Assembly: GCA_964411375.1 (NCBI GenBank)
Contig: CAYPKR010000002.1
Location: forward strand, 64,894 to 128,893
Direction of reading: 5' to 3'
Source: an uncultured Candidatus Saccharibacteria bacterium
Lineage (GTDB): Bacteria > Patescibacteriota > Minisyncoccia > Phycocordibacterales > UBA12088
Length of the DNA stretch: 64,000 bases
Shown here: piece after piece, positions 1-64,000 of the stretch
How the letters are laid out: the number at the start of each line of letters is the position of its first letter
Numbering within the stretch: the first letter of the stretch is position 1
Made by a program: the position numbers and the translations under genes
The notes under the pieces: model-generated
The model's input: the letters and a program-made list of their open reading frames with translations, nothing else
Told to the model about the DNA's origin: nothing
Databases searched by the model: none

Positions 1-13
1 CGTTGGTGCAAAT

Positions 14-496
14 GTGGGCTCGGTATACGTTCTAGATGCAGTCGCAAGCGCATTCGGAATTGGGTTCGTCGCCCTTCTTGAATTGTATACTCCATCGGTT
101 TTTGACTTCCCGATAACGTATATCATTGGATTTTTGGTATTCAGTTATGGAGTTTGGGGATATTCGCTTTCCAAAAACTTGAAGGCAAATATATATCTTC
201 TGGAGACAACTGGGGCGAGTACTAATATTTTCTCAAAAGCCTTCTATGATCTTGCTCGTTCCACGACATCAAACAGCAATCTACGAAACCTAGCTGGAAG
301 TGCTGGGTATATTGCAACTGAATTAGCGAAAGAAATACCATACTATGTACTGGCCTTTGGCGCTGCGGCAGCAAGTCAGGACGTGACTGCTTCAATGTCT
401 ATACTTTTCCTTGCAGGGGCAAATATCGGCGCTGCCGTCTACGAATATGCTTTAGCTTTCAGTACTATGTTCATCCTTCCCTTTATAAAAAAGTAA
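14..496 (+). CDS. hypothetical membrane protein; the frame stays open upstream of base 14, so it may be 5-prime partial
   Basis: ORF track 160 aa. Hydrophobic segments are present. No motif recognised. Confidence 0.45.
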   Translation: MGSVYVLDAVASAFGIGFVALLELYTPSVFDFPITYIIGFLVFSYGVWGYSLSKNLKANIYLLETTGASTNIFSKAFYDLARSTTSNSNLRNLAGSAGYIATELAKEIPYYVLAFGAAAASQDVTASMSILFLAGANIGAAVYEYALAFSTMFILPFIKK

Positions 497-501
497 ACGC
501 T

Positions 502-1281
502 ATGGACAATTCACTAAGCTATCATTCTTACGAAGATCACTGGATTCCACGAGACTATTTGCATCATTATTACAGTCAGATTAATGCTGACGAACAACAT
601 ACGATTCAATTTTTTGTTGATGCGATGCAGAAGGCAGGTAAATCAGGAGAAGTATTATTTTTTGGATGCGGCCCTACGCTCCACCATGTTTTTCTATCGG
701 CTCCCAAGGCGAGCGCGATAGACCTTGCTGATTACCTCCAAAATAATATTGATGAGCTCAAAAAGTGGATTGATAAGGACCCTGAGTCACACAATTGGAC
801 GCAATTTGTAAGCTACACCCTTGAATGCGAGGGAAACACAAATCCTTCGGCAGAAGATGTTGCCGAGCGTGAACGATTGATGCGAGGATTAGTAAGAAAT
901 CTTATTCCAAATGCTGACGTGAAGAAGGGGGCGCCTCTTGGAGAAGCGGGGGTGGGTCGATACCAAACTATCATTAGTGCGTATTGCGCCGATGCAGTAA
1001 CCGCAGATAAAGAAGAGTGGAGAGAATATATGCGAAACATCGCGAGCATGCTTGCTCCCGGAGGTCATTTCATCGTATCAGCGCTAGGCAATACCGATTC
1101 CTATATCGTAAACGGGAAGGTGTTCCCGTGCGCGAATATTACCAAGAAAGACATGGAGGAAGCATTGGGGCAGGATTGCGAACGTGATAGCATAGAAGTA
1201 GTTGAAGTTAGCGAACTCGGTGAACAAAAAGAATTGGGTTACACAGGCATTATTTTAGCCCACGGCATTAAAAAATCATGA
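502..1281 (+). CDS. SAM-dependent methyltransferase of the NNMT/PNMT/TEMT family
   Basis: Collinear match to the nicotinamide N-methyltransferase family. PRDYLHHYY aligns with FNPRDYLEKYY, and FFGCGPT..DELKKWIDKDPESHNW..ECEGN aligns with IDIGSGPT..QELEKWLKKEPEAFDW..CDLEGN. The LAPGGHFIV block is also present. Confidence 0.65.
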   Translation: MDNSLSYHSYEDHWIPRDYLHHYYSQINADEQHTIQFFVDAMQKAGKSGEVLFFGCGPTLHHVFLSAPKASAIDLADYLQNNIDELKKWIDKDPESHNWTQFVSYTLECEGNTNPSAEDVAERERLMRGLVRNLIPNADVKKGAPLGEAGVGRYQTIISAYCADAVTADKEEWREYMRNIASMLAPGGHFIVSALGNTDSYIVNGKVFPCANITKKDMEEALGQDCERDSIEVVEVSELGEQKELGYTGIILAHGIKKS

Positions 1282-2147
1282 AAGAAAGTTATTTTAAATA
1301 TACGGGGAGTTCTCTCTTTATCGCAGGTTTTTTTGGTTGCCTGGTGATGTTATGGATTGCTGGATCGCTTGCAACTTCTCCGATCGATATTCCTGAAACT
1401 GCTCCACCATTTTTGGGTGGCGTTACCGGAGAACCATACAATTATGTATTTGCGTTTCTCTACGGACTGATCCCGCTCTACGGCGGAATAGTCGGCATGA
1501 TGAAAGCGCGAAAATGGGGTATGTTTGCAAGCAAGATGGGAAAGGCGATATTCTTTCTTTCACTCGGTCTTATCACGTGGGGATTCGGCGAACTGATCTG
1601 GTCTTACTACAATTTCTTCCTCAATCAAGAAATTCCATACCCTTCAATTGCTGATGCGAGCTTTATTTTAAGTTGGCCACTCTGGGGAGTGGGAACCTTC
1701 TACCTCTCCCATGCAACAGGAGTAAAGTATGGGCTTCGAAAGATATCGGGAAGACTTCAGATTATTATTGTTCCGATTATTGCGCTTGCCGCATCGTATT
1801 ATCTTTTGGTCACTGTTGCTCGAGGCGGTTCGTTTCCGATTGAAGGGCAATTCATGAAAATATTCTTTGATCTTGCCTACCCAATTTTTGATGTAATGAT
1901 TCTTACCATGGCACTTTTGGTATACGGTCTTTCATTTGAGTGCCTGGGGGGGAGATTTAAATGGCCAGTCCTAATATTACTTTCAGGATTCGTGGTGAAT
2001 TACCTTGCTGACTTTGGATTTTCCTTCACTACAACTACTGGGGCTTTCTATAACGGGAATTGGGTCGATTTATTGTTTGCGGGCGCGATGTTCTTGATTA
2101 GCTTCGCAACTAATAGCTTTGACGTACCTGATACTTCAGTTTCATAA
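1278..2147 (+). CDS. polytopic membrane protein of unknown function (about 7 TM)
   Basis: 289 aa with multiple long hydrophobic helices. The start overlaps the upstream stop by 4 nt, which suggests an operon. Confidence 0.55.
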   Translation: MKESYFKYTGSSLFIAGFFGCLVMLWIAGSLATSPIDIPETAPPFLGGVTGEPYNYVFAFLYGLIPLYGGIVGMMKARKWGMFASKMGKAIFFLSLGLITWGFGELIWSYYNFFLNQEIPYPSIADASFILSWPLWGVGTFYLSHATGVKYGLRKISGRLQIIIVPIIALAASYYLLVTVARGGSFPIEGQFMKIFFDLAYPIFDVMILTMALLVYGLSFECLGGRFKWPVLILLSGFVVNYLADFGFSFTTTTGAFYNGNWVDLLFAGAMFLISFATNSFDVPDTSVS

Positions 2148-2156
2148 AATTAAGGT

Positions 2157-2441
2157 ATGAGTGTTTTTGATAAAATCGCAAGTCAAATCATCAAGGAACA
2201 AGGCCTCATTATCGGTCCTATTGCATGGAGTGCTGCGCGAAAAGTTCCCGGTCTTAAAGTAATTGACGAAAAATCTGCTTCAGTAAAACTCGATGAAACT
2301 AAGAGTCCCGAAGTGGTTGACTCCCTTGTTCACGAGTACGAATCCCTTTTTGGACGTGCTGCACGGGAAGTGTGTAAGGATGCGGCGGCACCACTTCTTG
2401 CAGAACTTACACTCGATGCAGTCCCGGCAAGTCTTCGATGA
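2157..2441 (+). CDS. hypothetical small protein
   Basis: 94 aa ORF sitting tightly between the membrane protein and the histidine kinase. No motif recognised. Confidence 0.4.
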   Translation: MSVFDKIASQIIKEQGLIIGPIAWSAARKVPGLKVIDEKSASVKLDETKSPEVVDSLVHEYESLFGRAAREVCKDAAAPLLAELTLDAVPASLR

Positions 2442-2484
2442 TCGAGGAGGATGTTACTCGTTTGTCTAATCATTTGTATTTGAC

Positions 2485-3864
2485 ATGGCTGACCAACCAG
2501 AAAAAGCGGGATCCACAACCAAGGAGCTTCAAGATGTAACCGAAAGTTTGTACAAACAGAATCTTGAACTTGCCGTTAAAAATAAGACACTCTCACTCCT
2601 TGAAAAGTTATATCAGATCAGTATTCTGACACTCGAATCCCATGAGATTGCAGCTCGCATAAGCGAAACTATCCAAGAAGATTTGAATTTCGAGCATGTT
2701 GGGATATTGCGGTTCCATCACTCCACGAATACCCTTGCAACCCTGGCAACTGCAGATTCCATACATTTCGGAGAGGTTCTTGGCGGAGCGGAATATCACT
2801 GCACAAGTGAAACACCTAACTTGCACAGCAATATCTTCTTTAAACAAGTCATCGAAGAAAAGCGGATGGGGTATAGTGAACATCTCCTTGATGTATGGGG
2901 TGATAATTGTCCAAAGGAACTATTGGCAGAGCTCGAAGAAAAAGGACGTGTACATTCGGTTATCGCCTTTCCACTTTTTATTGAAAAAAATGTTATTGGT
3001 ATCTGTCTCTTAGTACTCAATCGAGACTATACCGAGCTTCCCAATTATGAAAAGGAAGCAATTGCAAGCGTCATCAACGTAATCGCTGTTGCACTCGACA
3101 AGGCAACTTTGTATGAAAAATTAAAAGAGAGTAACGCAGAACTGGAAGTGAGTAATGATCGTCTGCGAAATCTTGATCAATTGAAAACAGAATTTGTCTC
3201 AATCGCATCGCATCAACTCCGCGCACCAGTGACGGCAATAAAAGGGTACGCGTCCCTGATCCTGGAAGGTTCTTTTGGCACAGTCCCTGCGTCTCTTGAC
3301 GAAGCAGTATCGCGTATTTTTTCCTCGAGTAAATATATGGCGTCTTCGATTGACGATTTCTTGAATGTTTCTCGAATCGAACAAGGGAAAATGAAGTATG
3401 ATTTGAAATCATTCGATGTTACTTCCATGGTGAAACAAACGTACACCGAATTTTTACCCATTGCCGAAAAGAAAAAATTGCAATTGATCTTTACTGAGAC
3501 AGGAGTGATTGACGCACATGCGGATGAAGGAAAAGCGAAGCAGGTCATCACAAATATTCTCGATAATTCTCTGAAGTACACACTGAAGGGAAGTGTCATC
3601 ATCTCAATGAGTAAAGATGAATCTCGTAAAAAAGTAGTAATTGTAATTCAAGACACTGGTGTTGGTATCTCAAAAGAAGATCGAGAAAAGTTGTTTACCA
3701 AATTTGCACGAGCTTCGAATGCAAACACCGCAAATGTGCAGGGAACAGGCTTGGGTCTTTTTGTCGCCCGTGAAATGGCACGAGCTATGGGCGGTGATAT
3801 TCGTCTGGAGTCGGAAGGGGTGGGAAAAGGGACAAAATCGACGATTGAGCTTCCGGTAGCCTAA
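2485..3864 (+). CDS. cytoplasmic GAF-domain sensor histidine kinase
   Basis: HisKA H-box SHQLRAPVTAIKGYASLI. HATPase G-boxes DTGVGIS and GTGLGLFVAREMARAMGG. No TM segment is evident. Confidence 0.85.
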   Translation: MADQPEKAGSTTKELQDVTESLYKQNLELAVKNKTLSLLEKLYQISILTLESHEIAARISETIQEDLNFEHVGILRFHHSTNTLATLATADSIHFGEVLGGAEYHCTSETPNLHSNIFFKQVIEEKRMGYSEHLLDVWGDNCPKELLAELEEKGRVHSVIAFPLFIEKNVIGICLLVLNRDYTELPNYEKEAIASVINVIAVALDKATLYEKLKESNAELEVSNDRLRNLDQLKTEFVSIASHQLRAPVTAIKGYASLILEGSFGTVPASLDEAVSRIFSSSKYMASSIDDFLNVSRIEQGKMKYDLKSFDVTSMVKQTYTEFLPIAEKKKLQLIFTETGVIDAHADEGKAKQVITNILDNSLKYTLKGSVIISMSKDESRKKVVIVIQDTGVGISKEDREKLFTKFARASNANTANVQGTGLGLFVAREMARAMGGDIRLESEGVGKGTKSTIELPVA

Positions 3865-3916
3865 TCCCGTCTTTTTACTGTCCAAAATGGTCATTTTTTG
3901 CTAAAATCGCCCTATT

Positions 3917-4876
3917 ATGGCTGATGCTTCTACAAAACGTCTCCTTACGGGTTTACAGCCCTCTGGGGCGCTTCATATTGGCAACTACTTTGGGGCTTTA
4001 AAGCCATTTGTTGAGCTCTCGAATAGCGGGGAATTCGACAAGATTTTCCTCATGGTTGTCGATTATCACGCCCTTACGTCACTCAAAGATCCTGCCACAC
4101 TTCGCCAAAATATAATCGACGTCGTCAAAGATTATGTCGCCGCAGGTGTCGATCTCGACAAAGTAATTTTATTCAAACAATCAGACGTATCTGAACATAC
4201 GGAACTTGCATGGATTTTTGAATGTTTGGTAACGGTTCCATTTTTGATGCAAGCGCATTCGTACAAAGACAAAGTTGCGAAAGGACTTGAAGCGAATGCC
4301 GGTCTATTTAACTATCCGATGCTCATGGCGGCAGATATTCTTCTGTACGACATTTCCACGGTCCCCGTTGGGCAAGATCAACGCCAGCATATTGAATATG
4401 CGCGCGAAGCCGCATCGAAGTTCAATATTGCCTTTGGACAAACATTCGTTGAACCTGAAGGAAAAATCTTGGACGGAGTTGCGATTGTTCCGGGAGTAGA
4501 CGGTCAAAAGATGTCGAAGAGTTACAAAAACACGATTCCTTTGTTTGGTTCGCGTGAGGAAATTTCAAAAGCAGTAATGTCCATCGTTACTGATTCGTCC
4601 GGCGGACGCCCTGAAAACGTGTACGCTATTCATAAGCTTTTCAGGTCTGAAGCTGAACTTAAAAGCTTGTATGATTCGAATAAGGGAAATTACAAAGCTT
4701 TGAAGGAGGCATTGATCAATGACATTGATGCATATATTGGAGATATGCGCACAAAACGAGAATCGGTGACCGATGAGCAAGTACAAGAGATTCTTTCCCG
4801 TGGCGCAAAGGCAGCAAAAGAAATTGCTGGAGCAAAGATGGCGGACGTGCGAAAGAAAGTTGGCGTAACAATATAA
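3917..4876 (+). CDS. trpS: tryptophanyl-tRNA synthetase
   Basis: Class I HIGN motif (SGALHIGNYFGAL) and KMSKS. 319 aa is typical of TrpRS. Confidence 0.85.
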   Translation: MADASTKRLLTGLQPSGALHIGNYFGALKPFVELSNSGEFDKIFLMVVDYHALTSLKDPATLRQNIIDVVKDYVAAGVDLDKVILFKQSDVSEHTELAWIFECLVTVPFLMQAHSYKDKVAKGLEANAGLFNYPMLMAADILLYDISTVPVGQDQRQHIEYAREAASKFNIAFGQTFVEPEGKILDGVAIVPGVDGQKMSKSYKNTIPLFGSREEISKAVMSIVTDSSGGRPENVYAIHKLFRSEAELKSLYDSNKGNYKALKEALINDIDAYIGDMRTKRESVTDEQVQEILSRGAKAAKEIAGAKMADVRKKVGVTI

Positions 4877-4878
4877 CC

Positions 4879-6213
4879 ATGGAGCGAATACTTATTGGAG
4901 AATTGCATGACCACATTGGGGAAGAAGTCACGATCAGTGGCTGGGTAGATGTCGCACGTGATCAAGGAAAAATGGCATTCTTCGATTTTCGTGACCGAAG
5001 CGGAAAAGTGCAAGGTGTGGTGTTCGGAAAACCAGACGTGCTTGAAGTTGCGAAACGACTCAAATCAGAATGGGTGGTTTCAGTGACTGGAAAAGTAAAT
5101 GAACGTCCGGAAAAAATGGTTAACAAAGATCAACCGAACGGAAATATTGAACTTGAAATCACTGGAATTGAGATACTCGCTGAAGCTGAAGTACTTCCGT
5201 TTGAACTTGGCACGGAGCTCAACCTCGACACGCTCCTTGATTATCGTCCGCTCACCCTTCGAAGCGAACGAGAACGTGCCATCTTCAAAGTGCAACATAC
5301 TATCATTCAAGCGTATCGAGATTTTCTTGTTGCGGAAGGATTTACTGAATTTCAAGCACCAAAACTCGTAGGCGATGATGCGGAAGGCGGCGGCAACGTA
5401 TTTAAGCTTGATTATTTCAACGGTAAATACGCGTTCCTTGCGACGAGCCCACAGCTCTACAAAGAAATTATGGTTGGAGTGTTTGAACGTGTTTTTTCAA
5501 TAGGGAATGTATTCCGTGCAGAGAAACATGCGACCACGCGCCATATCAACGAATATACTTCAATTGATATCGAATGCGGATTCATCAAGGATCACACCGA
5601 TCTCATGCGTCTCGAGACAAAGTTGATGCGATATATCCTTGCTCGCCTCCATGAACAGTGCGAAACCGAATTTGAAATTGTTGGCGCAGAGTTTCCACTT
5701 ATACCAGAGGGTGACATCTTCCCATACATGAAACTTCGAGAAGCGCAGGCGCTTATTTCAAAAGAAACCGGTGTCGATTGCACGAACGAACCAGATCTCG
5801 AACCTGAACATGAACGTTGGCTCTGTACCTATGCGAAAGAAAAATTGGGAAGTGATTTCATTTTTATAACCCATTATCCGGTATCAAAACGCCCATTTTA
5901 CACAATGGAAGATTCTAATGATCCTGGATTTACCAAAAGCTTCGACTTGTTATTTCGAGGAATCGAAATCACGACTGGCGGACAGCGAGTGAATCAATAC
6001 AGCATGATGATCGAAAAGCTTAAGGCGAAAGGACTTGATCCTGAAAATTTCTCGTTCTACTTGCAAGCATTTAAATTTGGTATGCCACCGCACGGGGGAT
6101 GGGGGATGGGTCTCGAGCGTCTCACTGAAAAATTCTTAAATATTGCAAACGTCAAAGAAGCAACACTTTTCCCGCGTGATATTAATCGCATTGATAATTT
6201 GCTGTCCAAATAG
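4879..6213 (+). CDS. aspS: aspartyl-tRNA synthetase, archaeal/eukaryal type, probably non-discriminating
   Basis: Class II motif 2 FRAEKHATTRHINEYTSIDIE and motif 3 GGWGMGLERL. The SPQLYKE signature is characteristic of AspRS rather than AsnRS. 444 aa. Confidence 0.8.
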   Translation: MERILIGELHDHIGEEVTISGWVDVARDQGKMAFFDFRDRSGKVQGVVFGKPDVLEVAKRLKSEWVVSVTGKVNERPEKMVNKDQPNGNIELEITGIEILAEAEVLPFELGTELNLDTLLDYRPLTLRSERERAIFKVQHTIIQAYRDFLVAEGFTEFQAPKLVGDDAEGGGNVFKLDYFNGKYAFLATSPQLYKEIMVGVFERVFSIGNVFRAEKHATTRHINEYTSIDIECGFIKDHTDLMRLETKLMRYILARLHEQCETEFEIVGAEFPLIPEGDIFPYMKLREAQALISKETGVDCTNEPDLEPEHERWLCTYAKEKLGSDFIFITHYPVSKRPFYTMEDSNDPGFTKSFDLLFRGIEITTGGQRVNQYSMMIEKLKAKGLDPENFSFYLQAFKFGMPPHGGWGMGLERLTEKFLNIANVKEATLFPRDINRIDNLLSK

Positions 6214-6215
6214 AA

Positions 6216-6953
6216 ATGCCGCCTACTGGCTATCAACTCAAACTGCCATCATTTGAAGGTCCTCTCGACCTTCTCTTGTCATTTATTGAGCGTCGAAAGC
6301 TTTCTATAAGCGACGTTTCTCTCGCCTCTGTTTCCGACGATTTTATTTCCTACATGAATGAGCACAAGGAATTTCCAATTCCTGAGGCGGCTCATTTCGT
6401 GTTGGTTGCGTCCACTCTACTTCTCATAAAATCAAAATCGCTTCTTCCAACACTCGACCTCACCAGCGAAGAAGAGGCGTCGATCGAGGATCTTGCAAAA
6501 CGTTTATCGCTCTATAAATATTTCCGCACCGTTGGTGATACCGTTCGTGCAGTTTTTGGACGCACAGTACTTTTTTCAAAAGATTCAAATCGAAAAGTGT
6601 TGGATCCAGTGTTTTCTCCGCATGAAAGCATAACAAAAGAATCACTTCGTCTTGCGGCCGGAAGAGTACTTGATTCAGTTCCTGAACCCGAAACACTCCC
6701 GAAAGCAATGGTTAAAAAGGTGATGAGCCTCGAGGAGATGATCGACACACTCGCTACGCGCATTCAATCGAGCATGAAACTTTCATTTAATGAATTTTCA
6801 GGAATGGGCAAAAAAGAAAAAGTGGAAGTGATTGTTGGATTCCTTGCGATGCTTGAACTCGTGAAGCAGGGAGTAATTACGGTCGAGCAGAGCGGACGTT
6901 TTTCTGATATTGTGATTCAAACTGACGCAGTCGGTGTGCCAAGATACGGCTAA
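6216..6953 (+). CDS. scpA: segregation and condensation protein A (kleisin)
   Basis: N-terminal FEGPLDLLLSFIERRKL motif typical of ScpA. Confidence 0.85.
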   Translation: MPPTGYQLKLPSFEGPLDLLLSFIERRKLSISDVSLASVSDDFISYMNEHKEFPIPEAAHFVLVASTLLLIKSKSLLPTLDLTSEEEASIEDLAKRLSLYKYFRTVGDTVRAVFGRTVLFSKDSNRKVLDPVFSPHESITKESLRLAAGRVLDSVPEPETLPKAMVKKVMSLEEMIDTLATRIQSSMKLSFNEFSGMGKKEKVEVIVGFLAMLELVKQGVITVEQSGRFSDIVIQTDAVGVPRYG

Positions 6954-6957
6954 TACT

Positions 6958-7497
6958 ATGGATCTTCCTCAAAAAATAGAAGCATTTTTGTTTTACCGCG
7001 GAGAACCCGTGAAGATTGGTACGCTTTCCAAAACACTCAGCGAAGAACAGAGTGCGGTAGTGGAAGCCCTCGAACAACTCCGAACTTCTCTCACCGGTAG
7101 AGGAATTACGCTGGTCGAAGCAAATGGGGAAGTAGAACTTATGACTTCACCAGAAGCAGCTTCACTGATTGAAAATATTCGAAAAGAAGAACTCTCAAAA
7201 GATTTGGGAAAAGCCGGACTTGAAGTGTTATCGATCATAATGTACAAAGGACCAATCTCTCGCTCTCAAATTGATTACATTCGTGGAGTGAATTCATCAT
7301 TTATTCTTCGGAATATGTTGGTGCGGGGACTCATTGAGCGAGTTTCAAATCCGAATGATGAGCGGAGTTTCCTGTACCGAGGATCGATGGATCTTTTGGC
7401 ACATATGGGGGTCTCTCGAATTGAAGATCTACCGGATTATGCTGCGGTCAGAAGTGAATTAGAAGCAATCGAAGCAAAGATACATGCTGACGAATAA
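6958..7497 (+). CDS. scpB: segregation and condensation protein B
   Basis: IEAFLFYRGEPV motif. The start is set at the internal Met just after the scpA stop; the ORF track begins 8 codons earlier. Confidence 0.8.
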   Translation: MDLPQKIEAFLFYRGEPVKIGTLSKTLSEEQSAVVEALEQLRTSLTGRGITLVEANGEVELMTSPEAASLIENIRKEELSKDLGKAGLEVLSIIMYKGPISRSQIDYIRGVNSSFILRNMLVRGLIERVSNPNDERSFLYRGSMDLLAHMGVSRIEDLPDYAAVRSELEAIEAKIHADE

Positions 7498-8488
7498 TCC
7501 TGAATCTGAACCTCGCTTTCTTTCAGAAGGAGCGACTCGCGTGTTATTTCATCCTGCGAGTATTTTTGCATTTCTTGGAATTGCGCTTCTCATTACAGTC
7601 GGTAGTTTATGGTATGGAGAAAAAAATAGTGAAGCAAAAACAACGTCAATCGTACAAGCAAAGACTCCACCACCATTCACTCTCGCTATGCCGCTTTTTG
7701 CAAAAGCCGCATATGTATATGATCCCGAAACAGGCGACGTACTCTTCGCAAGAAGTGCAGAACTGCAACTTCCGCTCGCATCTCTTACCAAACTAATGAC
7801 GGCGCTTGTTGCATCAAACAAACTCGCCGACAATGATACGGTGGTCATAAATGATGCCGCGCTCCGTGAAGATGGGGCAAGCGGACTTGAAGGCGGGGAA
7901 CGCTGGTCATTTAAAAAATTGCTCGGCTTTACATTGGTCTCATCCTCAAACGATGGAGCGCACGCCCTGGCGAGTGCTGCGGGCGCAACACTGCTTCTGA
8001 CTCCGCAAGCACAAGCTTCTGACAAAGAGAGTGTCGACACGTTTGTTGCCAACATGAATGCCGAAGCAAAAAGACTCGGAATGTCGCAAACATATTTCCT
8101 CAACCCAACCGGACTTGATGAATCGGTTGGACAAAGTGGCGCGTATGGTTCCGCTGATGATATTGCGCACCTCATGGCGTATATTCTGAAGGCGAAACCA
8201 GAACTTCTTTCTGCAACTCCAGCTACAAAATTAGTTACGACCGACCAGAACGGGGAAGTGAAGACGGTAAAAAACACAAACACTGCGATTGGTGATTTTC
8301 CCGGCCTTATCGCCTCAAAAACAGGATATACGGATCTTGCCGGTGGAAACCTGGCGATTGCCTTCGACGCGGGATTGGCGCACCCAATCATTATTGTCGT
8401 TCTCGGTTCTACCGAAGAAGGACGCTTTATTGACGCCAAAACCCTACTCGACGCGACACTGGTTCAAATGGGCAAAAGAGAGGAATAA
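7484..8488 (+). CDS. D-alanyl-D-alanine carboxypeptidase (PBP5-like, S11 family)
   Basis: SxxK (SLTK), SxN (SSND) and KTG (KTGYT) motifs. N-terminal TM anchor. Confidence 0.8.
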   Translation: MLTNNPESEPRFLSEGATRVLFHPASIFAFLGIALLITVGSLWYGEKNSEAKTTSIVQAKTPPPFTLAMPLFAKAAYVYDPETGDVLFARSAELQLPLASLTKLMTALVASNKLADNDTVVINDAALREDGASGLEGGERWSFKKLLGFTLVSSSNDGAHALASAAGATLLLTPQAQASDKESVDTFVANMNAEAKRLGMSQTYFLNPTGLDESVGQSGAYGSADDIAHLMAYILKAKPELLSATPATKLVTTDQNGEVKTVKNTNTAIGDFPGLIASKTGYTDLAGGNLAIAFDAGLAHPIIIVVLGSTEEGRFIDAKTLLDATLVQMGKREE

Positions 8489-8548
8489 AGCTTTCCAGTT
8501 GGTTCGGAGCCCTACTCCGGCTATACTTTGAAGGTATAATCAATTCCA

Positions 8549-9631
8549 ATGCCCATTGATCTCATTAAAGTAATCACTCCGCTTGCCGCGGCGTTTTGGA
8601 TTGGGATAGGAATAACTCCTATTCTTACGCACTATTTATACAAATATAAAGTTTGGAAAAAGAAAGGAGGTAAAGAAGCGCTCGACGGCAATCGTGCGGA
8701 AGAATTTGGAAAATTACGGCCCGATACATTGGAAACAAAGACGCCTCGGATGGGCGGCATCGTGATTTGGACGAGTGTCTTCATAACCGTTGTCGGTATG
8801 TGGGCACTCGGAGAATTTTTTCCAGATTCAATTGCCAACAAACTCGATTTTTTGAGTCGCGATCAAACATGGATTCCTCTCCTCTCCTTAATTGCTGGAG
8901 CGATTGTTGGTTTTGTAAATGATTATATTGATGTCACCGCAGAAACAGGGGAGCGGGGAATACCGCTTCGGTATCGACTTATCATTGTCGGTCTGCTCTC
9001 ACTTTTTATCGGCTGGTGGTTTTATGAAAAATTAGATGTAATCGGCATCAGCATTCCAGGTGGAGGAATCCTCGTCTTGGGATGGTGTATCATTCCATTT
9101 TTCATGCTCGTGACACTTGCACTCTATGCGAGTGGCGTTATTGATGGAATTGATGGTCTCTCTGGCGGCGTCTTTAGCTCCATTTTTACTGCGTACGCAA
9201 TCATTGCCTTTGAACAACATCAGGTGAATCTCGCTGCATTTTGTGCCGCAATGGTCGGCGCGATTCTGGCATTTCTCTGGTTTAATATTCCGCCCGCCAG
9301 ATTCTGGATGACCGAAACCGGAACTATGGGCATTACACTTACGATTGCGGTAATCGCCTTTATGACCGATTCACTTGGAGAAGGAATCGGTGTCAGTGTT
9401 CTTCCAATTATTGGCGGTCTTCTGGTTATCACCGTGCTTTCAAATATCATTCAGATTGTTTCAAAAAAAGTATTCGGAAGAAAAGTATTTCGGATCGCAC
9501 CCCTTCACCATCATTTTGAGGCAGTCGGCTGGCCCGGATACAAAGTAACGATGCGATACTGGATTTTGGGAATCATGCTCGCGTTTATTGGCGTTATTGT
9601 CGCGCTTGTCGGCACGACACCGAGCGTATAA
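8549..9631 (+). CDS. mraY: phospho-N-acetylmuramoyl-pentapeptide transferase
   Basis: Polytopic protein with GIDGLSGG and the C-terminal PLHHHFE motif. Confidence 0.9.
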   Translation: MPIDLIKVITPLAAAFWIGIGITPILTHYLYKYKVWKKKGGKEALDGNRAEEFGKLRPDTLETKTPRMGGIVIWTSVFITVVGMWALGEFFPDSIANKLDFLSRDQTWIPLLSLIAGAIVGFVNDYIDVTAETGERGIPLRYRLIIVGLLSLFIGWWFYEKLDVIGISIPGGGILVLGWCIIPFFMLVTLALYASGVIDGIDGLSGGVFSSIFTAYAIIAFEQHQVNLAAFCAAMVGAILAFLWFNIPPARFWMTETGTMGITLTIAVIAFMTDSLGEGIGVSVLPIIGGLLVITVLSNIIQIVSKKVFGRKVFRIAPLHHHFEAVGWPGYKVTMRYWILGIMLAFIGVIVALVGTTPSV

Positions 9632-9636
9632 CTTCC

Positions 9637-10731
9637 ATGGTGCGAAAAATGGACAGGGTTTTTCTCGGAGCGGCACTTGCCTTGGTCGTTTCTGGTTTTT
9701 TTATTTTTCTTTCCGCCTCTCTTGGACTTCTCGCACGCGAAGGAGCGACATTTTCCAGTGTCGCTTTCAGCCAAATACTTCTCGGACTTCTAGGCGGTAG
9801 TGTCGCCCTCGTCGTACTTTCAAGATTTCCATACAAACACTACCGACACTATGCGCTGTATTTCGCCATTTTTGCGGCATTCATGTGTCTCTTAGTATTC
9901 GTGCCGCACCTTGGATTTAGCTATAACGGCGCCCGTAGATGGATACATCTCGGGATCTCATTCCAGCCCGCAGAACTCCTGAAAATTGGTGTGGTCATGT
10001 ATTTTGCCGCATATCTCGGTAGTCATCGCGACAAGCTCAAATACATGAAATATGGGTTCTTACCACTTCTCGCGGTTCTTGCAGTTGTTGCTGTCTTACT
10101 TCTATCTCAGCCAGATACGGGAACCTTTTTAGTTCTCGTCTTTGCAATTGTTGGAATGTATCTTGCCGCTGGAGCGCCGTGGAGAGACTTACTCCTTCTC
10201 ATGCTTCTTGCAGCAATCGGACTGGGAGTTATTGCGATGTGGCGACCGTACGTTATGGATCGATTCACCACATTTTTAAACCCAGAAAGTGACCCTTTAG
10301 GATCAGGCTATCAAATACAGCAGTCGCTAATCGCGGTTGGTTCGGGACGATTAGTTGGGCGCGGGTTTGGACAAAGTATCCAGAAATTTAACTTTTTACC
10401 GGAACCAACAGGGGACTCTATCTTTTCTGTTTTTGCTGAAGAATTTGGTCTGATTGGCGGAGCTCTCTTGATTGCACTGTACGCCATTTTCTCGCTTCGA
10501 GGGCTCCGCATAGCCGCCAGGTCACCCGACCTCTTCGGTGGACTCTTGGTTGTGGGGATTGTTATACTGATAGTGTCGCAGTCGTTCGTAAATATCGGCG
10601 CAATGGTTGGCATTTTGCCTCTGACTGGTGTGCCACTTGTGTTTGTGAGTCACGGAGGAACAGCGCTTTTCTTTGCGCTTGCTGAAGTGGGGATCATACT
10701 GAACGTCTCGACGTACTTACGCAAAGCGTAA
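9637..10731 (+). CDS. ftsW: SEDS-family peptidoglycan glycosyltransferase FtsW/RodA
   Basis: SEDS motifs. Lies between mraY and murG. Confidence 0.88.
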   Translation: MVRKMDRVFLGAALALVVSGFFIFLSASLGLLAREGATFSSVAFSQILLGLLGGSVALVVLSRFPYKHYRHYALYFAIFAAFMCLLVFVPHLGFSYNGARRWIHLGISFQPAELLKIGVVMYFAAYLGSHRDKLKYMKYGFLPLLAVLAVVAVLLLSQPDTGTFLVLVFAIVGMYLAAGAPWRDLLLLMLLAAIGLGVIAMWRPYVMDRFTTFLNPESDPLGSGYQIQQSLIAVGSGRLVGRGFGQSIQKFNFLPEPTGDSIFSVFAEEFGLIGGALLIALYAIFSLRGLRIAARSPDLFGGLLVVGIVILIVSQSFVNIGAMVGILPLTGVPLVFVSHGGTALFFALAEVGIILNVSTYLRKA

Positions 10732-10749
10732 GAAAACCATACCAATCAT

Positions 10750-11889
10750 ATGAAAATTGTTTTTACGGGCGGCGGAACCGGCGGTCATTTCTATCCAATA
10801 ATCGCAATCGTCGACGCACTTTTCGATATCACCGATAAGCAAAATCTGCTTCCACCGGAGTTGTTTTATATCGGTCCCGAACCATTCGATGAGCGGGCGC
10901 TTTTTGAACACAACATTCAATTCATTCCAGCTCCTGCAGGAAGGATGCGAAATTATGCATCGATGCATAATTATTTCGACATGATCAAAATCGCGATCGG
11001 CACAATAAAAGCGATTGGCATTCTATTTAAAATTTTTCCTGATGTGGTATTTAGCAAGGGCGGCTACGCGAGCGTACCGACCGTGATGGCAGCACGCATT
11101 TTGAAAATTCCCGTCATTATCCATGACTCCGATGCAGTTCCCGGAAGAGCAAATCTCTGGGCAGCATCCTTTGCGCGACGAATCGGTATTTCATATCCGG
11201 ATGCCGTTTCATATTTTCCCGAAAAAATTCGCACGAAAATTGCCTATACCGGCAATCCGATCAGGAAAGGAATCGTGCAACCCGCAAATGAAGGAGTGTA
11301 CGAATTCCTTGAGCTTTCTCGTGATATCCCAACCATACTAGTACTCGGTGGCTCTCAAGGCGCACAACGCATCAACGACACGATTCTTGAAGCATTGCCG
11401 ATCTTACTTGAAAAATATCAGATCATTCATCAAACCGGCGAGAAAAATTTTGCCGAAGTTAAGGGAACTGCCTCGGTTGCACTCGAAAATAATCCGTACA
11501 AAAATCGATACAAGCTCTTTCCATATCTCCAAGATCTTGCGATTCGTATGTGCGTCGGTGCTGCATCGATTATTGTTTCGCGTGCCGGCTCCGGTTCCAT
11601 CTTCGAAATAGCAGTCTGGCAGAAACCGGCAATTCTCGTGCCTATTCCAGAGGACGTATCAAGAGACCAGCGTCATAACGCATTTGCCTATATGCGTGCC
11701 GGAGGATGTGTCGTGGTTGAAGAAAAAAATCTCTCACCGCATGTCTTATCCGCCGAAATCGATCGGCTGATGGCGCATCCTGAAATTCGAGAACAAATGA
11801 AGGTCGCCGCGCAGAAATTCAAACGACTCGATGCAAGCGAAATACTGGCGAATGAAATTATCCGAATTGCGCTTAAACACGAAGCTTGA
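10750..11889 (+). CDS. murG: UDP-GlcNAc:undecaprenyl-PP-MurNAc-pentapeptide GlcNAc transferase
   Basis: FTGGGTGGHFYP and GGSQGA motifs. Confidence 0.9.
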   Translation: MKIVFTGGGTGGHFYPIIAIVDALFDITDKQNLLPPELFYIGPEPFDERALFEHNIQFIPAPAGRMRNYASMHNYFDMIKIAIGTIKAIGILFKIFPDVVFSKGGYASVPTVMAARILKIPVIIHDSDAVPGRANLWAASFARRIGISYPDAVSYFPEKIRTKIAYTGNPIRKGIVQPANEGVYEFLELSRDIPTILVLGGSQGAQRINDTILEALPILLEKYQIIHQTGEKNFAEVKGTASVALENNPYKNRYKLFPYLQDLAIRMCVGAASIIVSRAGSGSIFEIAVWQKPAILVPIPEDVSRDQRHNAFAYMRAGGCVVVEEKNLSPHVLSAEIDRLMAHPEIREQMKVAAQKFKRLDASEILANEIIRIALKHEA

Positions 11890-13226
11890 GTATGAATACT
11901 GATGTTGTCACACGCTTCCCGCCATCGCCCACCGGGTACCTGCAGGTCGGAAATATCCGAACTGCAATTTTTAACTATCTCTTCGCGAAGAAGCATGGTG
12001 GGAAATTTGTACTTCGTCTTGAAGATACCGATAAGGAACGCTCTAAAGAAGAGTATGCGGAAAGTATTATCGCTGATATGGAGTGGCTTGGATTTTCCTA
12101 CGATGCATTTGCAAAACAAAGTGACCGAGCAAATATTCACCGTGAGTATCTTGAAAAATTAATTGAGGAAGGGAAGGCGTATGTTTCGAAGGAAGATGCG
12201 GAAGAGGGGAAACGTGCTGAGGTAATTCGCTTCAAAAATCCAAACAGAGTCATCTCTTTTCTCGATGCGGTTCGTGGAGAAATCAGCATAGATACGACTG
12301 ATCTTGGTGATTTTGTCATTGCCAAAAGTCTCGATGAGCCACTCTATCATCTTGGCGTTATTGTTGATGATTTTTTGATGGGAATTACTCACGTCATTCG
12401 CGGAGAAGATCATATCTCAAATACACCAAGGCAGATTTTGCTGATCGAAGCAATCGGTGCACCAATTCCAAAATACGCACATTTGCCACTTATTCTTTCT
12501 CCTGATCGCACCAAACTTTCAAAGCGAAACGGATCGGTTTCCCTCAAAAATCTACGCGAAGAAGGATACTTGAAAGAAGCGGTGATCAATTTCCTTGCAC
12601 TCCTTGGTTGGAATCCAGGAACCGAGCAAGAACTCTTTACACTTGAAGAACTCATCGAGGCATTTGATCTTTCACACATTCAAAAAGGCGGCGGTATTTT
12701 TAATATCGATCGACTCAATTGGTTTAACCGCGAGTACATTAAACAACTCGACGACGGAAAGTTTATGGAATATACCTCAGAAAAGCTTTCAAACTATTCT
12801 GATATTGAAGAAATATTCAAAAGCAGTGTAGCTGCACGAACGGACTTGAAACAACGCATTACAACCCTCGGAGAAATTACTCGCCTCGCAGATCAAGGAG
12901 AATTTACGTATTACACTGATACACCCGCACTTGCACCTGAAAAATTACTATGGAAAGGGGAGACTGTTGAAGCGACAATCGTTCGTTTGAAAAAAATTAA
13001 TTCTCTCCTTGAATCGATTGATTCTGAGTGGACAGCGGAGATAATTAAGTCACTGATACTTCCCTATGCAGAAACGGAAGGGAAAGGGGCAGTTCTGTGG
13101 CCAACGCGGTATGCATTTTCTGGAAAAGACCGCTCGCCCGATCCCTTTACCCTTGCAGAAGCCGTTGGAAGAAATGAGTCATTACTACGTCTACAGAAAG
13201 CGATCGAAGTCCTAGAAGTAAACTGA
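11886..13226 (+). CDS. gltX: glutamyl-tRNA synthetase
   Basis: RFPPSPTGYLQVGNIRTA (HIGH region), LRLEDTD and KLSKRNG. Confidence 0.9.
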   Translation: MSMNTDVVTRFPPSPTGYLQVGNIRTAIFNYLFAKKHGGKFVLRLEDTDKERSKEEYAESIIADMEWLGFSYDAFAKQSDRANIHREYLEKLIEEGKAYVSKEDAEEGKRAEVIRFKNPNRVISFLDAVRGEISIDTTDLGDFVIAKSLDEPLYHLGVIVDDFLMGITHVIRGEDHISNTPRQILLIEAIGAPIPKYAHLPLILSPDRTKLSKRNGSVSLKNLREEGYLKEAVINFLALLGWNPGTEQELFTLEELIEAFDLSHIQKGGGIFNIDRLNWFNREYIKQLDDGKFMEYTSEKLSNYSDIEEIFKSSVAARTDLKQRITTLGEITRLADQGEFTYYTDTPALAPEKLLWKGETVEATIVRLKKINSLLESIDSEWTAEIIKSLILPYAETEGKGAVLWPTRYAFSGKDRSPDPFTLAEAVGRNESLLRLQKAIEVLEVN

Positions 13227-14557
13227 TGAATACACTGAAGCCTTCATATATCACACTGTTCATTCTATTTTGTGGCCTTGCCACTCCTATTTTTGCAATC
13301 GGAGACACCGTTGAGGATTTGCAAAACCGGATTCAGGACAGTAACTCGAAGATTCAGGCACTTGAGCAAGAAATTCAGCAATACCAAGGTCAGCTTCAAG
13401 AAGTCGGCAAACAGAAACAGACACTTCAACAGACACTTCAAACCATCGATATTTCACGTAAAAAAACAACGGCGGATATTAACGTTACCGTAAATCGAAT
13501 TAATTCGACCGAGGCTCAAATTCAAGAACTCTCGTACCAAATCGGCGACAAAGAAACCGAAATACTTCGTGACATCGCGGCAGTCCGAGAAGGACTTCGT
13601 GCAATGGACGCACAGGAATCAAATTCAGAAATTGAAACATTCTTATCACACGCAAGCCTCAGTGATTACTGGGATACGCTTCTCGACATCAACCAGTTTG
13701 AAAGCGCGCTTCGCGGAAATATTTCAGACCTTACGACGGTAAAATCGCAACTCCAAGACGCAAAGAAAAGTACTGAAGATAAAAAGCAAACGTTGAGTTC
13801 GCTTCAAAAACAGCTTACCAATCAAAAGGCAGTCCTTGACGCTAATCGCGCGGAAGAAAATAAAGTTCTTACTGAAACCAAAAACAAAGAATCAAACTAT
13901 CAAAAGATTCTTGCCGATAAAGTAAAGGCAAAGCAGCAATTTGAAGCAGAGTTGTTGGATTATGAATCAAAGCTCAAATTTGCACTCGATCCATCAAGTA
14001 TTCCACATACCGGAAATGGCGTTCTGTCGTGGCCATTTTCAAGTGATTATATGCAAAATTGTGCCAAATTAAGTAAGACGCTTGGAAATCCAAACTGCGT
14101 CACACAACCATTTGGAGACACAGCATTTGCAAAAGCTGGCGCATACAGCGGTAAAGGCCATAACGGTGTCGACTTTAGAGCACCAATCGGAACAGAGCTC
14201 CATTCAGTTCTTTCAGGAACAGTCCTCGGGACTGGTAATACCGACTCGATTAGAGGTTGTTATTCATACGGCAAATGGGTGCTTATCCGCCACGATAACG
14301 GCTTATCTTCGCTCTACGGGCATTTATCGGTTATTTCTGTATCTTCTGGCCAACATGTAGAAACGGGACAGGTAATCGGTTATAGCGGTCAAACCGGCTA
14401 TGCAACCGGTCCACACCTCCATTTGAGCCTATTTGCTTCGCAAGGTGTCCAAATCGTCAAATTGACGCAATTTACGGGCAAAGTAACGCCATGTGCAAAT
14501 GCCACAATGCCGGTAGCGCCTCTAAATGCATATCTCGATCCGCTCCAGTATCTATAG
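13226..14557 (+). CDS. M23 metallopeptidase with N-terminal coiled-coil (EnvC-like murein hydrolase activator)
   Basis: Signal/TM segment, a long Q/E/K-rich coiled-coil, and a C-terminal GHNGVDFRAPIGTEL plus GPHLHLSLF LytM domain. Confidence 0.85.
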   Translation: MNTLKPSYITLFILFCGLATPIFAIGDTVEDLQNRIQDSNSKIQALEQEIQQYQGQLQEVGKQKQTLQQTLQTIDISRKKTTADINVTVNRINSTEAQIQELSYQIGDKETEILRDIAAVREGLRAMDAQESNSEIETFLSHASLSDYWDTLLDINQFESALRGNISDLTTVKSQLQDAKKSTEDKKQTLSSLQKQLTNQKAVLDANRAEENKVLTETKNKESNYQKILADKVKAKQQFEAELLDYESKLKFALDPSSIPHTGNGVLSWPFSSDYMQNCAKLSKTLGNPNCVTQPFGDTAFAKAGAYSGKGHNGVDFRAPIGTELHSVLSGTVLGTGNTDSIRGCYSYGKWVLIRHDNGLSSLYGHLSVISVSSGQHVETGQVIGYSGQTGYATGPHLHLSLFASQGVQIVKLTQFTGKVTPCANATMPVAPLNAYLDPLQYL

Positions 14558-14629
14558 AAATAAATTTGATACAATAACCTTGTTCTCCTAATCTAATTTA
14601 TTTTTTAATAATCTAATTACATAGTATCT

Positions 14630-14854
14630 ATGCCATACAAAAGCATTCATATGGCGACGTTCATTCTTCTCGCAGTTGGCGGTTTAAACTGGCTAGCAGT
14701 CGGCCTCGGATATAACCTAGTTGAAATGATTTTAGGAAAAGAGTCCGTATTATCGCACTTCGTATATATCTTGGTTGGACTATCAGCTATTTATGAAATC
14801 GGAACCCATACATGGAATTGTCGAACATGCGTGGAAGAAAAGAAGAAAAAATAA
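14630..14854 (+). CDS. DUF378-family small membrane protein
   Basis: 74 aa with a GGLNWLAVG motif and two TM helices. Confidence 0.55.
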   Translation: MPYKSIHMATFILLAVGGLNWLAVGLGYNLVEMILGKESVLSHFVYILVGLSAIYEIGTHTWNCRTCVEEKKKK

Positions 14855-14874
14855 TCTCATTTATTTATATCGAT

Positions 14875-14906
14875 AAAAAACTTCCAGAAAATTCTGGAAG
14901 TTTTTT
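14875..14906. terminator. intrinsic terminator, bidirectional (A-run, hairpin, T-run)
   Basis: aaaaaa-cttccagaa..ttctggaag-tttttt immediately after the DUF378 gene. Confidence 0.7.
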
Positions 14907-15264
14907 ATTTGTAACGATCTAACAAGGAAATATATTCAAAAAAATATTTAAATAAAAAATAAAATATCGATGGGGTAGGAGATGGGCACTAAAAACTCTA
15001 TCTACATGTATATATTCACGGGCTTAAAGAGATACTCCCTCGGGTCTCCCTAGTATAATAGGTCGCAAAAGATATATTGTGCGACACTTAGCTTCTTTCT
15101 CCCCTAGAGCAGACGCTCTCAAAATTCCAGTAAAAAATATTTTGCGAGTATCACCTGCCCCGATAAAATCGGCTGAATTTTTTAGAAAATATTTTTTGTG
15201 TAATTTTATTAATATATTTTTTACTTCTCTTTTCGACATTTTAATTGTTCGAAAAAAATAAAAA

Positions 15265-15292
15265 ATGACCGGGGAAGTCTTCGGTCATTTTT
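15265..15292 (-). terminator. intrinsic terminator for the EVE-domain gene
   Basis: atgaccg..cggtcat hairpin with an A-run on the plus side (U-run on the minus transcript) and ttttt on the other side. Confidence 0.6.
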
Positions 15293-15324
15293 AGCCAATA
15301 TATGAGGATTGATACATCCCCTAT

Positions 15325-15789
15325 TTATAGGCGACTAGAGCTTTTTGTCATCTCAACAATTTTCTTAAAATGTTTTTCTCCAACTGGCTGAACTGATAAG
15401 CGCGAACCTGTTTGAGTCAAAACCATGTCATTAAACGTTCTGTCTAATTTAAGTGAAGCAAGTGTAATTGGATTTTTATATTCTTGAACGAATGCAATAT
15501 CGACTAAATCCCATATTGGTTTTTCTTTTGATGATTTTGGATCGAAATGTGAATCCTTAGGGTCGAATTGCGTTTTATCTGGATAAGACTCTTTCACTAC
15601 CTTTGCAACACCCACAATGGCTCGTTCATCACCGGAGTGATAGAAAAGAACCATGTCGCCTACTTTCATAGAACGCATATAATTTCGAGCTTGATAATTA
15701 CGGACTCCCGTCCATGCGGTTTTCTTCTCTTTCTTGAGATCTCGAATCGAATAGGCGCTCGGTTCGGTTTTCATGAGCCAATAGTTCAT
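15325..15789 (-). CDS. EVE (PUA-like) domain protein
   Basis: N-terminal NYWLMKTEP motif. 154 aa. Confidence 0.85.
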   Translation of the reverse strand: MNYWLMKTEPSAYSIRDLKKEKKTAWTGVRNYQARNYMRSMKVGDMVLFYHSGDERAIVGVAKVVKESYPDKTQFDPKDSHFDPKSSKEKPIWDLVDIAFVQEYKNPITLASLKLDRTFNDMVLTQTGSRLSVQPVGEKHFKKIVEMTKSSSRL

Positions 15790-15815
15790 AGGCTCAGTAT
15801 ACTATTTTAGTTTAC

Positions 15816-16466
15816 TTAGTTCTCAATCTTTCCGTACTCATACCAGTCAATATTTCTGGTGTAGAACATTACGAGACCAAGGAGAACGAAGACAATGAGC
15901 GAACCGAAAAGAAGCGCGTATTGCTCGAGCATCAAAATCACATAGAGATATCCGTATGCTGCAATCAAAAGTCCAAATAGTTTGCCAGTCTTTTCTCCAC
16001 TTCTAAGTACGGATTTGCTGTACATCGATATAAGCGCGAGTATCATCCCCGTTGCAACAATGTAGGCGTAATTGAATCCTATGTATTCGGCAAATGCCAG
16101 GAGGAGGAGATAAAAGAGTGCGAGTGCTGCGCCGACCAAAAAATATTGTATTGGATGTATCTTGATTTTTGACCCCACTTCAAAGAGAAAGAAGCAGCCG
16201 AATGTGAGCACAAAGAATAGTATCGCGTATTTGACGCTTCGGACGATTTTTCGGTAATCCGTTATTCCTCCTTCACTTCCCTCTTCGCTCTGAATTTGTT
16301 GTTGCGGAACTCCAGTCACTTCGGCAGGTACCGATTTTTGCTTAGCTTCTTCAAAAGCCGACTGACGTTCCTCTACGAGATCCAAGACCAAAAAGCTGAG
16401 GATGAGACAGACAACGCCAACAATTCCAATAAGCGCTAGTTTAAGGGTGATGTAGTCTAATTTCAC
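15816..16466 (-). CDS. membrane protein of unknown function; start uncertain
   Basis: The ORF track runs to 16637, but its first 57 codons read through the 16498-16540 terminator palindrome. A GTG at 16466 is the first start downstream of that hairpin. Multiple TM helices. Confidence 0.5.
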   Translation of the reverse strand: MKLDYITLKLALIGIVGVVCLILSFLVLDLVEERQSAFEEAKQKSVPAEVTGVPQQQIQSEEGSEGGITDYRKIVRSVKYAILFFVLTFGCFFLFEVGSKIKIHPIQYFLVGAALALFYLLLLAFAEYIGFNYAYIVATGMILALISMYSKSVLRSGEKTGKLFGLLIAAYGYLYVILMLEQYALLFGSLIVFVLLGLVMFYTRNIDWYEYGKIEN

Positions 16467-16497
16467 GCCATTATGAACTTCCGATGACTGGAGAAGG

Positions 16498-16540
16498 TTA
16501 CAACAATAAAACCGGCATAATGCCGGTTTTATTGTTGTAA
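16498..16540. terminator. perfect 21-nt-arm palindrome forming a bidirectional intrinsic terminator
   Basis: ttacaacaataaaaccggcat a atgccggttttattgttgtaa, with a GC core flanked by A/T runs. Confidence 0.65.
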
Positions 16541-16549
16541 TAAGTTTGC

Positions 16550-17152
16550 TTATTTTGAGAGTGCAAGCGTTGCAGTTGCTGCAGCACTGAGAGATGGCAT
16601 GCTCTGCTTTTTCCAGCATTTTGCGGACGCATTCCAAGGAGTTGTTCCCTGTCGCTCATAGAGATAGCGAGCGTACATGAGGTTTCCTTCAAGTGTGTGA
16701 AGATCAAGTCCAAGCTTTTTTGCCGTAGCACTGTGATAGCTTTCGTTGACCTGCATCACACCGACGTCTGCAGGGACTTGTTCGCCGCGATACACTTTAC
16801 CGTCGAGTGTAGTCTGACGATAATGTGATTCACAAGAAGCGATTAATTTCATGACCGGGATGTCGGCGAAATAGACTTCCACCTTTTCCTCGACCGTATA
16901 TTTATCCGAATTGAGAAAATCACTCATGCTTTCAGTCGGAGTCGACGTTGCCGATCCGTGCGAAAGCGATGAAGCAAACGCGATTGCAATAAGTGCGATA
17001 AGAATAAGCCTTAGTTTATATCCTAAAGGAAGTCGAAGGCGGTATGCCCTCTTCGCCGGCTCACCAAAACAGTGAGGCAACAAAAAATCCCGGGCCGACA
17101 CCCGAGATACGCTAATAAGACTACCAGAGCTCCAAATGCCGTCAATAATCAC
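16550..17152 (-). CDS. lytic transglycosylase-like (SLT/lysozyme-like) secreted protein
   Basis: CESHYRQ...DVGVMQVNE resembles the SLT catalytic-Glu and MQ motifs. An N-terminal hydrophobic signal segment is present. Start uncertain. Confidence 0.5.
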   Translation of the reverse strand: MIIDGIWSSGSLISVSRVSARDFLLPHCFGEPAKRAYRLRLPLGYKLRLILIALIAIAFASSLSHGSATSTPTESMSDFLNSDKYTVEEKVEVYFADIPVMKLIASCESHYRQTTLDGKVYRGEQVPADVGVMQVNESYHSATAKKLGLDLHTLEGNLMYARYLYERQGTTPWNASAKCWKKQSMPSLSAAATATLALSK

Positions 17153-17251
17153 TCCTTGACAGGCTCCGGAGTAAGGAAAATATGGCTTATATAAAGGATA
17201 TTCTCGGCTACGCCGAGTAAACTATTTTTAATTAAAAGGAGATGAATTTTG

Positions 17252-18001
17252 CTACGCACACAGAAGTGCCATGGCCTTTTCATACGCCTCATCAGCTGAA
17301 TCAACGACCGTAAAAAGCTCTAAATCTTCAGCATTTATGGTGTGTCGGTTATTTAAAAGCTCAGATTGCATCCAATTCACGATCGGCGTCCAATACTCTC
17401 GACCAATCAGGAATATAGGGACTGATCGACTTTTTTTCGTCTGAAGGAGGGTGAGAATTTCGAACAATTCATTCAAGGTGCCAATTCCGCCCGGCATAAA
17501 AAAATATGCTTCAGATGCAAAGGTAAGCATCACCTTCCGGACAAAGAAGTGATGGAAATGCTCAGAATCCGTAACGAAGCGATTCAAGCGCTGTTCGTGC
17601 GGAAGCTCAATATTAAGCCCGATCGAATGTCCGCCCGCCTCGAATGCGCCGCGATTGGATGCCTCCATGATCCCCTTCCCTCCCCCAGAAATAACGGCAA
17701 AGCCGCTTTCAGCCAGCCTTCTTCCGAGACGTCTGGCTTCCTCATAATCAGGATGATCTTCAGGAATGCGGGCAGAACCAAAAATCGTTGCGGCAAGACT
17801 GTACTTCCGTAGGACATCGAATCCATTTACGAATTCTGCAAGAATCTTAAAAAGCCGCCATGAATTCATGTCGGTTTTTTCGCCGCGGAGGAGTTCGCGA
17901 TCGATGCGGCACACATTTGGAATAGTGACTCCAGCGTCAGTCTTTTTGACGACGTCAGTCAACATGTCTTTCAAACTTCGATCATCTTTACGAAGTGCCA
18001 T
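17252..18001 (-). CDS. LOG-family (TIGR00730) Rossmann-fold nucleotide-binding protein
   Basis: IFGSAR, ISGGGKGIMEA and PGGIGTLNELFE motifs. Confidence 0.85.
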   Translation of the reverse strand: MALRKDDRSLKDMLTDVVKKTDAGVTIPNVCRIDRELLRGEKTDMNSWRLFKILAEFVNGFDVLRKYSLAATIFGSARIPEDHPDYEEARRLGRRLAESGFAVISGGGKGIMEASNRGAFEAGGHSIGLNIELPHEQRLNRFVTDSEHFHHFFVRKVMLTFASEAYFFMPGGIGTLNELFEILTLLQTKKSRSVPIFLIGREYWTPIVNWMQSELLNNRHTINAEDLELFTVVDSADEAYEKAMALLCA

Positions 18002-18028
18002 ACCACTACATTATCGGATACTTTGTTT

Positions 18029-18616
18029 TTAACTCCAAGGAATATCGAACTGTTCGAATTCAGGAAGTAATTTTTTTCCGTACAACAGACGCGAAATTAC
18101 TTCGGCATGCGAGAGCGCACCGGTCATGGCGTTGTGCGGTTCTGGTTCGTTTGGGATACCGACATAATTGAGGATTGCATCGAGATCAAGCGCGGAGCGG
18201 TTGTGAACCAGAGGAATTGAAAGTCCTCGCTGAATCATGTGCATGTACGCGAGCGTATGCGTATCAATCGTTCGATATGCGAGCGGCCAATTTTGGTGTA
18301 CCCGCTCCGCTGCTGCTTTCAAAAAATCACGATCAAAGGAAACATTCTGCCCGGCAAGCGTACGATCATTAATGGGTTCAATCCATGTCAAAAATTGCTT
18401 AATCAAATCCCCTTCTGATTCTTTAGAGGAGTCGGTGATTTCTGCTTCGGTAAATCCATTTACCCTGAGTGCATCTTCCATGATGTGTGCGCCGTCCCAA
18501 ATGCGGCATTCGAGATAGAGACGATGACTTGGATTATCAAAATCAAGCGCCCCGAGAGAGACGATAGAGTGTTTGTGATATTCAACGCCGGAAGCTTCGA
18601 CATCAACGACAATCAT
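18029..18616 (-). CDS. DEDDh 3-prime-5-prime exonuclease (DnaQ/oligoribonuclease-like)
   Basis: Exo I motif VDVEASG, Exo II FDRDFL and Exo III HNAMTGALSHAE. Confidence 0.7.
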   Translation of the reverse strand: MIVVDVEASGVEYHKHSIVSLGALDFDNPSHRLYLECRIWDGAHIMEDALRVNGFTEAEITDSSKESEGDLIKQFLTWIEPINDRTLAGQNVSFDRDFLKAAAERVHQNWPLAYRTIDTHTLAYMHMIQRGLSIPLVHNRSALDLDAILNYVGIPNEPEPHNAMTGALSHAEVISRLLYGKKLLPEFEQFDIPWS

Positions 18617-18900
18617 TGTGAATCAGTATACCGTGGAGTGTCCGCTCCGTCACTTTTCGGAGGTTTTTTGGTAAAGATGCCTGCGTCAAGTCGATCAAGA
18701 AGTGCATCGAGCCGATGATGTTTCCCGCGAATACGTAGAATGAGTCGTTTGAACCCCGGAGAGAATCGGTTTAAAAGATAAAAACCGATAACAAGAAATA
18801 TAAATCCCTGGAGAATGGGAAGTGCGAGACCAATGATACCGACTCCCACAAAGAGCCATCCGAAAATAATCGCGGCGATTCGTATGAGTATGGGGATCAT
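18613..18900 (-). CDS. DUF454/YbaN-like small inner-membrane protein
   Basis: 95 aa with two TM helices (GLALPILQGFIFLVIGFYLL). Overlaps its neighbours by 4 nt. Confidence 0.45.
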   Translation of the reverse strand: MIPILIRIAAIIFGWLFVGVGIIGLALPILQGFIFLVIGFYLLNRFSPGFKRLILRIRGKHHRLDALLDRLDAGIFTKKPPKSDGADTPRYTDSQ

Positions 18901-19337
18901 AAGCCTTTGCAGTTTGCCGCCTTATGGTACCCCGCTTCTTCTGCTGCAGATTTTGAATCAAACCAGATTTTATTTTCATCTTTGATACGAGAGGCGCCCG
19001 AACAGGATGGGAGATAATACGCGCTTCCATTTTTTGAGGCAACATACTTCCCTTCCCCAGTTGGGATAACACCTGCATTTTCCGAGACGATCGAGTGGAC
19101 GACGGTCTGCACTGAAGGCGAACTTTCTTCGTCCCCCGAGTAGACCGCAGAAGCCACAGAAGCTTCCTGACCATCCCCATAGATTCGCACAGTCTCCTTC
19201 CCAGTCGAGGCAGAGAGTCGTCCGAGCCCGAAAGAGGCAAAACCGACAAAGATGATTATAAGGGCAATATACAGGTCACTTACGAGGAGTTTTCGTGCTA
19301 AATGCTTGCTTTTTTGAAGCATTTCTTGTATATTCAT
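18897..19337 (-). CDS. membrane-anchored hypothetical protein with a C-terminal Cys-containing conserved module
   Basis: N-terminal TM segment, then YYLPSCSGASRI..NKIWFDSKSAAEEAGYHKAANC at the C-terminus. The start is taken at the internal Met so as not to overlap rpmA. Confidence 0.45.
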   Translation of the reverse strand: MNIQEMLQKSKHLARKLLVSDLYIALIIIFVGFASFGLGRLSASTGKETVRIYGDGQEASVASAVYSGDEESSPSVQTVVHSIVSENAGVIPTGEGKYVASKNGSAYYLPSCSGASRIKDENKIWFDSKSAAEEAGYHKAANCKGL

Positions 19338-19358
19338 ACGGCAAATTAAGTATACAAC

Positions 19359-19631
19359 ATGGCACATAGAAAGGCAGGCGGCACAGCGAAAAACCTCAGA
19401 GATTCAAATCCGAAATACCTCGGCGTTAAGCTCTATGCCGGAGAAAAAGCAAAGACTGGCGCAATTATCGTTCGCCAGCGCGGCACCAAGGTTGAACCAG
19501 GGGTCAACGTAGGACTTGGTAAAGATCACACGCTTTTTGCCCTCAAGGACGGCGTTGTTTCCTTCCGAATGAAACGAAAAACGCGATTCAACGGACACAC
19601 GGTTAGAAAGCAGGTAGTGGATGTAAAATAA
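19359..19631 (+). CDS. rpmA: 50S ribosomal protein L27
   Basis: MAHRKAGG...IIVRQRGTK...GKDHTLFA consensus. Confidence 0.95.
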
Positions 19632-19640
19632 AAAATCTTA

Positions 19641-19676
19641 AAAATCAGACCGGACAATTTGTCCGGTCTGATTTTT
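19641..19676. terminator. bidirectional intrinsic terminator between convergent rpmA and rplI
   Basis: 15-bp stem aaaaatcagaccggac/gtccggtctgatttt with a U-run on both strands. Confidence 0.75.
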
Positions 19677-19703
19677 AAGTAGAAAAAATTTCAGAAGTGA
19701 TAA

Positions 19704-20147
19704 TTATTTTGAATCAATAGAAAGCATAAACACTGCAGAGCGATGATCGTGCCACGCTTCGATTGTATGACTGCCGGAAGCTTTGATTGGCGCATTCAGA
19801 GAAATAATTCCCTTAGGAAGATTGAGATGCAGTTCGTCTTGGATCGCTTTCATAATCTGATCTTCCTTGATTGCCTGGAAGAGACTTCCCTTATCATTGG
19901 CTTTAGCGTGAATCCTAACGGTTTTTCCGTTTAAAGCATCGAATAGTTTATGTACCCTGGCATTTTCACCAGCGAGCTTTTCGGCATGCACTTTTTTCTC
20001 TTCCGTAATCGAAGTGATCTTTCCGGTCGTTGCAACTTCGGCCAACCGCTTAGGAAATAAAAAGTGTGCTGCATATCCATCGGATACTTCCTTGATATCC
20101 TGCTTCTTCCCTACCCCGCGGACATCCTGCAGTAATATGACTTTCAT
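19704..20147 (-). CDS. rplI: 50S ribosomal protein L9
   Basis: MKVILLQDVRGVGKKQDIKEVSDGYA consensus. Confidence 0.95.
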   Translation of the reverse strand: MKVILLQDVRGVGKKQDIKEVSDGYAAHFLFPKRLAEVATTGKITSITEEKKVHAEKLAGENARVHKLFDALNGKTVRIHAKANDKGSLFQAIKEDQIMKAIQDELHLNLPKGIISLNAPIKASGSHTIEAWHDHRSAVFMLSIDSK

Positions 20148-20222
20148 GTTAGGGGATTATACACAAATATCTAGACTGTAGAAACCCTTTAAAAATTCTT
20201 CAGATGCGAGGCATGGAGAAGG

Positions 20223-20262
20223 TATGAAAATTGCCGTACTTGTAGTTACGGCAATTTTCATA
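20223..20262. repeat. perfect 16-bp inverted repeat (hairpin) with no U-tract
   Basis: tatgaaaattgccgta-cttgtagt-tacggcaattttcata between the ctpA stop and the rplI start. Confidence 0.5.
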
Positions 20263-20306
20263 CAGAGGCTCCATAACGAAGCAGGTGAAAATTTTTGAAG
20301 GGTTTC

Positions 20307-21548
20307 TTATTTTCCGGTATTAAGGTATTGAATCGCGCGATTAAGCTGCGGATCCTTTCCATTTGCCAAGTCTTCGGCCGTTGTCGTTGCTTGGAAATCA
20401 GGGGTGAGGCCCGAGAGCGAGATTGATTTTCCGTTCGGCGTATACCAACGAGCAACCGTTACTTTAATTGCGGTGTCCGGAGTGACATTGATGAGTTCTT
20501 GCACCGATCCTTTTCCGAAACTGCGGTCTCCTACAAGTTTTGCAACACCGTGTTCGGAAAGTGCTCCGGCGAGAATTTCTGATGCCGATGCAGAACCTTG
20601 GTTTTGGAGAATTGCAACTTGGAATCCGCCGTTGGTGTATACATCGTATCCCTTACTTCGGTAGAGATGATCCTGTCCTCCGCCTCGCTCTTCAACGACA
20701 ACATCTCCCGTTGGCAAGAACCAACTTGCGATATCAACGGCTGCTTCAAGATATCCGCCCGGATTGCCACGAAGGTCAATAACTAGTTTTTTCTGACCAC
20801 TTGCGAGGAAATTGCGCATTTCAGTGCGGAAACTATCAACTGCAGTTGCACCAAAGCTATAGAGCGCGATTACATAGACATGATCATTGACGCGATTTTC
20901 GCTCTTAATTATCGGCACCTGAATCGCTTCACGCTTGATATCGACTTCGATCAACTTTGTTTCTCCTTTTCGGGCAATCGAGAGGTGCACCGACGTACCG
21001 ATATCACCGCGAATATTCCTGACCGCTTCATCAACTGAATAACCTTCAGTGCTAGTGTTATTTATTTTGACAACCTGATCGCCTGGACGAATACCGGCGC
21101 GTTCAGCGGGAGTATTTTTGAGCGGCGCAATGACTGTGATGATTTCGTCTCGAAGACCAATTTCCATTCCGACTCCTCCAAAGGAGCCATTGATGTCTTC
21201 GGTGAACGATTTGTTTTCAACCGGTGGGAAGAATACCGTGTATGGATCGCCAAGCGATTTTGCGAGTCCTTCGATTGCGCCGTACACACGGTCTTGATTA
21301 GAAATGGTGCTCGTTGACGATGTTGCCGGAACATAGCGCTCATTTAAAATTTCCCATGCTTTGTAGAGTGGACTAAAATCAACACCTTCAGGTGGAAGCG
21401 TGTTGGCATTTCCGATGACAATCGTATTGGCATGTGTTTCATGATAGTCACCGATTGCAAGTCCGATGAAAAACGCAATCGTAACTGGAACCAAAACGAG
21501 CGATAACGTGCTCGTCGTTTTTTGTAGATACTTTTTGAATGAATTCAT
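20307..21548 (-). CDS. ctpA: carboxy-terminal processing protease (S41)
   Basis: N-terminal TM, PDZ region, and S41 catalytic region GSASASEILAGAL. Confidence 0.88.
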   Translation of the reverse strand: MNSFKKYLQKTTSTLSLVLVPVTIAFFIGLAIGDYHETHANTIVIGNANTLPPEGVDFSPLYKAWEILNERYVPATSSTSTISNQDRVYGAIEGLAKSLGDPYTVFFPPVENKSFTEDINGSFGGVGMEIGLRDEIITVIAPLKNTPAERAGIRPGDQVVKINNTSTEGYSVDEAVRNIRGDIGTSVHLSIARKGETKLIEVDIKREAIQVPIIKSENRVNDHVYVIALYSFGATAVDSFRTEMRNFLASGQKKLVIDLRGNPGGYLEAAVDIASWFLPTGDVVVEERGGGQDHLYRSKGYDVYTNGGFQVAILQNQGSASASEILAGALSEHGVAKLVGDRSFGKGSVQELINVTPDTAIKVTVARWYTPNGKSISLSGLTPDFQATTTAEDLANGKDPQLNRAIQYLNTGK

Positions 21549-21640
21549 TACATCTAGTATCGCAAAGTGCTACCCTGCATGTCAATTTGAATGCTCTCGC
21601 ACAGTTACTAGACTCGCGATATAATTCATTTCTACTTCAT

Positions 21641-23107
21641 ATGTTTTTCCTCGCCCTCGACAGACAACCGATTCCTCCGAAGCCCCCTCTGCGATTTCGG
21701 AATACTCTTTCGGGAGAAATAGAAGAATTCAAACCAATTCGCGAAGGAAAGGTACTGATGTATAACTGCGGTCCGACGGTCTATGACCATCAGCACATCG
21801 GCAACCTACGCGCCTATGTATTTGCAGATATTCTTCGTCGTACACTCGAATACAATGGCTACGATGTGAAGCAAATCATTAACATTACCGATGTCGGACA
21901 TTTGGTTTCGGATGCAGACGAAGGCGCAGACAAACTTGAAGTTGGTGCAGAAAAATATGGACTTTCTGCACAAGAGCTTGCGAAGAAAATTACCGCCGAG
22001 TGGAAGGATGATTTGGACAAGCTCGACATTGATACTAAGAAAATTACGTTTACCAAAGCGACTGATTATATTCCAGAACAAATTGCACTTGTTTCTGCAC
22101 TTCAGGAAAAGGGCTACACCTATCAAATTTCTGATGGCGTGTATTACGACACGTCGCGGTTCCCCAAATACGGTGCTCTGGGAAATATTGATACGGAACA
22201 TTTGAAGGCGGGTGCGCGAGTCGATCTTGGTGAAAAACTCCATGCGACTGACTTTGCACTTTGGAAACTCTCCCCTTCTGGAGAAAAGCGCCAGCAGGAA
22301 TGGAAATCGCCGTGGGGTATTGGGTTTCCAGGATGGCATTTAGAATGCACCGCGATGATTTTTGCGGAGCTTGGCAAACAGATTGATATTCATACTGGCG
22401 GTATCGATCATATTCCCGTTCATCACAATAATGAAATCGCACAGGCGGAAGCGGCAAGCGGTAAAAAATATGTGAATTATTGGATCCACGGCGAATTCAT
22501 TACAATTGAAGGCAAGAAGATTTCAAAGTCACTGGGAAATACTATTCTTCTTCGAAATATTACTGACAAGAATCTTTCGGCTCTTGCACTCCGCATGTGG
22601 TTCCTCTCCGGTCATTACCGTTCGCCGATGAATTTCACGTGGGAGGCAATCGAAGGCGCAAATACTGCTCTTCTTAAATTGCACCGATTCTTTGTGGACG
22701 AACTCCCTGAAGGAGAGAGCGGAAAAGTTGATGAAACATATCAGCGCCGATTCCAAGAGGCGATTAATGAAGATCTTGATACGCCAAAAGCGTTGGCACT
22801 TCTCTTTGAACTCGCAAAAGATGAAACTGTCTCCCCTGCCGATACTCGCGCAACCATTCTCGATTTTGATCGTGTCTTAGGACTTGGATTTATAGCTGGA
22901 AAAAAGAAGCAGAAAGAAATGCTCAAACTAAAAGTTTTGGATAAAAAAGCAATTCCAAAAGCGGTACAAAAACTCATTGATGAACGCGAAGCGGCACGTA
23001 CTGAAAAAAATTGGGTTGAGGCAGACCGAATCCGCGACCTTTTGGAGAGGAAAGGCTATACAGTAAAAGATACTCCTGAGGGATCAGAAATAGAGAAACT
23101 CGGATAG
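21641..23107 (+). CDS. cysS: cysteinyl-tRNA synthetase
   Basis: MYNCGPTVYDHQHIGN (HIGH region) and KISKS. The start is placed at the internal Met, because the 21539 start would overlap divergent ctpA and add a non-conserved extension. Confidence 0.8.
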   Translation: MFFLALDRQPIPPKPPLRFRNTLSGEIEEFKPIREGKVLMYNCGPTVYDHQHIGNLRAYVFADILRRTLEYNGYDVKQIINITDVGHLVSDADEGADKLEVGAEKYGLSAQELAKKITAEWKDDLDKLDIDTKKITFTKATDYIPEQIALVSALQEKGYTYQISDGVYYDTSRFPKYGALGNIDTEHLKAGARVDLGEKLHATDFALWKLSPSGEKRQQEWKSPWGIGFPGWHLECTAMIFAELGKQIDIHTGGIDHIPVHHNNEIAQAEAASGKKYVNYWIHGEFITIEGKKISKSLGNTILLRNITDKNLSALALRMWFLSGHYRSPMNFTWEAIEGANTALLKLHRFFVDELPEGESGKVDETYQRRFQEAINEDLDTPKALALLFELAKDETVSPADTRATILDFDRVLGLGFIAGKKKQKEMLKLKVLDKKAIPKAVQKLIDEREAARTEKNWVEADRIRDLLERKGYTVKDTPEGSEIEKLG

Positions 23108-23194
23108 GCGTATTTTATACACATCTTACGCACAGAAATCATCAATTTTCCTCTTCGGGCAGGGACTTCCTCGCTGTGCTAAAATGGCGGAATT

Positions 23195-24598
23195 ATGGCA
23201 TCGAATCCTGTCTCAAAACTCCGTATTCCTCCGCATAACATTGATTCGGAAAAGGCACTTCTCGGTGCGTTGATACTGAAACCCGATTCGATACACGACA
23301 TCATTGATCTCGTCTCTCCTGAATCATTTTATGTCGAAAAACATCGCCTGATTATAGCGGCGATTTTAGAGCTTTTCGGAAAAAGCGATGGCATCGATCT
23401 TTTGACTTTGACCTCGAAGCTCCGCGACCAAAAACGACTAGAGCAAATTGGCGGTGCGAGTTATCTGACTGAACTCGTGAATACCACTCCCGCTGCAGCA
23501 AATGCAAAATTTTATGCAGAACTCGTTCACAAAACGGCAACGCTTCGCGGAATAATCGGTGCGGCGGAAGATATTGGCGAACTCGGATATGAACAAAATA
23601 TGCCGATTGACGAAGTGCTCGATCGCGCAGAAAAACGTATCTACCAAATTGCACACGCAAGCAACTCAAGAAAGTTCATTGGCATGAACGAAATGGTCGG
23701 AGATGCGTGGGAGCGCATCGAAGCGCTTCACAACGCGGATGCAGCTACCGTGCGCGGTGTTCCTTCCGGTTTCAAGGAACTCGACAATTTGCTCGCAGGA
23801 TTCCAACCATCTGACCTCATCATTCTTGCGGCACGACCTTCGATGGGAAAATCAACGCTCGCCTTGGATATCGCCCGCCAAGCAGCAACGCTCTACAACG
23901 TACCGGTTGGATTTTTCTCACTTGAAATGAGCACCAAATCGCTCGTGGATCGTATTCTTGCGGCCGAAGCGAGAGTGGATGCGTGGCGACTTCGAACCGG
24001 AAAACTATCGACTGATGAAGAATTTGAACAGATTAAGGGCGCACTTGATCGACTCTCCGGTGCACCAATTTATTTTGATGATCAGCCAGCGGCGAGCATT
24101 TTGACGATGCGTTCTGCCGCACGTCGATTGATGCGTGAACAGGGACTCGGACTCATCATCGTTGATTACCTCCAGCTTATGGTTCCAACATACAGCAGAG
24201 CGTCCGACAACGTTGTTCAGCAAGTAACGGAAATTTCGAGATCATTAAAAGGCATGGCTCGTGAGCTCAATGTGCCGGTAATTGCCCTCTCACAGCTTTC
24301 ACGAGCCGTTGAACAACGTCGTGGTCGTCCTCGCCTTTCTGACCTTCGCGACTCAGGTTCGATCGAACAAGACGCCGACGTTGTCATGTTCATTCATCGC
24401 GAAGATAAAATGAGCGAAACAGGAACATCTGATCGGCCAAACGTAGCGGAAATTCTGATCGAAAAGCACCGCAACGGACCAACTGGAAAAATTGACCTCT
24501 TCTTTGACGAAAAGAAAACGACCTTCATTCCGATTGAAAAGAGCGATTTTAGTTCGTTTGAATCGGCAAGCGCAAGCGGTATTGATGACGTATTTTAA
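23195..24598 (+). CDS. dnaB: replicative DNA helicase
   Basis: N-terminal DnaB domain (IPPHNIDSEKALLGALIL) and Walker A PSMGKST. Confidence 0.95.
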   Translation: MASNPVSKLRIPPHNIDSEKALLGALILKPDSIHDIIDLVSPESFYVEKHRLIIAAILELFGKSDGIDLLTLTSKLRDQKRLEQIGGASYLTELVNTTPAAANAKFYAELVHKTATLRGIIGAAEDIGELGYEQNMPIDEVLDRAEKRIYQIAHASNSRKFIGMNEMVGDAWERIEALHNADAATVRGVPSGFKELDNLLAGFQPSDLIILAARPSMGKSTLALDIARQAATLYNVPVGFFSLEMSTKSLVDRILAAEARVDAWRLRTGKLSTDEEFEQIKGALDRLSGAPIYFDDQPAASILTMRSAARRLMREQGLGLIIVDYLQLMVPTYSRASDNVVQQVTEISRSLKGMARELNVPVIALSQLSRAVEQRRGRPRLSDLRDSGSIEQDADVVMFIHREDKMSETGTSDRPNVAEILIEKHRNGPTGKIDLFFDEKKTTFIPIEKSDFSSFESASASGIDDVF

Positions 24599-24600
24599 GC

Positions 24601-25215
24601 ATGAACACGATTTCCAAACTTGCCGAACTCTTCAATGAATTCCCCGGAATTGGTCCGAGACAAGCGAAACGCTTAGTGTATTTTCTCTTAACCAAAAACC
24701 CTCGATTCCACCTCGAACTTTCTGAAGCACTCACTGCCCTTTCCAAAAGCGTTTCAATTTGTCCATCCTGTTTTCGCTATTTCACCAAAAATGGCGAAGC
24801 GCTATGTAATATCTGCGCTGATTCAAATCGAAATGATGGAGCTTTAATGATTGTCGAGAAAGATGTTGATTTTGAAAATATCGAACGAAGTCGTGTCTAT
24901 GACGGTAAATATTTTATTTTGGGCGGCACCGTTGGAGCACTTGATAAAAAACCCGAAGAAAAAGTGCGGCTCCGTGAACTTTCGCGCGTTGTTGAAGAGC
25001 GCGGCAAATCTGGCGCGCTCAAAGAAATTGTCTTAGCGCTTTCTGCGAATGCTGATGGTGAAGAAACGGGAGAATTTGTAAGTGGAATTATTGCGCCGTC
25101 AGTCGAGTCATTTGGCATCAAAGTATCTGTATTCGGACGCGGTCTCTCAACTGGAAGCGAACTCGAATACGCTGATTCAGAAACAATCAAGAACGCATTT
25201 AAGAATAGAAAATGA
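24601..25215 (+). CDS. recR: recombination protein RecR
   Basis: HhH motif FPGIGPRQAKRL, a C4 zinc finger and a Toprim region. Confidence 0.95.
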   Translation: MNTISKLAELFNEFPGIGPRQAKRLVYFLLTKNPRFHLELSEALTALSKSVSICPSCFRYFTKNGEALCNICADSNRNDGALMIVEKDVDFENIERSRVYDGKYFILGGTVGALDKKPEEKVRLRELSRVVEERGKSGALKEIVLALSANADGEETGEFVSGIIAPSVESFGIKVSVFGRGLSTGSELEYADSETIKNAFKNRK

Positions 25216-25218
25216 GAA

Positions 25219-25247
25219 AAGCGGCGTCCCTCGTCGGGACGCCGCTT
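25219..25247. terminator. GC-rich hairpin terminator after recR and after the convergent minus-strand ORF
   Basis: agcggcgtccc-tcgtc-gggacgccgct, with a U-tract on the minus-strand side. Confidence 0.6.
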
Positions 25248-25633
25248 CATTGAATGCGCATCGTCATACTGCGCTGCTTGATTCCCACAACTACTTGTGC
25301 GAAATGCTCGCGGAGATCTGCTTCTTGTTGACGATCTCGCCAGCTGATTTTGCAAGCCTCTCCAATACACATTCGTATATAGATCGATTCCTTGTACCGA
25401 TATATTTGAATGCCAGACGGAATTGTAATTGCTTGGCCACTCGCAAGAGTGGAAGAGAGCCCCACATGATCTGGATAACATTCAGTTTTAAGCAACCATT
25501 CCAAGTCATCTTCAGTGATTGTCGTGTACGCAATTCGGTTCCCAGTGTCAGGATCAAAATGGATCTTAACCGTTGCTGTAGTCTCAATCACCGATAAGGT
25601 GAACTCTTCGAGATTTGAAAGGGTCATAGACAT
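25247..25633 (-). CDS. hypothetical protein
   Basis: 128 aa with balanced composition. Its stop abuts the 25219-25247 terminator. Confidence 0.4.
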   Translation of the reverse strand: MSMTLSNLEEFTLSVIETTATVKIHFDPDTGNRIAYTTITEDDLEWLLKTECYPDHVGLSSTLASGQAITIPSGIQIYRYKESIYIRMCIGEACKISWRDRQQEADLREHFAQVVVGIKQRSMTMRIQ

Positions 25634-25698
25634 GGAGCGCTCCTGTCTCGACTGACCATCATTCTATTGGTAGAAAAGCAAACTATTAGCTAATACGC

Positions 25699-25727
25699 AA
25701 CAAGTCCCGCGACGCGGGACTTGTTTT
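25699..25727. terminator. hairpin terminator downstream of rplU
   Basis: 13-bp stem aacaagtcccgcg/cgcgggacttgtt followed by tta. Confidence 0.55.
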
Positions 25728-26034
25728 AGTCGATAGTAACTTTGAGGAACGGCTGACGGTGACCGCGGTTCTTGAAGTAGCGAACCTTTGGTTTATATTT
25801 GATGACAGAGATTTTCTTGGCGCGTCCAACTTCGACGACCTTGCCAGTAACTTTTGCACCCGAAACTGCTGGAGTTCCTACCTTGGTAGCCGTGCCGTCT
25901 TCAATGAGGAGGACTTCATCAAAAGTGACTTTGTCGCCGACCTTGAAATCACCTACAAGTTTTTCAATGGAAATAGTGTCGCCTGATGCTGCGACATACT
26001 GCTTTCCGCCGGTTTTGATTACTGAAAATGCCAT
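25726..26034 (-). CDS. rplU: 50S ribosomal protein L21
   Basis: MAFSVIKTGGKQY consensus. 102 aa. Confidence 0.95.
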   Translation of the reverse strand: MAFSVIKTGGKQYVAASGDTISIEKLVGDFKVGDKVTFDEVLLIEDGTATKVGTPAVSGAKVTGKVVEVGRAKKISVIKYKPKVRYFKNRGHRQPFLKVTID

Positions 26035-26309
26035 GTGTGTATTTGCCTAAGTGCGCCTAATATAGCCTATATTTGGGAAAAAACAAGGGTTATCAAAAAT
26101 AAAAGATCGCCGTCCAGGAAGCATTTCTGGGCGGCGATCACGGGGTCTACGGGATCCGGTGGCGATCATTACGCCAGAAATCGGAGAGGGCTCCGAACCC
26201 TCGAAGGGTCATAAGAACGAGCCAGAGAACGGCTGGCGCAAGGAACTCAGTGGCCGCCGAAAGCTCCCTGAGGAGATTTGTTATACCATCAAAGTAGACT
26301 TTGTCAAAA

Positions 26310-27365
26310 CTAGTCGTCGAGATCCGGTTTTTCAAGAACCAGCTGTTCGATCTGCGGCGATTCCTTGGTGATTCGAAGCACGTCCTTGTCGATCTTCAAA
26401 AGTTCTTTATTTGCGGCGTTGAAATGTGACACGGATGTACCGAGCGAGTTACCAAGCTTCAACATGAATTGATCATACTTCGAGAGATGTGTGCCGAGTT
26501 CCGCCACACGCTTGATGATATCCTTTGCGGTTTCTTCAATCTGCATCGCTTTCAAACCCTGAAGAACAGTTTGGAGATACGCGAGAAAGGAAGTCGGCGA
26601 AACAATGATTACTTTATACTTCCCTGCCGCACGCTGAATGAGGTTTTCGGTATCATCGGTGAGGGCGCCGATTTTGTTGATCAAAAGATCGTAATAAATC
26701 GCTTCATGCGGAATAAACATGAACGCAAATTCCATTGTTCCTTCTTCAGGACGAATATATTTTGATGTTTCTTGGATGCGGAGCTTCAGGTCATTTAGAA
26801 ACAATTTTTCGAGACGATCCTTTTCAGACTGGTCTCGTGCTTCTATGAGTCGATTGTAGTTTTCGAGCGAGAACTTTGAATCGATCGGAATAATCTTGTC
26901 TTTTACAAACACTACTGCATCGACAATCTCGCCATTTTCAAATCCGTACTGCATCTGGAAATTCCCCGGCGGCAAAATATTTTGGAGCAGTGTTTCAAGA
27001 TAATATTCACCGAGGATCCCGCGTTGTTTCGGGTTTTTCAAAATGTCACCAAGCGACTGGAGCTGTTCGGCAAAGCCTTGTGTCTGACGACCAATTTCTT
27101 TGACCGAAGTAATTTCTTCAGTTATTTCCTTGATAAGGCGTTGCGATTCAGAATATTGTGAGCGAATTGTGTCACGCATCTGTACGTTTGATTCTCCAAT
27201 TCGCTGATCAAGTGTTTGGGAGAGATTTTGGAGTTGATTTTGAAGGAGCATCAAACCTTCGGTGTTATTCTCCGGCTGTTTGATTCGACGAAACATCATC
27301 CAGATAAAAACAGCGTTTGCCGAGAATGCGAGTATCAAAATAACTGCCAGAGTGAGGCTGTTCAT
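26310..27365 (-). CDS. rmuC: DNA recombination protein RmuC
   Basis: N-terminal TM, coiled-coil, and the conserved FAFMFIPHEAIYYDLL core. The start is placed at Met24, just before the TM segment. Confidence 0.8.
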   Translation of the reverse strand: MNSLTLAVILILAFSANAVFIWMMFRRIKQPENNTEGLMLLQNQLQNLSQTLDQRIGESNVQMRDTIRSQYSESQRLIKEITEEITSVKEIGRQTQGFAEQLQSLGDILKNPKQRGILGEYYLETLLQNILPPGNFQMQYGFENGEIVDAVVFVKDKIIPIDSKFSLENYNRLIEARDQSEKDRLEKLFLNDLKLRIQETSKYIRPEEGTMEFAFMFIPHEAIYYDLLINKIGALTDDTENLIQRAAGKYKVIIVSPTSFLAYLQTVLQGLKAMQIEETAKDIIKRVAELGTHLSKYDQFMLKLGNSLGTSVSHFNAANKELLKIDKDVLRITKESPQIEQLVLEKPDLDD

Positions 27366-27435
27366 CCGACCATTGTACCTTTTCAAACGAGACCCTTCAA
27401 AATACTTTACTTTTAGGGAATATGAGGGCATCATG

Positions 27436-27597
27436 GTATCGGTTCGAAGGAGATGGTGCTAGTAGCTTAGAGGTCTGTGAGGGTGGGTCCAAACCTTCCT
27501 TAGAGGATTCAATTTCCTCCTAGTAACCGGGATTTAAATGCATCCCAGCAGTCTCCTTCGAACTCTCCGCCCTCGTTTGTACGAGGGCTTTCGTTTT
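27436..27597 (+). ncRNA. candidate small structured RNA or 5-prime leader ending in an intrinsic terminator
   Basis: ttcgaaggaga at 27447 pairs perfectly with tctccttcgaa at 27555. The terminator is gccctcg-tttgta-cgagggc-tttcgtttt at 27569-27597. No ORF. Confidence 0.3.
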
Positions 27598-27629
27598 ATA
27601 TAGACACTTTTTTCTGGTATTCTTTTTAT

Positions 27630-28088
27630 ATGACATCCATACAACGCCACATCCGGGAAGAATTGACGAAGACAATGAAGTCCAAAGAGGAACCAAAGTT
27701 GACGGTACTTCGTGGGCTCATCACCGCATTTACCAATGAACTTGTTGCGCTTCGCCGCACTCCGCAATCTGAGCTTTCTGATGAAGAAGCGCTTGCAGTC
27801 ATTCGTCGTGCGGTTAAACAACGTAAAGATTCGGTTGAACAATTTGAACGCGGCAAGCGACATGATTTGGCACAAGCAGAAAAAGCAGAACTCGCCGTTC
27901 TCCAAGTTTTTGTTCCTCAAATGATGGGCAAAGAAGACATTATGAAAATCGCGATTCAGAAAAAGGGCGAACTTGGACTCACCGAAAAAGCACAGAGTGG
28001 ACTCCTTATGGCGACTCTCATGAAAGAACTCCGCGGCAAAGCCGACGGCACTGATGTAAAAGATGTCGTCTCTACCCTTCTTGGATAA
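27630..28088 (+). CDS. GatB/YqeY-domain protein
   Basis: 152 aa, YqeY-like along its whole length. Confidence 0.85.
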   Translation: MTSIQRHIREELTKTMKSKEEPKLTVLRGLITAFTNELVALRRTPQSELSDEEALAVIRRAVKQRKDSVEQFERGKRHDLAQAEKAELAVLQVFVPQMMGKEDIMKIAIQKKGELGLTEKAQSGLLMATLMKELRGKADGTDVKDVVSTLLG

Positions 28089-28090
28089 TC

Positions 28091-28588
28091 ATGGAAGGAC
28101 CAGCCTTACAGCCAGAAAGAAATCCGCTCGACCTTCCGCCGCTGCACCAAGTCCATCACCTTGATTCTAGTTCTGCGGAATTCACCATGCCTTCGAGAGA
28201 AGGAGATGTTCGATTTTCATTCACACGAAAAAACGGGAAGGTTACCTATCTTGGCGCAGAGCATGGCGGAAGCGAGCAGTTACGGCCACGTACACTACAA
28301 GAAGGAGCTGCGTTTGCGAGAGCGTTATTTACGCGATACGACAATGGGCAAGATGCTGAAACTTTGGAAAACGGAGATTCGTCTGAGAATGAAATAGTTG
28401 TTGGAAAAATAATAATGGAGTGCCGCAAACGACTTGGGGATTCTGAAGAAGATTGGCACCTTAGCGATATCCGACAAATCACTACCGCACTATTTCCGGA
28501 ATTATCTCATGGTGAAGTAGAAGAGATGTGCGTTGCGGTTCTGCGAAGTGTCGAAGATACTCGCCGGTTTACGTGGGGCGAGAAATAA
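28091..28588 (+). CDS. hypothetical protein
   Basis: 165 aa ORF starting 3 nt after the yqeY-like gene. No motif recognised. Confidence 0.45.
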   Translation: MEGPALQPERNPLDLPPLHQVHHLDSSSAEFTMPSREGDVRFSFTRKNGKVTYLGAEHGGSEQLRPRTLQEGAAFARALFTRYDNGQDAETLENGDSSENEIVVGKIIMECRKRLGDSEEDWHLSDIRQITTALFPELSHGEVEEMCVAVLRSVEDTRRFTWGEK

Positions 28589-29093
28589 TAAACCGATATG
28601 GTTTTTCTATCCATTCTTCTGCATAGTTGATTCCAATACGCGGTGTGCGAAGAATATCTTTTTTTGGAATAGTGATTCCCCGGTCTTCAATCCATAATCC
28701 ACTCTGACGTTTTACGGGGAGTGTATTTTCTTTTTTTGATATTTGAAGCGCACGAGTAAGACGTCCAGGGCCTGAAATCTCCTCAACACCGCGAATTAAT
28801 ACCGCTGCCGGAAAATCTTTGGGACCAGTCACGATATTAAGCATGTGGTACATCCCATAGCAGAGATACACGTACCAATTCCCCGCTTCATCAAACATAA
28901 TCGCGTTTCGCGGTGTCTTTCCTCTGTGGGCATGAGATGCTTTGTCCTTAAATCCATCGTACGCCTCAACTTCCGTGATCATATGAGCAACTTCCCTGTT
29001 CTCAATTTTTCGTACCAAAAATTTTCCGATGAGTTCTTCGGCAACAATCAAAGTGGGGCGATTAAAAAAATCTTGCGTAAGTATTCGCTTCAT
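28569..29093 (-). CDS. mpg: DNA-3-methyladenine glycosylase (Mpg/AAG family)
   Basis: ITEVEAYDG..DKASHA..GKTPRN..MF..GNWYVYLCYGMYHMLNIV..AVLIRG. The start is taken at Met12. Confidence 0.85.
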   Translation of the reverse strand: MKRILTQDFFNRPTLIVAEELIGKFLVRKIENREVAHMITEVEAYDGFKDKASHAHRGKTPRNAIMFDEAGNWYVYLCYGMYHMLNIVTGPKDFPAAVLIRGVEEISGPGRLTRALQISKKENTLPVKRQSGLWIEDRGITIPKKDILRTPRIGINYAEEWIEKPYRFIISRPT

Positions 29094-29117
29094 AGTTGGT
29101 TGTGCCGATTGTACATC

Positions 29118-29165
29118 AAAATACACCGACGCGGATCGTTATCCTCGTCGGTGTATTTTTCTATG
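29118..29165. terminator. intrinsic terminator after the 729-aa repeat protein gene
   Basis: aaaatacaccgacg...cgtcggtgtatttt 14-bp stem with U-runs on both strands. Confidence 0.7.
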
Positions 29166-29169
29166 TCGA

Positions 29170-31359
29170 TTAGGGATTTGAAACCGCGCGAAGCATGAAT
29201 TCTATACGATCAGCAAGAATGGAGTGTCCGGTTGCGTTTGGATGGAGAAGATCGCTGGAGAGAAATGGATTTCCGAGTATTCCTTCGAGCGCGTTTGGTA
29301 CATATGCGGACTGTGTATTTCTCGCGGCGTCTTTGTAATGATCATTAAGCGAAGGATCGAGGATTCCACCACCGAGTCCAACCATCAGAACAACCGCGCC
29401 TCTTGCTTGAATGCGAGTAGCGATTGTTTGGAGATTAGCGAATGTCTGCTCACTGGTGAGCGCTGGAGTGGTGACGTTTGCACCAGCACGCACAAGCGCC
29501 GCGCGGATTTGATTGGCAAACGCATTATCGCGAATCGCAATCGCTCGATCATACATTCGACGGAGTTCGTCATTGCCACCGAGGAATACGATGACGACTT
29601 TTGGATTTTTTGAGAGCACATCTGTATCGAGCCGCGCGAGCGCTTGCGCAGTGTTATTTCCCGATACGCCAGCGTTGATGATCGGTTTGCCCAGGCGATT
29701 CGAAAGCAGGGTTACATAATTTTGAGATTGCGGCACGCCGACCCCTGATGTCAGACTGTCGCCGAACGCAATAATATTTTGTCCGCTTGATGGGTAATTT
29801 TTGACTGGCCACTGATTGCCGCCCGGCGGAGTTCCTCCGCCAGTACCTCCGGTAGTGCCACCCGTTGTCCCACCAGTAGTGGTTCCTCCGGTCGTCGTGC
29901 CGCCAGTAGTAGTACCGCCTGTCGTTCCTCCCGAACCACCGATAGAAATTGCGCCTGAAATCGCTGACCTTGTGTAGCCATTATTTTTGAAATAACGGAC
30001 ATCGTATGTGCCAGGCGCCATTCCAGTGAACGTAATTGTTCCGCTTTGCGCAGCACCCGTGTACTGCCAGGTAATAAACGAATGATCGTCCGCTCCTTGT
30101 GTATAGATTCCGATCCAATCTTGCGAGAGGTTAGCGCCGCTCGGTGCGCTCCATGTCGCGGTGACAACGTTGCCGCTTGCAGTTGCAGAAATTGTATACC
30201 CGCCCGTTCCGCCTCCGGTTGTGCCACCAGTAGTAGTTCCTCCCGTTGTGTTTCCGCCAGTTGTCGACCCTGTTGTTCCACCTGTGTTTCCTCCGGTGGT
30301 TGTGCCGCCCGTGGTGCTGCCGCCAGTTCCAGGAGTGAATGTATTGCTTGCCGTTGCAGCGCGAACGTATCCATTATCTTTGAACATCCGAGCTTCATAG
30401 GTACCAGCCGGAAGATTCATATCAGAGAAACTCACCGTCCCCGATGTACCGGAAGCAGGAATATATTTCCATTCAACAAAAGAATGGTCATCAGACATTC
30501 CCTGATTGTAGATGCCGATCCAATCTTGGCTTCCCCGTCCTGACGGCGCAGTCCACGAAACAAGTGGCGTTGCTGATTGTCCTGAATTGGTAAAACTCAA
30601 AGAATATCCTCCTGTTCCTCCACCGGAGGTACCACCTGTAGTCGTACCACCAGTTGTTGTTCCGCCGCTGGTGCCACCGCTCGAAATGGTAATTGGGTTG
30701 GAGACAGCAACACGCGTGTAGCCATTATTCTTAAAGTAACGAAGATCGTAGGTGCCAGGCGCCATTCCCGTGAATGATACGGATCCGCTTGGTACTCCAC
30801 CGGTGTATTGCCATGAAATAAATGAATGATCATCACCTTGATTGTTGGTATATATACCAACCCAATCTTGCGAAAGATTACCGCTTGTCGGAGCATTCCA
30901 CGACGCGGTCACAACTCCTCCATTCGCACTTCCAGAAACGGTATATGCCCCCCCGCCAGTGGTCGTGCCACCTGTGGTGGTACCGGTCGTTGTTCCGCCG
31001 GTTGTGCCGCCAGAAGCTCCGACCGTAAATGAGGTTGAAACTCGGATCGTGTGAAAACCGCTAGTCAGATGCCGTATTTCGTATGTCCCTGGTGGAATAT
31101 TAGAAAATGTAAGCGTGCCACTCGTGTTTGTTGGATACTGGAATGCAACGTATCCGTAATTGCTTGCATTCACCGGATAAATGCCGATCCACTCGCTATT
31201 GATCCCTGCTGCCGCCTGCCCCGAATAGGTGACAGTGACGGTAGAGCCTTGCACTGACGCAGAAAGACCCGCGGTTTGCGCGAAAAGATGGGATACAGCA
31301 AACAATGAGCCGACAAAGGTGACGCCAAGCAGGAAGACAACCGTATGGATATGTTTCAT
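29170..31359 (-). CDS. secreted protein with four tandem ~90-aa beta-domain repeats, Gly/Thr linkers and a C-terminal SGNH/GDSL hydrolase domain
   Basis: Signal peptide MKHIHTVVFLLGVTFVGSLFAVSHLFA. Each of the four repeats carries DW(I/V)GIY..SF..W(Q/K)Y..G..(T/S)F..M.PGTY..R(Y/M)FKNNGY.R. The GDSL block is IIAFGDSLTSG, with GGND and DLLHPN blocks. Confidence 0.8.
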   Translation of the reverse strand: MKHIHTVVFLLGVTFVGSLFAVSHLFAQTAGLSASVQGSTVTVTYSGQAAAGINSEWIGIYPVNASNYGYVAFQYPTNTSGTLTFSNIPPGTYEIRHLTSGFHTIRVSTSFTVGASGGTTGGTTTGTTTGGTTTGGGAYTVSGSANGGVVTASWNAPTSGNLSQDWVGIYTNNQGDDHSFISWQYTGGVPSGSVSFTGMAPGTYDLRYFKNNGYTRVAVSNPITISSGGTSGGTTTGGTTTGGTSGGGTGGYSLSFTNSGQSATPLVSWTAPSGRGSQDWIGIYNQGMSDDHSFVEWKYIPASGTSGTVSFSDMNLPAGTYEARMFKDNGYVRAATASNTFTPGTGGSTTGGTTTGGNTGGTTGSTTGGNTTGGTTTGGTTGGGTGGYTISATASGNVVTATWSAPSGANLSQDWIGIYTQGADDHSFITWQYTGAAQSGTITFTGMAPGTYDVRYFKNNGYTRSAISGAISIGGSGGTTGGTTTGGTTTGGTTTGGTTGGTTGGTGGGTPPGGNQWPVKNYPSSGQNIIAFGDSLTSGVGVPQSQNYVTLLSNRLGKPIINAGVSGNNTAQALARLDTDVLSKNPKVVIVFLGGNDELRRMYDRAIAIRDNAFANQIRAALVRAGANVTTPALTSEQTFANLQTIATRIQARGAVVLMVGLGGGILDPSLNDHYKDAARNTQSAYVPNALEGILGNPFLSSDLLHPNATGHSILADRIEFMLRAVSNP
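29950..31272 (-). repeat. intragenic tandem repeat region (four ~300-nt domain repeats plus GGT/ACC-rich linker repeats)
   Basis: The repetition is visible at the DNA level. Several spurious out-of-frame ORFs translate to the same PPVVPPVV strings. Confidence 0.7.
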
Positions 31360-31420
31360 CCCGGTAGTCTACGCGAATCAAAATTAAAAACAAATGAAGG
31401 AGAATTTGGGCTGATTTTTT

Positions 31421-31461
31421 GGGTCACAGATAATTTTATGCAATAAAATTATCTGTGACCC
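31421..31461. repeat. perfect 17-bp-stem palindrome sharing the GGGTCACAG core with the tRNA 3-prime flank
   Basis: gggtcacagataatttt-atgcaat-aaaattatctgtgaccc. Confidence 0.6.
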
Positions 31462-31581
31462 CGCCTAGGGAAGTTCGATCCTTACAACATCAGTTCAGGT
31501 TGTATGATCTTTTCTTCTTTCAGTCGAAAAGCTCGACAACCTTTCGATTCCCGGACGAAAAGTCCCCCGGACTTTTCTTAG

Positions 31582-31617
31582 GGTCACAGTTTTTCACTGC
31601 GTTCAAATCTGTGACCC
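31582..31617. repeat. second GGGTCACAG/CTGTGACCC inverted repeat, overlapping the 3-prime end of tRNA-Glu
   Basis: gggtcacag-N19-ctgtgaccc. The right arm contains tRNA positions 67-72 plus the trailer. Confidence 0.55.
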
Positions 31618-31683
31618 TACCGGGAATCGAACCCGGCTTTAAAGCTTGAGAAGCTTTCGTCCTAACCGATAGACGATAGGGCC
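31612..31683 (-). tRNA. tRNA-Glu (anticodon CUC)
   Basis: The reverse complement folds as a cloverleaf: acceptor GGCCCTA/TAGGGTC with one G-U pair, a D-arm with GG, anticodon stem AAAGC/GCTTT, loop TTCTCAA, and T-arm CCGGG-TTCGATT-CCCGG. 72 nt. CCA is not encoded. Confidence 0.8.
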
Positions 31684-31762
31684 AAATGTAGGCTGAAAAT
31701 ACCACAGATATTCCCTTTTAAAAAGCTGCGCCCGCGAGAGGCGGGCATTCAGCATCTCTAGG

Positions 31763-33055
31763 TTAGCGTCTCTGCCACTCCGCTTCTTGTCGCACTAAGA
31801 GTTCTTCTTTTCGTTCGGGCTCGTTCATTATTTGTTCAACACAACGCTCCATACGAACTGATTGCGAACCTTTTATAAAAATGACATCTCCTTCTTCCAT
31901 GAGTTGCTCGATAAACACGCCCGCATCTTCTGCCGTGCGGCATTCAAAAATCGATTTCTTTTTCATTTTTGCTGCCGCGGCACCAAGTGCAGTGAAATGT
32001 GCGCGTACGCCAACAGTCACCAAAATGTCGGCAATTTCCGCAAGCTCCTTCCCTGCTTGTTTGTGCGCTTCGATTGAATAATTACCAAGCTCAAGCATGT
32101 CACCAAACGCAACGATAGTGCGGCGATGAGTGGAAAGATTTTTGAATGCGGAAACTGCTTCTTCTACCGCAACCGGCGAAGAATTGTACGTGTCATCAAT
32201 AATGATTGTTCCCTTTTCTCCTTTCAAAAGACGCATGCGACCTTTCGGTGGAGTATGCGTGAGAAACGCTTCTCGTGAATCCGAAAGTGATACGCCGTGT
32301 TCAAACGCGACTGCAGCACCGGCAATCAAAGGATATGCATGCGTTTTTCCAATTACCTTGGGGAGCGTGATGTGTTCAGATTCTCCGTGGGAAGATATCG
32401 CAAATGAAATGCCAGATGTTTCAGGGTCATCGGTCAGCATATTTTCAAATCCAGAACCTTGCACATCGGCGCCATCATCAAATCCATATCGCACCACCTT
32501 GCCATGCCATGCGCTCGCGCGCTTCGTGATTTCTGGATCATCACTGTTTATAAATAGTGTGCCGTCCATCGAAAGTGCACTCACGATCGAATAATCTTCG
32601 TCATTCACGTCTTCGGGGGAATCAAAAAATTCGACATGCACGGGAAGATCAGGAAAACGCGTCAACAAAACCGCATCGAGCGAAAGCCATTTTGAAAACC
32701 ATTTGATATCACCCGGATGATCACTACCTACTTCAAGCACCAACCATTCCGGATATTTTTCGTGGATGAAAATAAGTAGAAGTCCACCGACAATATTTTT
32801 TACCCAGAGAAATGGATTGCTCCATGCATTTGGTCTACCAATAATCGTAAGCGGTACGCCAAATTCGGTGTTCAAACTTTTCTCACTTTTTCGGACGAAA
32901 TATTTTTTGGAAAGCGCGGTATAGATTGCGTCCTTTGTAGAGGTCTTCCCCACACTGCCAGATACTGCAATAATCTTCGGCTTATATCGCCGAAGAATAT
33001 ATTTCGCTTCTGTCATCAAAATCCAAATGAGAACTGCTTTGAACAACGCTTTCAT
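31763..33055 (-). CDS. murF: UDP-N-acetylmuramoyl-tripeptide--D-alanyl-D-alanine ligase
   Basis: Mur ligase P-loop IIAVSGSVGKTSTK and the DDTYNSSP motif. Confidence 0.88.
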   Translation of the reverse strand: MKALFKAVLIWILMTEAKYILRRYKPKIIAVSGSVGKTSTKDAIYTALSKKYFVRKSEKSLNTEFGVPLTIIGRPNAWSNPFLWVKNIVGGLLLIFIHEKYPEWLVLEVGSDHPGDIKWFSKWLSLDAVLLTRFPDLPVHVEFFDSPEDVNDEDYSIVSALSMDGTLFINSDDPEITKRASAWHGKVVRYGFDDGADVQGSGFENMLTDDPETSGISFAISSHGESEHITLPKVIGKTHAYPLIAGAAVAFEHGVSLSDSREAFLTHTPPKGRMRLLKGEKGTIIIDDTYNSSPVAVEEAVSAFKNLSTHRRTIVAFGDMLELGNYSIEAHKQAGKELAEIADILVTVGVRAHFTALGAAAAKMKKKSIFECRTAEDAGVFIEQLMEEGDVIFIKGSQSVRMERCVEQIMNEPERKEELLVRQEAEWQRR

Positions 33056-33182
33056 TTACAAATTATTCTAGCATTACTTCACTCGCGATCACCCATTACT
33101 ATAGACAAAAGATGTGTACATATAGAAAAAATGATGGTATGGTTTTCGGCGGACTGTATCACAGTCAAAGAGGAGAAAGACG

Positions 33183-34409
33183 TTGAGAAGACATCTTTGG
33201 TCCATTCGGTATCACGTGCTTGCCGCGATCGCGTTGATTGCAGCTTCGCTACTACCCAGTATCTCGATAGCGGCAACGCCGCCAGATATCATCGTTTTTC
33301 TGGTCGACGACCTCGGGAGGAGTTCATTCAACAAACTACCCGATTCGGCGACAAGAAATGTCGATGAGATCGCGAGGCAAGGTGTCAGCTTCAAGTGGGC
33401 GTATGCAGAACAAGAATGCGTGCCCGCCCGCACCGATCTCATGAGCGGCCTATATCACGCTCGCTTCGGCATACAAGGAAACGGTCCGCAACCTCCGGGT
33501 TCGATGGTCACGATTGCGGAGAAGTTGAAGCTTCTCGGCTATCACACTGCGATGGTCGGAAAATGGCATCTCGGATTTTCTGCTTCTCAACAACCGGGAG
33601 CGCAGGGCTTCGACGAAGCGTTAGTCTACATAGGCGCAACGCCCGGCTACACAATCACCACGCAGGTTAAAAATGCGGCAGGTTATGACGTTCGACTCTA
33701 TCGCCAGATCGGAAATACGTCTCCCAAAGTCGTAAACGTCACTCCGCTTTTGGGGCAATTGACTACTACCGTACTTGGCGATGAAGCCGTACGGATCGTG
33801 TCCGATAGAACCCGTACTACACCTCTGTTTCTCTACATGCCATGGACAGGAGTGCATGATCCGCTTCAGGGGACGTTGACTGCTCGATTCACAGAGGTCG
33901 ACCAACAGATCGGACGAATTATCGCGGCTGCACGACCTGGAACATTGTTTATCGTTCTCGGCGACAACGGACGCGGAAACGAAAGTCCACTTCGTGGCAA
34001 GAAATACCAAATCTATGAGGGCGGCGTCGGCACCTTTGCATTCGCTCGCTTCGATGGACACGTGGTTCCCGGCAGCATCGTCACTACGCCAGTTTCAATC
34101 GTCGACATTCCCGCCACAATCTACGCGGCGGCAACTGGTGGGGCGGTACTTCCCGGAACCGACGGATTTAATTGGTTCGGCCTTCCTGCCGACCGTGCAA
34201 TCCTCTTCGACGCGCCGAAACCGAGTCCGGGTCTCGGCGTTCGCCAAGGCGACTACAAGTACTATGCCGACCTCGATGGGAAGGCACAGCAACTCTATAA
34301 CCTTTCAATCGATCCGAACGAGACCACCAACATTGCAGGCGCCAATCCAGGCATCGTGGCAAAGATGGAAGCGCTTCTGGAGACCTACCGCAGGAATGTG
34401 CTTCCTTGA
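33183..34409 (+). CDS. sulfatase (formylglycine-dependent arylsulfatase family)
   Basis: Signal peptide. Sulfatase signature I CVPARTDLMSGLY (C-x-P-x-R) and signature II GKWHLG. Its GC content is visibly higher than that of the neighbouring genes. Confidence 0.85.
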   Translation: MRRHLWSIRYHVLAAIALIAASLLPSISIAATPPDIIVFLVDDLGRSSFNKLPDSATRNVDEIARQGVSFKWAYAEQECVPARTDLMSGLYHARFGIQGNGPQPPGSMVTIAEKLKLLGYHTAMVGKWHLGFSASQQPGAQGFDEALVYIGATPGYTITTQVKNAAGYDVRLYRQIGNTSPKVVNVTPLLGQLTTTVLGDEAVRIVSDRTRTTPLFLYMPWTGVHDPLQGTLTARFTEVDQQIGRIIAAARPGTLFIVLGDNGRGNESPLRGKKYQIYEGGVGTFAFARFDGHVVPGSIVTTPVSIVDIPATIYAAATGGAVLPGTDGFNWFGLPADRAILFDAPKPSPGLGVRQGDYKYYADLDGKAQQLYNLSIDPNETTNIAGANPGIVAKMEALLETYRRNVLP

Positions 34410-34461
34410 AGTAACGTTTCAAAGTTTGCTCGCCGATTAATTTCGGCAACACAAGTAATTT

Positions 34462-34496
34462 GCCCGGTCGACGCAGTCGACCGGGCTTTATTTTTT
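34462..34496 (+). terminator. intrinsic terminator for the sulfatase gene
   Basis: gcccggtcgac-gca-gtcgaccgggc-tttatttttt. Confidence 0.75.
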
Positions 34497-34519
34497 AAAT
34501 TGATAATTAAGAAAATATT

Positions 34520-36235
34520 TTATCTATCCGGTGGGACGTTGTAGTAATTGATGAGGAAATCGGTCATGTCCATAAATGGTTCGGTCAAAGTGTGAGATGC
34601 ATATTCGACGCCTTTCGGATAGACGATGTAGAGGAAAATAATAAATTTTGGATCGTACGCCGGGAAGTAGCCAAAGAATGAATGGAGATACCGGTCGTCG
34701 TAGTAGCCGCCTGGGCGCGCGATCTGCGCGGTTCCTGTTTTTGCTGCAATTGAATAATGCTCGTGTTTGTACTGACCATTCAAAAGCGATTTGTCGACGA
34801 CTTGCACAAGCATTCGAGTAATCGTCTCCGATGTTTTTTTACTGATCGCTGGACCGTCTGCTGGATACGCTAGCGTCTTGGAGAGTCCAGTCGTGTAATC
34901 GATTTCTTTTACCAAATGCGGAATCGGTAGTGTTCCTCCGTTTCCAAGCGAAGAAAGTGCACGAACGGTCTGCACGGGAGTGAGCGCAATTCCTTGACCG
35001 AATGATGCAGTCGCATATTCAACGGCACGCGGACTTTCGAGATTGGTAACCTGTCCCGATGCTTCGCCCGGAAGATCAATGCCGGTATCTTTGCCAAGCC
35101 CATATCCTTGCATATAATTGGCAAATTTTTGTCGTCCCATTTTATTTACGACGAATGCAACGCCGGTATTGAGCGACTGGTTCAATACTTCCTGCATTGG
35201 AATCGTGCCGCGTCCTTTTTTGTCGAAGTTTGAGATGGTATATCCGTCGAGTTCAATATGACCGGCGTCAAAGTAGGTGGTTTCTGGCGTAACGGCACCT
35301 GCATCGATTCCTGCTGCCATCGTGAGCGGTTTTATAATCGAGCCCATTTCATAGGAATACTCAACAAGCGGTTCAGTGTAGAGATGCGGGTCTTTGACTT
35401 CGTTGAATTTATTGAGATCAAATGACGGATAGACGCCGAGCGCATAAATCGATCCGTCCTTTGGATTCATGATGATCCCGCCCGTCAGCGTTGGATGATA
35501 TTTCTCATCAAGCGCTTTTAATTGTGATTGCAGATATTGCTCAACCGACGGCTCAATCGTCGTCACCACATCCCCTTCTTCGCGCTTGCCGCTATCAAAC
35601 ACTGCGCTGCCGATGGTTGAAAATACCTGCGCAAAGAAATTTACATCGACTGATGCACTGTCACGAGTTAAGACGTCGTTATAATAGCGCTCGAGTCCAG
35701 TAACACCAGTCTGTGTTTTGCTGTCTCCTTTGAATCCGACAAAGCCGATTTCTTGCGCCGCAAGCGATGCACCTGGATAGAAACGCCAGCGTTCCCGATA
35801 GATATTGATTCCCGGAATTTTTAGTCCGTCGATTTTTAGTGCAGTGTCTTCTGGGACACGATTCGCAATTTCTTCATACGGATCATCTTTTTTGGAGGCG
35901 TGCTGAATAAATTCATCGTGAGAAATTGCCGGATAGATTGCAGCAATTTTTTTATAAATACCTTCTTCGTCTTCGATGAGTTTTGGATCGATCGCGATAG
36001 TGAAGCCAGTCGCGAGTGTGGCGGCAGAAACATGTTCACCGTCTTTAGTCGTAAAGAAAATACTACCGCGATCATAGAGGTCTTGATTCGGGCGCACGTA
36101 CTGGCGATTACCCCGTTCGCTATACACGCTCCCATGGACAACCTGTACGAAATACAGCCGCGCCACCAACACACACGCAAAAAGCACGATGACGATCGCG
36201 ATTAACCTTATGCGGACTGTGAAGGTTGCCCGCAT
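34520..36235 (-). CDS. ftsI: class B penicillin-binding protein (FtsI-like transpeptidase)
   Basis: N-terminal TM, SxxK (SIIK), SxN (SLN) and KTG (KTGTAQ). Sits in the mraZ-rsmH-ftsL-ftsI context. Confidence 0.88.
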   Translation of the reverse strand: MRATFTVRIRLIAIVIVLFACVLVARLYFVQVVHGSVYSERGNRQYVRPNQDLYDRGSIFFTTKDGEHVSAATLATGFTIAIDPKLIEDEEGIYKKIAAIYPAISHDEFIQHASKKDDPYEEIANRVPEDTALKIDGLKIPGINIYRERWRFYPGASLAAQEIGFVGFKGDSKTQTGVTGLERYYNDVLTRDSASVDVNFFAQVFSTIGSAVFDSGKREEGDVVTTIEPSVEQYLQSQLKALDEKYHPTLTGGIIMNPKDGSIYALGVYPSFDLNKFNEVKDPHLYTEPLVEYSYEMGSIIKPLTMAAGIDAGAVTPETTYFDAGHIELDGYTISNFDKKGRGTIPMQEVLNQSLNTGVAFVVNKMGRQKFANYMQGYGLGKDTGIDLPGEASGQVTNLESPRAVEYATASFGQGIALTPVQTVRALSSLGNGGTLPIPHLVKEIDYTTGLSKTLAYPADGPAISKKTSETITRMLVQVVDKSLLNGQYKHEHYSIAAKTGTAQIARPGGYYDDRYLHSFFGYFPAYDPKFIIFLYIVYPKGVEYASHTLTEPFMDMTDFLINYYNVPPDR

Positions 36236-36241
36236 ATTTTG

Positions 36242-36559
36242 TTAGTGGGCGTTTCCGTTATATGAGAGCGATCCTCTCGTGACGTATTCCTTTTTTGAAA
36301 CAGGCGTAAAACCTGCCCCGACTGCGTTTGCAAGGTCAAGCGATTCCTTTGCTTTCAAATATTCTGATTCGAGTGTTGCGACTCGACTGTGTGTGAGTGC
36401 CGCTTGGTGCTCAAGCTCTTCACGAAGCACTACATTCATTATTGAAACGCTAATTCCATATATATAGACAATCACAGAGAGGACAAGCACGAAGACGAGC
36501 GACCAGAATATACGGCGCTCAAACCCAAAAAGTCGTATGCGGTATGCGAGTGGTTTCAT
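36242..36559 (-). CDS. ftsL: FtsL-like cell-division membrane protein
   Basis: 105 aa, single TM plus a coiled-coil, lying between rsmH and ftsI. Confidence 0.6.
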   Translation of the reverse strand: MKPLAYRIRLFGFERRIFWSLVFVLVLSVIVYIYGISVSIMNVVLREELEHQAALTHSRVATLESEYLKAKESLDLANAVGAGFTPVSKKEYVTRGSLSYNGNAH

Positions 36560-36609
36560 GGACCTAAGGAACTTAAAAGAACTAAAAATGGGTACTCTGA
36601 TCTACTTCG

Positions 36610-37503
36610 TCAATTTTTTTGAAAGACTCGAAGTTTTGCGCTTCTTGATGCAGGATTTTCAGAAATCTCGCGTTCACTTGGAGTAATCGGCTTCTTGGTG
36701 ATTACTTTTCCGTGACCTTCCTGCTCTGCCTGGCGAAAATTAGTCTTTACGATCCGATCCTCGATTGAGTGGAAACTAATGATTGCGATTCGGCCTTGGG
36801 GAGCAAGAAGTTCAATCGCTTTCGATATGGTCTCTTGAAGCGCACCGAGTTCGTCATTTACCGCGATACGAAGCGCTTGAAAGGACTTCGTAGCAGGGTT
36901 GGTGCGTTTTTTCTGATACCACAGTGGAACTGATTCTTCGATAATCCGAACCAAATCTCCTGTCGTCTTAAGCGGGTGAACTTCCCTAGTCTGTACAATT
37001 GCGCGTGCGATTCTTCGTGAGAATTGCTCCTCACCGTATCCGAAAAGAATGTTTGCGATCGTTTCTTCGCTCCAGTCATTGAGGATGATCGAGGCAGTCA
37101 CATCTCCTTCAGTAGGATTTGGATCATAGGTCATCTGGAGCGGTTCGTCTCTTTGAAAAGAGAATCCGCGTCCACCTTCATCAATCTGATTTCTACTCCA
37201 TCCAAGGTCGAGGAGTATTTTGTTCGGAGCGCTGATGCGGAGTCTCTGGATCACCGCATCAAAGTTCCGAAAATTGTCATGAATCAGATTGACGGTCGCT
37301 TTTGCACTTGCTAATCGCTGTTTCGCTTTTTCAAGAGCATCTGAATCGAGATCAAATCCGATCAAGGTTCCCTTTTTTCCAAGCGCAGTAGCGATTGCTT
37401 CGCTGTGTCCCCCGCCGTTTACGGTGCCGTCTATGACGACATCGCCCGAGTCGATATGCAAGCTATCAATTGTTTCCTGTAAAAGAACCGTGTAATGGGA
37501 CAT
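36610..37503 (-). CDS. rsmH: 16S rRNA m4C1402 methyltransferase
   Basis: MSHYTVLLQETIDSL..DGTVNGGGHS consensus. Confidence 0.95.
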   Translation of the reverse strand: MSHYTVLLQETIDSLHIDSGDVVIDGTVNGGGHSEAIATALGKKGTLIGFDLDSDALEKAKQRLASAKATVNLIHDNFRNFDAVIQRLRISAPNKILLDLGWSRNQIDEGGRGFSFQRDEPLQMTYDPNPTEGDVTASIILNDWSEETIANILFGYGEEQFSRRIARAIVQTREVHPLKTTGDLVRIIEESVPLWYQKKRTNPATKSFQALRIAVNDELGALQETISKAIELLAPQGRIAIISFHSIEDRIVKTNFRQAEQEGHGKVITKKPITPSEREISENPASRSAKLRVFQKN

Positions 37504-37506
37504 AGG

Positions 37507-37941
37507 CTATATGACCCCAATTTCGCCAAGCTTCTCTGCCATCGAGTCTGCTTGTTTCTCAATCCGCTTTTTGTAATCCTCCCAGTTGTTTGCATCCCAC
37601 ACTTCAACCCGACTTTCGACGCCCGCTAGGACGACTTTGTCGACGAGGGATGCAAACTCCTTGAGGAAATCCGGAATGAGCATTCGACCGACTGAATCGA
37701 TTTCAACTTCAACGGCTCCGGAGAACAGGAACCGGCTGAAGCCTCGAGTATCGGCTTGGCCCATGGGAAGGTTTCTGATTTTATCGGCAACAATTTTCCA
37801 TTCCTTGGTCGAATATACAAAGAGACAAGTGTCGAGTCCGCGAGTGATGACCACACTCCGTCCAAGTTCCTTCCGGAATTTAACCGGAAGCGACAAACGT
37901 TTCTTTGGATCCAAGGTGTGGACGTATTCGCCGATTAGCAT
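37507..37941 (-). CDS. mraZ: division/cell-wall cluster transcriptional regulator MraZ
   Basis: MLIGEYVHTLDPKKRLSLPVKFR, a duplicated MraZ fold. Confidence 0.95.
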   Translation of the reverse strand: MLIGEYVHTLDPKKRLSLPVKFRKELGRSVVITRGLDTCLFVYSTKEWKIVADKIRNLPMGQADTRGFSRFLFSGAVEVEIDSVGRMLIPDFLKEFASLVDKVVLAGVESRVEVWDANNWEDYKKRIEKQADSMAEKLGEIGVI

Positions 37942-38043
37942 CAGAACAATTTACCACTCCTTCCCACCTGAATACAAGTGTATAACACTTCATCCCACTA
38001 CCCTACACTGTTATCCACAGAAACTGTCTGGGGAAAATGGCGA

Positions 38044-38072
38044 TTGACGCACGTTGTGGGGCGTGTTATCTT
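38044..38072 (+). promoter_or_regulatory. sigma70-like promoter TTGACG-N17-TATCTT
   Basis: Consensus-like -35 with 17-nt spacing, upstream of an ORF-free structured region that ends in terminators. Confidence 0.35.
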
Positions 38073-38079
38073 CTCTAAG

Positions 38080-38381
38080 TTCTTTTTGCGGAGGGTCGAT
38101 ATGACCTGGCACTAGCTAGGAATCAGAGGATCAACCCAAACCAAGCCTCGAAGGAGGGCTATATATGGTTCTGCTCTGGCGGTAAGTGCGTAGCCGCAGT
38201 AGCGCACAAACAAAATCGCCTGCCCTGCAGGTAAAACACCGCTTTCCAAGAAAGATCCATAATTGCTCGCTGCAATGTCAGTGCGTGCAGGAACGCACAA
38301 ACAGATACACCTGCATCCTCATCGGCAGTAGAAACTTCACCAGGGGGGTCCGTCAGCTAACAGCTGACGGACTTTTAATTT
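38080..38381 (+). ncRNA. candidate ~300-nt structured sRNA (class unassigned)
   Basis: Bounded by the promoter and the 38348-38381 terminator. Two hairpins share identical gtgcg/cgcac stems, each followed by CAAACA. No credible ORF. Confidence 0.3.
38348..38381 (+). terminator. intrinsic terminator
   Basis: gtccgtcagct-aac-agctgacggac-ttttaattt. 11-bp stem. Confidence 0.7.
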
Positions 38382-38569
38382 GAGGTATTTTTGACGAGAT
38401 TTGACAGATTTGGAGATATGATTTATGGTTCAAAACTTGTCTCAAGTGAGTTGAGACACACTGCCGATTTTGGCACGTTGATCTTTCTCTTGCTAAGGAG
38501 ATACGATCAGATGCGCTAGTTCACGCGTTCGCTGTGCATAGGCCTCTTCTCGGATGCACAGCGAAGTTT

Positions 38570-38615
38570 CCCCTGCCAAAGTAGCGATATGCGCTCGGCA
38601 GGGGTTTCTTTTTTA
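38570..38615 (+). terminator. intrinsic terminator, plus-oriented, abutting the lysK stop
   Basis: cccctgcc-N20-ggcagggg-tttcttttttat. Confidence 0.65.
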
Positions 38616-40202
38616 TACAGATACTTCTTTGAGTCTCTCAATTAAAAATTTTCGATCCAGAACTGAAAGAAACCATCCTGCTTTTGGACCCGAATCTTTG
38701 CCGAGAAACGATTGGTAGATTGCGCTAAAAAATTGTTTGGCATCAAGTCCACTTTCCTTTCGAATTTCATGGAGCTCCGTGTGCAAATCTTCACCGATCA
38801 GTGGATCAGTTGCTTCGATATACGCACACACTTTTTGAAGTGCCATTTTTTGTTCTGGAGAAAAATGATTTGTCCCTTCTGGAGCAGAATCTTTTGCGAG
38901 CGTAAATTTGAACTGCTCGTCTGCGTACATATCAAGCCAAAACCTTGCAGTATCTGCACGAAGATCTGCCTCCGCTTTGTCCGAATCGGTGAGTGGACTT
39001 CCTTTTATTCGCTCCACTTCAGCAAGCAGCTCAAGATGTGGCATCTGAATAATAAACGCGACTTCAGAAAAGCGCGGCAAGAATCGTTTTTCTATATTTC
39101 TGCGCTCTTCCAGAAAATGAATGAAAGTAAAGAGCCTGGTATCATCGTCCTCGACTCCATTCCATGTTTTTTCGGCGAGTTTGTCGAAGGTGTCGAAAAG
39201 AACGGGCACGGTGTCTCCAGTCGGACTGAAATTAAACTGCTGCATCGGCTCTTTGCCGATCAAAAACAAGCGGAAGAGGTGCGGCGGCAACAGATCAGCA
39301 ACTTCTCTTGCAGACGCTCCCTTCCCTTTTGAGGAAGACATTTTCTTGCCGTCGATCAAGAAAAATTCGTACGGAATATCGAATGGCGGTTCGATTCCGA
39401 ATACTTCTTTTGCAATATGATTTGCCACGTCCCTCGAGCCGCCCTTGGTGGAATGATCTTTCCCCGCGCCTTCAATGTCGACACCAATCACTTTCCATTT
39501 TGCTGCCCACTCCACTTTCCAAGGAAGCTTTGCATTTCCATCAAACGGAGAAATCGATCCGTTATGTCCGCAGCCTTCTGCCCACTCAACCATTTTTGGT
39601 GGACACACATACGAAACTTTTTCGCCATCGAATCCAGTTACTTTGGTCGTGCCAATTTTGCCGCAGTTTTCACAAATGACTTGCAAAGGATACCAATCGT
39701 CTGCTTTTTTTGATCCCGACACTTCAAGATAAATACGACGAATAGCGTCGGCATTTTCAAGTGCCGCACGAATAGTGTCATTAAATTCTCCTGCTTTGTA
39801 TTTTTCACTAAGGCGATAATAGGTTGGTTTGAATCCTGCGTGTTCAATAACGCCTTCAAATTCTTTGCCATAGTATTCGGCAAAGTTTTTTTCTTTTCCA
39901 TCAGGAGAAGGAATCGTGTACAGCGGTTGTCCCATGTACTGCTTGTATTTTTCTTGATCGAGATACACAGGAAGCCCGTCCATCGGATCCATGTCATTTA
40001 TTTCCCACAAAAATTGATTGTCGATTCCCGCTTCAGCCAAAATTTCGGAAACGGTGCCATGAATCGCTGCGCCGCGCATTGAGCCAATATGGACGCGACC
40101 AGAGGCGGTTTTTTCGTCGCGAATCACGAGCGGCTTGCCGCTTTTGATGCGATCTTGGAGTGCCTTTTCAATATTTTCTTTTACAATATCCGCCCAGAAC
40201 AT
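38613..40202 (-). CDS. lysK: lysyl-tRNA synthetase, class I
   Basis: HIGH-region variant HIGSMRGAAIHG and KMSSSKG (the class I LysRS KMSKS variant). 530 aa from the MFWADIV Met. The 76-codon upstream extension in the ORF track was rejected. Confidence 0.85.
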   Translation of the reverse strand: MFWADIVKENIEKALQDRIKSGKPLVIRDEKTASGRVHIGSMRGAAIHGTVSEILAEAGIDNQFLWEINDMDPMDGLPVYLDQEKYKQYMGQPLYTIPSPDGKEKNFAEYYGKEFEGVIEHAGFKPTYYRLSEKYKAGEFNDTIRAALENADAIRRIYLEVSGSKKADDWYPLQVICENCGKIGTTKVTGFDGEKVSYVCPPKMVEWAEGCGHNGSISPFDGNAKLPWKVEWAAKWKVIGVDIEGAGKDHSTKGGSRDVANHIAKEVFGIEPPFDIPYEFFLIDGKKMSSSKGKGASAREVADLLPPHLFRLFLIGKEPMQQFNFSPTGDTVPVLFDTFDKLAEKTWNGVEDDDTRLFTFIHFLEERRNIEKRFLPRFSEVAFIIQMPHLELLAEVERIKGSPLTDSDKAEADLRADTARFWLDMYADEQFKFTLAKDSAPEGTNHFSPEQKMALQKVCAYIEATDPLIGEDLHTELHEIRKESGLDAKQFFSAIYQSFLGKDSGPKAGWFLSVLDRKFLIERLKEVSV

Positions 40203-40479
40203 AGACGTATCATACGGATAATTGACACCTTGCTCAACATGTGGCAAGGTATCACCCAGACAAGTGGAGTCAGGGAAATGGATTTCTGCGCCGGAGTATC
40301 GGAGTGTGCGCCAGCGATCGTGAACTTTCTTGGACCAAAGGAGTCGTCTGTGATGATACTTCTCACAATTGTCGCCTTTCTGGTCATGATGTTCTGTCGA
40401 CAACCACGCGCCAGAAGGAGGTAGCAGCAAGCGCCGCGAGATTTTGTCTCGCGGCGCTCTTCAATTTCAATATCGAGAT

Positions 40480-40950
40480 TTAGGCAACTTCTACGATTTT
40501 GTATGCCTGCTTGCCGTTTGGCGTTTCGAATGAAAACTTTTCATTCTTTTTCTTTCCCATCATTGCTTCACCGAGTGGAGAAAGGTGAGAAATTTTTCGT
40601 TCAAGCATGTTTGCTTCTTCGGACCCTACAATTTCGTACTGATGTGGTTCCTTGTCCCCTTCTTTCTGGATGGTGACTTTTGAACCGAGCGTTACTGCTT
40701 CACTTTTCTTTGGAGAAACGATGCGTGCAGTCTGGAGAATAGTTTCGAGCTTCTTGATACGTTCTTCGGTTGCAGCCTGCAGATCACGTGCTTCCTGGTA
40801 TTCTGCGTTTTCAGAAAGATCTCCGAGTGAGCGAGCATATTCAAGACTCTCGGCGATCTCCTTTCGGCGGACCGTTTTTAAATAATCGAGCTCTTTGGTG
40901 AGCTCTTCGAATTTCTCCTGAGACAAATATTCGGTATTGGTGTCAGTCAT
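40480..40950 (-). CDS. greA: transcription elongation factor GreA
   Basis: N-terminal coiled-coil LGDLSENAEYQEARD and a C-terminal FKBP-like domain. Confidence 0.95.
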   Translation of the reverse strand: MTDTNTEYLSQEKFEELTKELDYLKTVRRKEIAESLEYARSLGDLSENAEYQEARDLQAATEERIKKLETILQTARIVSPKKSEAVTLGSKVTIQKEGDKEPHQYEIVGSEEANMLERKISHLSPLGEAMMGKKKNEKFSFETPNGKQAYKIVEVA

Positions 40951-41450
40951 AAGTTATGTGATTTTTGAATGGGCATATTTTACATGAAATCGAGAGCTTG
41001 TAAAGCGCTGTGCATACATTTCGTCATTATTGCGTCAAATAATGGTGACTGATAGGCTACCGTCTAGAAAACTGTTTGGCGAGTTCTGACCAGTAACGAG
41101 GTATCCCATGGCACGCGATGATCCACTATCCAAAGAAGATCTCGGCACGGGCGTATCCTCGATACCTACAAAGATACGAAAGCGGGAATCGGCGGAAATG
41201 ATCGGAATGGAACCACCCCCTTCACTGAAATATTAACTGCCGTAGAGCAGTGGCCGCATCTGAAACTGGACGCAGTCCTTGCAGCTCTTTTTGTACTGCT
41301 GCCCAATCCGGAAAGGTGCGGGATAATTGTGACCATTCTTGATGAGCTGTACGGAGAGGGTCTCGAGGTTGATCAAGACCCCAAAAAACGAAAATTCGTT
41401 ACACTCAGAGTCGCTCTGAATGAAAAGTAATATCTTCCCCTCCTCCGGAA

Positions 41451-41756
41451 TTGCGGTACCTTATTCTCCATATCCAGACCTATTTCGGTAAGGATTGGAA
41501 GAGGTACGTGCAAGGAGAGCTTTCTAAAGATGGAGATATGTGGAAAGCGATTCCCATTCAAGCTGCTCTTCTGCATGCAGAACTCGATCTGTGGGGCGAA
41601 GCAGTAGATATCATTGAGATTGCGCGTCAGGGGCGAAAGATTAGCGACGAGGCACTTCAGCAAGTCTTTATAGATCTGAAGACCTTAGGATGTCCCAGAG
41701 GACTGGCGGATGTGTTGCGACGAGGATGGAAATTGCCCGCGAGCAAAAGTACGTAA
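41451..41756 (+). CDS. hypothetical protein
   Basis: 101 aa ORF followed directly by a plus-strand terminator. Confidence 0.4.
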   Translation: MRYLILHIQTYFGKDWKRYVQGELSKDGDMWKAIPIQAALLHAELDLWGEAVDIIEIARQGRKISDEALQQVFIDLKTLGCPRGLADVLRRGWKLPASKST

Positions 41757-41773
41757 GAAGCAAACTGGAGTTG

Positions 41774-41809
41774 TGCAGGAAGCGTAGTTGCTTCCTGCAT
41801 TTTTTATTT
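41774..41809 (+). terminator. intrinsic terminator
   Basis: tgcaggaagc-gtagtt-gcttcctgca-ttttttattt. Confidence 0.7.
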
Positions 41810-43501
41810 ATCTTCCAAATATTCTGGTGTATGGGCGGTCATATAATCAAGTGTTTGGCGCATGACGTACGTTGCACCGATCGTGTTGGTGATTGGTCCC
41901 TTCTCCATAATGACGACAAAGGCATAGCGTGGATGTTCATATGGGAAGAAACCCATCACCCAGGAATTATCAAATCGTTTGTCGACACCAAGTTGGGCGG
42001 TTCCCGTTTTTCCTGCGACGGTGACGGCATTAGTATTTAATCCTTTTGCAGTACCGATCAAAACACCTTGTCGCATTCCTTCGCGGACGATTTTGAATTC
42101 AGATTCTGGAATATCGAGTTTGGTTGTTCCAAGTGTTGTTGATGCTTCAAGCGTTGGGGTGATAAGTGTACCGCCATTTGCGATCGACGATACAGCGCGA
42201 AGCATCTGGATCGGCGTCACTTGAAATCCATACTGACCAATGACGGTATTGTAGGTATCTCCAACGCGCCACGGCTCGCCATTAAACATTTTTGCCTTCC
42301 ATTCGGGGCTTGGAATTGTTCCCCCTGCTTCTCCGGCAAGTGAAATGCCTGTTGATGTGGCGAGTCCGAAGAGTGTGGCGTATTTTTCGATATTTTGAAT
42401 TCCCATTCCCTTCTGATCCTGGAATCCGCCACCAATTTCATAAAAATAGACGTCGGATGAATATGCAATTGCGAGGCGCATATCGACGAGTCCATGCGCG
42501 CGCCAGTCGTTGAAACGCGATGGACGCGAAGGATCGTACGGATTTGGAACCAAAATGTAGCCAATTGAGAGAATTTGTTTATTTGGATCAATAACACCCT
42601 CTTCGAGTGCACCGATCGCCATAAACGGCTTCACAATGGATCCTGGAGTGTACAACCCAGAAATAAAACGATCGAGAAACGGTTTTCTTGAATCAGTGTT
42701 GTATCCTGAAATAACTTTTGCATCATCGCCTTGAGTCAAAATATTTGGTTCGTATTCTGGGTAACTCGTAAGCGCAAGGATTTCTCCCGTGTGGACGTCC
42801 ATGATGGCGCCGGCTCCTCCCGTAAACGGCACTTGGTCTGCCAAATTTTTGATGTATCCATACATCGCGCTTTGGACGCGAGAATCGATTGAAAGCGTGA
42901 CACTCCCGCCATCTTTTGGTGGTGCAAAAATACTTTCCGACGTTGTCTTCCCGAGCGCATCAACTTCAACCATTCGACTTCCGTTTTCTCCGGAGAGTTT
43001 TTCATTTTCAGCACGCTCGATTCCTGCGATGCCGATCGTATCGGTTTGATAAAACTTCCCCGCTTTGTCTTGCTTTGGCAGCGCAACGTAGCCGAGGAGA
43101 TGTCCAAATCCTGGTGTATCAATATATGCGCGTCCTAAAAAAGTACTCGAAGCTTCTTCGGTATTCCATGCAAGCTCGTGACCGCGTCGATCATAAATGA
43201 CGCCGCGCCGCGCAAAGACTGCCGTTGTTTCAAGACGGTTCTGTTCACTCCGTTTTTTATACTCTTCTCCATGTGCAATTTGGAGCGAGTAGAGTCGTGT
43301 CACGAGAAGTATTCCGATTAAAAATACGGAAGCGCCGAATATGCGAATGGCGCGTTTTCCGATCGGTCGTTCAAGTCTGCCTTCCATTTGATTTCGGTCA
43401 AAGTCAGGAAGATTTCTTGAATCAAGAAAAATTTCGTCCGGATCTATTTCGGCGCTTCGGCGCTTGCTTCTTTTTTTAATTTTGCCGAAGGGAGTCTGCA
43501 T
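41804..43501 (-). CDS. mrdA: class B penicillin-binding protein 2 (elongasome transpeptidase)
   Basis: SxxK (SIVK), SSD and KTGTAQ motifs. Immediately downstream of mreBCD. Confidence 0.88.
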   Translation of the reverse strand: MQTPFGKIKKRSKRRSAEIDPDEIFLDSRNLPDFDRNQMEGRLERPIGKRAIRIFGASVFLIGILLVTRLYSLQIAHGEEYKKRSEQNRLETTAVFARRGVIYDRRGHELAWNTEEASSTFLGRAYIDTPGFGHLLGYVALPKQDKAGKFYQTDTIGIAGIERAENEKLSGENGSRMVEVDALGKTTSESIFAPPKDGGSVTLSIDSRVQSAMYGYIKNLADQVPFTGGAGAIMDVHTGEILALTSYPEYEPNILTQGDDAKVISGYNTDSRKPFLDRFISGLYTPGSIVKPFMAIGALEEGVIDPNKQILSIGYILVPNPYDPSRPSRFNDWRAHGLVDMRLAIAYSSDVYFYEIGGGFQDQKGMGIQNIEKYATLFGLATSTGISLAGEAGGTIPSPEWKAKMFNGEPWRVGDTYNTVIGQYGFQVTPIQMLRAVSSIANGGTLITPTLEASTTLGTTKLDIPESEFKIVREGMRQGVLIGTAKGLNTNAVTVAGKTGTAQLGVDKRFDNSWVMGFFPYEHPRYAFVVIMEKGPITNTIGATYVMRQTLDYMTAHTPEYLEDK

Positions 43502-43521
43502 AGATGAACCATATCAAATTT

Positions 43522-43794
43522 TTACATTCCGGGGAAAAAATACGCTCGGAGCCCTGGACGAGCGAGGATTACAAGCATAAAAATTGCCGTATAGAAAAAT
43601 CCAAAATGGAATCCAAACAACAATGTGTTTCCATAGAGTGAATCAAGAATGACGCCGATTGCAATTACCTCAACAAAGCCAAATTGGAAGAGTACCGCGA
43701 GTGCTAGGATGACCGAAATCCACCACGGCAGAGTATACGAGACAACCAGAAGTGCAAAAAACAGAGAAACGCGGATCCAGGAATCCTTATTCAT
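43522..43794 (-). CDS. mreD: rod shape-determining protein MreD
   Basis: 90-aa polytopic membrane protein between mreC and mrdA. Confidence 0.6.
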   Translation of the reverse strand: MNKDSWIRVSLFFALLVVSYTLPWWISVILALAVLFQFGFVEVIAIGVILDSLYGNTLLFGFHFGFFYTAIFMLVILARPGLRAYFFPGM

Positions 43795-44596
43795 GGACTT
43801 TAGGAATTACTTCTACAAAACGTAGCCCTTGGAGAGTAAAAGGTGAAGCGGCAAGAACAGTTTCAAATGCGTCAGCAGGTTTTTCAAACACTGCGCCAAC
43901 CGATGCGATCAGGATGGTTTCTGCTCCAGGAAGTACGACAGGCGAATCGGTTGCGACCGAAACGCCACGCGGAAGTTTTATCAAAAAATTTCCACCGCCC
44001 TGCCCTGCGAGCGTCACGGCGATTGAGCTTGTCGCTGCAAGCAGAATTGCGGGCGTTTCGACGCTCGGAGATGAATACAGCACCACTTCGGAAGTTCCCT
44101 TTCCGGTATGCGAAATAGTTCCAACTGCAATGTCTCCCCACGCAACAACTGGGTCGTGTAGAGAAACACCGTCTTCGGTACCTGCATCAATCAGTATCGT
44201 GTCATAGGGAGTGTGTGGTGGACCACTCAAAACGCCCGCAAAAATACCTTTTGTCTCTCCTTTTTTTCGAAGCAAATCCATGAAAGTTTGATTGCTTGCA
44301 CGAAGTGCCGCAGTTGTTTTTTCCTTTGCTTCAAGTTCACTGATCGTATTTTTGAGACGAGCATTTTCTTCTGTGAGTGAACGATTTGATCTAAGTAGCA
44401 CTTGTATTCCCGAAAAACCACCGGTAATCCGATTTGATACAAACCAAATTGGTCTGCCGGCAGTAAAAATCGCCGAGCGAAGAAACGCCGGCGGTGCAAT
44501 AAAAAATAAAAGGATACATGCTCCAATACCCCCCGCAAGATAGAGCGTAAGTCGTTTTGATCTTTTGTTATGTTCCCGGCGAGAGCGCATCTTCAC
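43787..44596 (-). CDS. mreC: rod shape-determining protein MreC
   Basis: N-terminal TM, a coiled-coil (ENARLKNTISELEAKEK) and a C-terminal beta domain. Confidence 0.85.
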   Translation of the reverse strand: MKMRSRREHNKRSKRLTLYLAGGIGACILLFFIAPPAFLRSAIFTAGRPIWFVSNRITGGFSGIQVLLRSNRSLTEENARLKNTISELEAKEKTTAALRASNQTFMDLLRKKGETKGIFAGVLSGPPHTPYDTILIDAGTEDGVSLHDPVVAWGDIAVGTISHTGKGTSEVVLYSSPSVETPAILLAATSSIAVTLAGQGGGNFLIKLPRGVSVATDSPVVLPGAETILIASVGAVFEKPADAFETVLAASPFTLQGLRFVEVIPKVHE

Positions 44597-45653
44597 TTTC
44601 GATCAATACTTCCACATATTGCGGAAGATTCTCAATAATAACACCGGTTCCTCGAACGACCGAAGAGAGCGGATCTTGCGCGCGATAGACCGGAATCTGC
44701 AAAACCGAGCTTAAAAATTCTGGCATGCCACGAATCAAAGCGCCGCCGCCGGTTAGATGAATTCCTTTTTGCATCACGTCAGCAAGAACTTCAGGGGGCG
44801 TTGTTTCAAGAACTTCACGTACCGTTTCGACAAGTGTATCGATTGAGTGAGTGATTGCTTCTCGAATATCGGCATCAGTTATGACGATTTCGCGCGGGAG
44901 TCCAGTGACCAAATCTCGTCCGCGAACAGTCGCTTCAATCGGGTCTCCGGTTGCCGCGACTGAACATGCTGCAATTTTGAGTTCTTCTGCGGTTTTTTCA
45001 CCAATCAATATTTTGAATTCGCTGCGGATATATCCGGCGATATCGGCATTCAATTTATCACCTGCGATACGAAGATTTCGTGCACGAACAATTCCAGAGA
45101 GAGAAATGACCGCAATATCGGTAGTACCACCGCCAATATCGATAACCATGCTTCCCATTGGGGCATGTACCGGCAGTTTGATTCCGATTGCAGCTGCCAT
45201 TGGTTCTTCCACAATAAATACTTCGCGTGCACCAGCATTTTTTGCTGCATCCCTCACGGCACGTGTTTCTACGTTCGTGATTCCAGACGGAACACCAATC
45301 ACCACCCGTGGACCAAAAATAGTTCGTCGTCCTTCTTGCGCTTTATTAATGAGGTACGCAAGCATTTCCTCAGTAACTTCGAAATCTGAAATAACGCCAT
45401 CAACAAGTGGTCGGATGGCAACAATATGTCCAGGCGTGCGACCAAGCATGTCTTTCGCTTGCGTTCCAACGGCAACAACCTGTCCGGTTTTTTGATTCAC
45501 CGCAACAACGGAGGGCTCGGAAACGATGATTCCCTTTCCGCGAAGATACACAAGCGTATTCGCGGTTCCAAGATCGATACCAATATCGTTCGAAAGCAAA
45601 TGCGAAAATCGCCCAAACAGTTTATTTGAAATTTTATGAAGGAAATTTGGCAT
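44568..45653 (-). CDS. mreB: rod shape-determining protein MreB (copy 1)
   Basis: DIGIDLGTANTLVY, DIGGGTTD and actin-fold motifs. The start is taken at the MPNFLHK Met. Confidence 0.93.
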   Translation of the reverse strand: MPNFLHKISNKLFGRFSHLLSNDIGIDLGTANTLVYLRGKGIIVSEPSVVAVNQKTGQVVAVGTQAKDMLGRTPGHIVAIRPLVDGVISDFEVTEEMLAYLINKAQEGRRTIFGPRVVIGVPSGITNVETRAVRDAAKNAGAREVFIVEEPMAAAIGIKLPVHAPMGSMVIDIGGGTTDIAVISLSGIVRARNLRIAGDKLNADIAGYIRSEFKILIGEKTAEELKIAACSVAATGDPIEATVRGRDLVTGLPREIVITDADIREAITHSIDTLVETVREVLETTPPEVLADVMQKGIHLTGGGALIRGMPEFLSSVLQIPVYRAQDPLSSVVRGTGVIIENLPQYVEVLIESEDALSPGT

Positions 45654-45739
45654 ATATATCAAGACGCAAGTTTCCGCTTCCCGATTGGGGCGCATGAACC
45701 GCTACTCTTTCAAAGAAAATTGTTCGTCGTTTCGATTCG

Positions 45740-46999
45740 TTATTTTGTAACGAATCCGATTAGTTCTTGTTCGTCTACGTGTGACACTTCTCCACTCTTC
45801 CGCTCAACTACTTCGATTTTTCCTTCCGCAATTGTTTTTGCGGATACGACTGCGCGGTATGGAAGTCCGAGAAGATCGCTGTCGGCAAATTTTTCTCCTG
45901 CGCGCAAGTCGCGATCATCAAAGAGTACCTGAACTCCTTGTGCGGTCAAATCGGTGTATAGCTTCTCTGCGGCCGTACTGACTTCCGAATCATTTCCAAG
46001 CTGAACAAGATGAATCTGAAATGGCGCCACTTCAAGCGGCCAAACAATTCCAGATTCGTCAGAAAGAGCTTCAACGATTGTACCCACGAGGCGTGCAGGA
46101 CCGATACCGTAACAACCCATGATTACTGGCTGATCTTCACCGGCCTCATTTTTATACGAAAGATTGAGCGCTTTTGAAAAACGGGTGCCGAGAGAAAAAA
46201 TATTTCCTACTTCGATTGACTTTGCTTCACGAAGTTCGTCTCGCTTCACGCCAAGATCAGCGAGGACTTCGTCAGTTAGTACTTCTTTGTTGATCGCAAT
46301 TTTCTTTCCGTCGTGAATGTATGAAAGATCCTCGCCTGCCTCTGATTCTGTCTGAAATTCGTGACTGTATTTACTGAATGCGCCTCCCGAAGCAAATGTT
46401 TGATATGTAATTGCTCCGATACCCGCTCGTTCAAAAATTCTTTTGTATGCACCGGCTATCGATTCATAAATCTTTGCATGATCTTCTTCGTTTGCCGCAA
46501 ATGAATACAAATCTTTCATGATGAATTCTCGCGTGCGCATTATGCCCGACTTTGCGCGTGTTTCATTTCGAAACTTTGTTTGGAATTGATACGCCAAGGT
46601 CGGCAAATCTTTGTACGACTGCACAAATTGCTTCATCAGATTGGTGATGTCTTCTTCGTGTGTCCAACCAAAACCAACATCGCCTCCTGTTTTCAAAGTT
46701 GATTTAAACCAGACATCAACTTCGTCATCACTCCACCGATTTGTTTTCTTCCATAATTCAGGATCTTGAAGAGAAGACATTACCAACTCTTGCCCGCCAA
46801 CCGCATTCATTTCTTCACGGATTATGTTCATGATCCGCTCCAAAACAATGAGCCCAAGCGGCAGAAATGTATACACACCTGCCATTTCTTTGTGAATATA
46901 GCCGCCTCTGATGAGGAGTTCGGCATTTTTGGCAACCTCGTCTTTGGGCGCTTCTTTGCGGGTCTTGGTGAAGAGCTTCGACTGTCTCATGTATGGCAC
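45740..46999 (-). CDS. proS: prolyl-tRNA synthetase (short form without a large editing insertion)
   Basis: The N-terminus matches ProRS (LLIRGGYI..GVYTFLPLGL). Class II motifs are present and the C-terminal anticodon-binding domain is recognisable. 419 aa. Confidence 0.85.
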   Translation of the reverse strand: MPYMRQSKLFTKTRKEAPKDEVAKNAELLIRGGYIHKEMAGVYTFLPLGLIVLERIMNIIREEMNAVGGQELVMSSLQDPELWKKTNRWSDDEVDVWFKSTLKTGGDVGFGWTHEEDITNLMKQFVQSYKDLPTLAYQFQTKFRNETRAKSGIMRTREFIMKDLYSFAANEEDHAKIYESIAGAYKRIFERAGIGAITYQTFASGGAFSKYSHEFQTESEAGEDLSYIHDGKKIAINKEVLTDEVLADLGVKRDELREAKSIEVGNIFSLGTRFSKALNLSYKNEAGEDQPVIMGCYGIGPARLVGTIVEALSDESGIVWPLEVAPFQIHLVQLGNDSEVSTAAEKLYTDLTAQGVQVLFDDRDLRAGEKFADSDLLGLPYRAVVSAKTIAEGKIEVVERKSGEVSHVDEQELIGFVTK

Positions 47000-47026
47000 A
47001 TTGTACCGTAAAAAAAGGTGCGGTCA

Positions 47027-47065
47027 AAAAGAATCCGCGCTGCCAAAGGCAGCGCGGATTCTTTT
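47027..47065. terminator. strong bidirectional intrinsic terminator
   Basis: aaaagaatccgcgctgcc-aaa-ggcagcgcggattctttt. 18-bp stem. Confidence 0.8.
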
Positions 47066-47066
47066 C

Positions 47067-47381
47067 CTAATGCACGGTTTTTTCCTCAATTTCACACGCT
47101 GCGACTTCCTCCATAATTTCGCCCAAATCATCAGAATCGAATGTGTGCGAATCGGGAAGCCAGTGTTTATCAGCCCAAACGCCAAATTTATTTCCAAACC
47201 CTTCTGCTATCCATTTTCCCCAAGCTTCAGGAGTTGGATGTGGATTATCACCCAGAGGAACCTCCTCCCCGGCAAACCACGCTACCAAGGTTGCTTGCAG
47301 CAATCCTTTTTGTACCAAGTCCTCATTCACCCATGCACCCTCGTGACCCTTGGGTTCATTTGTATTTCCTTCAAACTTCAT
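47067..47381 (-). CDS. hypothetical acidic Trp-rich protein
   Basis: 104 aa bounded by a terminator. No motif recognised. Confidence 0.45.
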   Translation of the reverse strand: MKFEGNTNEPKGHEGAWVNEDLVQKGLLQATLVAWFAGEEVPLGDNPHPTPEAWGKWIAEGFGNKFGVWADKHWLPDSHTFDSDDLGEIMEEVAACEIEEKTVH

Positions 47382-47393
47382 AGCAGAAATAAA

Positions 47394-48500
47394 TTACAAC
47401 AATTTTAGCACGTCATGTACGGTCACCAGTGCCATAAGTACGAGGAGCAAAATAATACCGACAGTGTTTGCCATATTTGCAACTTTTGGTGAGATCGGCT
47501 TTCGGCGAATTGTTTCAATCAAGACAAATAGCAATCGTCCCCCGTCAAGTGCTGGAAATGGAAGGACATTGATGACCGCAAGATTGAGTGAAATAAATGC
47601 AGTAAACGTAAGGAGATAAATAAATCCGAGATTTGATGCATCGCCAACCAAATTAGCAATCCCAATAGGTCCCGTTATCTCGCCGAGATTTGCATTTAGA
47701 GTAAATGCGCTTCCAAAAAATGTAAGGAGCCCAGTCGCAACATCAGTTGTTTTTTGGACAGTCATTAAGAATCCCTGACCGATTGCAGGAAGGAATCCGA
47801 GCTGAACGGTTCCTGCGAGCGCCATCACGATTCCTGCAGCCGGACGATTTGGATCATCGGGGACGAGTCCGGTTACGGGATTTAGCGATACTTTGGACAT
47901 TGAATCTCCGCGAAGATACGTGATTGTCACTGTACTGCCGCCGCTTTGGCTTATGATACTTGCCGCTGACTCTGGCGTGAGCGCATTTCCCATTACGATT
48001 GCGCCGTTGGCATCGATTTCAGTGAGCTGATCTCCCGGCTTAAGACCTGCCTTCTCTCCCGGTGCATCCGGCATAACGCTAATGAGTTCCACATGCGCAT
48101 TTTGAACCGACTCTCGATCAGCGGGAGCAACGGCGGTTGGCATGCCGATCATGAATCCGATCGAAAAGAGCACCCATGCAAAAATAATGTTTCCAAAAAT
48201 ACCGGCAAGCAAAATAAGTGATTTTGCCCACCACGGCTTGTGCACAAAACTCCTCTTTGAATCGGTGCCATTGGTCGATTCTTCGTCCGGGTCTTCGCCA
48301 AATATCTTTACGTAGCCGCCAATAGGAAGAAGGTTGAGAACATACCGCGTCTCGCCGTACTTCTTTCCATAAATCTTAGGCGGAAATCCTAGCGCAAATT
48401 CATCAACCCGAACTCCAAGTTTTTTTGCGGCAAGAAAATGCCCGAGCTCATGCACAAACACGAGCGCACCAAGAACTAAAATGAAAATAATGACCGTCAT
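47394..48500 (-). CDS. rseP: site-2 protease RseP (M50 zinc metalloprotease with PDZ)
   Basis: HELGH zinc motif in TM1, a PDZ domain and a C-terminal LDGG motif. Confidence 0.9.
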   Translation of the reverse strand: MTVIIFILVLGALVFVHELGHFLAAKKLGVRVDEFALGFPPKIYGKKYGETRYVLNLLPIGGYVKIFGEDPDEESTNGTDSKRSFVHKPWWAKSLILLAGIFGNIIFAWVLFSIGFMIGMPTAVAPADRESVQNAHVELISVMPDAPGEKAGLKPGDQLTEIDANGAIVMGNALTPESAASIISQSGGSTVTITYLRGDSMSKVSLNPVTGLVPDDPNRPAAGIVMALAGTVQLGFLPAIGQGFLMTVQKTTDVATGLLTFFGSAFTLNANLGEITGPIGIANLVGDASNLGFIYLLTFTAFISLNLAVINVLPFPALDGGRLLFVLIETIRRKPISPKVANMANTVGIILLLVLMALVTVHDVLKLL

Positions 48501-48502
48501 GG

Positions 48503-49054
48503 TTATTCAGCTATTTCTGTTTCTTTTTTCTTCAGAAGCTCTTCAAGATTTTTATTTCCCTGATCAATGAATTTCTGCATTTCCTCCTTACCACGAAACT
48601 TATCATCCTCGCTCATCTCTCCATCTTTCTGTTTTTTCTGAATGTCATTCCATACTTCGTCACGCGCACCGCGGATAGTAATGCGCGCATCTTCAAGTTT
48701 TGCTTTTGCAAGCTTCATAAGTGAAGCTCTGCGCTCACTAGTGAGATCAGGAAACGAGACGCGGACACCTTTGTCATCAACCGATACCGAGACACCAAGA
48801 TTTGCGGCGGTAATCGCTTTTTCAACTTCTTTTATCTGTGACTGATCCCAGGGAGATACGCGGATCGTGCGTGCGTCTTCGATACCGACCGTACCAACCT
48901 GATTTATTGGAAGGCGTGAGCCGTAGGATTCAACTTTAATATTGTCGAGAATTGCGGGGGTTGCGCGACCAGTTCTGATGGAGGCGAATTCCCGCTTCAA
49001 CCATTCTTCAGTTTCCGCGATATTTTTCTTAAGCGATCCAAAATCGTATACCAT
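48503..49054 (-). CDS. frr: ribosome recycling factor
   Basis: IRTGRA..LDNIKVE..VSPWD consensus. Confidence 0.95.
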   Translation of the reverse strand: MVYDFGSLKKNIAETEEWLKREFASIRTGRATPAILDNIKVESYGSRLPINQVGTVGIEDARTIRVSPWDQSQIKEVEKAITAANLGVSVSVDDKGVRVSFPDLTSERRASLMKLAKAKLEDARITIRGARDEVWNDIQKKQKDGEMSEDDKFRGKEEMQKFIDQGNKNLEELLKKKETEIAE

Positions 49055-49090
49055 GTTATCGCTTATAGTAGCGTATAAGTTGTTTTATAC

Positions 49091-49117
49091 AAAAAAACGG
49101 CGCCTGTGAGGGCGCCA
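49091..49117 (-). terminator. intrinsic terminator on the minus strand
   Basis: ggcgcc-tgtgag-ggcgcc hairpin followed on the minus strand by gttttttt. Confidence 0.7.
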
Positions 49118-49645
49118 AATCGAATGGGAGGAAACGCTGCTCAACCACAAAGACGGGCTGATGGTCTTGTAGTCAAGCAATACAAAGGGAGGTAGAGGAA
49201 CGAACTGCTTACGTCACGATTACTCCTACAAATGGAGTTGATCCTGAACCGCTTCCAGGACCTTCGAAAGCGACTATACCCTACGGAAATAATTTGTCAA
49301 AGAAATTAAAAACGCCTCGCCATTCAAATGAATGTCGAGGACGTTGGTGGGAGGGGTTACCGTTGGCAACCACCTTCCTCCCTGATCACCGTTCTTTAAA
49401 ACCGGGCCGGAGGTGGATTCAGCACCTACGGAAATCCGGTGAACTGCAGAGGGCTTGATGCGCCCTCAATCTTGAGCGAAGTGGGGCTTATAGCCCCGAG
49501 CGGCCGTAAGGGTCTATTCGGCGGTACTAATCGGACGTCTCCCTGAGGAACTTCCCCGCTTGGCCGATCATTGGAGCCGCGTCGTGCCGGCATCCAACTG
49601 GCTGATGGAAAATTAACATGATATCAAAAATTTGTCAATAGCACT
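49095..49645 (-). ncRNA. candidate large structured ncRNA (class unassigned; no RNase P or tmRNA hallmark found)
   Basis: About 550 nt of GC-rich sequence with no ORF of 60 aa or more in any of six frames, in a gene-dense AT-richer genome. It ends at a minus-strand intrinsic terminator. Many local helices, e.g. GGGGCUAUAAGCCCC. Confidence 0.35.
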
Positions 49646-49691
49646 CTTTTATTTACATTTGATTGGACAGATGTCCCATATTTGAGTCGGA

Positions 49692-50348
49692 TTACGGGAG
49701 TGCAAGAGCAACATATTCCAAAAGTTGTTTGACCGACGATCCTGGATCACGAATATATCGCTCGGCAAGCAACACGGCTTCGAGTGATTGCTTTTTTGCT
49801 TCGCTACTTCCCTTCCCTTGATGAATAGTGGCCTCCAAACTTGATAGAAACGCGACTGCCTTTGCTTTATCTTTTTCATCCGCGAGTTTCTTACCCATTT
49901 CCAACCGCGCATCAATTTTTGCTGAAAGGAATGAAGAAACGTCAAGGGTTTCTTGACTCTTCATGGTGATCACTTCGACTCGTGAGCGGACGGTCGGGAG
50001 GAATACTTCGGGAGAATACGCGAGAAGGAAAAAATGCACATCTTTCGGCGGTTCTTCAAGAAGTTTGAGAAGTGCGTTTTGAGCTTCTCTTGTTATCGAG
50101 GGGATTCCAAGAATAAAAATTCTTCTCGAACCAAATGGCGCAAGATACGCAAGCTCTTTTATCTCGCGCGCTTCATCAACGCCGAAGGTGTCGAAGATTT
50201 TCTGGTAGTAATCAGGGTGATTTAATCCGATCTCAAGAGTCTCGACTGAAAATGTGGCAACTTCACTCGCCAGAGATTCGATATCACCGACAATTACATA
50301 GGCGTGGTGGAGCGTATTGTTTTCAAATCGGCTTCGGAGGATTTCCAT
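49692..50348 (-). CDS. holB: DNA polymerase III delta-prime-like clamp-loader subunit (AAA+, degenerate P-loop)
   Basis: NALLKLLEEPP..HFFLL and LPTVRSRVEVI (sensor 2/SRC-like) motifs. No intact GxxGxGKT. Confidence 0.6.
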   Translation of the reverse strand: MEILRSRFENNTLHHAYVIVGDIESLASEVATFSVETLEIGLNHPDYYQKIFDTFGVDEAREIKELAYLAPFGSRRIFILGIPSITREAQNALLKLLEEPPKDVHFFLLAYSPEVFLPTVRSRVEVITMKSQETLDVSSFLSAKIDARLEMGKKLADEKDKAKAVAFLSSLEATIHQGKGSSEAKKQSLEAVLLAERYIRDPGSSVKQLLEYVALALP

Positions 50349-50433
50349 ATGGTAAGAATACTAAAGATATACACGTCAGAGAAATTGACATCCTTGTTCA
50401 AAGTAGTATTGTCGAAATTGAAAGGAGATGACT

Positions 50434-50550
50434 ATGTCGGGCTACGATACTCTGCCTACCGAGGAGGTTCGGTTGCTGTCTACGGGACAGGCACGAGGAG
50501 TGATCGCCCTGCTGATCATCGGAGTATTGCTCCTCTACCACTTCGCCTAG
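50434..50550 (+). CDS. tiny hydrophobic protein (38 aa), Shine-Dalgarno-preceded
   Basis: AGGAG sits 6 nt upstream of the ATG. MSGYDTLPTEEVRLLSTGQARGVIALLIIGVLLLYHFA has one TM helix. GC-rich patch. Confidence 0.3.
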   Translation: MSGYDTLPTEEVRLLSTGQARGVIALLIIGVLLLYHFA

Positions 50551-50560
50551 GAGGAGTTCC

Positions 50561-50668
50561 ATGGCACGGGCGATAGTAGTTCTTAAAGAACCCCTGACTG
50601 TATATGTCTCGGGATTCCTCATCTTGGCAGGATGCCTGATTCGGACGTTCTATGCGCTTCCGATCTGA
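50561..50668 (+). CDS. tiny hydrophobic protein (35 aa), Shine-Dalgarno-preceded
   Basis: GGAGG upstream. MARAIVVLKEPLTVYVSGFLILAGCLIRTFYALPI. Immediately followed by a terminator. Confidence 0.3.
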   Translation: MARAIVVLKEPLTVYVSGFLILAGCLIRTFYALPI

Positions 50669-50677
50669 CAGCCGAAT

Positions 50678-50715
50678 GGCGCGGTTCCTCTTGGGGCCGC
50701 GCCTTTCCTTTTCTT
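50678..50715 (+). terminator. intrinsic terminator
   Basis: ggcgcgg-N12-ccgcgcc-tttccttttctt. Confidence 0.7.
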
Positions 50716-50732
50716 CATGCTATTTTCAGAAA

Positions 50733-53513
50733 TTATTTAGCGGGAATAGTTGGCGGAGGTTCAGGCTTACGAAATCGCTCCATAACTTCTGCTTCCACCT
50801 CGGCACGTGGTCGTCCAAAACGTTGATATGATCCTTGGCGGAGCATTTCTACCTGCCCCATATCGGTTGGAGCTGGCGCATTTGTCTGAATATTAAACGG
50901 CGAAGTTGGTTTACCATTTGCAAGAATACGGATGTACGCATTTCGATTGTCGACATTCATAAGATCATGCGCGGTAAATGTCGGTTCAAATTGTTTTTCC
51001 AAAAATGTTGCGTCATCTGGACCGACACGAAAGACTGCCATCGATCCGACGTTGCCGAAGACCGCATTTCGAATATCTTCGTCAATCTGCGCGATGAATT
51101 GGTGCGCGACGGTGAGCCCGAGTTTGTATTTGCGCGCTTCCGAGAGAATAGTCGCGATCGAATCAGTGGTGATATTTTGAAATTCGTCGATATAGAGATA
51201 AAACGGTGGGAGCGTTTGACCGTTTCCAACTGCGTCGACACGAGAAAGTGCTGCCATCAAAATCTTGCCGACCAAAATGAGTCCGATCAAATTGGCGTTG
51301 ATGTCGCCGAGCCTCCCCTTTGAGAGATTCACGAGGAGAATTTTCCGTTCATCCATCACTTCGCGGAAGCGGAACGCAGACTTTTCCTGCGCAATTATTG
51401 GACGCATGTAATCGTTTGCCGTGAATACATCGAATTTGTTGGTGATATACGGCACGATATTTGCGAGTGATGCTTCGCCCTGTGCCTTACTTGCAATTTC
51501 TTGCCAGAATTGATTGATAACTGGATTTTTTGAACGAGAAAGTTTGAGCATTCGAAATCTCGAATCAGCAAGAACACGCGAGACGTCGAGAAGTGTCGCA
51601 CCACTTGCCGGATCTTCAAGAACTAACGTCGTCGCATTTCGGAAATACTGCTCAAACGCAGGTCCCATCGATTCAGGAACCGCGCCATAGAGTTTGCGGA
51701 AAATAGAAAAGAGTTCGTTCACGACAAATGTTTTCTGCTCAGGAAAGCGCTGATCAAACTCGAGCATGTTGAGACCCATGACGCGATCAAGGTATGCGGG
51801 ATCAAAATAGATCACATCTTTATGACGCTCACGAGGCACTGACGCCAAAATATCTTGCACGTCGCTTCCGTGCGGATCGATAAAGCAAACGCCATTCCCC
51901 TCTTTGATATCCTGCACGATCATATTTTTGAGGAGCGTCGTTTTTCCGGTTCCGGTTTGTCCGATTACATACAGATGTCTGAGGCGATCTTCTGCGGTCA
52001 AATACGCTTTAGTATCGACTCCACGGAAGTTATTGGTACCAAGCAGTGTTCCGTCAGTTGCGAGACTCAGCGGTGCTGCAACCGAACCCGATTTTGCTTG
52101 TTTGAATTCTGGTGAGAGAAATGTTTCCTTCGCCGGAAAATGAATGAGCGATGCGATTTCACGGTATGAAAGAACCGATGCTTCGCTCGGTGAAAATTCA
52201 CGAAAGGTAAATTGATTGAGAAGTGTGCGATATGCACCTCCACGCTCCACTCGACTCCATTCGATGTGATTGCTTCCCGTTTCTGCAAATTGACCGAAGC
52301 TTGATTCGATATCGCGAAGCATCTCTTCACTACGCGCTTTTGAATCAGAAGACGCAAGGAGGCGAATATTGGCGAGCGCGAGCGGTGTTTCGATCTTCTT
52401 TTTGATGAGTTCGATCTTTTCGGTATCGATTGTTTTTTCCTTCTTTTCTTCCTCTTCTTTTTTCTTAGAATCCGCACCGAATAGTGAGCCGGCAAATGAA
52501 TGAATCATATCGGTTACGGGAGATTCGACTGCGCGATACGCATCCTTAAATTTCTCCCCTTTTTCCAAATGGCGGATTATTTCTGCGTAGCGCTTCGAGG
52601 TCATGAGATCTAAGGGCTTCAGTACAAATTGGATTGCGGCGCCTTCGTTGTGCTTCTTTATTTTTGAAAATGCAGAAAGAAGGACATTGAGGGGATCGGT
52701 CTCAAAGGTGTCGTACGTTTTGAGCGGCAATACTGGTTGTTCGGCAAGAGACGCGTGTGAGCCGATTGTAATCCCATTTTGGACAAAAATATTGTAATCA
52801 TTTTTTTCTTCGCGAATATGTCCATGCGGAAAGAGAGAGAGCGCCTGCTTTTCAAAAAGTCCGGCACGGCTCTGCGGGACCGAAACATAAAAAATGATCT
52901 CCTGCGTTCCGTCAGCAACAGCGATTTCAATGGTAAAAATTTCTTGCGCATGGTCGTGCTTGCCTGCGCCACCGAGCATTCCGGCATAAAATTGCTCCAT
53001 CGCGCTAATGAGTTCTTTGAAATTCTTTTCCGCACCATCGTCAGACTTGGTCGGAAATGTAATTTCATAGAGTGTCATCCGAAGATCTTCCGCGAGAGGC
53101 GTTTTTTCCGCAAGACCAGGAACCACATTTCCTTCTTTCAGAAATTCTATGAGCAGTCGGTGAAAATCGTCAGTTAAATGGGGATTATTTAAATTTTGAA
53201 CAACCGAGAGCGCATTTTTTACTCCCTTTTCAAACATGATTCCCATGAGCTCGCCCATGAATGCATCATCGCTTTCTGGCGGAAGATCAAGTGTCACCGC
53301 TCGTTGGTCAGCTTCAGTAAATTGATATTCAGGAGTGAGTACAGCGCTTGGAGTGACAGCGTGGTATTCCGAAATAACTTCTTGTGCAGCGGTATTCTCC
53401 GATTCAAAATGATTACTCTCGCCGAGTGCGCGTTCTCGTTCTGCGATTTCTTTTCGCAAATACTGAATTTCCTCCTCCGGTGAGGAAAATTTCGACTGCG
53501 CCTCGTATTCCAT
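50733..53513 (-). CDS. TraG/TraD/VirD4-family (type IV coupling-protein-like) P-loop ATPase with a ~470-aa N-terminal region of unknown function and no TM anchor
   Basis: Walker A GQTGTGKTT. Walker B LYIDEFQN. The C-terminal block KYKLGLTVAHQFIAQIDEDIRNAVFGNVGSMAVFRVGPDDATFLEKQF matches the TraG-D C-terminal domain consensus. Confidence 0.7.
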   Translation of the reverse strand: MEYEAQSKFSSPEEEIQYLRKEIAERERALGESNHFESENTAAQEVISEYHAVTPSAVLTPEYQFTEADQRAVTLDLPPESDDAFMGELMGIMFEKGVKNALSVVQNLNNPHLTDDFHRLLIEFLKEGNVVPGLAEKTPLAEDLRMTLYEITFPTKSDDGAEKNFKELISAMEQFYAGMLGGAGKHDHAQEIFTIEIAVADGTQEIIFYVSVPQSRAGLFEKQALSLFPHGHIREEKNDYNIFVQNGITIGSHASLAEQPVLPLKTYDTFETDPLNVLLSAFSKIKKHNEGAAIQFVLKPLDLMTSKRYAEIIRHLEKGEKFKDAYRAVESPVTDMIHSFAGSLFGADSKKKEEEEKKEKTIDTEKIELIKKKIETPLALANIRLLASSDSKARSEEMLRDIESSFGQFAETGSNHIEWSRVERGGAYRTLLNQFTFREFSPSEASVLSYREIASLIHFPAKETFLSPEFKQAKSGSVAAPLSLATDGTLLGTNNFRGVDTKAYLTAEDRLRHLYVIGQTGTGKTTLLKNMIVQDIKEGNGVCFIDPHGSDVQDILASVPRERHKDVIYFDPAYLDRVMGLNMLEFDQRFPEQKTFVVNELFSIFRKLYGAVPESMGPAFEQYFRNATTLVLEDPASGATLLDVSRVLADSRFRMLKLSRSKNPVINQFWQEIASKAQGEASLANIVPYITNKFDVFTANDYMRPIIAQEKSAFRFREVMDERKILLVNLSKGRLGDINANLIGLILVGKILMAALSRVDAVGNGQTLPPFYLYIDEFQNITTDSIATILSEARKYKLGLTVAHQFIAQIDEDIRNAVFGNVGSMAVFRVGPDDATFLEKQFEPTFTAHDLMNVDNRNAYIRILANGKPTSPFNIQTNAPAPTDMGQVEMLRQGSYQRFGRPRAEVEAEVMERFRKPEPPPTIPAK

Positions 53514-53660
53514 GCTCTGTATTATAGCTTGTGCAAGTGGAAATATTATTAATGAATGAATTGCTTTGTGAATAGCACAATAAACTACTTGTCAGCGCCA
53601 TTCATGCGATGTAATAGTAATAAAAGATCGGCGATGGGCGCCGACAGTACGGAGGTTGCT

Positions 53661-54278
53661 ATGTGCAGATACTCTCTTGAGCACGTGAGTTCTCGTGATG
53701 CCCGCCTCGGAGAAACAGTAACCATCGGTCACTCTTCGGCGTACCATGTTCCGGCAATGGTTGGCGACGACAATTGCGTCGTCTGCATCAGGGACGAAAC
53801 ACCCGTCCAGATTAACGGAGCGGTTCCTCCAGGGATTGGGATTACCAGTGGAGATCTTCTCATCTTCACTGAATATGGACTGGAGCACAGTCGCGGGTAT
53901 TACTACGATGGCTTCCGTACAGTGGAAGGGTTGGAGTTCCCCTTCAACGCACTGGCGGAACAACTCAAAGGAAGGGATGTTCACTTCATCGTGGCGCCTG
54001 ATCACGTAACAAAGATCAGCGAAGATCTCGGTGATCCTGTGATAGATCTTGCAATCATTGCCTATGACGCAGCCACAGATGCCATAGGCGAAGGAGTTCG
54101 TGTCGCACGCGAACATGCCGGCACAACCCTCACTGCCCTACTCGTGATTGCAGCATCGATTGGTGGGTTTTCATTCCTACTTCTAGTCGGCCGGTCGCGG
54201 CTTGAGGCGCACGCCGCGGGGACAGGTTCTCCGCGGCGACTTCTTTTTTATCGCTTTGCGATAATGCTCTTCTTGTAG
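53661..54278 (+). CDS. hypothetical GC-rich protein with a C-terminal TM anchor
   Basis: A strong GGAGG Shine-Dalgarno sits 5 nt before the ATG at 53661. 205 aa, with one TM helix in the C-terminal LTALLVIAASIGGFSFLLLV segment. Followed by a terminator hairpin. Confidence 0.45.
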   Translation: MCRYSLEHVSSRDARLGETVTIGHSSAYHVPAMVGDDNCVVCIRDETPVQINGAVPPGIGITSGDLLIFTEYGLEHSRGYYYDGFRTVEGLEFPFNALAEQLKGRDVHFIVAPDHVTKISEDLGDPVIDLAIIAYDAATDAIGEGVRVAREHAGTTLTALLVIAASIGGFSFLLLVGRSRLEAHAAGTGSPRRLLFYRFAIMLFL

Positions 54279-55261
54279 ACATCGAGGTGATCGAGTGCGA
54301 TCCCCGTTCCTTTCACTACGCAGTACGGTGCTTCTTTGGCGAGTACTGCTTTTACTCCCGTGCGGCGCAAAACCAATTCAGGAAAATTACGAAGCTGTGA
54401 CGTGCCACCGGTCATAATGATTCCTCTGTCAATAATATCTGATGCGAGTTCTGGCGGCGTTTCTTGGAGTACGTCTTTAATTGCTTTGATCATTTCACGA
54501 AGATCGCGTGCGATCGCTTTTGCAATTTCGTTGGTATGAACGTCTGCAGTCCGTGGAAGTCCGGAGAGAAGATCACGACCTTTAACGGTCATCACGATCT
54601 CTTCTTCAAGAGGTACCGCACTTCCGACTTCGATCTTTATTCGCTCTGCGGTTTTATCACCGATTGCGAGATTGAATGTTTTCTTTACATAATCCGCAAT
54701 CGCGTGATCGAGCCGATTGCCCGCGCATTTCACTGAAGTCGAGGCGACGATTCCGCCGAGCGAAATCACTGCGACGTCAATCGTGCCCCCTCCAACATCC
54801 GCGATCATGTGTCCGCGCGGTTCGTGAATTGGAATCCCCGCGCCAATCGCGGCCAGGATTGGCTCTTTCACCACGTACGCATTTTTTGCGCCAGCATTCA
54901 CCGCCGCTTCAACAACTGCGCGTCGCTCCGTTGAGGTAACTCCGGCAGGAACCGAAACTAACACGTCGGGACGGAACAGCGTCCACGATCCCATCGCTTT
55001 TCTGATGTAATAGCGAAGCATTGCTTCGGTGACGCGATAATCGGCGATAACGCCATCCTTCATCGGGCGATACGCAATGATTGATTCTGGAGTTCGGCCA
55101 ATCATTTCCTTCGCTTCGTTTCCCACTGCGAGAATTTTGTTGTCGATTTCAGAAACGGCAACGACTGACGGTTCATTGAGCACGATTCCTTTTCCGGGAA
55201 CAAAGACGAGCGTCGTCGTGGTGCCGAGATCAATTCCAAGTTTTTTCGTAAAAAAGGCCAT
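54248..55261 (-). CDS. mreB: MreB paralog (copy 2, actin-like)
   Basis: Full-length canonical MreB (LGIDLGTTTTLVF, DVGGGTID), 337 aa, not linked to mreCD. Confidence 0.88.
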   Translation of the reverse strand: MAFFTKKLGIDLGTTTTLVFVPGKGIVLNEPSVVAVSEIDNKILAVGNEAKEMIGRTPESIIAYRPMKDGVIADYRVTEAMLRYYIRKAMGSWTLFRPDVLVSVPAGVTSTERRAVVEAAVNAGAKNAYVVKEPILAAIGAGIPIHEPRGHMIADVGGGTIDVAVISLGGIVASTSVKCAGNRLDHAIADYVKKTFNLAIGDKTAERIKIEVGSAVPLEEEIVMTVKGRDLLSGLPRTADVHTNEIAKAIARDLREMIKAIKDVLQETPPELASDIIDRGIIMTGGTSQLRNFPELVLRRTGVKAVLAKEAPYCVVKGTGIALDHLDVYKKSIIAKR

Positions 55262-55361
55262 ATAACTTAGGCAGTATACCTGTTTAGCAACAAGTTTGTC
55301 GGTCTTGACAATACATCCAGCAAAGAGTTTGATTATTTACGAAACAAGCGGAGTATACACA

Positions 55362-55475
55362 ATGCCATGCACATGCGAAGCGGATGTGAATGCGATTACT
55401 GGACCCGATGGTCGGCGCACCTGCGGAGGGTGCGGATCGCCGCTTCCTCCGGCAACAGCGCGACCGAAGCAATAA
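55362..55475 (+). CDS. Cys-rich micro-protein (37 aa, CxC...CGGC)
   Basis: GGAG Shine-Dalgarno. MPCTCEADVNAITGPDGRRTCGGCGSPLPPATARPKQ. A terminator follows 8 nt later. GC-rich. Confidence 0.3.
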   Translation: MPCTCEADVNAITGPDGRRTCGGCGSPLPPATARPKQ

Positions 55476-55482
55476 GACGAGA

Positions 55483-55520
55483 GCCGCCCCGAGAATACGG
55501 GGCGGCGATTGTTTTTATTT
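55483..55520. terminator. intrinsic terminator
   Basis: gccgccccg-agaata-cggggcggc-gattgtttttattt. Confidence 0.7.
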
Positions 55521-55784
55521 CGAAAGTAAATCAGCAAGTTCTTGCTCCGACTCCAAAATCTTTGCAAGCGCTTCCCCATCTTTGTTTTGGATTGCCGCCA
55601 TTTTAGAAACGAGATTGACGTGGAGAATCGGCACAATCCACGGATCTTTCTTCAAAAGCGTGGCGAGTGCAGTGAGCTCTTCAGTAGCAACCCCATCAGT
55701 AAGCGCATGAAAAAGCGTTTCTTTTTCACTTGGAAAAATATCCGAATCATCAATAATGCTTTTGATTTCCTGTTTTGAATCCAT
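55515..55784 (-). CDS. hypothetical protein
   Basis: 89 aa, co-directional with the upstream putative lipoprotein gene and murA. Confidence 0.45.
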   Translation of the reverse strand: MDSKQEIKSIIDDSDIFPSEKETLFHALTDGVATEELTALATLLKKDPWIVPILHVNLVSKMAAIQNKDGEALAKILESEQELADLLSK

Positions 55785-55790
55785 AGTTCC

Positions 55791-56327
55791 TTATGCCGCC
55801 GCTCCTTCTCCCGGAACAAACGGTACTTCGAACGTGTGCGTGACCCCGTCTATTTCTACTTGTGCGCCAAGCGTTGCGCCTTCGAATTGCGCAAGCTGTA
55901 CATTTGAAACTCCCGCTTCAGTATTTTCAGAATGAATTTGTCCGTTTTGAATAATAGTGACATTCGAATGACCGAATGGACTACCGCGAACTCCCATCCT
56001 AAATGGCTGTGAAGATAGAGTTCCCGTTGCTCCAACTGATACACCCCGACCCGATCGATTCATCGGTCCCGGATAATTCTGTTCAGAGTACGGAAGACTG
56101 CTTGTTCCATATCCTTGCGAATGCACATGTGCAGAAAATTCAACGTGCGCTCCAGCGCATGCAGAGAGCGTACTGATTGCACCGAGCGCGGCAATCACTC
56201 GAGCATTTCGTCCGAGGCGCTCGCGAAGCCCGTTTTCTTCCCCAACAAAATTATTCCATCGATCACCGAACGCTTCCGATCCTTCCTCATTCGATTCAAC
56301 AATCATCGGCTGGTTTTCTATACTCAT
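55791..56327 (-). CDS. putative lipoprotein of unknown function
   Basis: Lipobox-like signal ...ALGAISTLSAC. Start uncertain; the ORF track extends to 56405, where it would overlap murA. Confidence 0.45.
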   Translation of the reverse strand: MSIENQPMIVESNEEGSEAFGDRWNNFVGEENGLRERLGRNARVIAALGAISTLSACAGAHVEFSAHVHSQGYGTSSLPYSEQNYPGPMNRSGRGVSVGATGTLSSQPFRMGVRGSPFGHSNVTIIQNGQIHSENTEAGVSNVQLAQFEGATLGAQVEIDGVTHTFEVPFVPGEGAAA

Positions 56328-56337
56328 GTGAATATGG

Positions 56338-57642
56338 TTACGGACAAATTTGGGTGCGTTCGATCTTGACGCCAATTTTTTGGAGCCGATTTTCAATGTC
56401 GGCATATCCGCGATCTATATGATATGCATTATTGATCGTTGAGCTTCCTTTTGCAACAATCGCGGCAAGCAGAAACGCGAGACCGGCACGAATATCGGGA
56501 CCATCCACTTCCCTTCCTTCAAGTATCGTCGGACCTTTGACGGTTACGCGATGCGCATCCCATTGATGAATATCTGCACCCATGTGGATTAATTGTTCTA
56601 CATAATTAAGGCGGCTTTCATAAATAGTTTCAAAGACAAGCCCTTCTCCGGTTGATTGTGTCAAAAAGACGAGGGTCGGCGCTTGCACATCGGTCGGGAA
56701 GCCTGGGTATTCGTGCGTCTTAATATTGAATGATTTGAATTGGCTATTTGGAATTTTTCCGTTGCCACTAATTTTCACAAAATTCTTCCCTACTTCGATT
56801 GGCACACCGGCTCCTCGAAGCATCGCAATCGTGATTTCTGCGTGCGAAGGATTGCAATTCGTAATCATAAGTTCGTCTGCAGCAAGTGCACCGAGTACCA
56901 AGAAACTCCCGAGCTCAATGCGATCAGGAATAATCGCATACGACTTCCCTTCTGCACGAAGTAGATTGTCACCGACAATAGTGATTGTTGGCGTTCCAAG
57001 TCCGGTAATTTTTGCGCCACACGTATTTAAAAATTCTCCAAGATCAGAAATCTCCGGTTCCATCGCGGCGTTTCGTAGTGTAGTGACTCCCTCTGCAAGA
57101 ACGGCAGCGAGCATCAGAGATTCGGTCGCGGTAACGCTCGGCACCATGAAAAAAATATCAGCGCCGCGGAGTTTTCCACCTTTTGCTTCAATCACGTACT
57201 GCTGATTCACTTCATGAACCGACGCTCCCATTTGTTCGTACGCGCTGGTGAAAAAATCAATTGGTCGTTTGCCGATAAGATCACCGCCCGGATGCGGAAA
57301 TGACACTTTGCCGAAGCGTGCGAGTAGCGGTCCCGTGAGCACGATTGATGCGCGCATTCGCTTCGCCGATTCTTCTGCGATCGTTGTGTCAGATACAGTG
57401 GATGTATTGATCTCCACTGTACCTTCTGCTCGTTTTGTAATCGCGCCGAGCTTTTCAAGTATTTCTTCCATTCGAATAACATCTTCAATCGATGGAACAT
57501 TCGTGAGCGTGAGCGTGTCTTCAAAAATGAGCGAAGCCGCAATCGCAGGGAGCACTGAATTTTTTGCGCCGCCGATCTCAATCGTGCCCGAAAGCGTTTT
57601 TTCTCCTGCCAGTCCCATTATATGGAATGATTCTTTATCCAT
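56338..57642 (-). CDS. murA: UDP-N-acetylglucosamine 1-carboxyvinyltransferase
   Basis: GGAKNSVLPAIAASL N-terminus and the catalytic Cys region. 434 aa. Confidence 0.95.
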   Translation of the reverse strand: MDKESFHIMGLAGEKTLSGTIEIGGAKNSVLPAIAASLIFEDTLTLTNVPSIEDVIRMEEILEKLGAITKRAEGTVEINTSTVSDTTIAEESAKRMRASIVLTGPLLARFGKVSFPHPGGDLIGKRPIDFFTSAYEQMGASVHEVNQQYVIEAKGGKLRGADIFFMVPSVTATESLMLAAVLAEGVTTLRNAAMEPEISDLGEFLNTCGAKITGLGTPTITIVGDNLLRAEGKSYAIIPDRIELGSFLVLGALAADELMITNCNPSHAEITIAMLRGAGVPIEVGKNFVKISGNGKIPNSQFKSFNIKTHEYPGFPTDVQAPTLVFLTQSTGEGLVFETIYESRLNYVEQLIHMGADIHQWDAHRVTVKGPTILEGREVDGPDIRAGLAFLLAAIVAKGSSTINNAYHIDRGYADIENRLQKIGVKIERTQICP

Positions 57643-57694
57643 AGATAGGAGCTATTGTACGTTTTTCGAGATTGACTGCCTAATCCCCAACAAA

Positions 57695-57723
57695 TTGTTC
57701 AGCTCAAAAAAACCTGGTATGGT
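57695..57723 (+). promoter_or_regulatory. candidate promoter TTGTTC-N17-TATGGT with an extended TG
   Basis: Upstream of the ORF-free structured region. Confidence 0.3.
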
Positions 57724-57730
57724 GATTAGG

Positions 57731-58020
57731 TAGATGGCATCCCCAGCCCGGGGATGCGGAAATCGGAGGGCGTCCACAAATGCGTGGACATGAGTCGTAT
57801 CACAGCGAGACCCACCTCCTTTCGCAGACCATGAGGGATATCGGACTGCGCGTGCGCGACCCCGCTTTGCCGACAGAACTTTTCGACCGAATGCTCTTGC
57901 GACCCAGTTGATGTTTCGGTGGGCTACGTCTAGCTCACTGAAATATCAAATACACCAGTAGGCCTACGGCCTCACCCCTGCAGAGCTCATTGAGATCTGC
58001 AGGGGTTCTTACTTTTTTAA
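57731..58020 (+). ncRNA. candidate ~290-nt structured ncRNA ending in an intrinsic terminator (class unassigned)
   Basis: GC-rich, ORF-free and rich in helices (gcatcccc/ggggatgc, gtccac/gtggac, cgcgtgcgcg). The terminator is cccctgcaga...tctgcagggg-ttcttactttttt at 57975-58020. Confidence 0.35.
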
Positions 58021-58065
58021 AAAGGTAATGCCGGACGAGACATTTGGTCTCGTCCGGCGTTTAGG

Positions 58066-58632
58066 TCAGGTTGCCAAGTGCGCGACCGAACTCGACTCAA
58101 GCAATCTGCGGATTCGATCAATCAGGGTCGGCTTCCCCGAACGTGGCGGAATCCCGCAGGTCACCAGGTATCCATAGAATGGCACACACACAAGAGCAAG
58201 TCCCGTAGATAGCACAAATAAAAATTGCGAACCTAGCCCGCGGGAGAACAGAATACAAATGCTCAAGCTGAAAAAACTAACAACACAAAAGAGCATCAGC
58301 CAAAAACAAACAACTCGCATTTCCAAAGATTCCCTATATGTTCTTATTGTTGTGCTAGGCGAATATCTTGCGAGGTATGATTCCTGTTCGTATTTGAATG
58401 TCCGGAAATATGAAACGACGGCGCAAAGAATCGGACAAAATAGAAACGCTGTTCCGCCCGCATTGATTTTCAGCCATACAATAAGGCCTCCGAGGAATAG
58501 AAGCGCTGCAAGTGACACCATGCAGAGACCTCGCGTAATTTGGTATGAATTGATACCAAAATGGCGGAAAGCCCAGTCACTCACATTTTGATGCCATTGC
58601 TGAAGCAGATTGTCGCATCTCACGAAAGTCAT
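58066..58632 (-). CDS. membrane protein of unknown function (about 4 TM)
   Basis: 188 aa with hydrophobic helices. No motif recognised. Confidence 0.5.
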   Translation of the reverse strand: MTFVRCDNLLQQWHQNVSDWAFRHFGINSYQITRGLCMVSLAALLFLGGLIVWLKINAGGTAFLFCPILCAVVSYFRTFKYEQESYLARYSPSTTIRTYRESLEMRVVCFWLMLFCVVSFFSLSICILFSRGLGSQFLFVLSTGLALVCVPFYGYLVTCGIPPRSGKPTLIDRIRRLLESSSVAHLAT

Positions 58633-58719
58633 GGATCGTTTCCTTTCTCGCAGAATAGGACATTCTAAAAATGTTGTAGCACGAAAAATGAATTTGTCCA
58701 GAATGGTATACTGCCTCCT

Positions 58720-60621
58720 ATGCGATTACTGAAAGTCTATCCAATTCAGCGTGGGATTCCGAAGGATGCACTTTCGTATTTCACGGGAGAAAAAATTGAA
58801 GCAGGTGCGGTTATTTCAGTACCACTTCGAAACAAGACAACGGCTGCGGTCGTCACGAGTGTCGAAGAAGTTGCGGAAGCAAAGACAGAAATTCGAAAGT
58901 CAGATTTTACACTTAGAAAAATTGCACCGAAAGCACCGAAGTATCTTCTCTATAGCTCGTACATTCGTGCAATTGTTCGTGCGAGTGAATATTATGCCGC
59001 AACTCCGGGAGCACTTCTTGCACAAACAATTCCACGAACACTTTTTATTGATCCCACAAAGCTCGCAACTCCTAAACCAATTCGCACTACTCCGGGAGTA
59101 CAAGAAACAACCTCAGAAAAATTGGTATTCCAAGGAGACAACATTGAGCGACTTGAGCATCACAAAAATTTGGTACGTGAAGAATTCGCGAGTCGAAAGT
59201 CAGTATTTATTTTGGTTCCGACGATTCAAGACGGCGAGCGACTGTATGCATTTTTATCGCGCGGCATTCCGCAATTTACCTATTTACTCCATTCTGGTCT
59301 TTCGGAACGAGAAGCAAGGACGCGGTGGAACAAAGCGGTGACTGATCCACATCCGATTGTGATAATCGGCACTGGCTCGTTTCTTTCGCTCCCGCGATAT
59401 GACCTCGGCACTATCATTGTCGAGCGAGAAAATAGTTCAGCATATAAATCAATCTATCGCCCGTTTGCCGATATGCGTGTGATTGCAGAGCGACTTGCGG
59501 AAGAAATGCATGTGCGCCTGATTTTCGCTGATTCACCGCTTTCAGTTTCCAGCATGTATCGCGTGGGAGAAAATGATCTCGATCTTCGAAGCGCATCGAG
59601 ATCGAGAAGTATTTCAGTGGCAGATACATTTCTGATCGATATGCGTGAAGAAAAACCAAAGCATAAATCAGAAAAATTTGTCGTACTCGGAAAACAGTTG
59701 TTACAAGAAATGGCAAAATCCCTCGCCGCGCATGAAAATATTTTTCTCTTCACTGCGCGTCGCGGACTCTCTCCCATCACCGTATGCGAAGATTGTGGTA
59801 ATGCCGTTCTCTGCGATATCACCAAAACTCCCGTCATTCTCCATAAAGGTCCGAAAGGAAATGTGTTTGTCTGTCATTCCTGTGGCGCGATGCGTCCTGC
59901 AGATGAGCGGTGTCGCACCTGTGGATCGTGGAAACTTCAAACACTTGGTATCGGTAGTGAGCTTGTTGAAGAAATTGTGCGAGAAATATTTCCAGATGCG
60001 CCGATCTTTGTAATCGACAAAGATAAAACCAAGACACATCGAGAGGCGGTGAAAGTCGCGGAAAAGTTTGCAAACTCGCGTGGAGCAATTCTCCTTGGAA
60101 CCGAAATGGCGCTTTCCTATCTTCCTGAATCAGTTCCAACAATTGGGATTGTATCGATCGATTCCCTGCTCTCGCTTCCCGAGTGGAATGCGTACGAGCG
60201 AGTTTTCGGCATTCTTATACGACTGCGCAGTACCGCTGGAAACAAACTGATCGTACAGTCGAGAAAAACTGAATCAGAAGTTCTCGATCATGCACTGAAA
60301 GGCGCTCTCAATGATTTCTATCGAAGTGAAATTGATATGCGAAAACAATTTGGCTATCCTCCATTTTCAACGTTCATAAAAATTACCGTCTCGGGAAGCG
60401 CAGCCGTTGTCGAAGAAGAAATGAAAGAAATCGAGCGCGTATTTGCGCCATTTGGACTCTCGGGTCGCTCTCACTTAATGCACACCGGAAAAAACATATA
60501 TATGATGCACGCATTTTTGCGAATCGACCGATCCGAATGGCCAAAAAATGATATCGTGGCGCTCTTAAAAACCTTGCCACCAGACATTACCGTTACGGTT
60601 GACCCAGAAAGCATTTTGTAA
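58720..60621 (+). CDS. priA: primosomal protein N-prime (PriA)-like with degenerate Walker A and B
   Basis: N-terminal 3-prime-DNA-binding domain. Cys-rich zinc region CEDCGN..C..CHSCG..CRTCGS and C-terminal domains are present. The positions of GxGKT and DEEH read QGDNIERLE and ERENS. Confidence 0.75.
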   Translation: MRLLKVYPIQRGIPKDALSYFTGEKIEAGAVISVPLRNKTTAAVVTSVEEVAEAKTEIRKSDFTLRKIAPKAPKYLLYSSYIRAIVRASEYYAATPGALLAQTIPRTLFIDPTKLATPKPIRTTPGVQETTSEKLVFQGDNIERLEHHKNLVREEFASRKSVFILVPTIQDGERLYAFLSRGIPQFTYLLHSGLSEREARTRWNKAVTDPHPIVIIGTGSFLSLPRYDLGTIIVERENSSAYKSIYRPFADMRVIAERLAEEMHVRLIFADSPLSVSSMYRVGENDLDLRSASRSRSISVADTFLIDMREEKPKHKSEKFVVLGKQLLQEMAKSLAAHENIFLFTARRGLSPITVCEDCGNAVLCDITKTPVILHKGPKGNVFVCHSCGAMRPADERCRTCGSWKLQTLGIGSELVEEIVREIFPDAPIFVIDKDKTKTHREAVKVAEKFANSRGAILLGTEMALSYLPESVPTIGIVSIDSLLSLPEWNAYERVFGILIRLRSTAGNKLIVQSRKTESEVLDHALKGALNDFYRSEIDMRKQFGYPPFSTFIKITVSGSAAVVEEEMKEIERVFAPFGLSGRSHLMHTGKNIYMMHAFLRIDRSEWPKNDIVALLKTLPPDITVTVDPESIL

Positions 60622-60675
60622 AATTGATTTTCTTACTCATTTTCCAAAAGCACAAAATCGGCTAGAATCACCTCT

Positions 60676-61215
60676 ATGGCTACAACTATTGTGCAAAAAG
60701 GTAATCCGGTACTCGACAAGCCTGCAGAAGTAGTACCTGTTTCCGAAATCACTTCCCCGAAAATCAAAAAGATTATTGCGGATATGAAAAAAGCGCTTGC
60801 TGGCGAGGCAGATGGTGCTGCGATCGCCGCGCCGCAGATTGGCGTGCCACTTCGAATATTTGTCGTGTCTGGGCGAATTCTTAGGAAAACCGATGACGAA
60901 AATGAAGAAACGCCTCCGGACGTAACATTCATCAATCCAATCATCACCAAACTTTCAAAAACAAAAAAAGCAATGGACGAAGGTTGCTTATCGGTACGCG
61001 GACAATACGGAATGATCGAACGCGCCACCAAAGCAACAGTCAAAGCGTACGACGAATGGGGCAAATCATTTATGCGTGGGGGATCGGGACTGTTAGCGCA
61101 AGTATTTCAACACGAGTGCGATCATCTTGAAGGAATTTTGTTTGTCTCAAAAGCAACCGAAATATGGAAAGTGTCACCACCAGCAAAAGAGCAGTCAGAA
61201 AATTCTTCAAAATAA
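60676..61215 (+). CDS. def: peptide deformylase
   Basis: Motifs GIAAPQIG-like, EGCLS and QHECDHLEG. Confidence 0.95.
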   Translation: MATTIVQKGNPVLDKPAEVVPVSEITSPKIKKIIADMKKALAGEADGAAIAAPQIGVPLRIFVVSGRILRKTDDENEETPPDVTFINPIITKLSKTKKAMDEGCLSVRGQYGMIERATKATVKAYDEWGKSFMRGGSGLLAQVFQHECDHLEGILFVSKATEIWKVSPPAKEQSENSSK

Positions 61216-61219
61216 CACT

Positions 61220-62080
61220 ATGCAACTTCGAATTGTTTTTTTTGGATCTCCCCCACTTGCGCTTGAAACATTAAACGCGCTAAAAGAAGCGAGTCTTTTG
61301 CCGACCTTGATTGTCACTATGCCGGACGCCCCTGAAGGACGACGCGGTGCGAACGTAACCGCACCAGTAAAAGAATGGGCAGAAAAAGAAGAGATTGATG
61401 TTCTTCAACCAACATCAATTGACGACGAAGAATTACAAGAGGCGCTCCAAAACAACGACTGGGATTTGTTTGTTGTTGCCGCGTACGGGATGATTCTTCC
61501 CCAAAGCGTACTCGATATTCCCAAGCATGGTGCGCTGAATGTGCATCCGTCTCTCCTTCCTAAAGATCGCGGCGTGTCGCCATTCATTTCCCAAATTCTT
61601 GCCGATGATCCAACCTGCGGCGTTTCAGTGATTTTGCTTGATGAAAAAATGGATCACGGCCCAATACTCGCGCAAAGTCGCATCGTAATTGATCCGGAAG
61701 ATTGGCCACCGACCGGCGAAGTTCTTGGTAAACTTCTTGCCGAAGCCGGAGGCGAATTACTCTCCGAAACAATTCGTCCGTGGGTCAAGGGTGAAATAAC
61801 ACCGGAAGATCAAGATCATTCAAAAGCGACGTTCACCAAGAAATTTACAAAATCCGATGGCGAGCTAAATCTTTCTGACGATGCCAGGCAAAATTATCTA
61901 AAAATTGCAGCATTCACTCCGTGGCCAGGTACGTATTTTTTTGCAAAACGGAAAAATGGTGACGAGGTACGGGTCAAAATTGCTGATGCAGAATTCAACA
62001 ATGACACGCTCACCATTACGCGTGTCATTCCGGAAGGAAAAAAAGAAATGGCGTACGAAGATTTTCTTCGAGGACTCTAG
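61220..62080 (+). CDS. fmt: methionyl-tRNA formyltransferase
   Basis: IVFFGSP and HPSLLP motifs. The start is at the internal Met just after the def stop. Confidence 0.9.
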   Translation: MQLRIVFFGSPPLALETLNALKEASLLPTLIVTMPDAPEGRRGANVTAPVKEWAEKEEIDVLQPTSIDDEELQEALQNNDWDLFVVAAYGMILPQSVLDIPKHGALNVHPSLLPKDRGVSPFISQILADDPTCGVSVILLDEKMDHGPILAQSRIVIDPEDWPPTGEVLGKLLAEAGGELLSETIRPWVKGEITPEDQDHSKATFTKKFTKSDGELNLSDDARQNYLKIAAFTPWPGTYFFAKRKNGDEVRVKIADAEFNNDTLTITRVIPEGKKEMAYEDFLRGL

Positions 62081-62455
62081 TTACTTCCCTCTGCCAAAGC
62101 CACGAAGGAATTCCTTTACTTTCGCACCGCCCGAGCGGACAAAGCGAAGATTTTTCTTTTTGTCGCGACGTACTTCGCGAATAAGCGCCGCCTGCATTGT
62201 ATCGATTGCGGCTTCGATTGTTTCTGCTTCGGCAGTCGATCGATACATCGCTCCGTCAATCGAGAGATTTACTTCGGCATAATACACTTCTCCTTTCACA
62301 TGGTGGTCGGTGGTTTTGGCAAGTTCTGCCTCACACACTACTTTACTTCCGTCTTTCAGTAATCGTCCGATCGGTTCAAGTCGCTTCTCAAGGTATGTAG
62401 CGGAAGAGCGGTCGTGACTTAGGTTTTTGCTTTTTATCTGTACTGGTAGTTGCAT
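62081..62455 (-). CDS. hpf: ribosome hibernation promoting factor (HPF/RaiA)
   Basis: 124 aa with a typical HPF N-terminus (MQLPVQIKSKNL) and the AIDTM motif. Confidence 0.8.
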   Translation of the reverse strand: MQLPVQIKSKNLSHDRSSATYLEKRLEPIGRLLKDGSKVVCEAELAKTTDHHVKGEVYYAEVNLSIDGAMYRSTAEAETIEAAIDTMQAALIREVRRDKKKNLRFVRSGGAKVKEFLRGFGRGK

Positions 62456-62705
62456 CTACTTTTTTATTAGGCTTAGTAAGGTACTCGTCATTTACAACTA
62501 ACAATTTGTGATCTTCGTTCTTTCCTCCCCAAATTTTGACGGCATGCTTTGGCACAGCGAGATGCTTCGCCATAAGTTCAGTGGTTCGGAGATTTGGATT
62601 GTTGTACGCGATTCTCGGTCGGATAAATAGTTCAAAGTGTGTCTTGCCGACTTGTTTTATCCGCGTGCGCGGGGCATTTTCGGTGACATGTACTCGAATA
62701 TACAT
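62388..62705 (-). CDS. DUF167 (YggU-like) protein
   Basis: DUF167-like core. The 3-prime end overlaps hpf by 68 nt. Confidence 0.55.
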   Translation of the reverse strand: MYIRVHVTENAPRTRIKQVGKTHFELFIRPRIAYNNPNLRTTELMAKHLAVPKHAVKIWGGKNEDHKLLVVNDEYLTKPNKKVDATTSTDKKQKPKSRPLFRYIP

Positions 62706-62731
62706 TGGTACTTCTATTGTAGTACAAAGTC

Positions 62732-63331
62732 CTAGCGCTTCCTATCGTATCTGCCAATAAGTTCAGCGGTTTCAAGGGTTGTACTACCCATTGACGCAAC
62801 TACCTCATCTAGAGTTGGATCTTTTTTGAATTCAAGCATTTGGCTCAGTGCGTAGAGACGGAAGAAATAGCGGTGTTCACGGTCAGGCGGACATGGACCA
62901 GCGTATGCGGCTTTGCCCGCGCCGTTTAGTCCTTGCATTCCCGACGGAGTTGCGTCCTCCCCGATCATCGTCGTTGTTGCCGGCATATTGAACACGACCC
63001 AATGATCAAACTTTTCAATATTTCTACTTTGCTTTACTGAATCAGGAATGTCGGGATCGCTCATGAGAAGCACGAGCGACTTGGTGCCCTCTGGTACATT
63101 ACTAATCTGGAGCGGCGGATTAATTCCTGCGCCGTCACACGTATATTGTTCTGGAATCAATCCATTTGCAGTAAACGCAGAACTGGTTAGTGCAAGCATA
63201 TTGGTTGATGTTGGAGAATTAGTAATAGGATCTTCGGTCATATCTTTTGGCGTTGCTTTTTGCATGAGAAGCACCAATCCACCGATCAGGAGGATAAAAA
63301 TACTGATCAAGAGCGCCTGTCCGAATCGCAT
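62732..63331 (-). CDS. YbhB/YbcL-family PEBP (Raf-kinase-inhibitor-like) protein
   Basis: DPDIP, HWVVFNMP and GPCPP..HRYFFRLYAL motifs. Signal/TM N-terminus. Confidence 0.85.
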   Translation of the reverse strand: MRFGQALLISIFILLIGGLVLLMQKATPKDMTEDPITNSPTSTNMLALTSSAFTANGLIPEQYTCDGAGINPPLQISNVPEGTKSLVLLMSDPDIPDSVKQSRNIEKFDHWVVFNMPATTTMIGEDATPSGMQGLNGAGKAAYAGPCPPDREHRYFFRLYALSQMLEFKKDPTLDEVVASMGSTTLETAELIGRYDRKR

Positions 63332-63446
63332 ATGCGTCAGTATATCATCCGAAAATAAAAATAAGATGAACTTATATCTCTATCTCCCTCAGATACACGA
63401 ACGCGCTCCTCATAAGAGCGCGCTCTTCGTATCAGGTCGGATCATT

Positions 63447-63600
63447 TTAAGGAATGTGGTGTTTGTGTCGATTGAACTGACGCGATCGTGGTCGTCGCAT
63501 CCTGGGCGGCAGCGAGTCCGGCATATCCGGCAATTGCGCCACCGATTAGTATTGCGCCTGCAATGACAGGAAGTGCAGCGAATGTCGGGAGTTTATTCAT
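63447..63600 (-). CDS. possible small secreted or membrane peptide (about 51 aa)
   Basis: MNKLPTFAALPVIAGAILIGGAIAGYAGLAAAQDATTT... Absent from the ORF track because it is under 60 aa. Confidence 0.2.
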
Positions 63601-63740
63601 TCATTTTTCAATTATCCGTTAGTAGTAATGCCTAGCTAGGGTGGAGCAGATTATTATCTTCTCGACTCCATGTATTGGTACAGCGGCAGAGCACTATTAT
63701 TTCATCTGATATACTGGAGTCATCAGATAATTTCCTCGAA

Positions 63741-64000
63741 TGGAACAGCATCCAGGCATCATTACGATCGGCATCACGGTTCTCACAATATTTTTGACGT
63801 TTATAACGGCACTCAAATACGCGATACCGAATGTGTTCGTCCGTACGCGCCTCATCATGTCCTCATTTTTTATCTTTATCGTAATTACCCTTACGATTTC
63901 ATTTTGGCGCTACACCTTCCCCTCACTTCCCTTCACCATTCCTGCATTTACCATGGGAGCATTGATCGGCTGGTCTATCGGCGTGCGCACTGAAAAAGAA
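63741..64000 (+). CDS. membrane protein, 3-prime partial at the window end
   Basis: MEQHPGIITIGITVLTIFLTFITALKY... has TM helices and runs off the window. Preferred over the His/Tyr-rich overlapping frame 63670..63993. Confidence 0.35.

Follow-up and report, generated by a model that had tools for sequence, protein, structure and literature searches.

A soluble DUF8128-family ATPase of Patescibacteria joins a coupling-protein-like engine to a predicted VirB4-like domain

We analysed a putative motor gene in a 64-kb window (the whole stretch of DNA under study) and tentatively favour the reading that its product is a soluble, three-module ATPase of the VirB4/VirD4 branch of the FtsK-HerA superfamily, docking through a VirB4-like domain, probably on a separately encoded Patescibacteria T4SS. 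The gene is a 926-aa ORF on the minus strand and its reading frame is uninterrupted. Its modules and motifs are arranged as follows.

50733..53513, minus strand: DUF8128-family ATPase ORF, complete, 926 aa plus stop codon (ORF list and translation)
53109..53513, minus strand: module 1, N-terminal helical module (aa 1-135), helices only in the AF2 models
52104..53096, minus strand: module 2, alpha/beta core of DUF8128 with a predicted VirB4-N-terminal-domain-like fold (aa ~140-470)
50874..52049, minus strand: module 3, FtsK/HerA-class nucleotide-binding domain of VirB4/VirD4 type (aa ~489-880)
51936..51962, minus strand: Walker A motif (P-loop), GQTGTGKTT (aa 518-526)
51354..51737, minus strand: all-alpha insertion within the ATPase (aa ~593-720), at the position of the T4CP all-alpha domain
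51174..51194, minus strand: Walker B region, YIDEFQN (aa 774-780), with the catalytic pair D776-E777
50736..50873, minus strand: C-terminal tail, two helices and a Pro-rich end (aa 881-926; AF2 secondary structure)

The initial annotation had found the 470-aa N-terminal half unassignable to any family. A family does exist: the protein matches entry P0001 exactly, and precomputed annotation places PF26449 (DUF8128) on this very protein and on all 120 listed homologues. The UniRef title of a short-form relative likewise reads 'DUF8128 domain-containing protein', and DUF8128 was not mentioned in the literature searched. When the Pfam set without the DUF8128 model was searched with aa 1-490 of the query and of 37 family members, nothing matched; no DNA-binding domain was detected by Pfam search in the query or in family members.

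Module 1 carries the conserved motifs SPEEEIxYLR and NPHxxDDFHR and is fused to the rest of the protein here, while in related lineages it is encoded as a separate small upstream gene: short family members (~800 aa) lack it, and directly upstream of them, abutting their start, lies an ORF of 129-162 aa that aligns to module 1 (hhalign probability 70.7%, E 3.8e-5). Module 2 is an alpha/beta domain with a Lys/Glu-rich loop of low confidence at aa ~335-360. The AF2 model of the full-length protein has a pLDDT of 84 and a separate model of the N-terminal half a pLDDT of 80.

The fold of the N-terminal half was assigned by Foldseek against the PDB alone. The best 14 matches of the N-terminal model were all chains of TrwK, the VirB4 protein of R388. 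No pure ATPase-domain structure appeared among the matches, from which we infer similarity to the N-terminal domain of VirB4 rather than to its ATPase domain. Judging from a predicted model and one solved protein (TrwK), the ~330-aa domain that precedes the ATPase appears to have the fold of the VirB4 N-terminal domain. HerA N-domains gave no match to the N-terminal model. The likeness to VirB4 is structural only, a point that counts against T4SS docking: TM-scores are low (~0.35), hhalign of the N-terminal profile with a 22-sequence alignment of VirB4 N-terminal domains returned a probability of 0.1%, and the comparison with TrwK was likewise negative.

The protein has no membrane anchor, as had been noted before. 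Residues 1-700 contain no hydrophobic segment, and the sole Kyte-Doolittle peak (1.94, aa 738-756) falls on a helix inside the predicted ATPase core. The AF2 N-terminus consists of soluble helices followed by the alpha/beta domain, with no hydrophobic helix. TM helices are normally absent from the VirB4-type architecture.

The C-terminal half is an ATPase with intact motifs. The Walker A and Walker B sequences and a TraG-D_C-like block (RKYKLGLTVAHQ at aa 794-805 and FGNVGSMAVFRVGPDDATFLEKQF at aa 819-842) had been read from this half, and all are present in the translation. Across the 120 listed homologues, G518, Q519, T520, G521, G523 and K524 of the P-loop and D776, E777, F778, Q779 and N780 of the Walker B region are invariant. 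Conservation is reduced in the tail (aa 881-926). We compared this half with the Pfam models that the initial annotation had named, and the outcome was mixed. DUF87 (1.6e-6), T4SS-DNA_transf (4.7e-5; 22.9 bits versus a cut-off of 20.1) and TraG-D_C (1.2e-4; 22.5 versus 22) matched weakly and in the C-terminal half only, the DUF87 match spanning just the P-loop stretch at aa 500-549. TrwB_AAD_bind stayed below its cut-off (20.2 versus 20.5 bits) and FtsK_SpoIIIE reached only E 0.01, at the P-loop. The curated HMM cut-offs for T4CP families are reached marginally or not at all, which counts against the favoured reading.

An assignment to the T4SS branch, on the TraG/VirD4-like side, was supported by sequence. 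NCBIfam models favoured SXT_TraD (6.5e-15; 54.6 bits versus a cut-off of 366) and VirD4-like CD1115 (7e-9) over VirB4 models (1e-4 to 1e-2). Aligned by hhalign, the family profile matched TrwB with an E of 3.6e-7, over 58 columns only, versus 3.4e-3 for TrwK. Plain tblastn with TrwB as query recovered the family in nearly all related loci, whereas TrwK and archaeal VirB4 queries did not find it there. Annotated T4CP-type plasmid proteins share 27-35% identity with it over ~390 aa; they include haloarchaeal proteins adjoining a 'conjugal transfer protein'. Sequence searches of the PDB, by single protein or by family profile, found matches to the P-loop alone. By sequence comparison, the ATPase module is closest to coupling proteins of the TrwB/TraD/VirD4 type.

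The protein shares features with both known classes of T4SS ATPase and differs from each. Like the T4CPs (TrwB of R388, TraD, VirD4/TraG), it has the Walker motifs and, within the nucleotide-binding domain, an all-alpha insertion; the TrwB, TraD and plasmid comparisons above show sequence similarity as well, but the HMM scores lie at or below the curated family cut-offs. Unlike them, it has no N-terminal transmembrane domain but ~490 aa of soluble modules, and its gene belongs to the chromosome, is inherited vertically and stands in strings of housekeeping genes, unlinked to relaxase, Dtr or T4SS genes in the window and within 10 kb on either side in 83 related loci. With VirB4 (TrwK; the C-terminal domain of Thermoanaerobacter VirB4, PDB 4ag5) it shares the overall plan, a soluble alpha/beta domain of ~330-400 aa followed by the ATPase, without TM helices, and the models predict a VirB4 fold in both halves. 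It differs from VirB4 in having the extra helical module and in showing no sequence-level likeness to VirB4 N-terminal or P-loop models.

We asked how the family is distributed. A total of 1672 matches came from at least 370 species-level genomes, and all were titled as Patescibacteria or its lineages, or bore generic labels such as 'bacterium'. We found this large family, conserved over its full length, only in Patescibacteria, in the Parcubacteria/Paceibacteria group. Between the window and a related locus (L003), the DUF8128 protein is 55% identical, compared with 57% for MurA, 59% for Frr and 59% for Fmt; inheritance is vertical, and the rate of evolution is that of a housekeeping gene.

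The gene neighbourhood, too, is typical of a housekeeping gene. On the upstream side, 32 of 63 loci have map, and on the downstream side 28 of 61 have ndk; outside the lineage of the window, the commonest context is secY-adk-map-[gene]-ndk. Conserved synteny with the mreB paralog, which had been suggested as something to look for, holds only in one narrow lineage, the window with L089, L003 and L090, and was seen in 2-3 of ~63 informative loci. All-against-all clustering of neighbours in the 83 loci yielded only housekeeping genes (map, ndk, adk, secY) as conserved partners, and the unknown ORFs that flank the gene differ between loci. Core genes fill the remainder of the window, where neither a T4SS channel gene nor a relaxase or integrase occurs, and a search of the 10 kb on each side of the gene in the 83 loci likewise turned up no T4SS genes, relaxases, integrases or defence partners. 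The initial annotation had described such surroundings for the window and had proposed a non-conjugative role. Because the setting is one of core genes without conjugation partners, a non-conjugative or non-canonical role stays plausible.

Patescibacteria account for a large share of bacterial diversity and have an epibiont lifestyle. In the one tractable species the T4SS is essential, yet neither a coupling protein nor a relaxase can be recognised in its cluster. For Southlakia, the essential T4SS cluster was found to lack a coupling protein that can be recognised (PMC10633639). Unlinked 'T4CP homologues' had been tallied in the thousands by genomic surveys but not described: 5,713 VirD4-like homologues were counted in 2,918 of 3,035 Patescibacteria genomes, only 148 of them near virB4 (Quinonero-Coronel et al. 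2025, PMC12102498). The DUF8128 protein fits this class, being matched by VirD4-like HMMs, far from virB4 and nearly universal in the phylum, but that paper gives no domain architecture. We describe here a predicted fold like that of the VirB4 N-terminal domain, the lack of a TM anchor, a helical module that is either fused or split off, and the map/ndk surroundings. The Parcubacteria version is a conserved soluble protein with a putative VirB4-like docking domain, a fused or separate helical module and an intact coupling-type engine, and it is a concrete candidate for substrate coupling to the Patescibacteria T4SS.

We propose that the protein, like its structural relatives, would form an ATPase ring. 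In place of TM helices, the VirB4-like N-terminal domain would bring it to the membrane by docking on a membrane complex, and module 1 may act as an adaptor in this docking. The most plausible such complex would be the chromosomal Patescibacteria T4SS (virB4-trsD-virB3-virB6-pilins), whose genes lie elsewhere with no coupling-protein gene linked to them. ATP hydrolysis might then energise substrate delivery or assembly for the T4SS. The window and the 83 loci show no physical or genetic T4SS link, which counts against docking on a T4SS. In the only Tn-seq data, from Saccharibacteria, T4SS genes were essential and a T4CP homologue was non-essential (PMC12102498); this result counts against a T4SS coupling role only if that homologue is of the DUF8128 type.

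A bolder reading, which we regard as possible but doubtful, is that DUF8128 is a third, hitherto undescribed lineage of T4SS-class motors. It would combine a VirB4-type docking domain, a coupling-type engine and a detachable helical adaptor in a core, operon-embedded gene found throughout Parcubacteria. Its role would be that of the 'missing' coupling ATPase, free of TM helices, for the essential Patescibacteria T4SS, or else that of a new housekeeping translocase derived from it. As a natural hybrid architecture the family is relevant to the evolution of T4SS ATPases, and it could be an evolutionary intermediate that bears on the divergence of VirB4 and T4CPs.

Several other explanations were weighed against T4SS docking. 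The one that survives best, though we judge it unlikely, is an exapted translocase that works on DNA independently of a T4SS. Its site of action would be cytoplasmic or membrane-associated, and it might, for example, help ComEC/ComFC and type IV pili to take up transforming DNA, or serve recombination or repair. None of the loci searched links the gene to a T4SS, the exaptation or non-conjugative use of Patescibacteria T4CP homologues has been explicitly left possible (PMC12102498), and DptH and two DNA translocases, HerA and TrwB, are among its nearest relatives in structure. A few loci with the gene near comFC, type IV pilus genes or rmuC hint at other DNA-related roles: comFC and then pilM-pilO-pilB-pilT-pilC come after the gene in the Wolfebacteria locus L091, and in L093 rmuC overlaps its stop. 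Such surroundings are rare, however, with comFC in 2, pilM in 4 and pilB in 1 of the ~85 loci searched, and chance proximity is likely because type IV pilus genes are abundant in these genomes. Apart from this family, only T4SS ATPases are known to have the VirB4-type N-terminal domain, and the lack of a detectable DNA-binding domain also argues against this role. We rejected a general linkage to comFC or type IV pili, which is confined to these few loci. If the protein does work without a T4SS, a major bacterial lineage would possess a new translocase in its core gene set.

It is improbable that the protein is a highly divergent true VirB4, that is, a T4SS assembly ATPase rather than a coupling-type one. 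The two-domain architecture without TM helices would suit a VirB4. However, PF03135 (CagE_TrbE_VirB) and PF19044 (P-loop_TraG), both of which match TrwK, found no match in the DUF8128 protein, and TIGR00929 reached only E 0.01 (14 bits versus a cut-off of 643); hhalign and BLAST detect the likeness to TrwB and not that to TrwK. Moreover, Patescibacteria own a separate canonical VirB4 clade: VirB4 occurs in ~80% of their genomes and is reported as one copy per genome adjoining trsD/virB3/virB6, in Paceibacterota close to dnaA/dnaN (PMC12102498). The DUF8128 gene has none of these genes nearby and is not encoded with virB3, virB6 or virB8 in the window or the 83 loci.

Less probable again is an FtsK-analogous motor for cell division or chromosome segregation, tied to MreB and the cell-wall machinery. 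In the window and its three relatives the gene does adjoin mreB2-murA within a segment rich in mreBCD, PBP2 and dcw genes, but this is the linkage confined to 2-3 of ~63 informative loci. The DUF8128 protein, unlike FtsK/SpoIIIE, has neither a TM domain nor a gamma (KOPS-binding) domain, and the related loci L073 and L076 encode a canonical FtsK with TM helices, motor and gamma domain. A replacement of FtsK by this protein was ruled out on the latter ground.

We consider very unlikely, and largely refuted already by context, both an anti-phage or conflict-system ATPase (mad8-, DptH- or HerA-like), a role that the initial annotation had entertained, and an ordinary conjugative coupling protein of an integrated element: a PADLOC mad8 match (6.5e-16, ATPase only), weak HerA/DndH matches and a 708-aa Bradyrhizobium plasmid relative that lies among CHAT and TPR genes (homology to the ATPase domain only) speak for them, but the protein has no HAS-barrel N-terminal domain, the gene has no NurA, Sir2, DUF4297, Dnd or methyltransferase partners nearby, the neighbours tested had no PADLOC matches (on which ground a defence system was ruled out), there is no relaxase, integrase, repeat or compositional shift, the N-terminal half found no match by tblastn among 72,556 plasmids, phage matches to the whole protein cover aa 377 onward only, and the gene keeps its place in housekeeping strings, with slow, uniform conservation at a housekeeping substitution rate, in at least 370 species.

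The gene is not part of a GC-rich island, as had been supposed. Its GC content is 0.463, compared with 0.4595 for the whole window, and falls at the 50th percentile of equal-sized windows. With GC at the window median and a housekeeping-like substitution rate, horizontal acquisition was ruled out together with the island. No RNA elements or tRNAs were found near the gene, and two local signals flank it.

53545..53572, minus strand: promoter-like site, TTCACA-16-AATAAT, 32 nt 5' of the ATG (consensus scan, prediction only)
50678..50703, strand not assigned: GC-rich hairpin of 11 bp with 9 G-C pairs, 30 nt 3' of the stop (terminator scan and sequence)

The hairpin is common to the DUF8128 gene and to two convergent micro-ORFs. 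Its T-tract lies on the plus strand only, so it would presumably end the minus-strand transcript of the DUF8128 gene too. The two micro-ORFs have Shine-Dalgarno sites and run on the plus strand toward the hairpin, in agreement with the terminator-bounded convergent cassette described initially.

The 926-aa ORF proposed in the initial annotation (50733-53513, minus strand) was recovered in the ORF list and by translation, and a motif check found in it all the motifs that had been quoted:

aa 518-526: Walker A, GQTGTGKTT
aa 774-780: Walker B, YIDEFQN
aa 794-805: RKYKLGLTVAHQ
aa 819-842: FGNVGSMAVFRVGPDDATFLEKQF

The C-terminal half of this protein (the target) was matched weakly by the Pfam models DUF87 (1.6e-6), T4SS-DNA_transf (4.7e-5), TraG-D_C (1.2e-4) and TrwB_AAD_bind (3.1e-4), and by the NCBIfam models SXT_TraD (6.5e-15) and VirD4-like CD1115 (7e-9). 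No model in the local Pfam/NCBIfam sets matched aa 1-490. Kyte-Doolittle analysis agreed with the claimed lack of a membrane anchor: an N-terminal hydrophobic helix is absent, and the sole peak (aa 738-756) is a helix within the predicted ATPase core.

The exact protein is present in a public collection, where 1672 homologues were scored. The best 120 of these 1672 are 903-991 aa long, cover 96-100% of the query at 53-84% identity and come from sources named Parcubacteria, Nomurabacteria, Lloydbacteria, Taylorbacteria and Minisyncoccia. Precomputed Pfam annotation places PF26449 (DUF8128) on the query itself and on all of these 120. Thus, the N-terminal half, thought at first to fit no family, is catalogued, though as a domain of unknown function. 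Identity to the query in the 120-sequence alignment is ~70% in the ATPase half versus ~41% in the N-terminal half, and both halves contain invariant residues. A scan with one genome per species found relatives in at least 370 genomes; the 80 loci kept from it were all Patescibacteria or its lineages by title, or carried generic labels. The "uncultured Candidatus Saccharibacteria" titles on some TPA assemblies may be such generic labels. The target is 55% identical to its syntenic counterpart in a related genome (locus L003), where MurA (57%), Frr (59%) and Fmt (59%) diverge on a par with it, showing that the gene evolves at a housekeeping rate.

By sequence, the engine of the target is coupling-protein-like. 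TraD and VirD4 models of NCBIfam outscore VirB4 models by far, and hhalign of the family profile gave E 3.6e-7 with the coupling protein TrwB versus E 3.4e-3 with TrwK, the VirB4 of R388, where the P-loop alone aligned. TrwB detected the target gene in nearly all loci by plain tblastn; TrwK and a haloarchaeal VirB4-like protein found it in none. Precomputed Pfam labels on the best 120 of the 1672 homologues comprised DUF87, T4SS-DNA_transf, TrwB_AAD_bind and TraG-D_C, and no VirB4 family. The ATPase half is also 27-35% identical over ~390 aa to plasmid proteins labelled "T4SS DNA-binding domain" or "TraM recognition domain" (517 plasmids). Haloarchaeal plasmid relatives of this half adjoin a "conjugal transfer protein", and a 708-aa relative on a Bradyrhizobium plasmid, with homology limited to the ATPase, has CHAT and TPR gene neighbours. 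The N-terminal half had no match in plasmids, and phage matches to the whole protein covered only aa 377 onward.

AlphaFold2 returned a full-length model with a mean pLDDT of 84 (120 sequences), and a separate model of aa 1-490 reached a pLDDT of 80 and a pTM of 0.76 (37 diverse sequences).

Structure table for the target, with the value for each entry.
VirB4 C-terminal domain (4ag5): 28.3
DptH/DndH C-domain: 27.0
TrwB: 25.8
HerA: 25.4
DotL: 23.0
Cag-beta: 20.9

On the predicted structure, the engine is a member of the VirB4/VirD4/HerA branch. As in coupling proteins, a helical insertion (aa ~593-720) sits where their all-alpha domain does. When the N-terminal model was compared with all PDB chains by Foldseek, the top 14 were TrwK chains (E 1e-6 to 1e-3, probability 0.99-1.0, with low TM-scores of ~0.35). 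Pure ATPase-domain structures (4ag5, TrwB, HerA) were missing from this list, from which we infer a match to the N-terminal domain of VirB4. This likeness, which draws on predicted models and one solved homologue (TrwK), appears at the level of fold only: a Pfam scan of 37 N-terminal sequences found nothing, and the N-terminal profile reached a probability of only 0.1% in hhalign with an alignment of 22 VirB4 N-terminal domains. With a coupling-type engine sequence and a VirB4-type N-terminal fold, the target joins a VirB4-type front half to a coupling-protein-type engine.

The first helical module of the front half may be detachable. Searched as a profile, the N-terminal half gave 2752 cluster representatives (E <= 1e-3), and the best 150 of them include a short form of ~790-840 aa (Wolfebacteria, Minisyncoccia) that starts at about query residue 135-150. 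In all three short-form loci fetched, a small same-strand ORF of 129-162 aa lies flush against the ATPase gene start or overlaps it:

L091 (Wolfebacteria): 7602-7997
L092: 7479-7967
L093: 7615-8004

The alignment of these three small proteins, one of them divergent, is colinear with query-family residues ~36-126 (hhalign probability 70.7%, E 3.8e-5, 84 columns) and includes the motif NPHL-D-(F/L)H. Sequence comparison thus lends moderate support to a gene fusion or fission; the module would then serve the ATPase as a functional partner, not as a linker.

The remainder of the 64-kb window consists of core genes, in agreement with the initial annotation:

cell wall and division: mraY, ftsW, murG, Mur ligase, mraW, two PBP-type transpeptidases, mreB-mreC, murA
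translation: several aminoacyl-tRNA synthetases, frr, def, fmt
replication and repair: dnaB, recR, rmuC, holB, priA-like gene
other: rseP

A 633-aa ORF (58720-60621, plus strand), with a marginal match to the PriA 3'-DNA-binding domain alone (E 4.2e-5), keeps its place beside def-fmt in relatives, there without Pfam annotation, and may be a divergent PriA-like helicase.

The gene order in the target's own lineage is murA, mreB2, a variable opposite-strand ORF, the target, variable ORFs, holB, frr, rseP, proS, mreB1 and mreC, and the murA-to-mreC order is kept in the window and in related loci L089, L003 and L090. Both mreB paralogues are full-length (44568-45695 and 54248-55261, minus strand) and are separated by 9 kb. 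An mreB-mreC-(mreD?)-PBP2 string begins with one, murA precedes the other, and both positions are kept in L003 and L089. The suspected synteny with the mreB paralogue holds in the window and these three loci but is not general. Clustering of neighbour genes across 83 loci gave a broader picture, with mreB adjoining the gene in no more than 2-3 of them. Of the informative loci, 32/63 have the methionine aminopeptidase gene map upstream in the same orientation, and 28/61 have the nucleoside-diphosphate kinase gene ndk downstream. Because adk and secY are frequently found farther upstream, the gene is often the tail of a secY-adk-map string. Neither the window nor the 83 loci showed a relaxase, an integrase or a T4SS channel gene, all three of which had been noted as absent nearby, and neither showed a defence partner.

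The DUF8128 gene as such is already known, catalogued in Pfam and present in the literature among unlinked Patescibacteria "T4CP homologues". The literature searched nowhere mentions DUF8128 and nowhere describes its VirB4-NTD-like fold, the TM-anchor-free hybrid architecture that results, a helical module that is either split off or fused, or the gene's housekeeping secY-adk-map / ndk position. The hybrid architecture and core-gene status should be noteworthy to T4SS specialists.

The target has a conserved ATPase active site, three modules, no membrane anchor, core-gene behaviour and no local partner genes. The ATPase might, by analogy with VirB4, TrwB and HerA, assemble into a ring; its VirB4-like domain might recruit it to a membrane complex. 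In the R388 machine, cryo-EM places the VirB4 N-terminal domain in contact with VirB3, VirB8 tails and the adjacent VirB4. The most economical membrane partner would be the Patescibacteria T4SS, and we tentatively favour, at somewhat less than even confidence, a motor that docks on it via the VirB4-like domain. VirB4 occurs in ~80% of Patescibacteria genomes, and its gene in Paceibacterota is located close to dnaA/dnaN, together with trsD, virB3, virB6 and pilin genes; VirD4-like homologues number 5,713 in 2,918/3,035 genomes, only 148 of them near virB4 (PMC12102498). Southlakia depends on its T4SS, an essential system whose gene cluster lacks any recognisable coupling protein or relaxase (PMC10633639). 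The target, whose function we infer, makes this "missing coupling protein" question open to direct testing.

A T4SS-independent translocase, acting with ComFC and pili in DNA uptake, or acting in repair, is unlikely but keeps an appreciable share of our belief, and a few gene neighbourhoods speak for it. In L091 (11268-18379), comFC follows the short-form gene within 1 kb, then pilM, a PilO-like gene, pilB, pilT and pilC; in L093, rmuC (10456-11460) overlaps the short-form stop codon. However, such neighbours are rare among other loci (comFC 2, pilM 4, pilB 1). That the target is a very divergent true VirB4 is improbable, given the sequence evidence and the gene context. An FtsK-like division motor is less probable still: the mreB linkage is narrow, and canonical FtsK, with N-terminal TM helices, a motor domain and a C-terminal winged-helix gamma domain, is encoded close to the DUF8128 gene (a few kb away) in L076 (15631-17916, minus strand) and L073 (11816-14122, minus strand), showing that a normal FtsK exists alongside the DUF8128 protein. 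Context and evolutionary rate leave very little room for a defence ATPase or mobile-element coupling protein.

A promoter-like site lies close upstream of the target ATG (consensus scan), and a strong hairpin lies 30 nt beyond its stop. Two short plus-strand ORFs run toward this hairpin, confirming the convergence with terminator-bounded micro-ORFs:

50385-50412, plus: promoter-like TTGACA-16-TATTGT, 5' of the micro-ORFs
50428/50434-50550, plus: micro-ORF 1, 38-40 aa, one hydrophobic helix
50561-50668, plus: micro-ORF 2, 35 aa, one hydrophobic helix
50678-50703: GC-rich 11-bp terminator hairpin, 3' of the micro-ORFs
53556-54278, plus: 240-aa ORF between mreB2 and the ATPase gene, opposite in strand to both

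Both micro-ORFs have strong Shine-Dalgarno sites (GAAAGGAG and GGAGGAG), and their products may be small membrane proteins. The ATPase gene-holB interval differs in content in each relative examined:

L089: ORFs of 78 and 60 aa
L003: ORFs of 420 and 194 aa
L090: five ORFs (163, 827 and 887 aa, a 111-aa DUF5663 protein, a 447-aa Na/H exchanger) and an additional 35-aa ORF

The 240-aa ORF matched no Pfam family, has a hydrophobic C-terminal end and overlaps the mreB2 end by its final 30 nt. The same slot is vacant in L003 but occupied in L089 by an ORF of 177 aa and in L090 by one of 491 aa, the latter with a weak TAT-signal match; it is a variable insertion point adjoining a conserved gene. Across the 83 loci, the unknown ORFs on either side of the target gene varied between loci and had no Pfam match.

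The "GC-rich island" first described around the target did not hold up: its GC of 0.463 (window 0.4595) falls at the 50th percentile among window stretches of equal size, and the only locally GC-richer kilobase nearby is that of mreB2 (0.525). The lowest-GC patch of the window (14000-16700, GC 0.37-0.40) contains an EVE-domain gene (15325-15789, minus strand). An ORF in the same patch (15816-16637, minus strand) matches the CreD model in its C-terminal third only, is overlapped by a 200-aa ORF without Pfam match (16550-17152) and may represent a foreign or disrupted gene. The GC-richest part (0.50-0.52) contains the gene for a 729-aa protein (29170-31359, minus strand) with a C-terminal GDSL lipase/acylhydrolase domain. 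The segments before this domain give weak partial matches to models of the SpaA, fn3 and SKICH types, and the enzyme is probably secreted or located at the surface.
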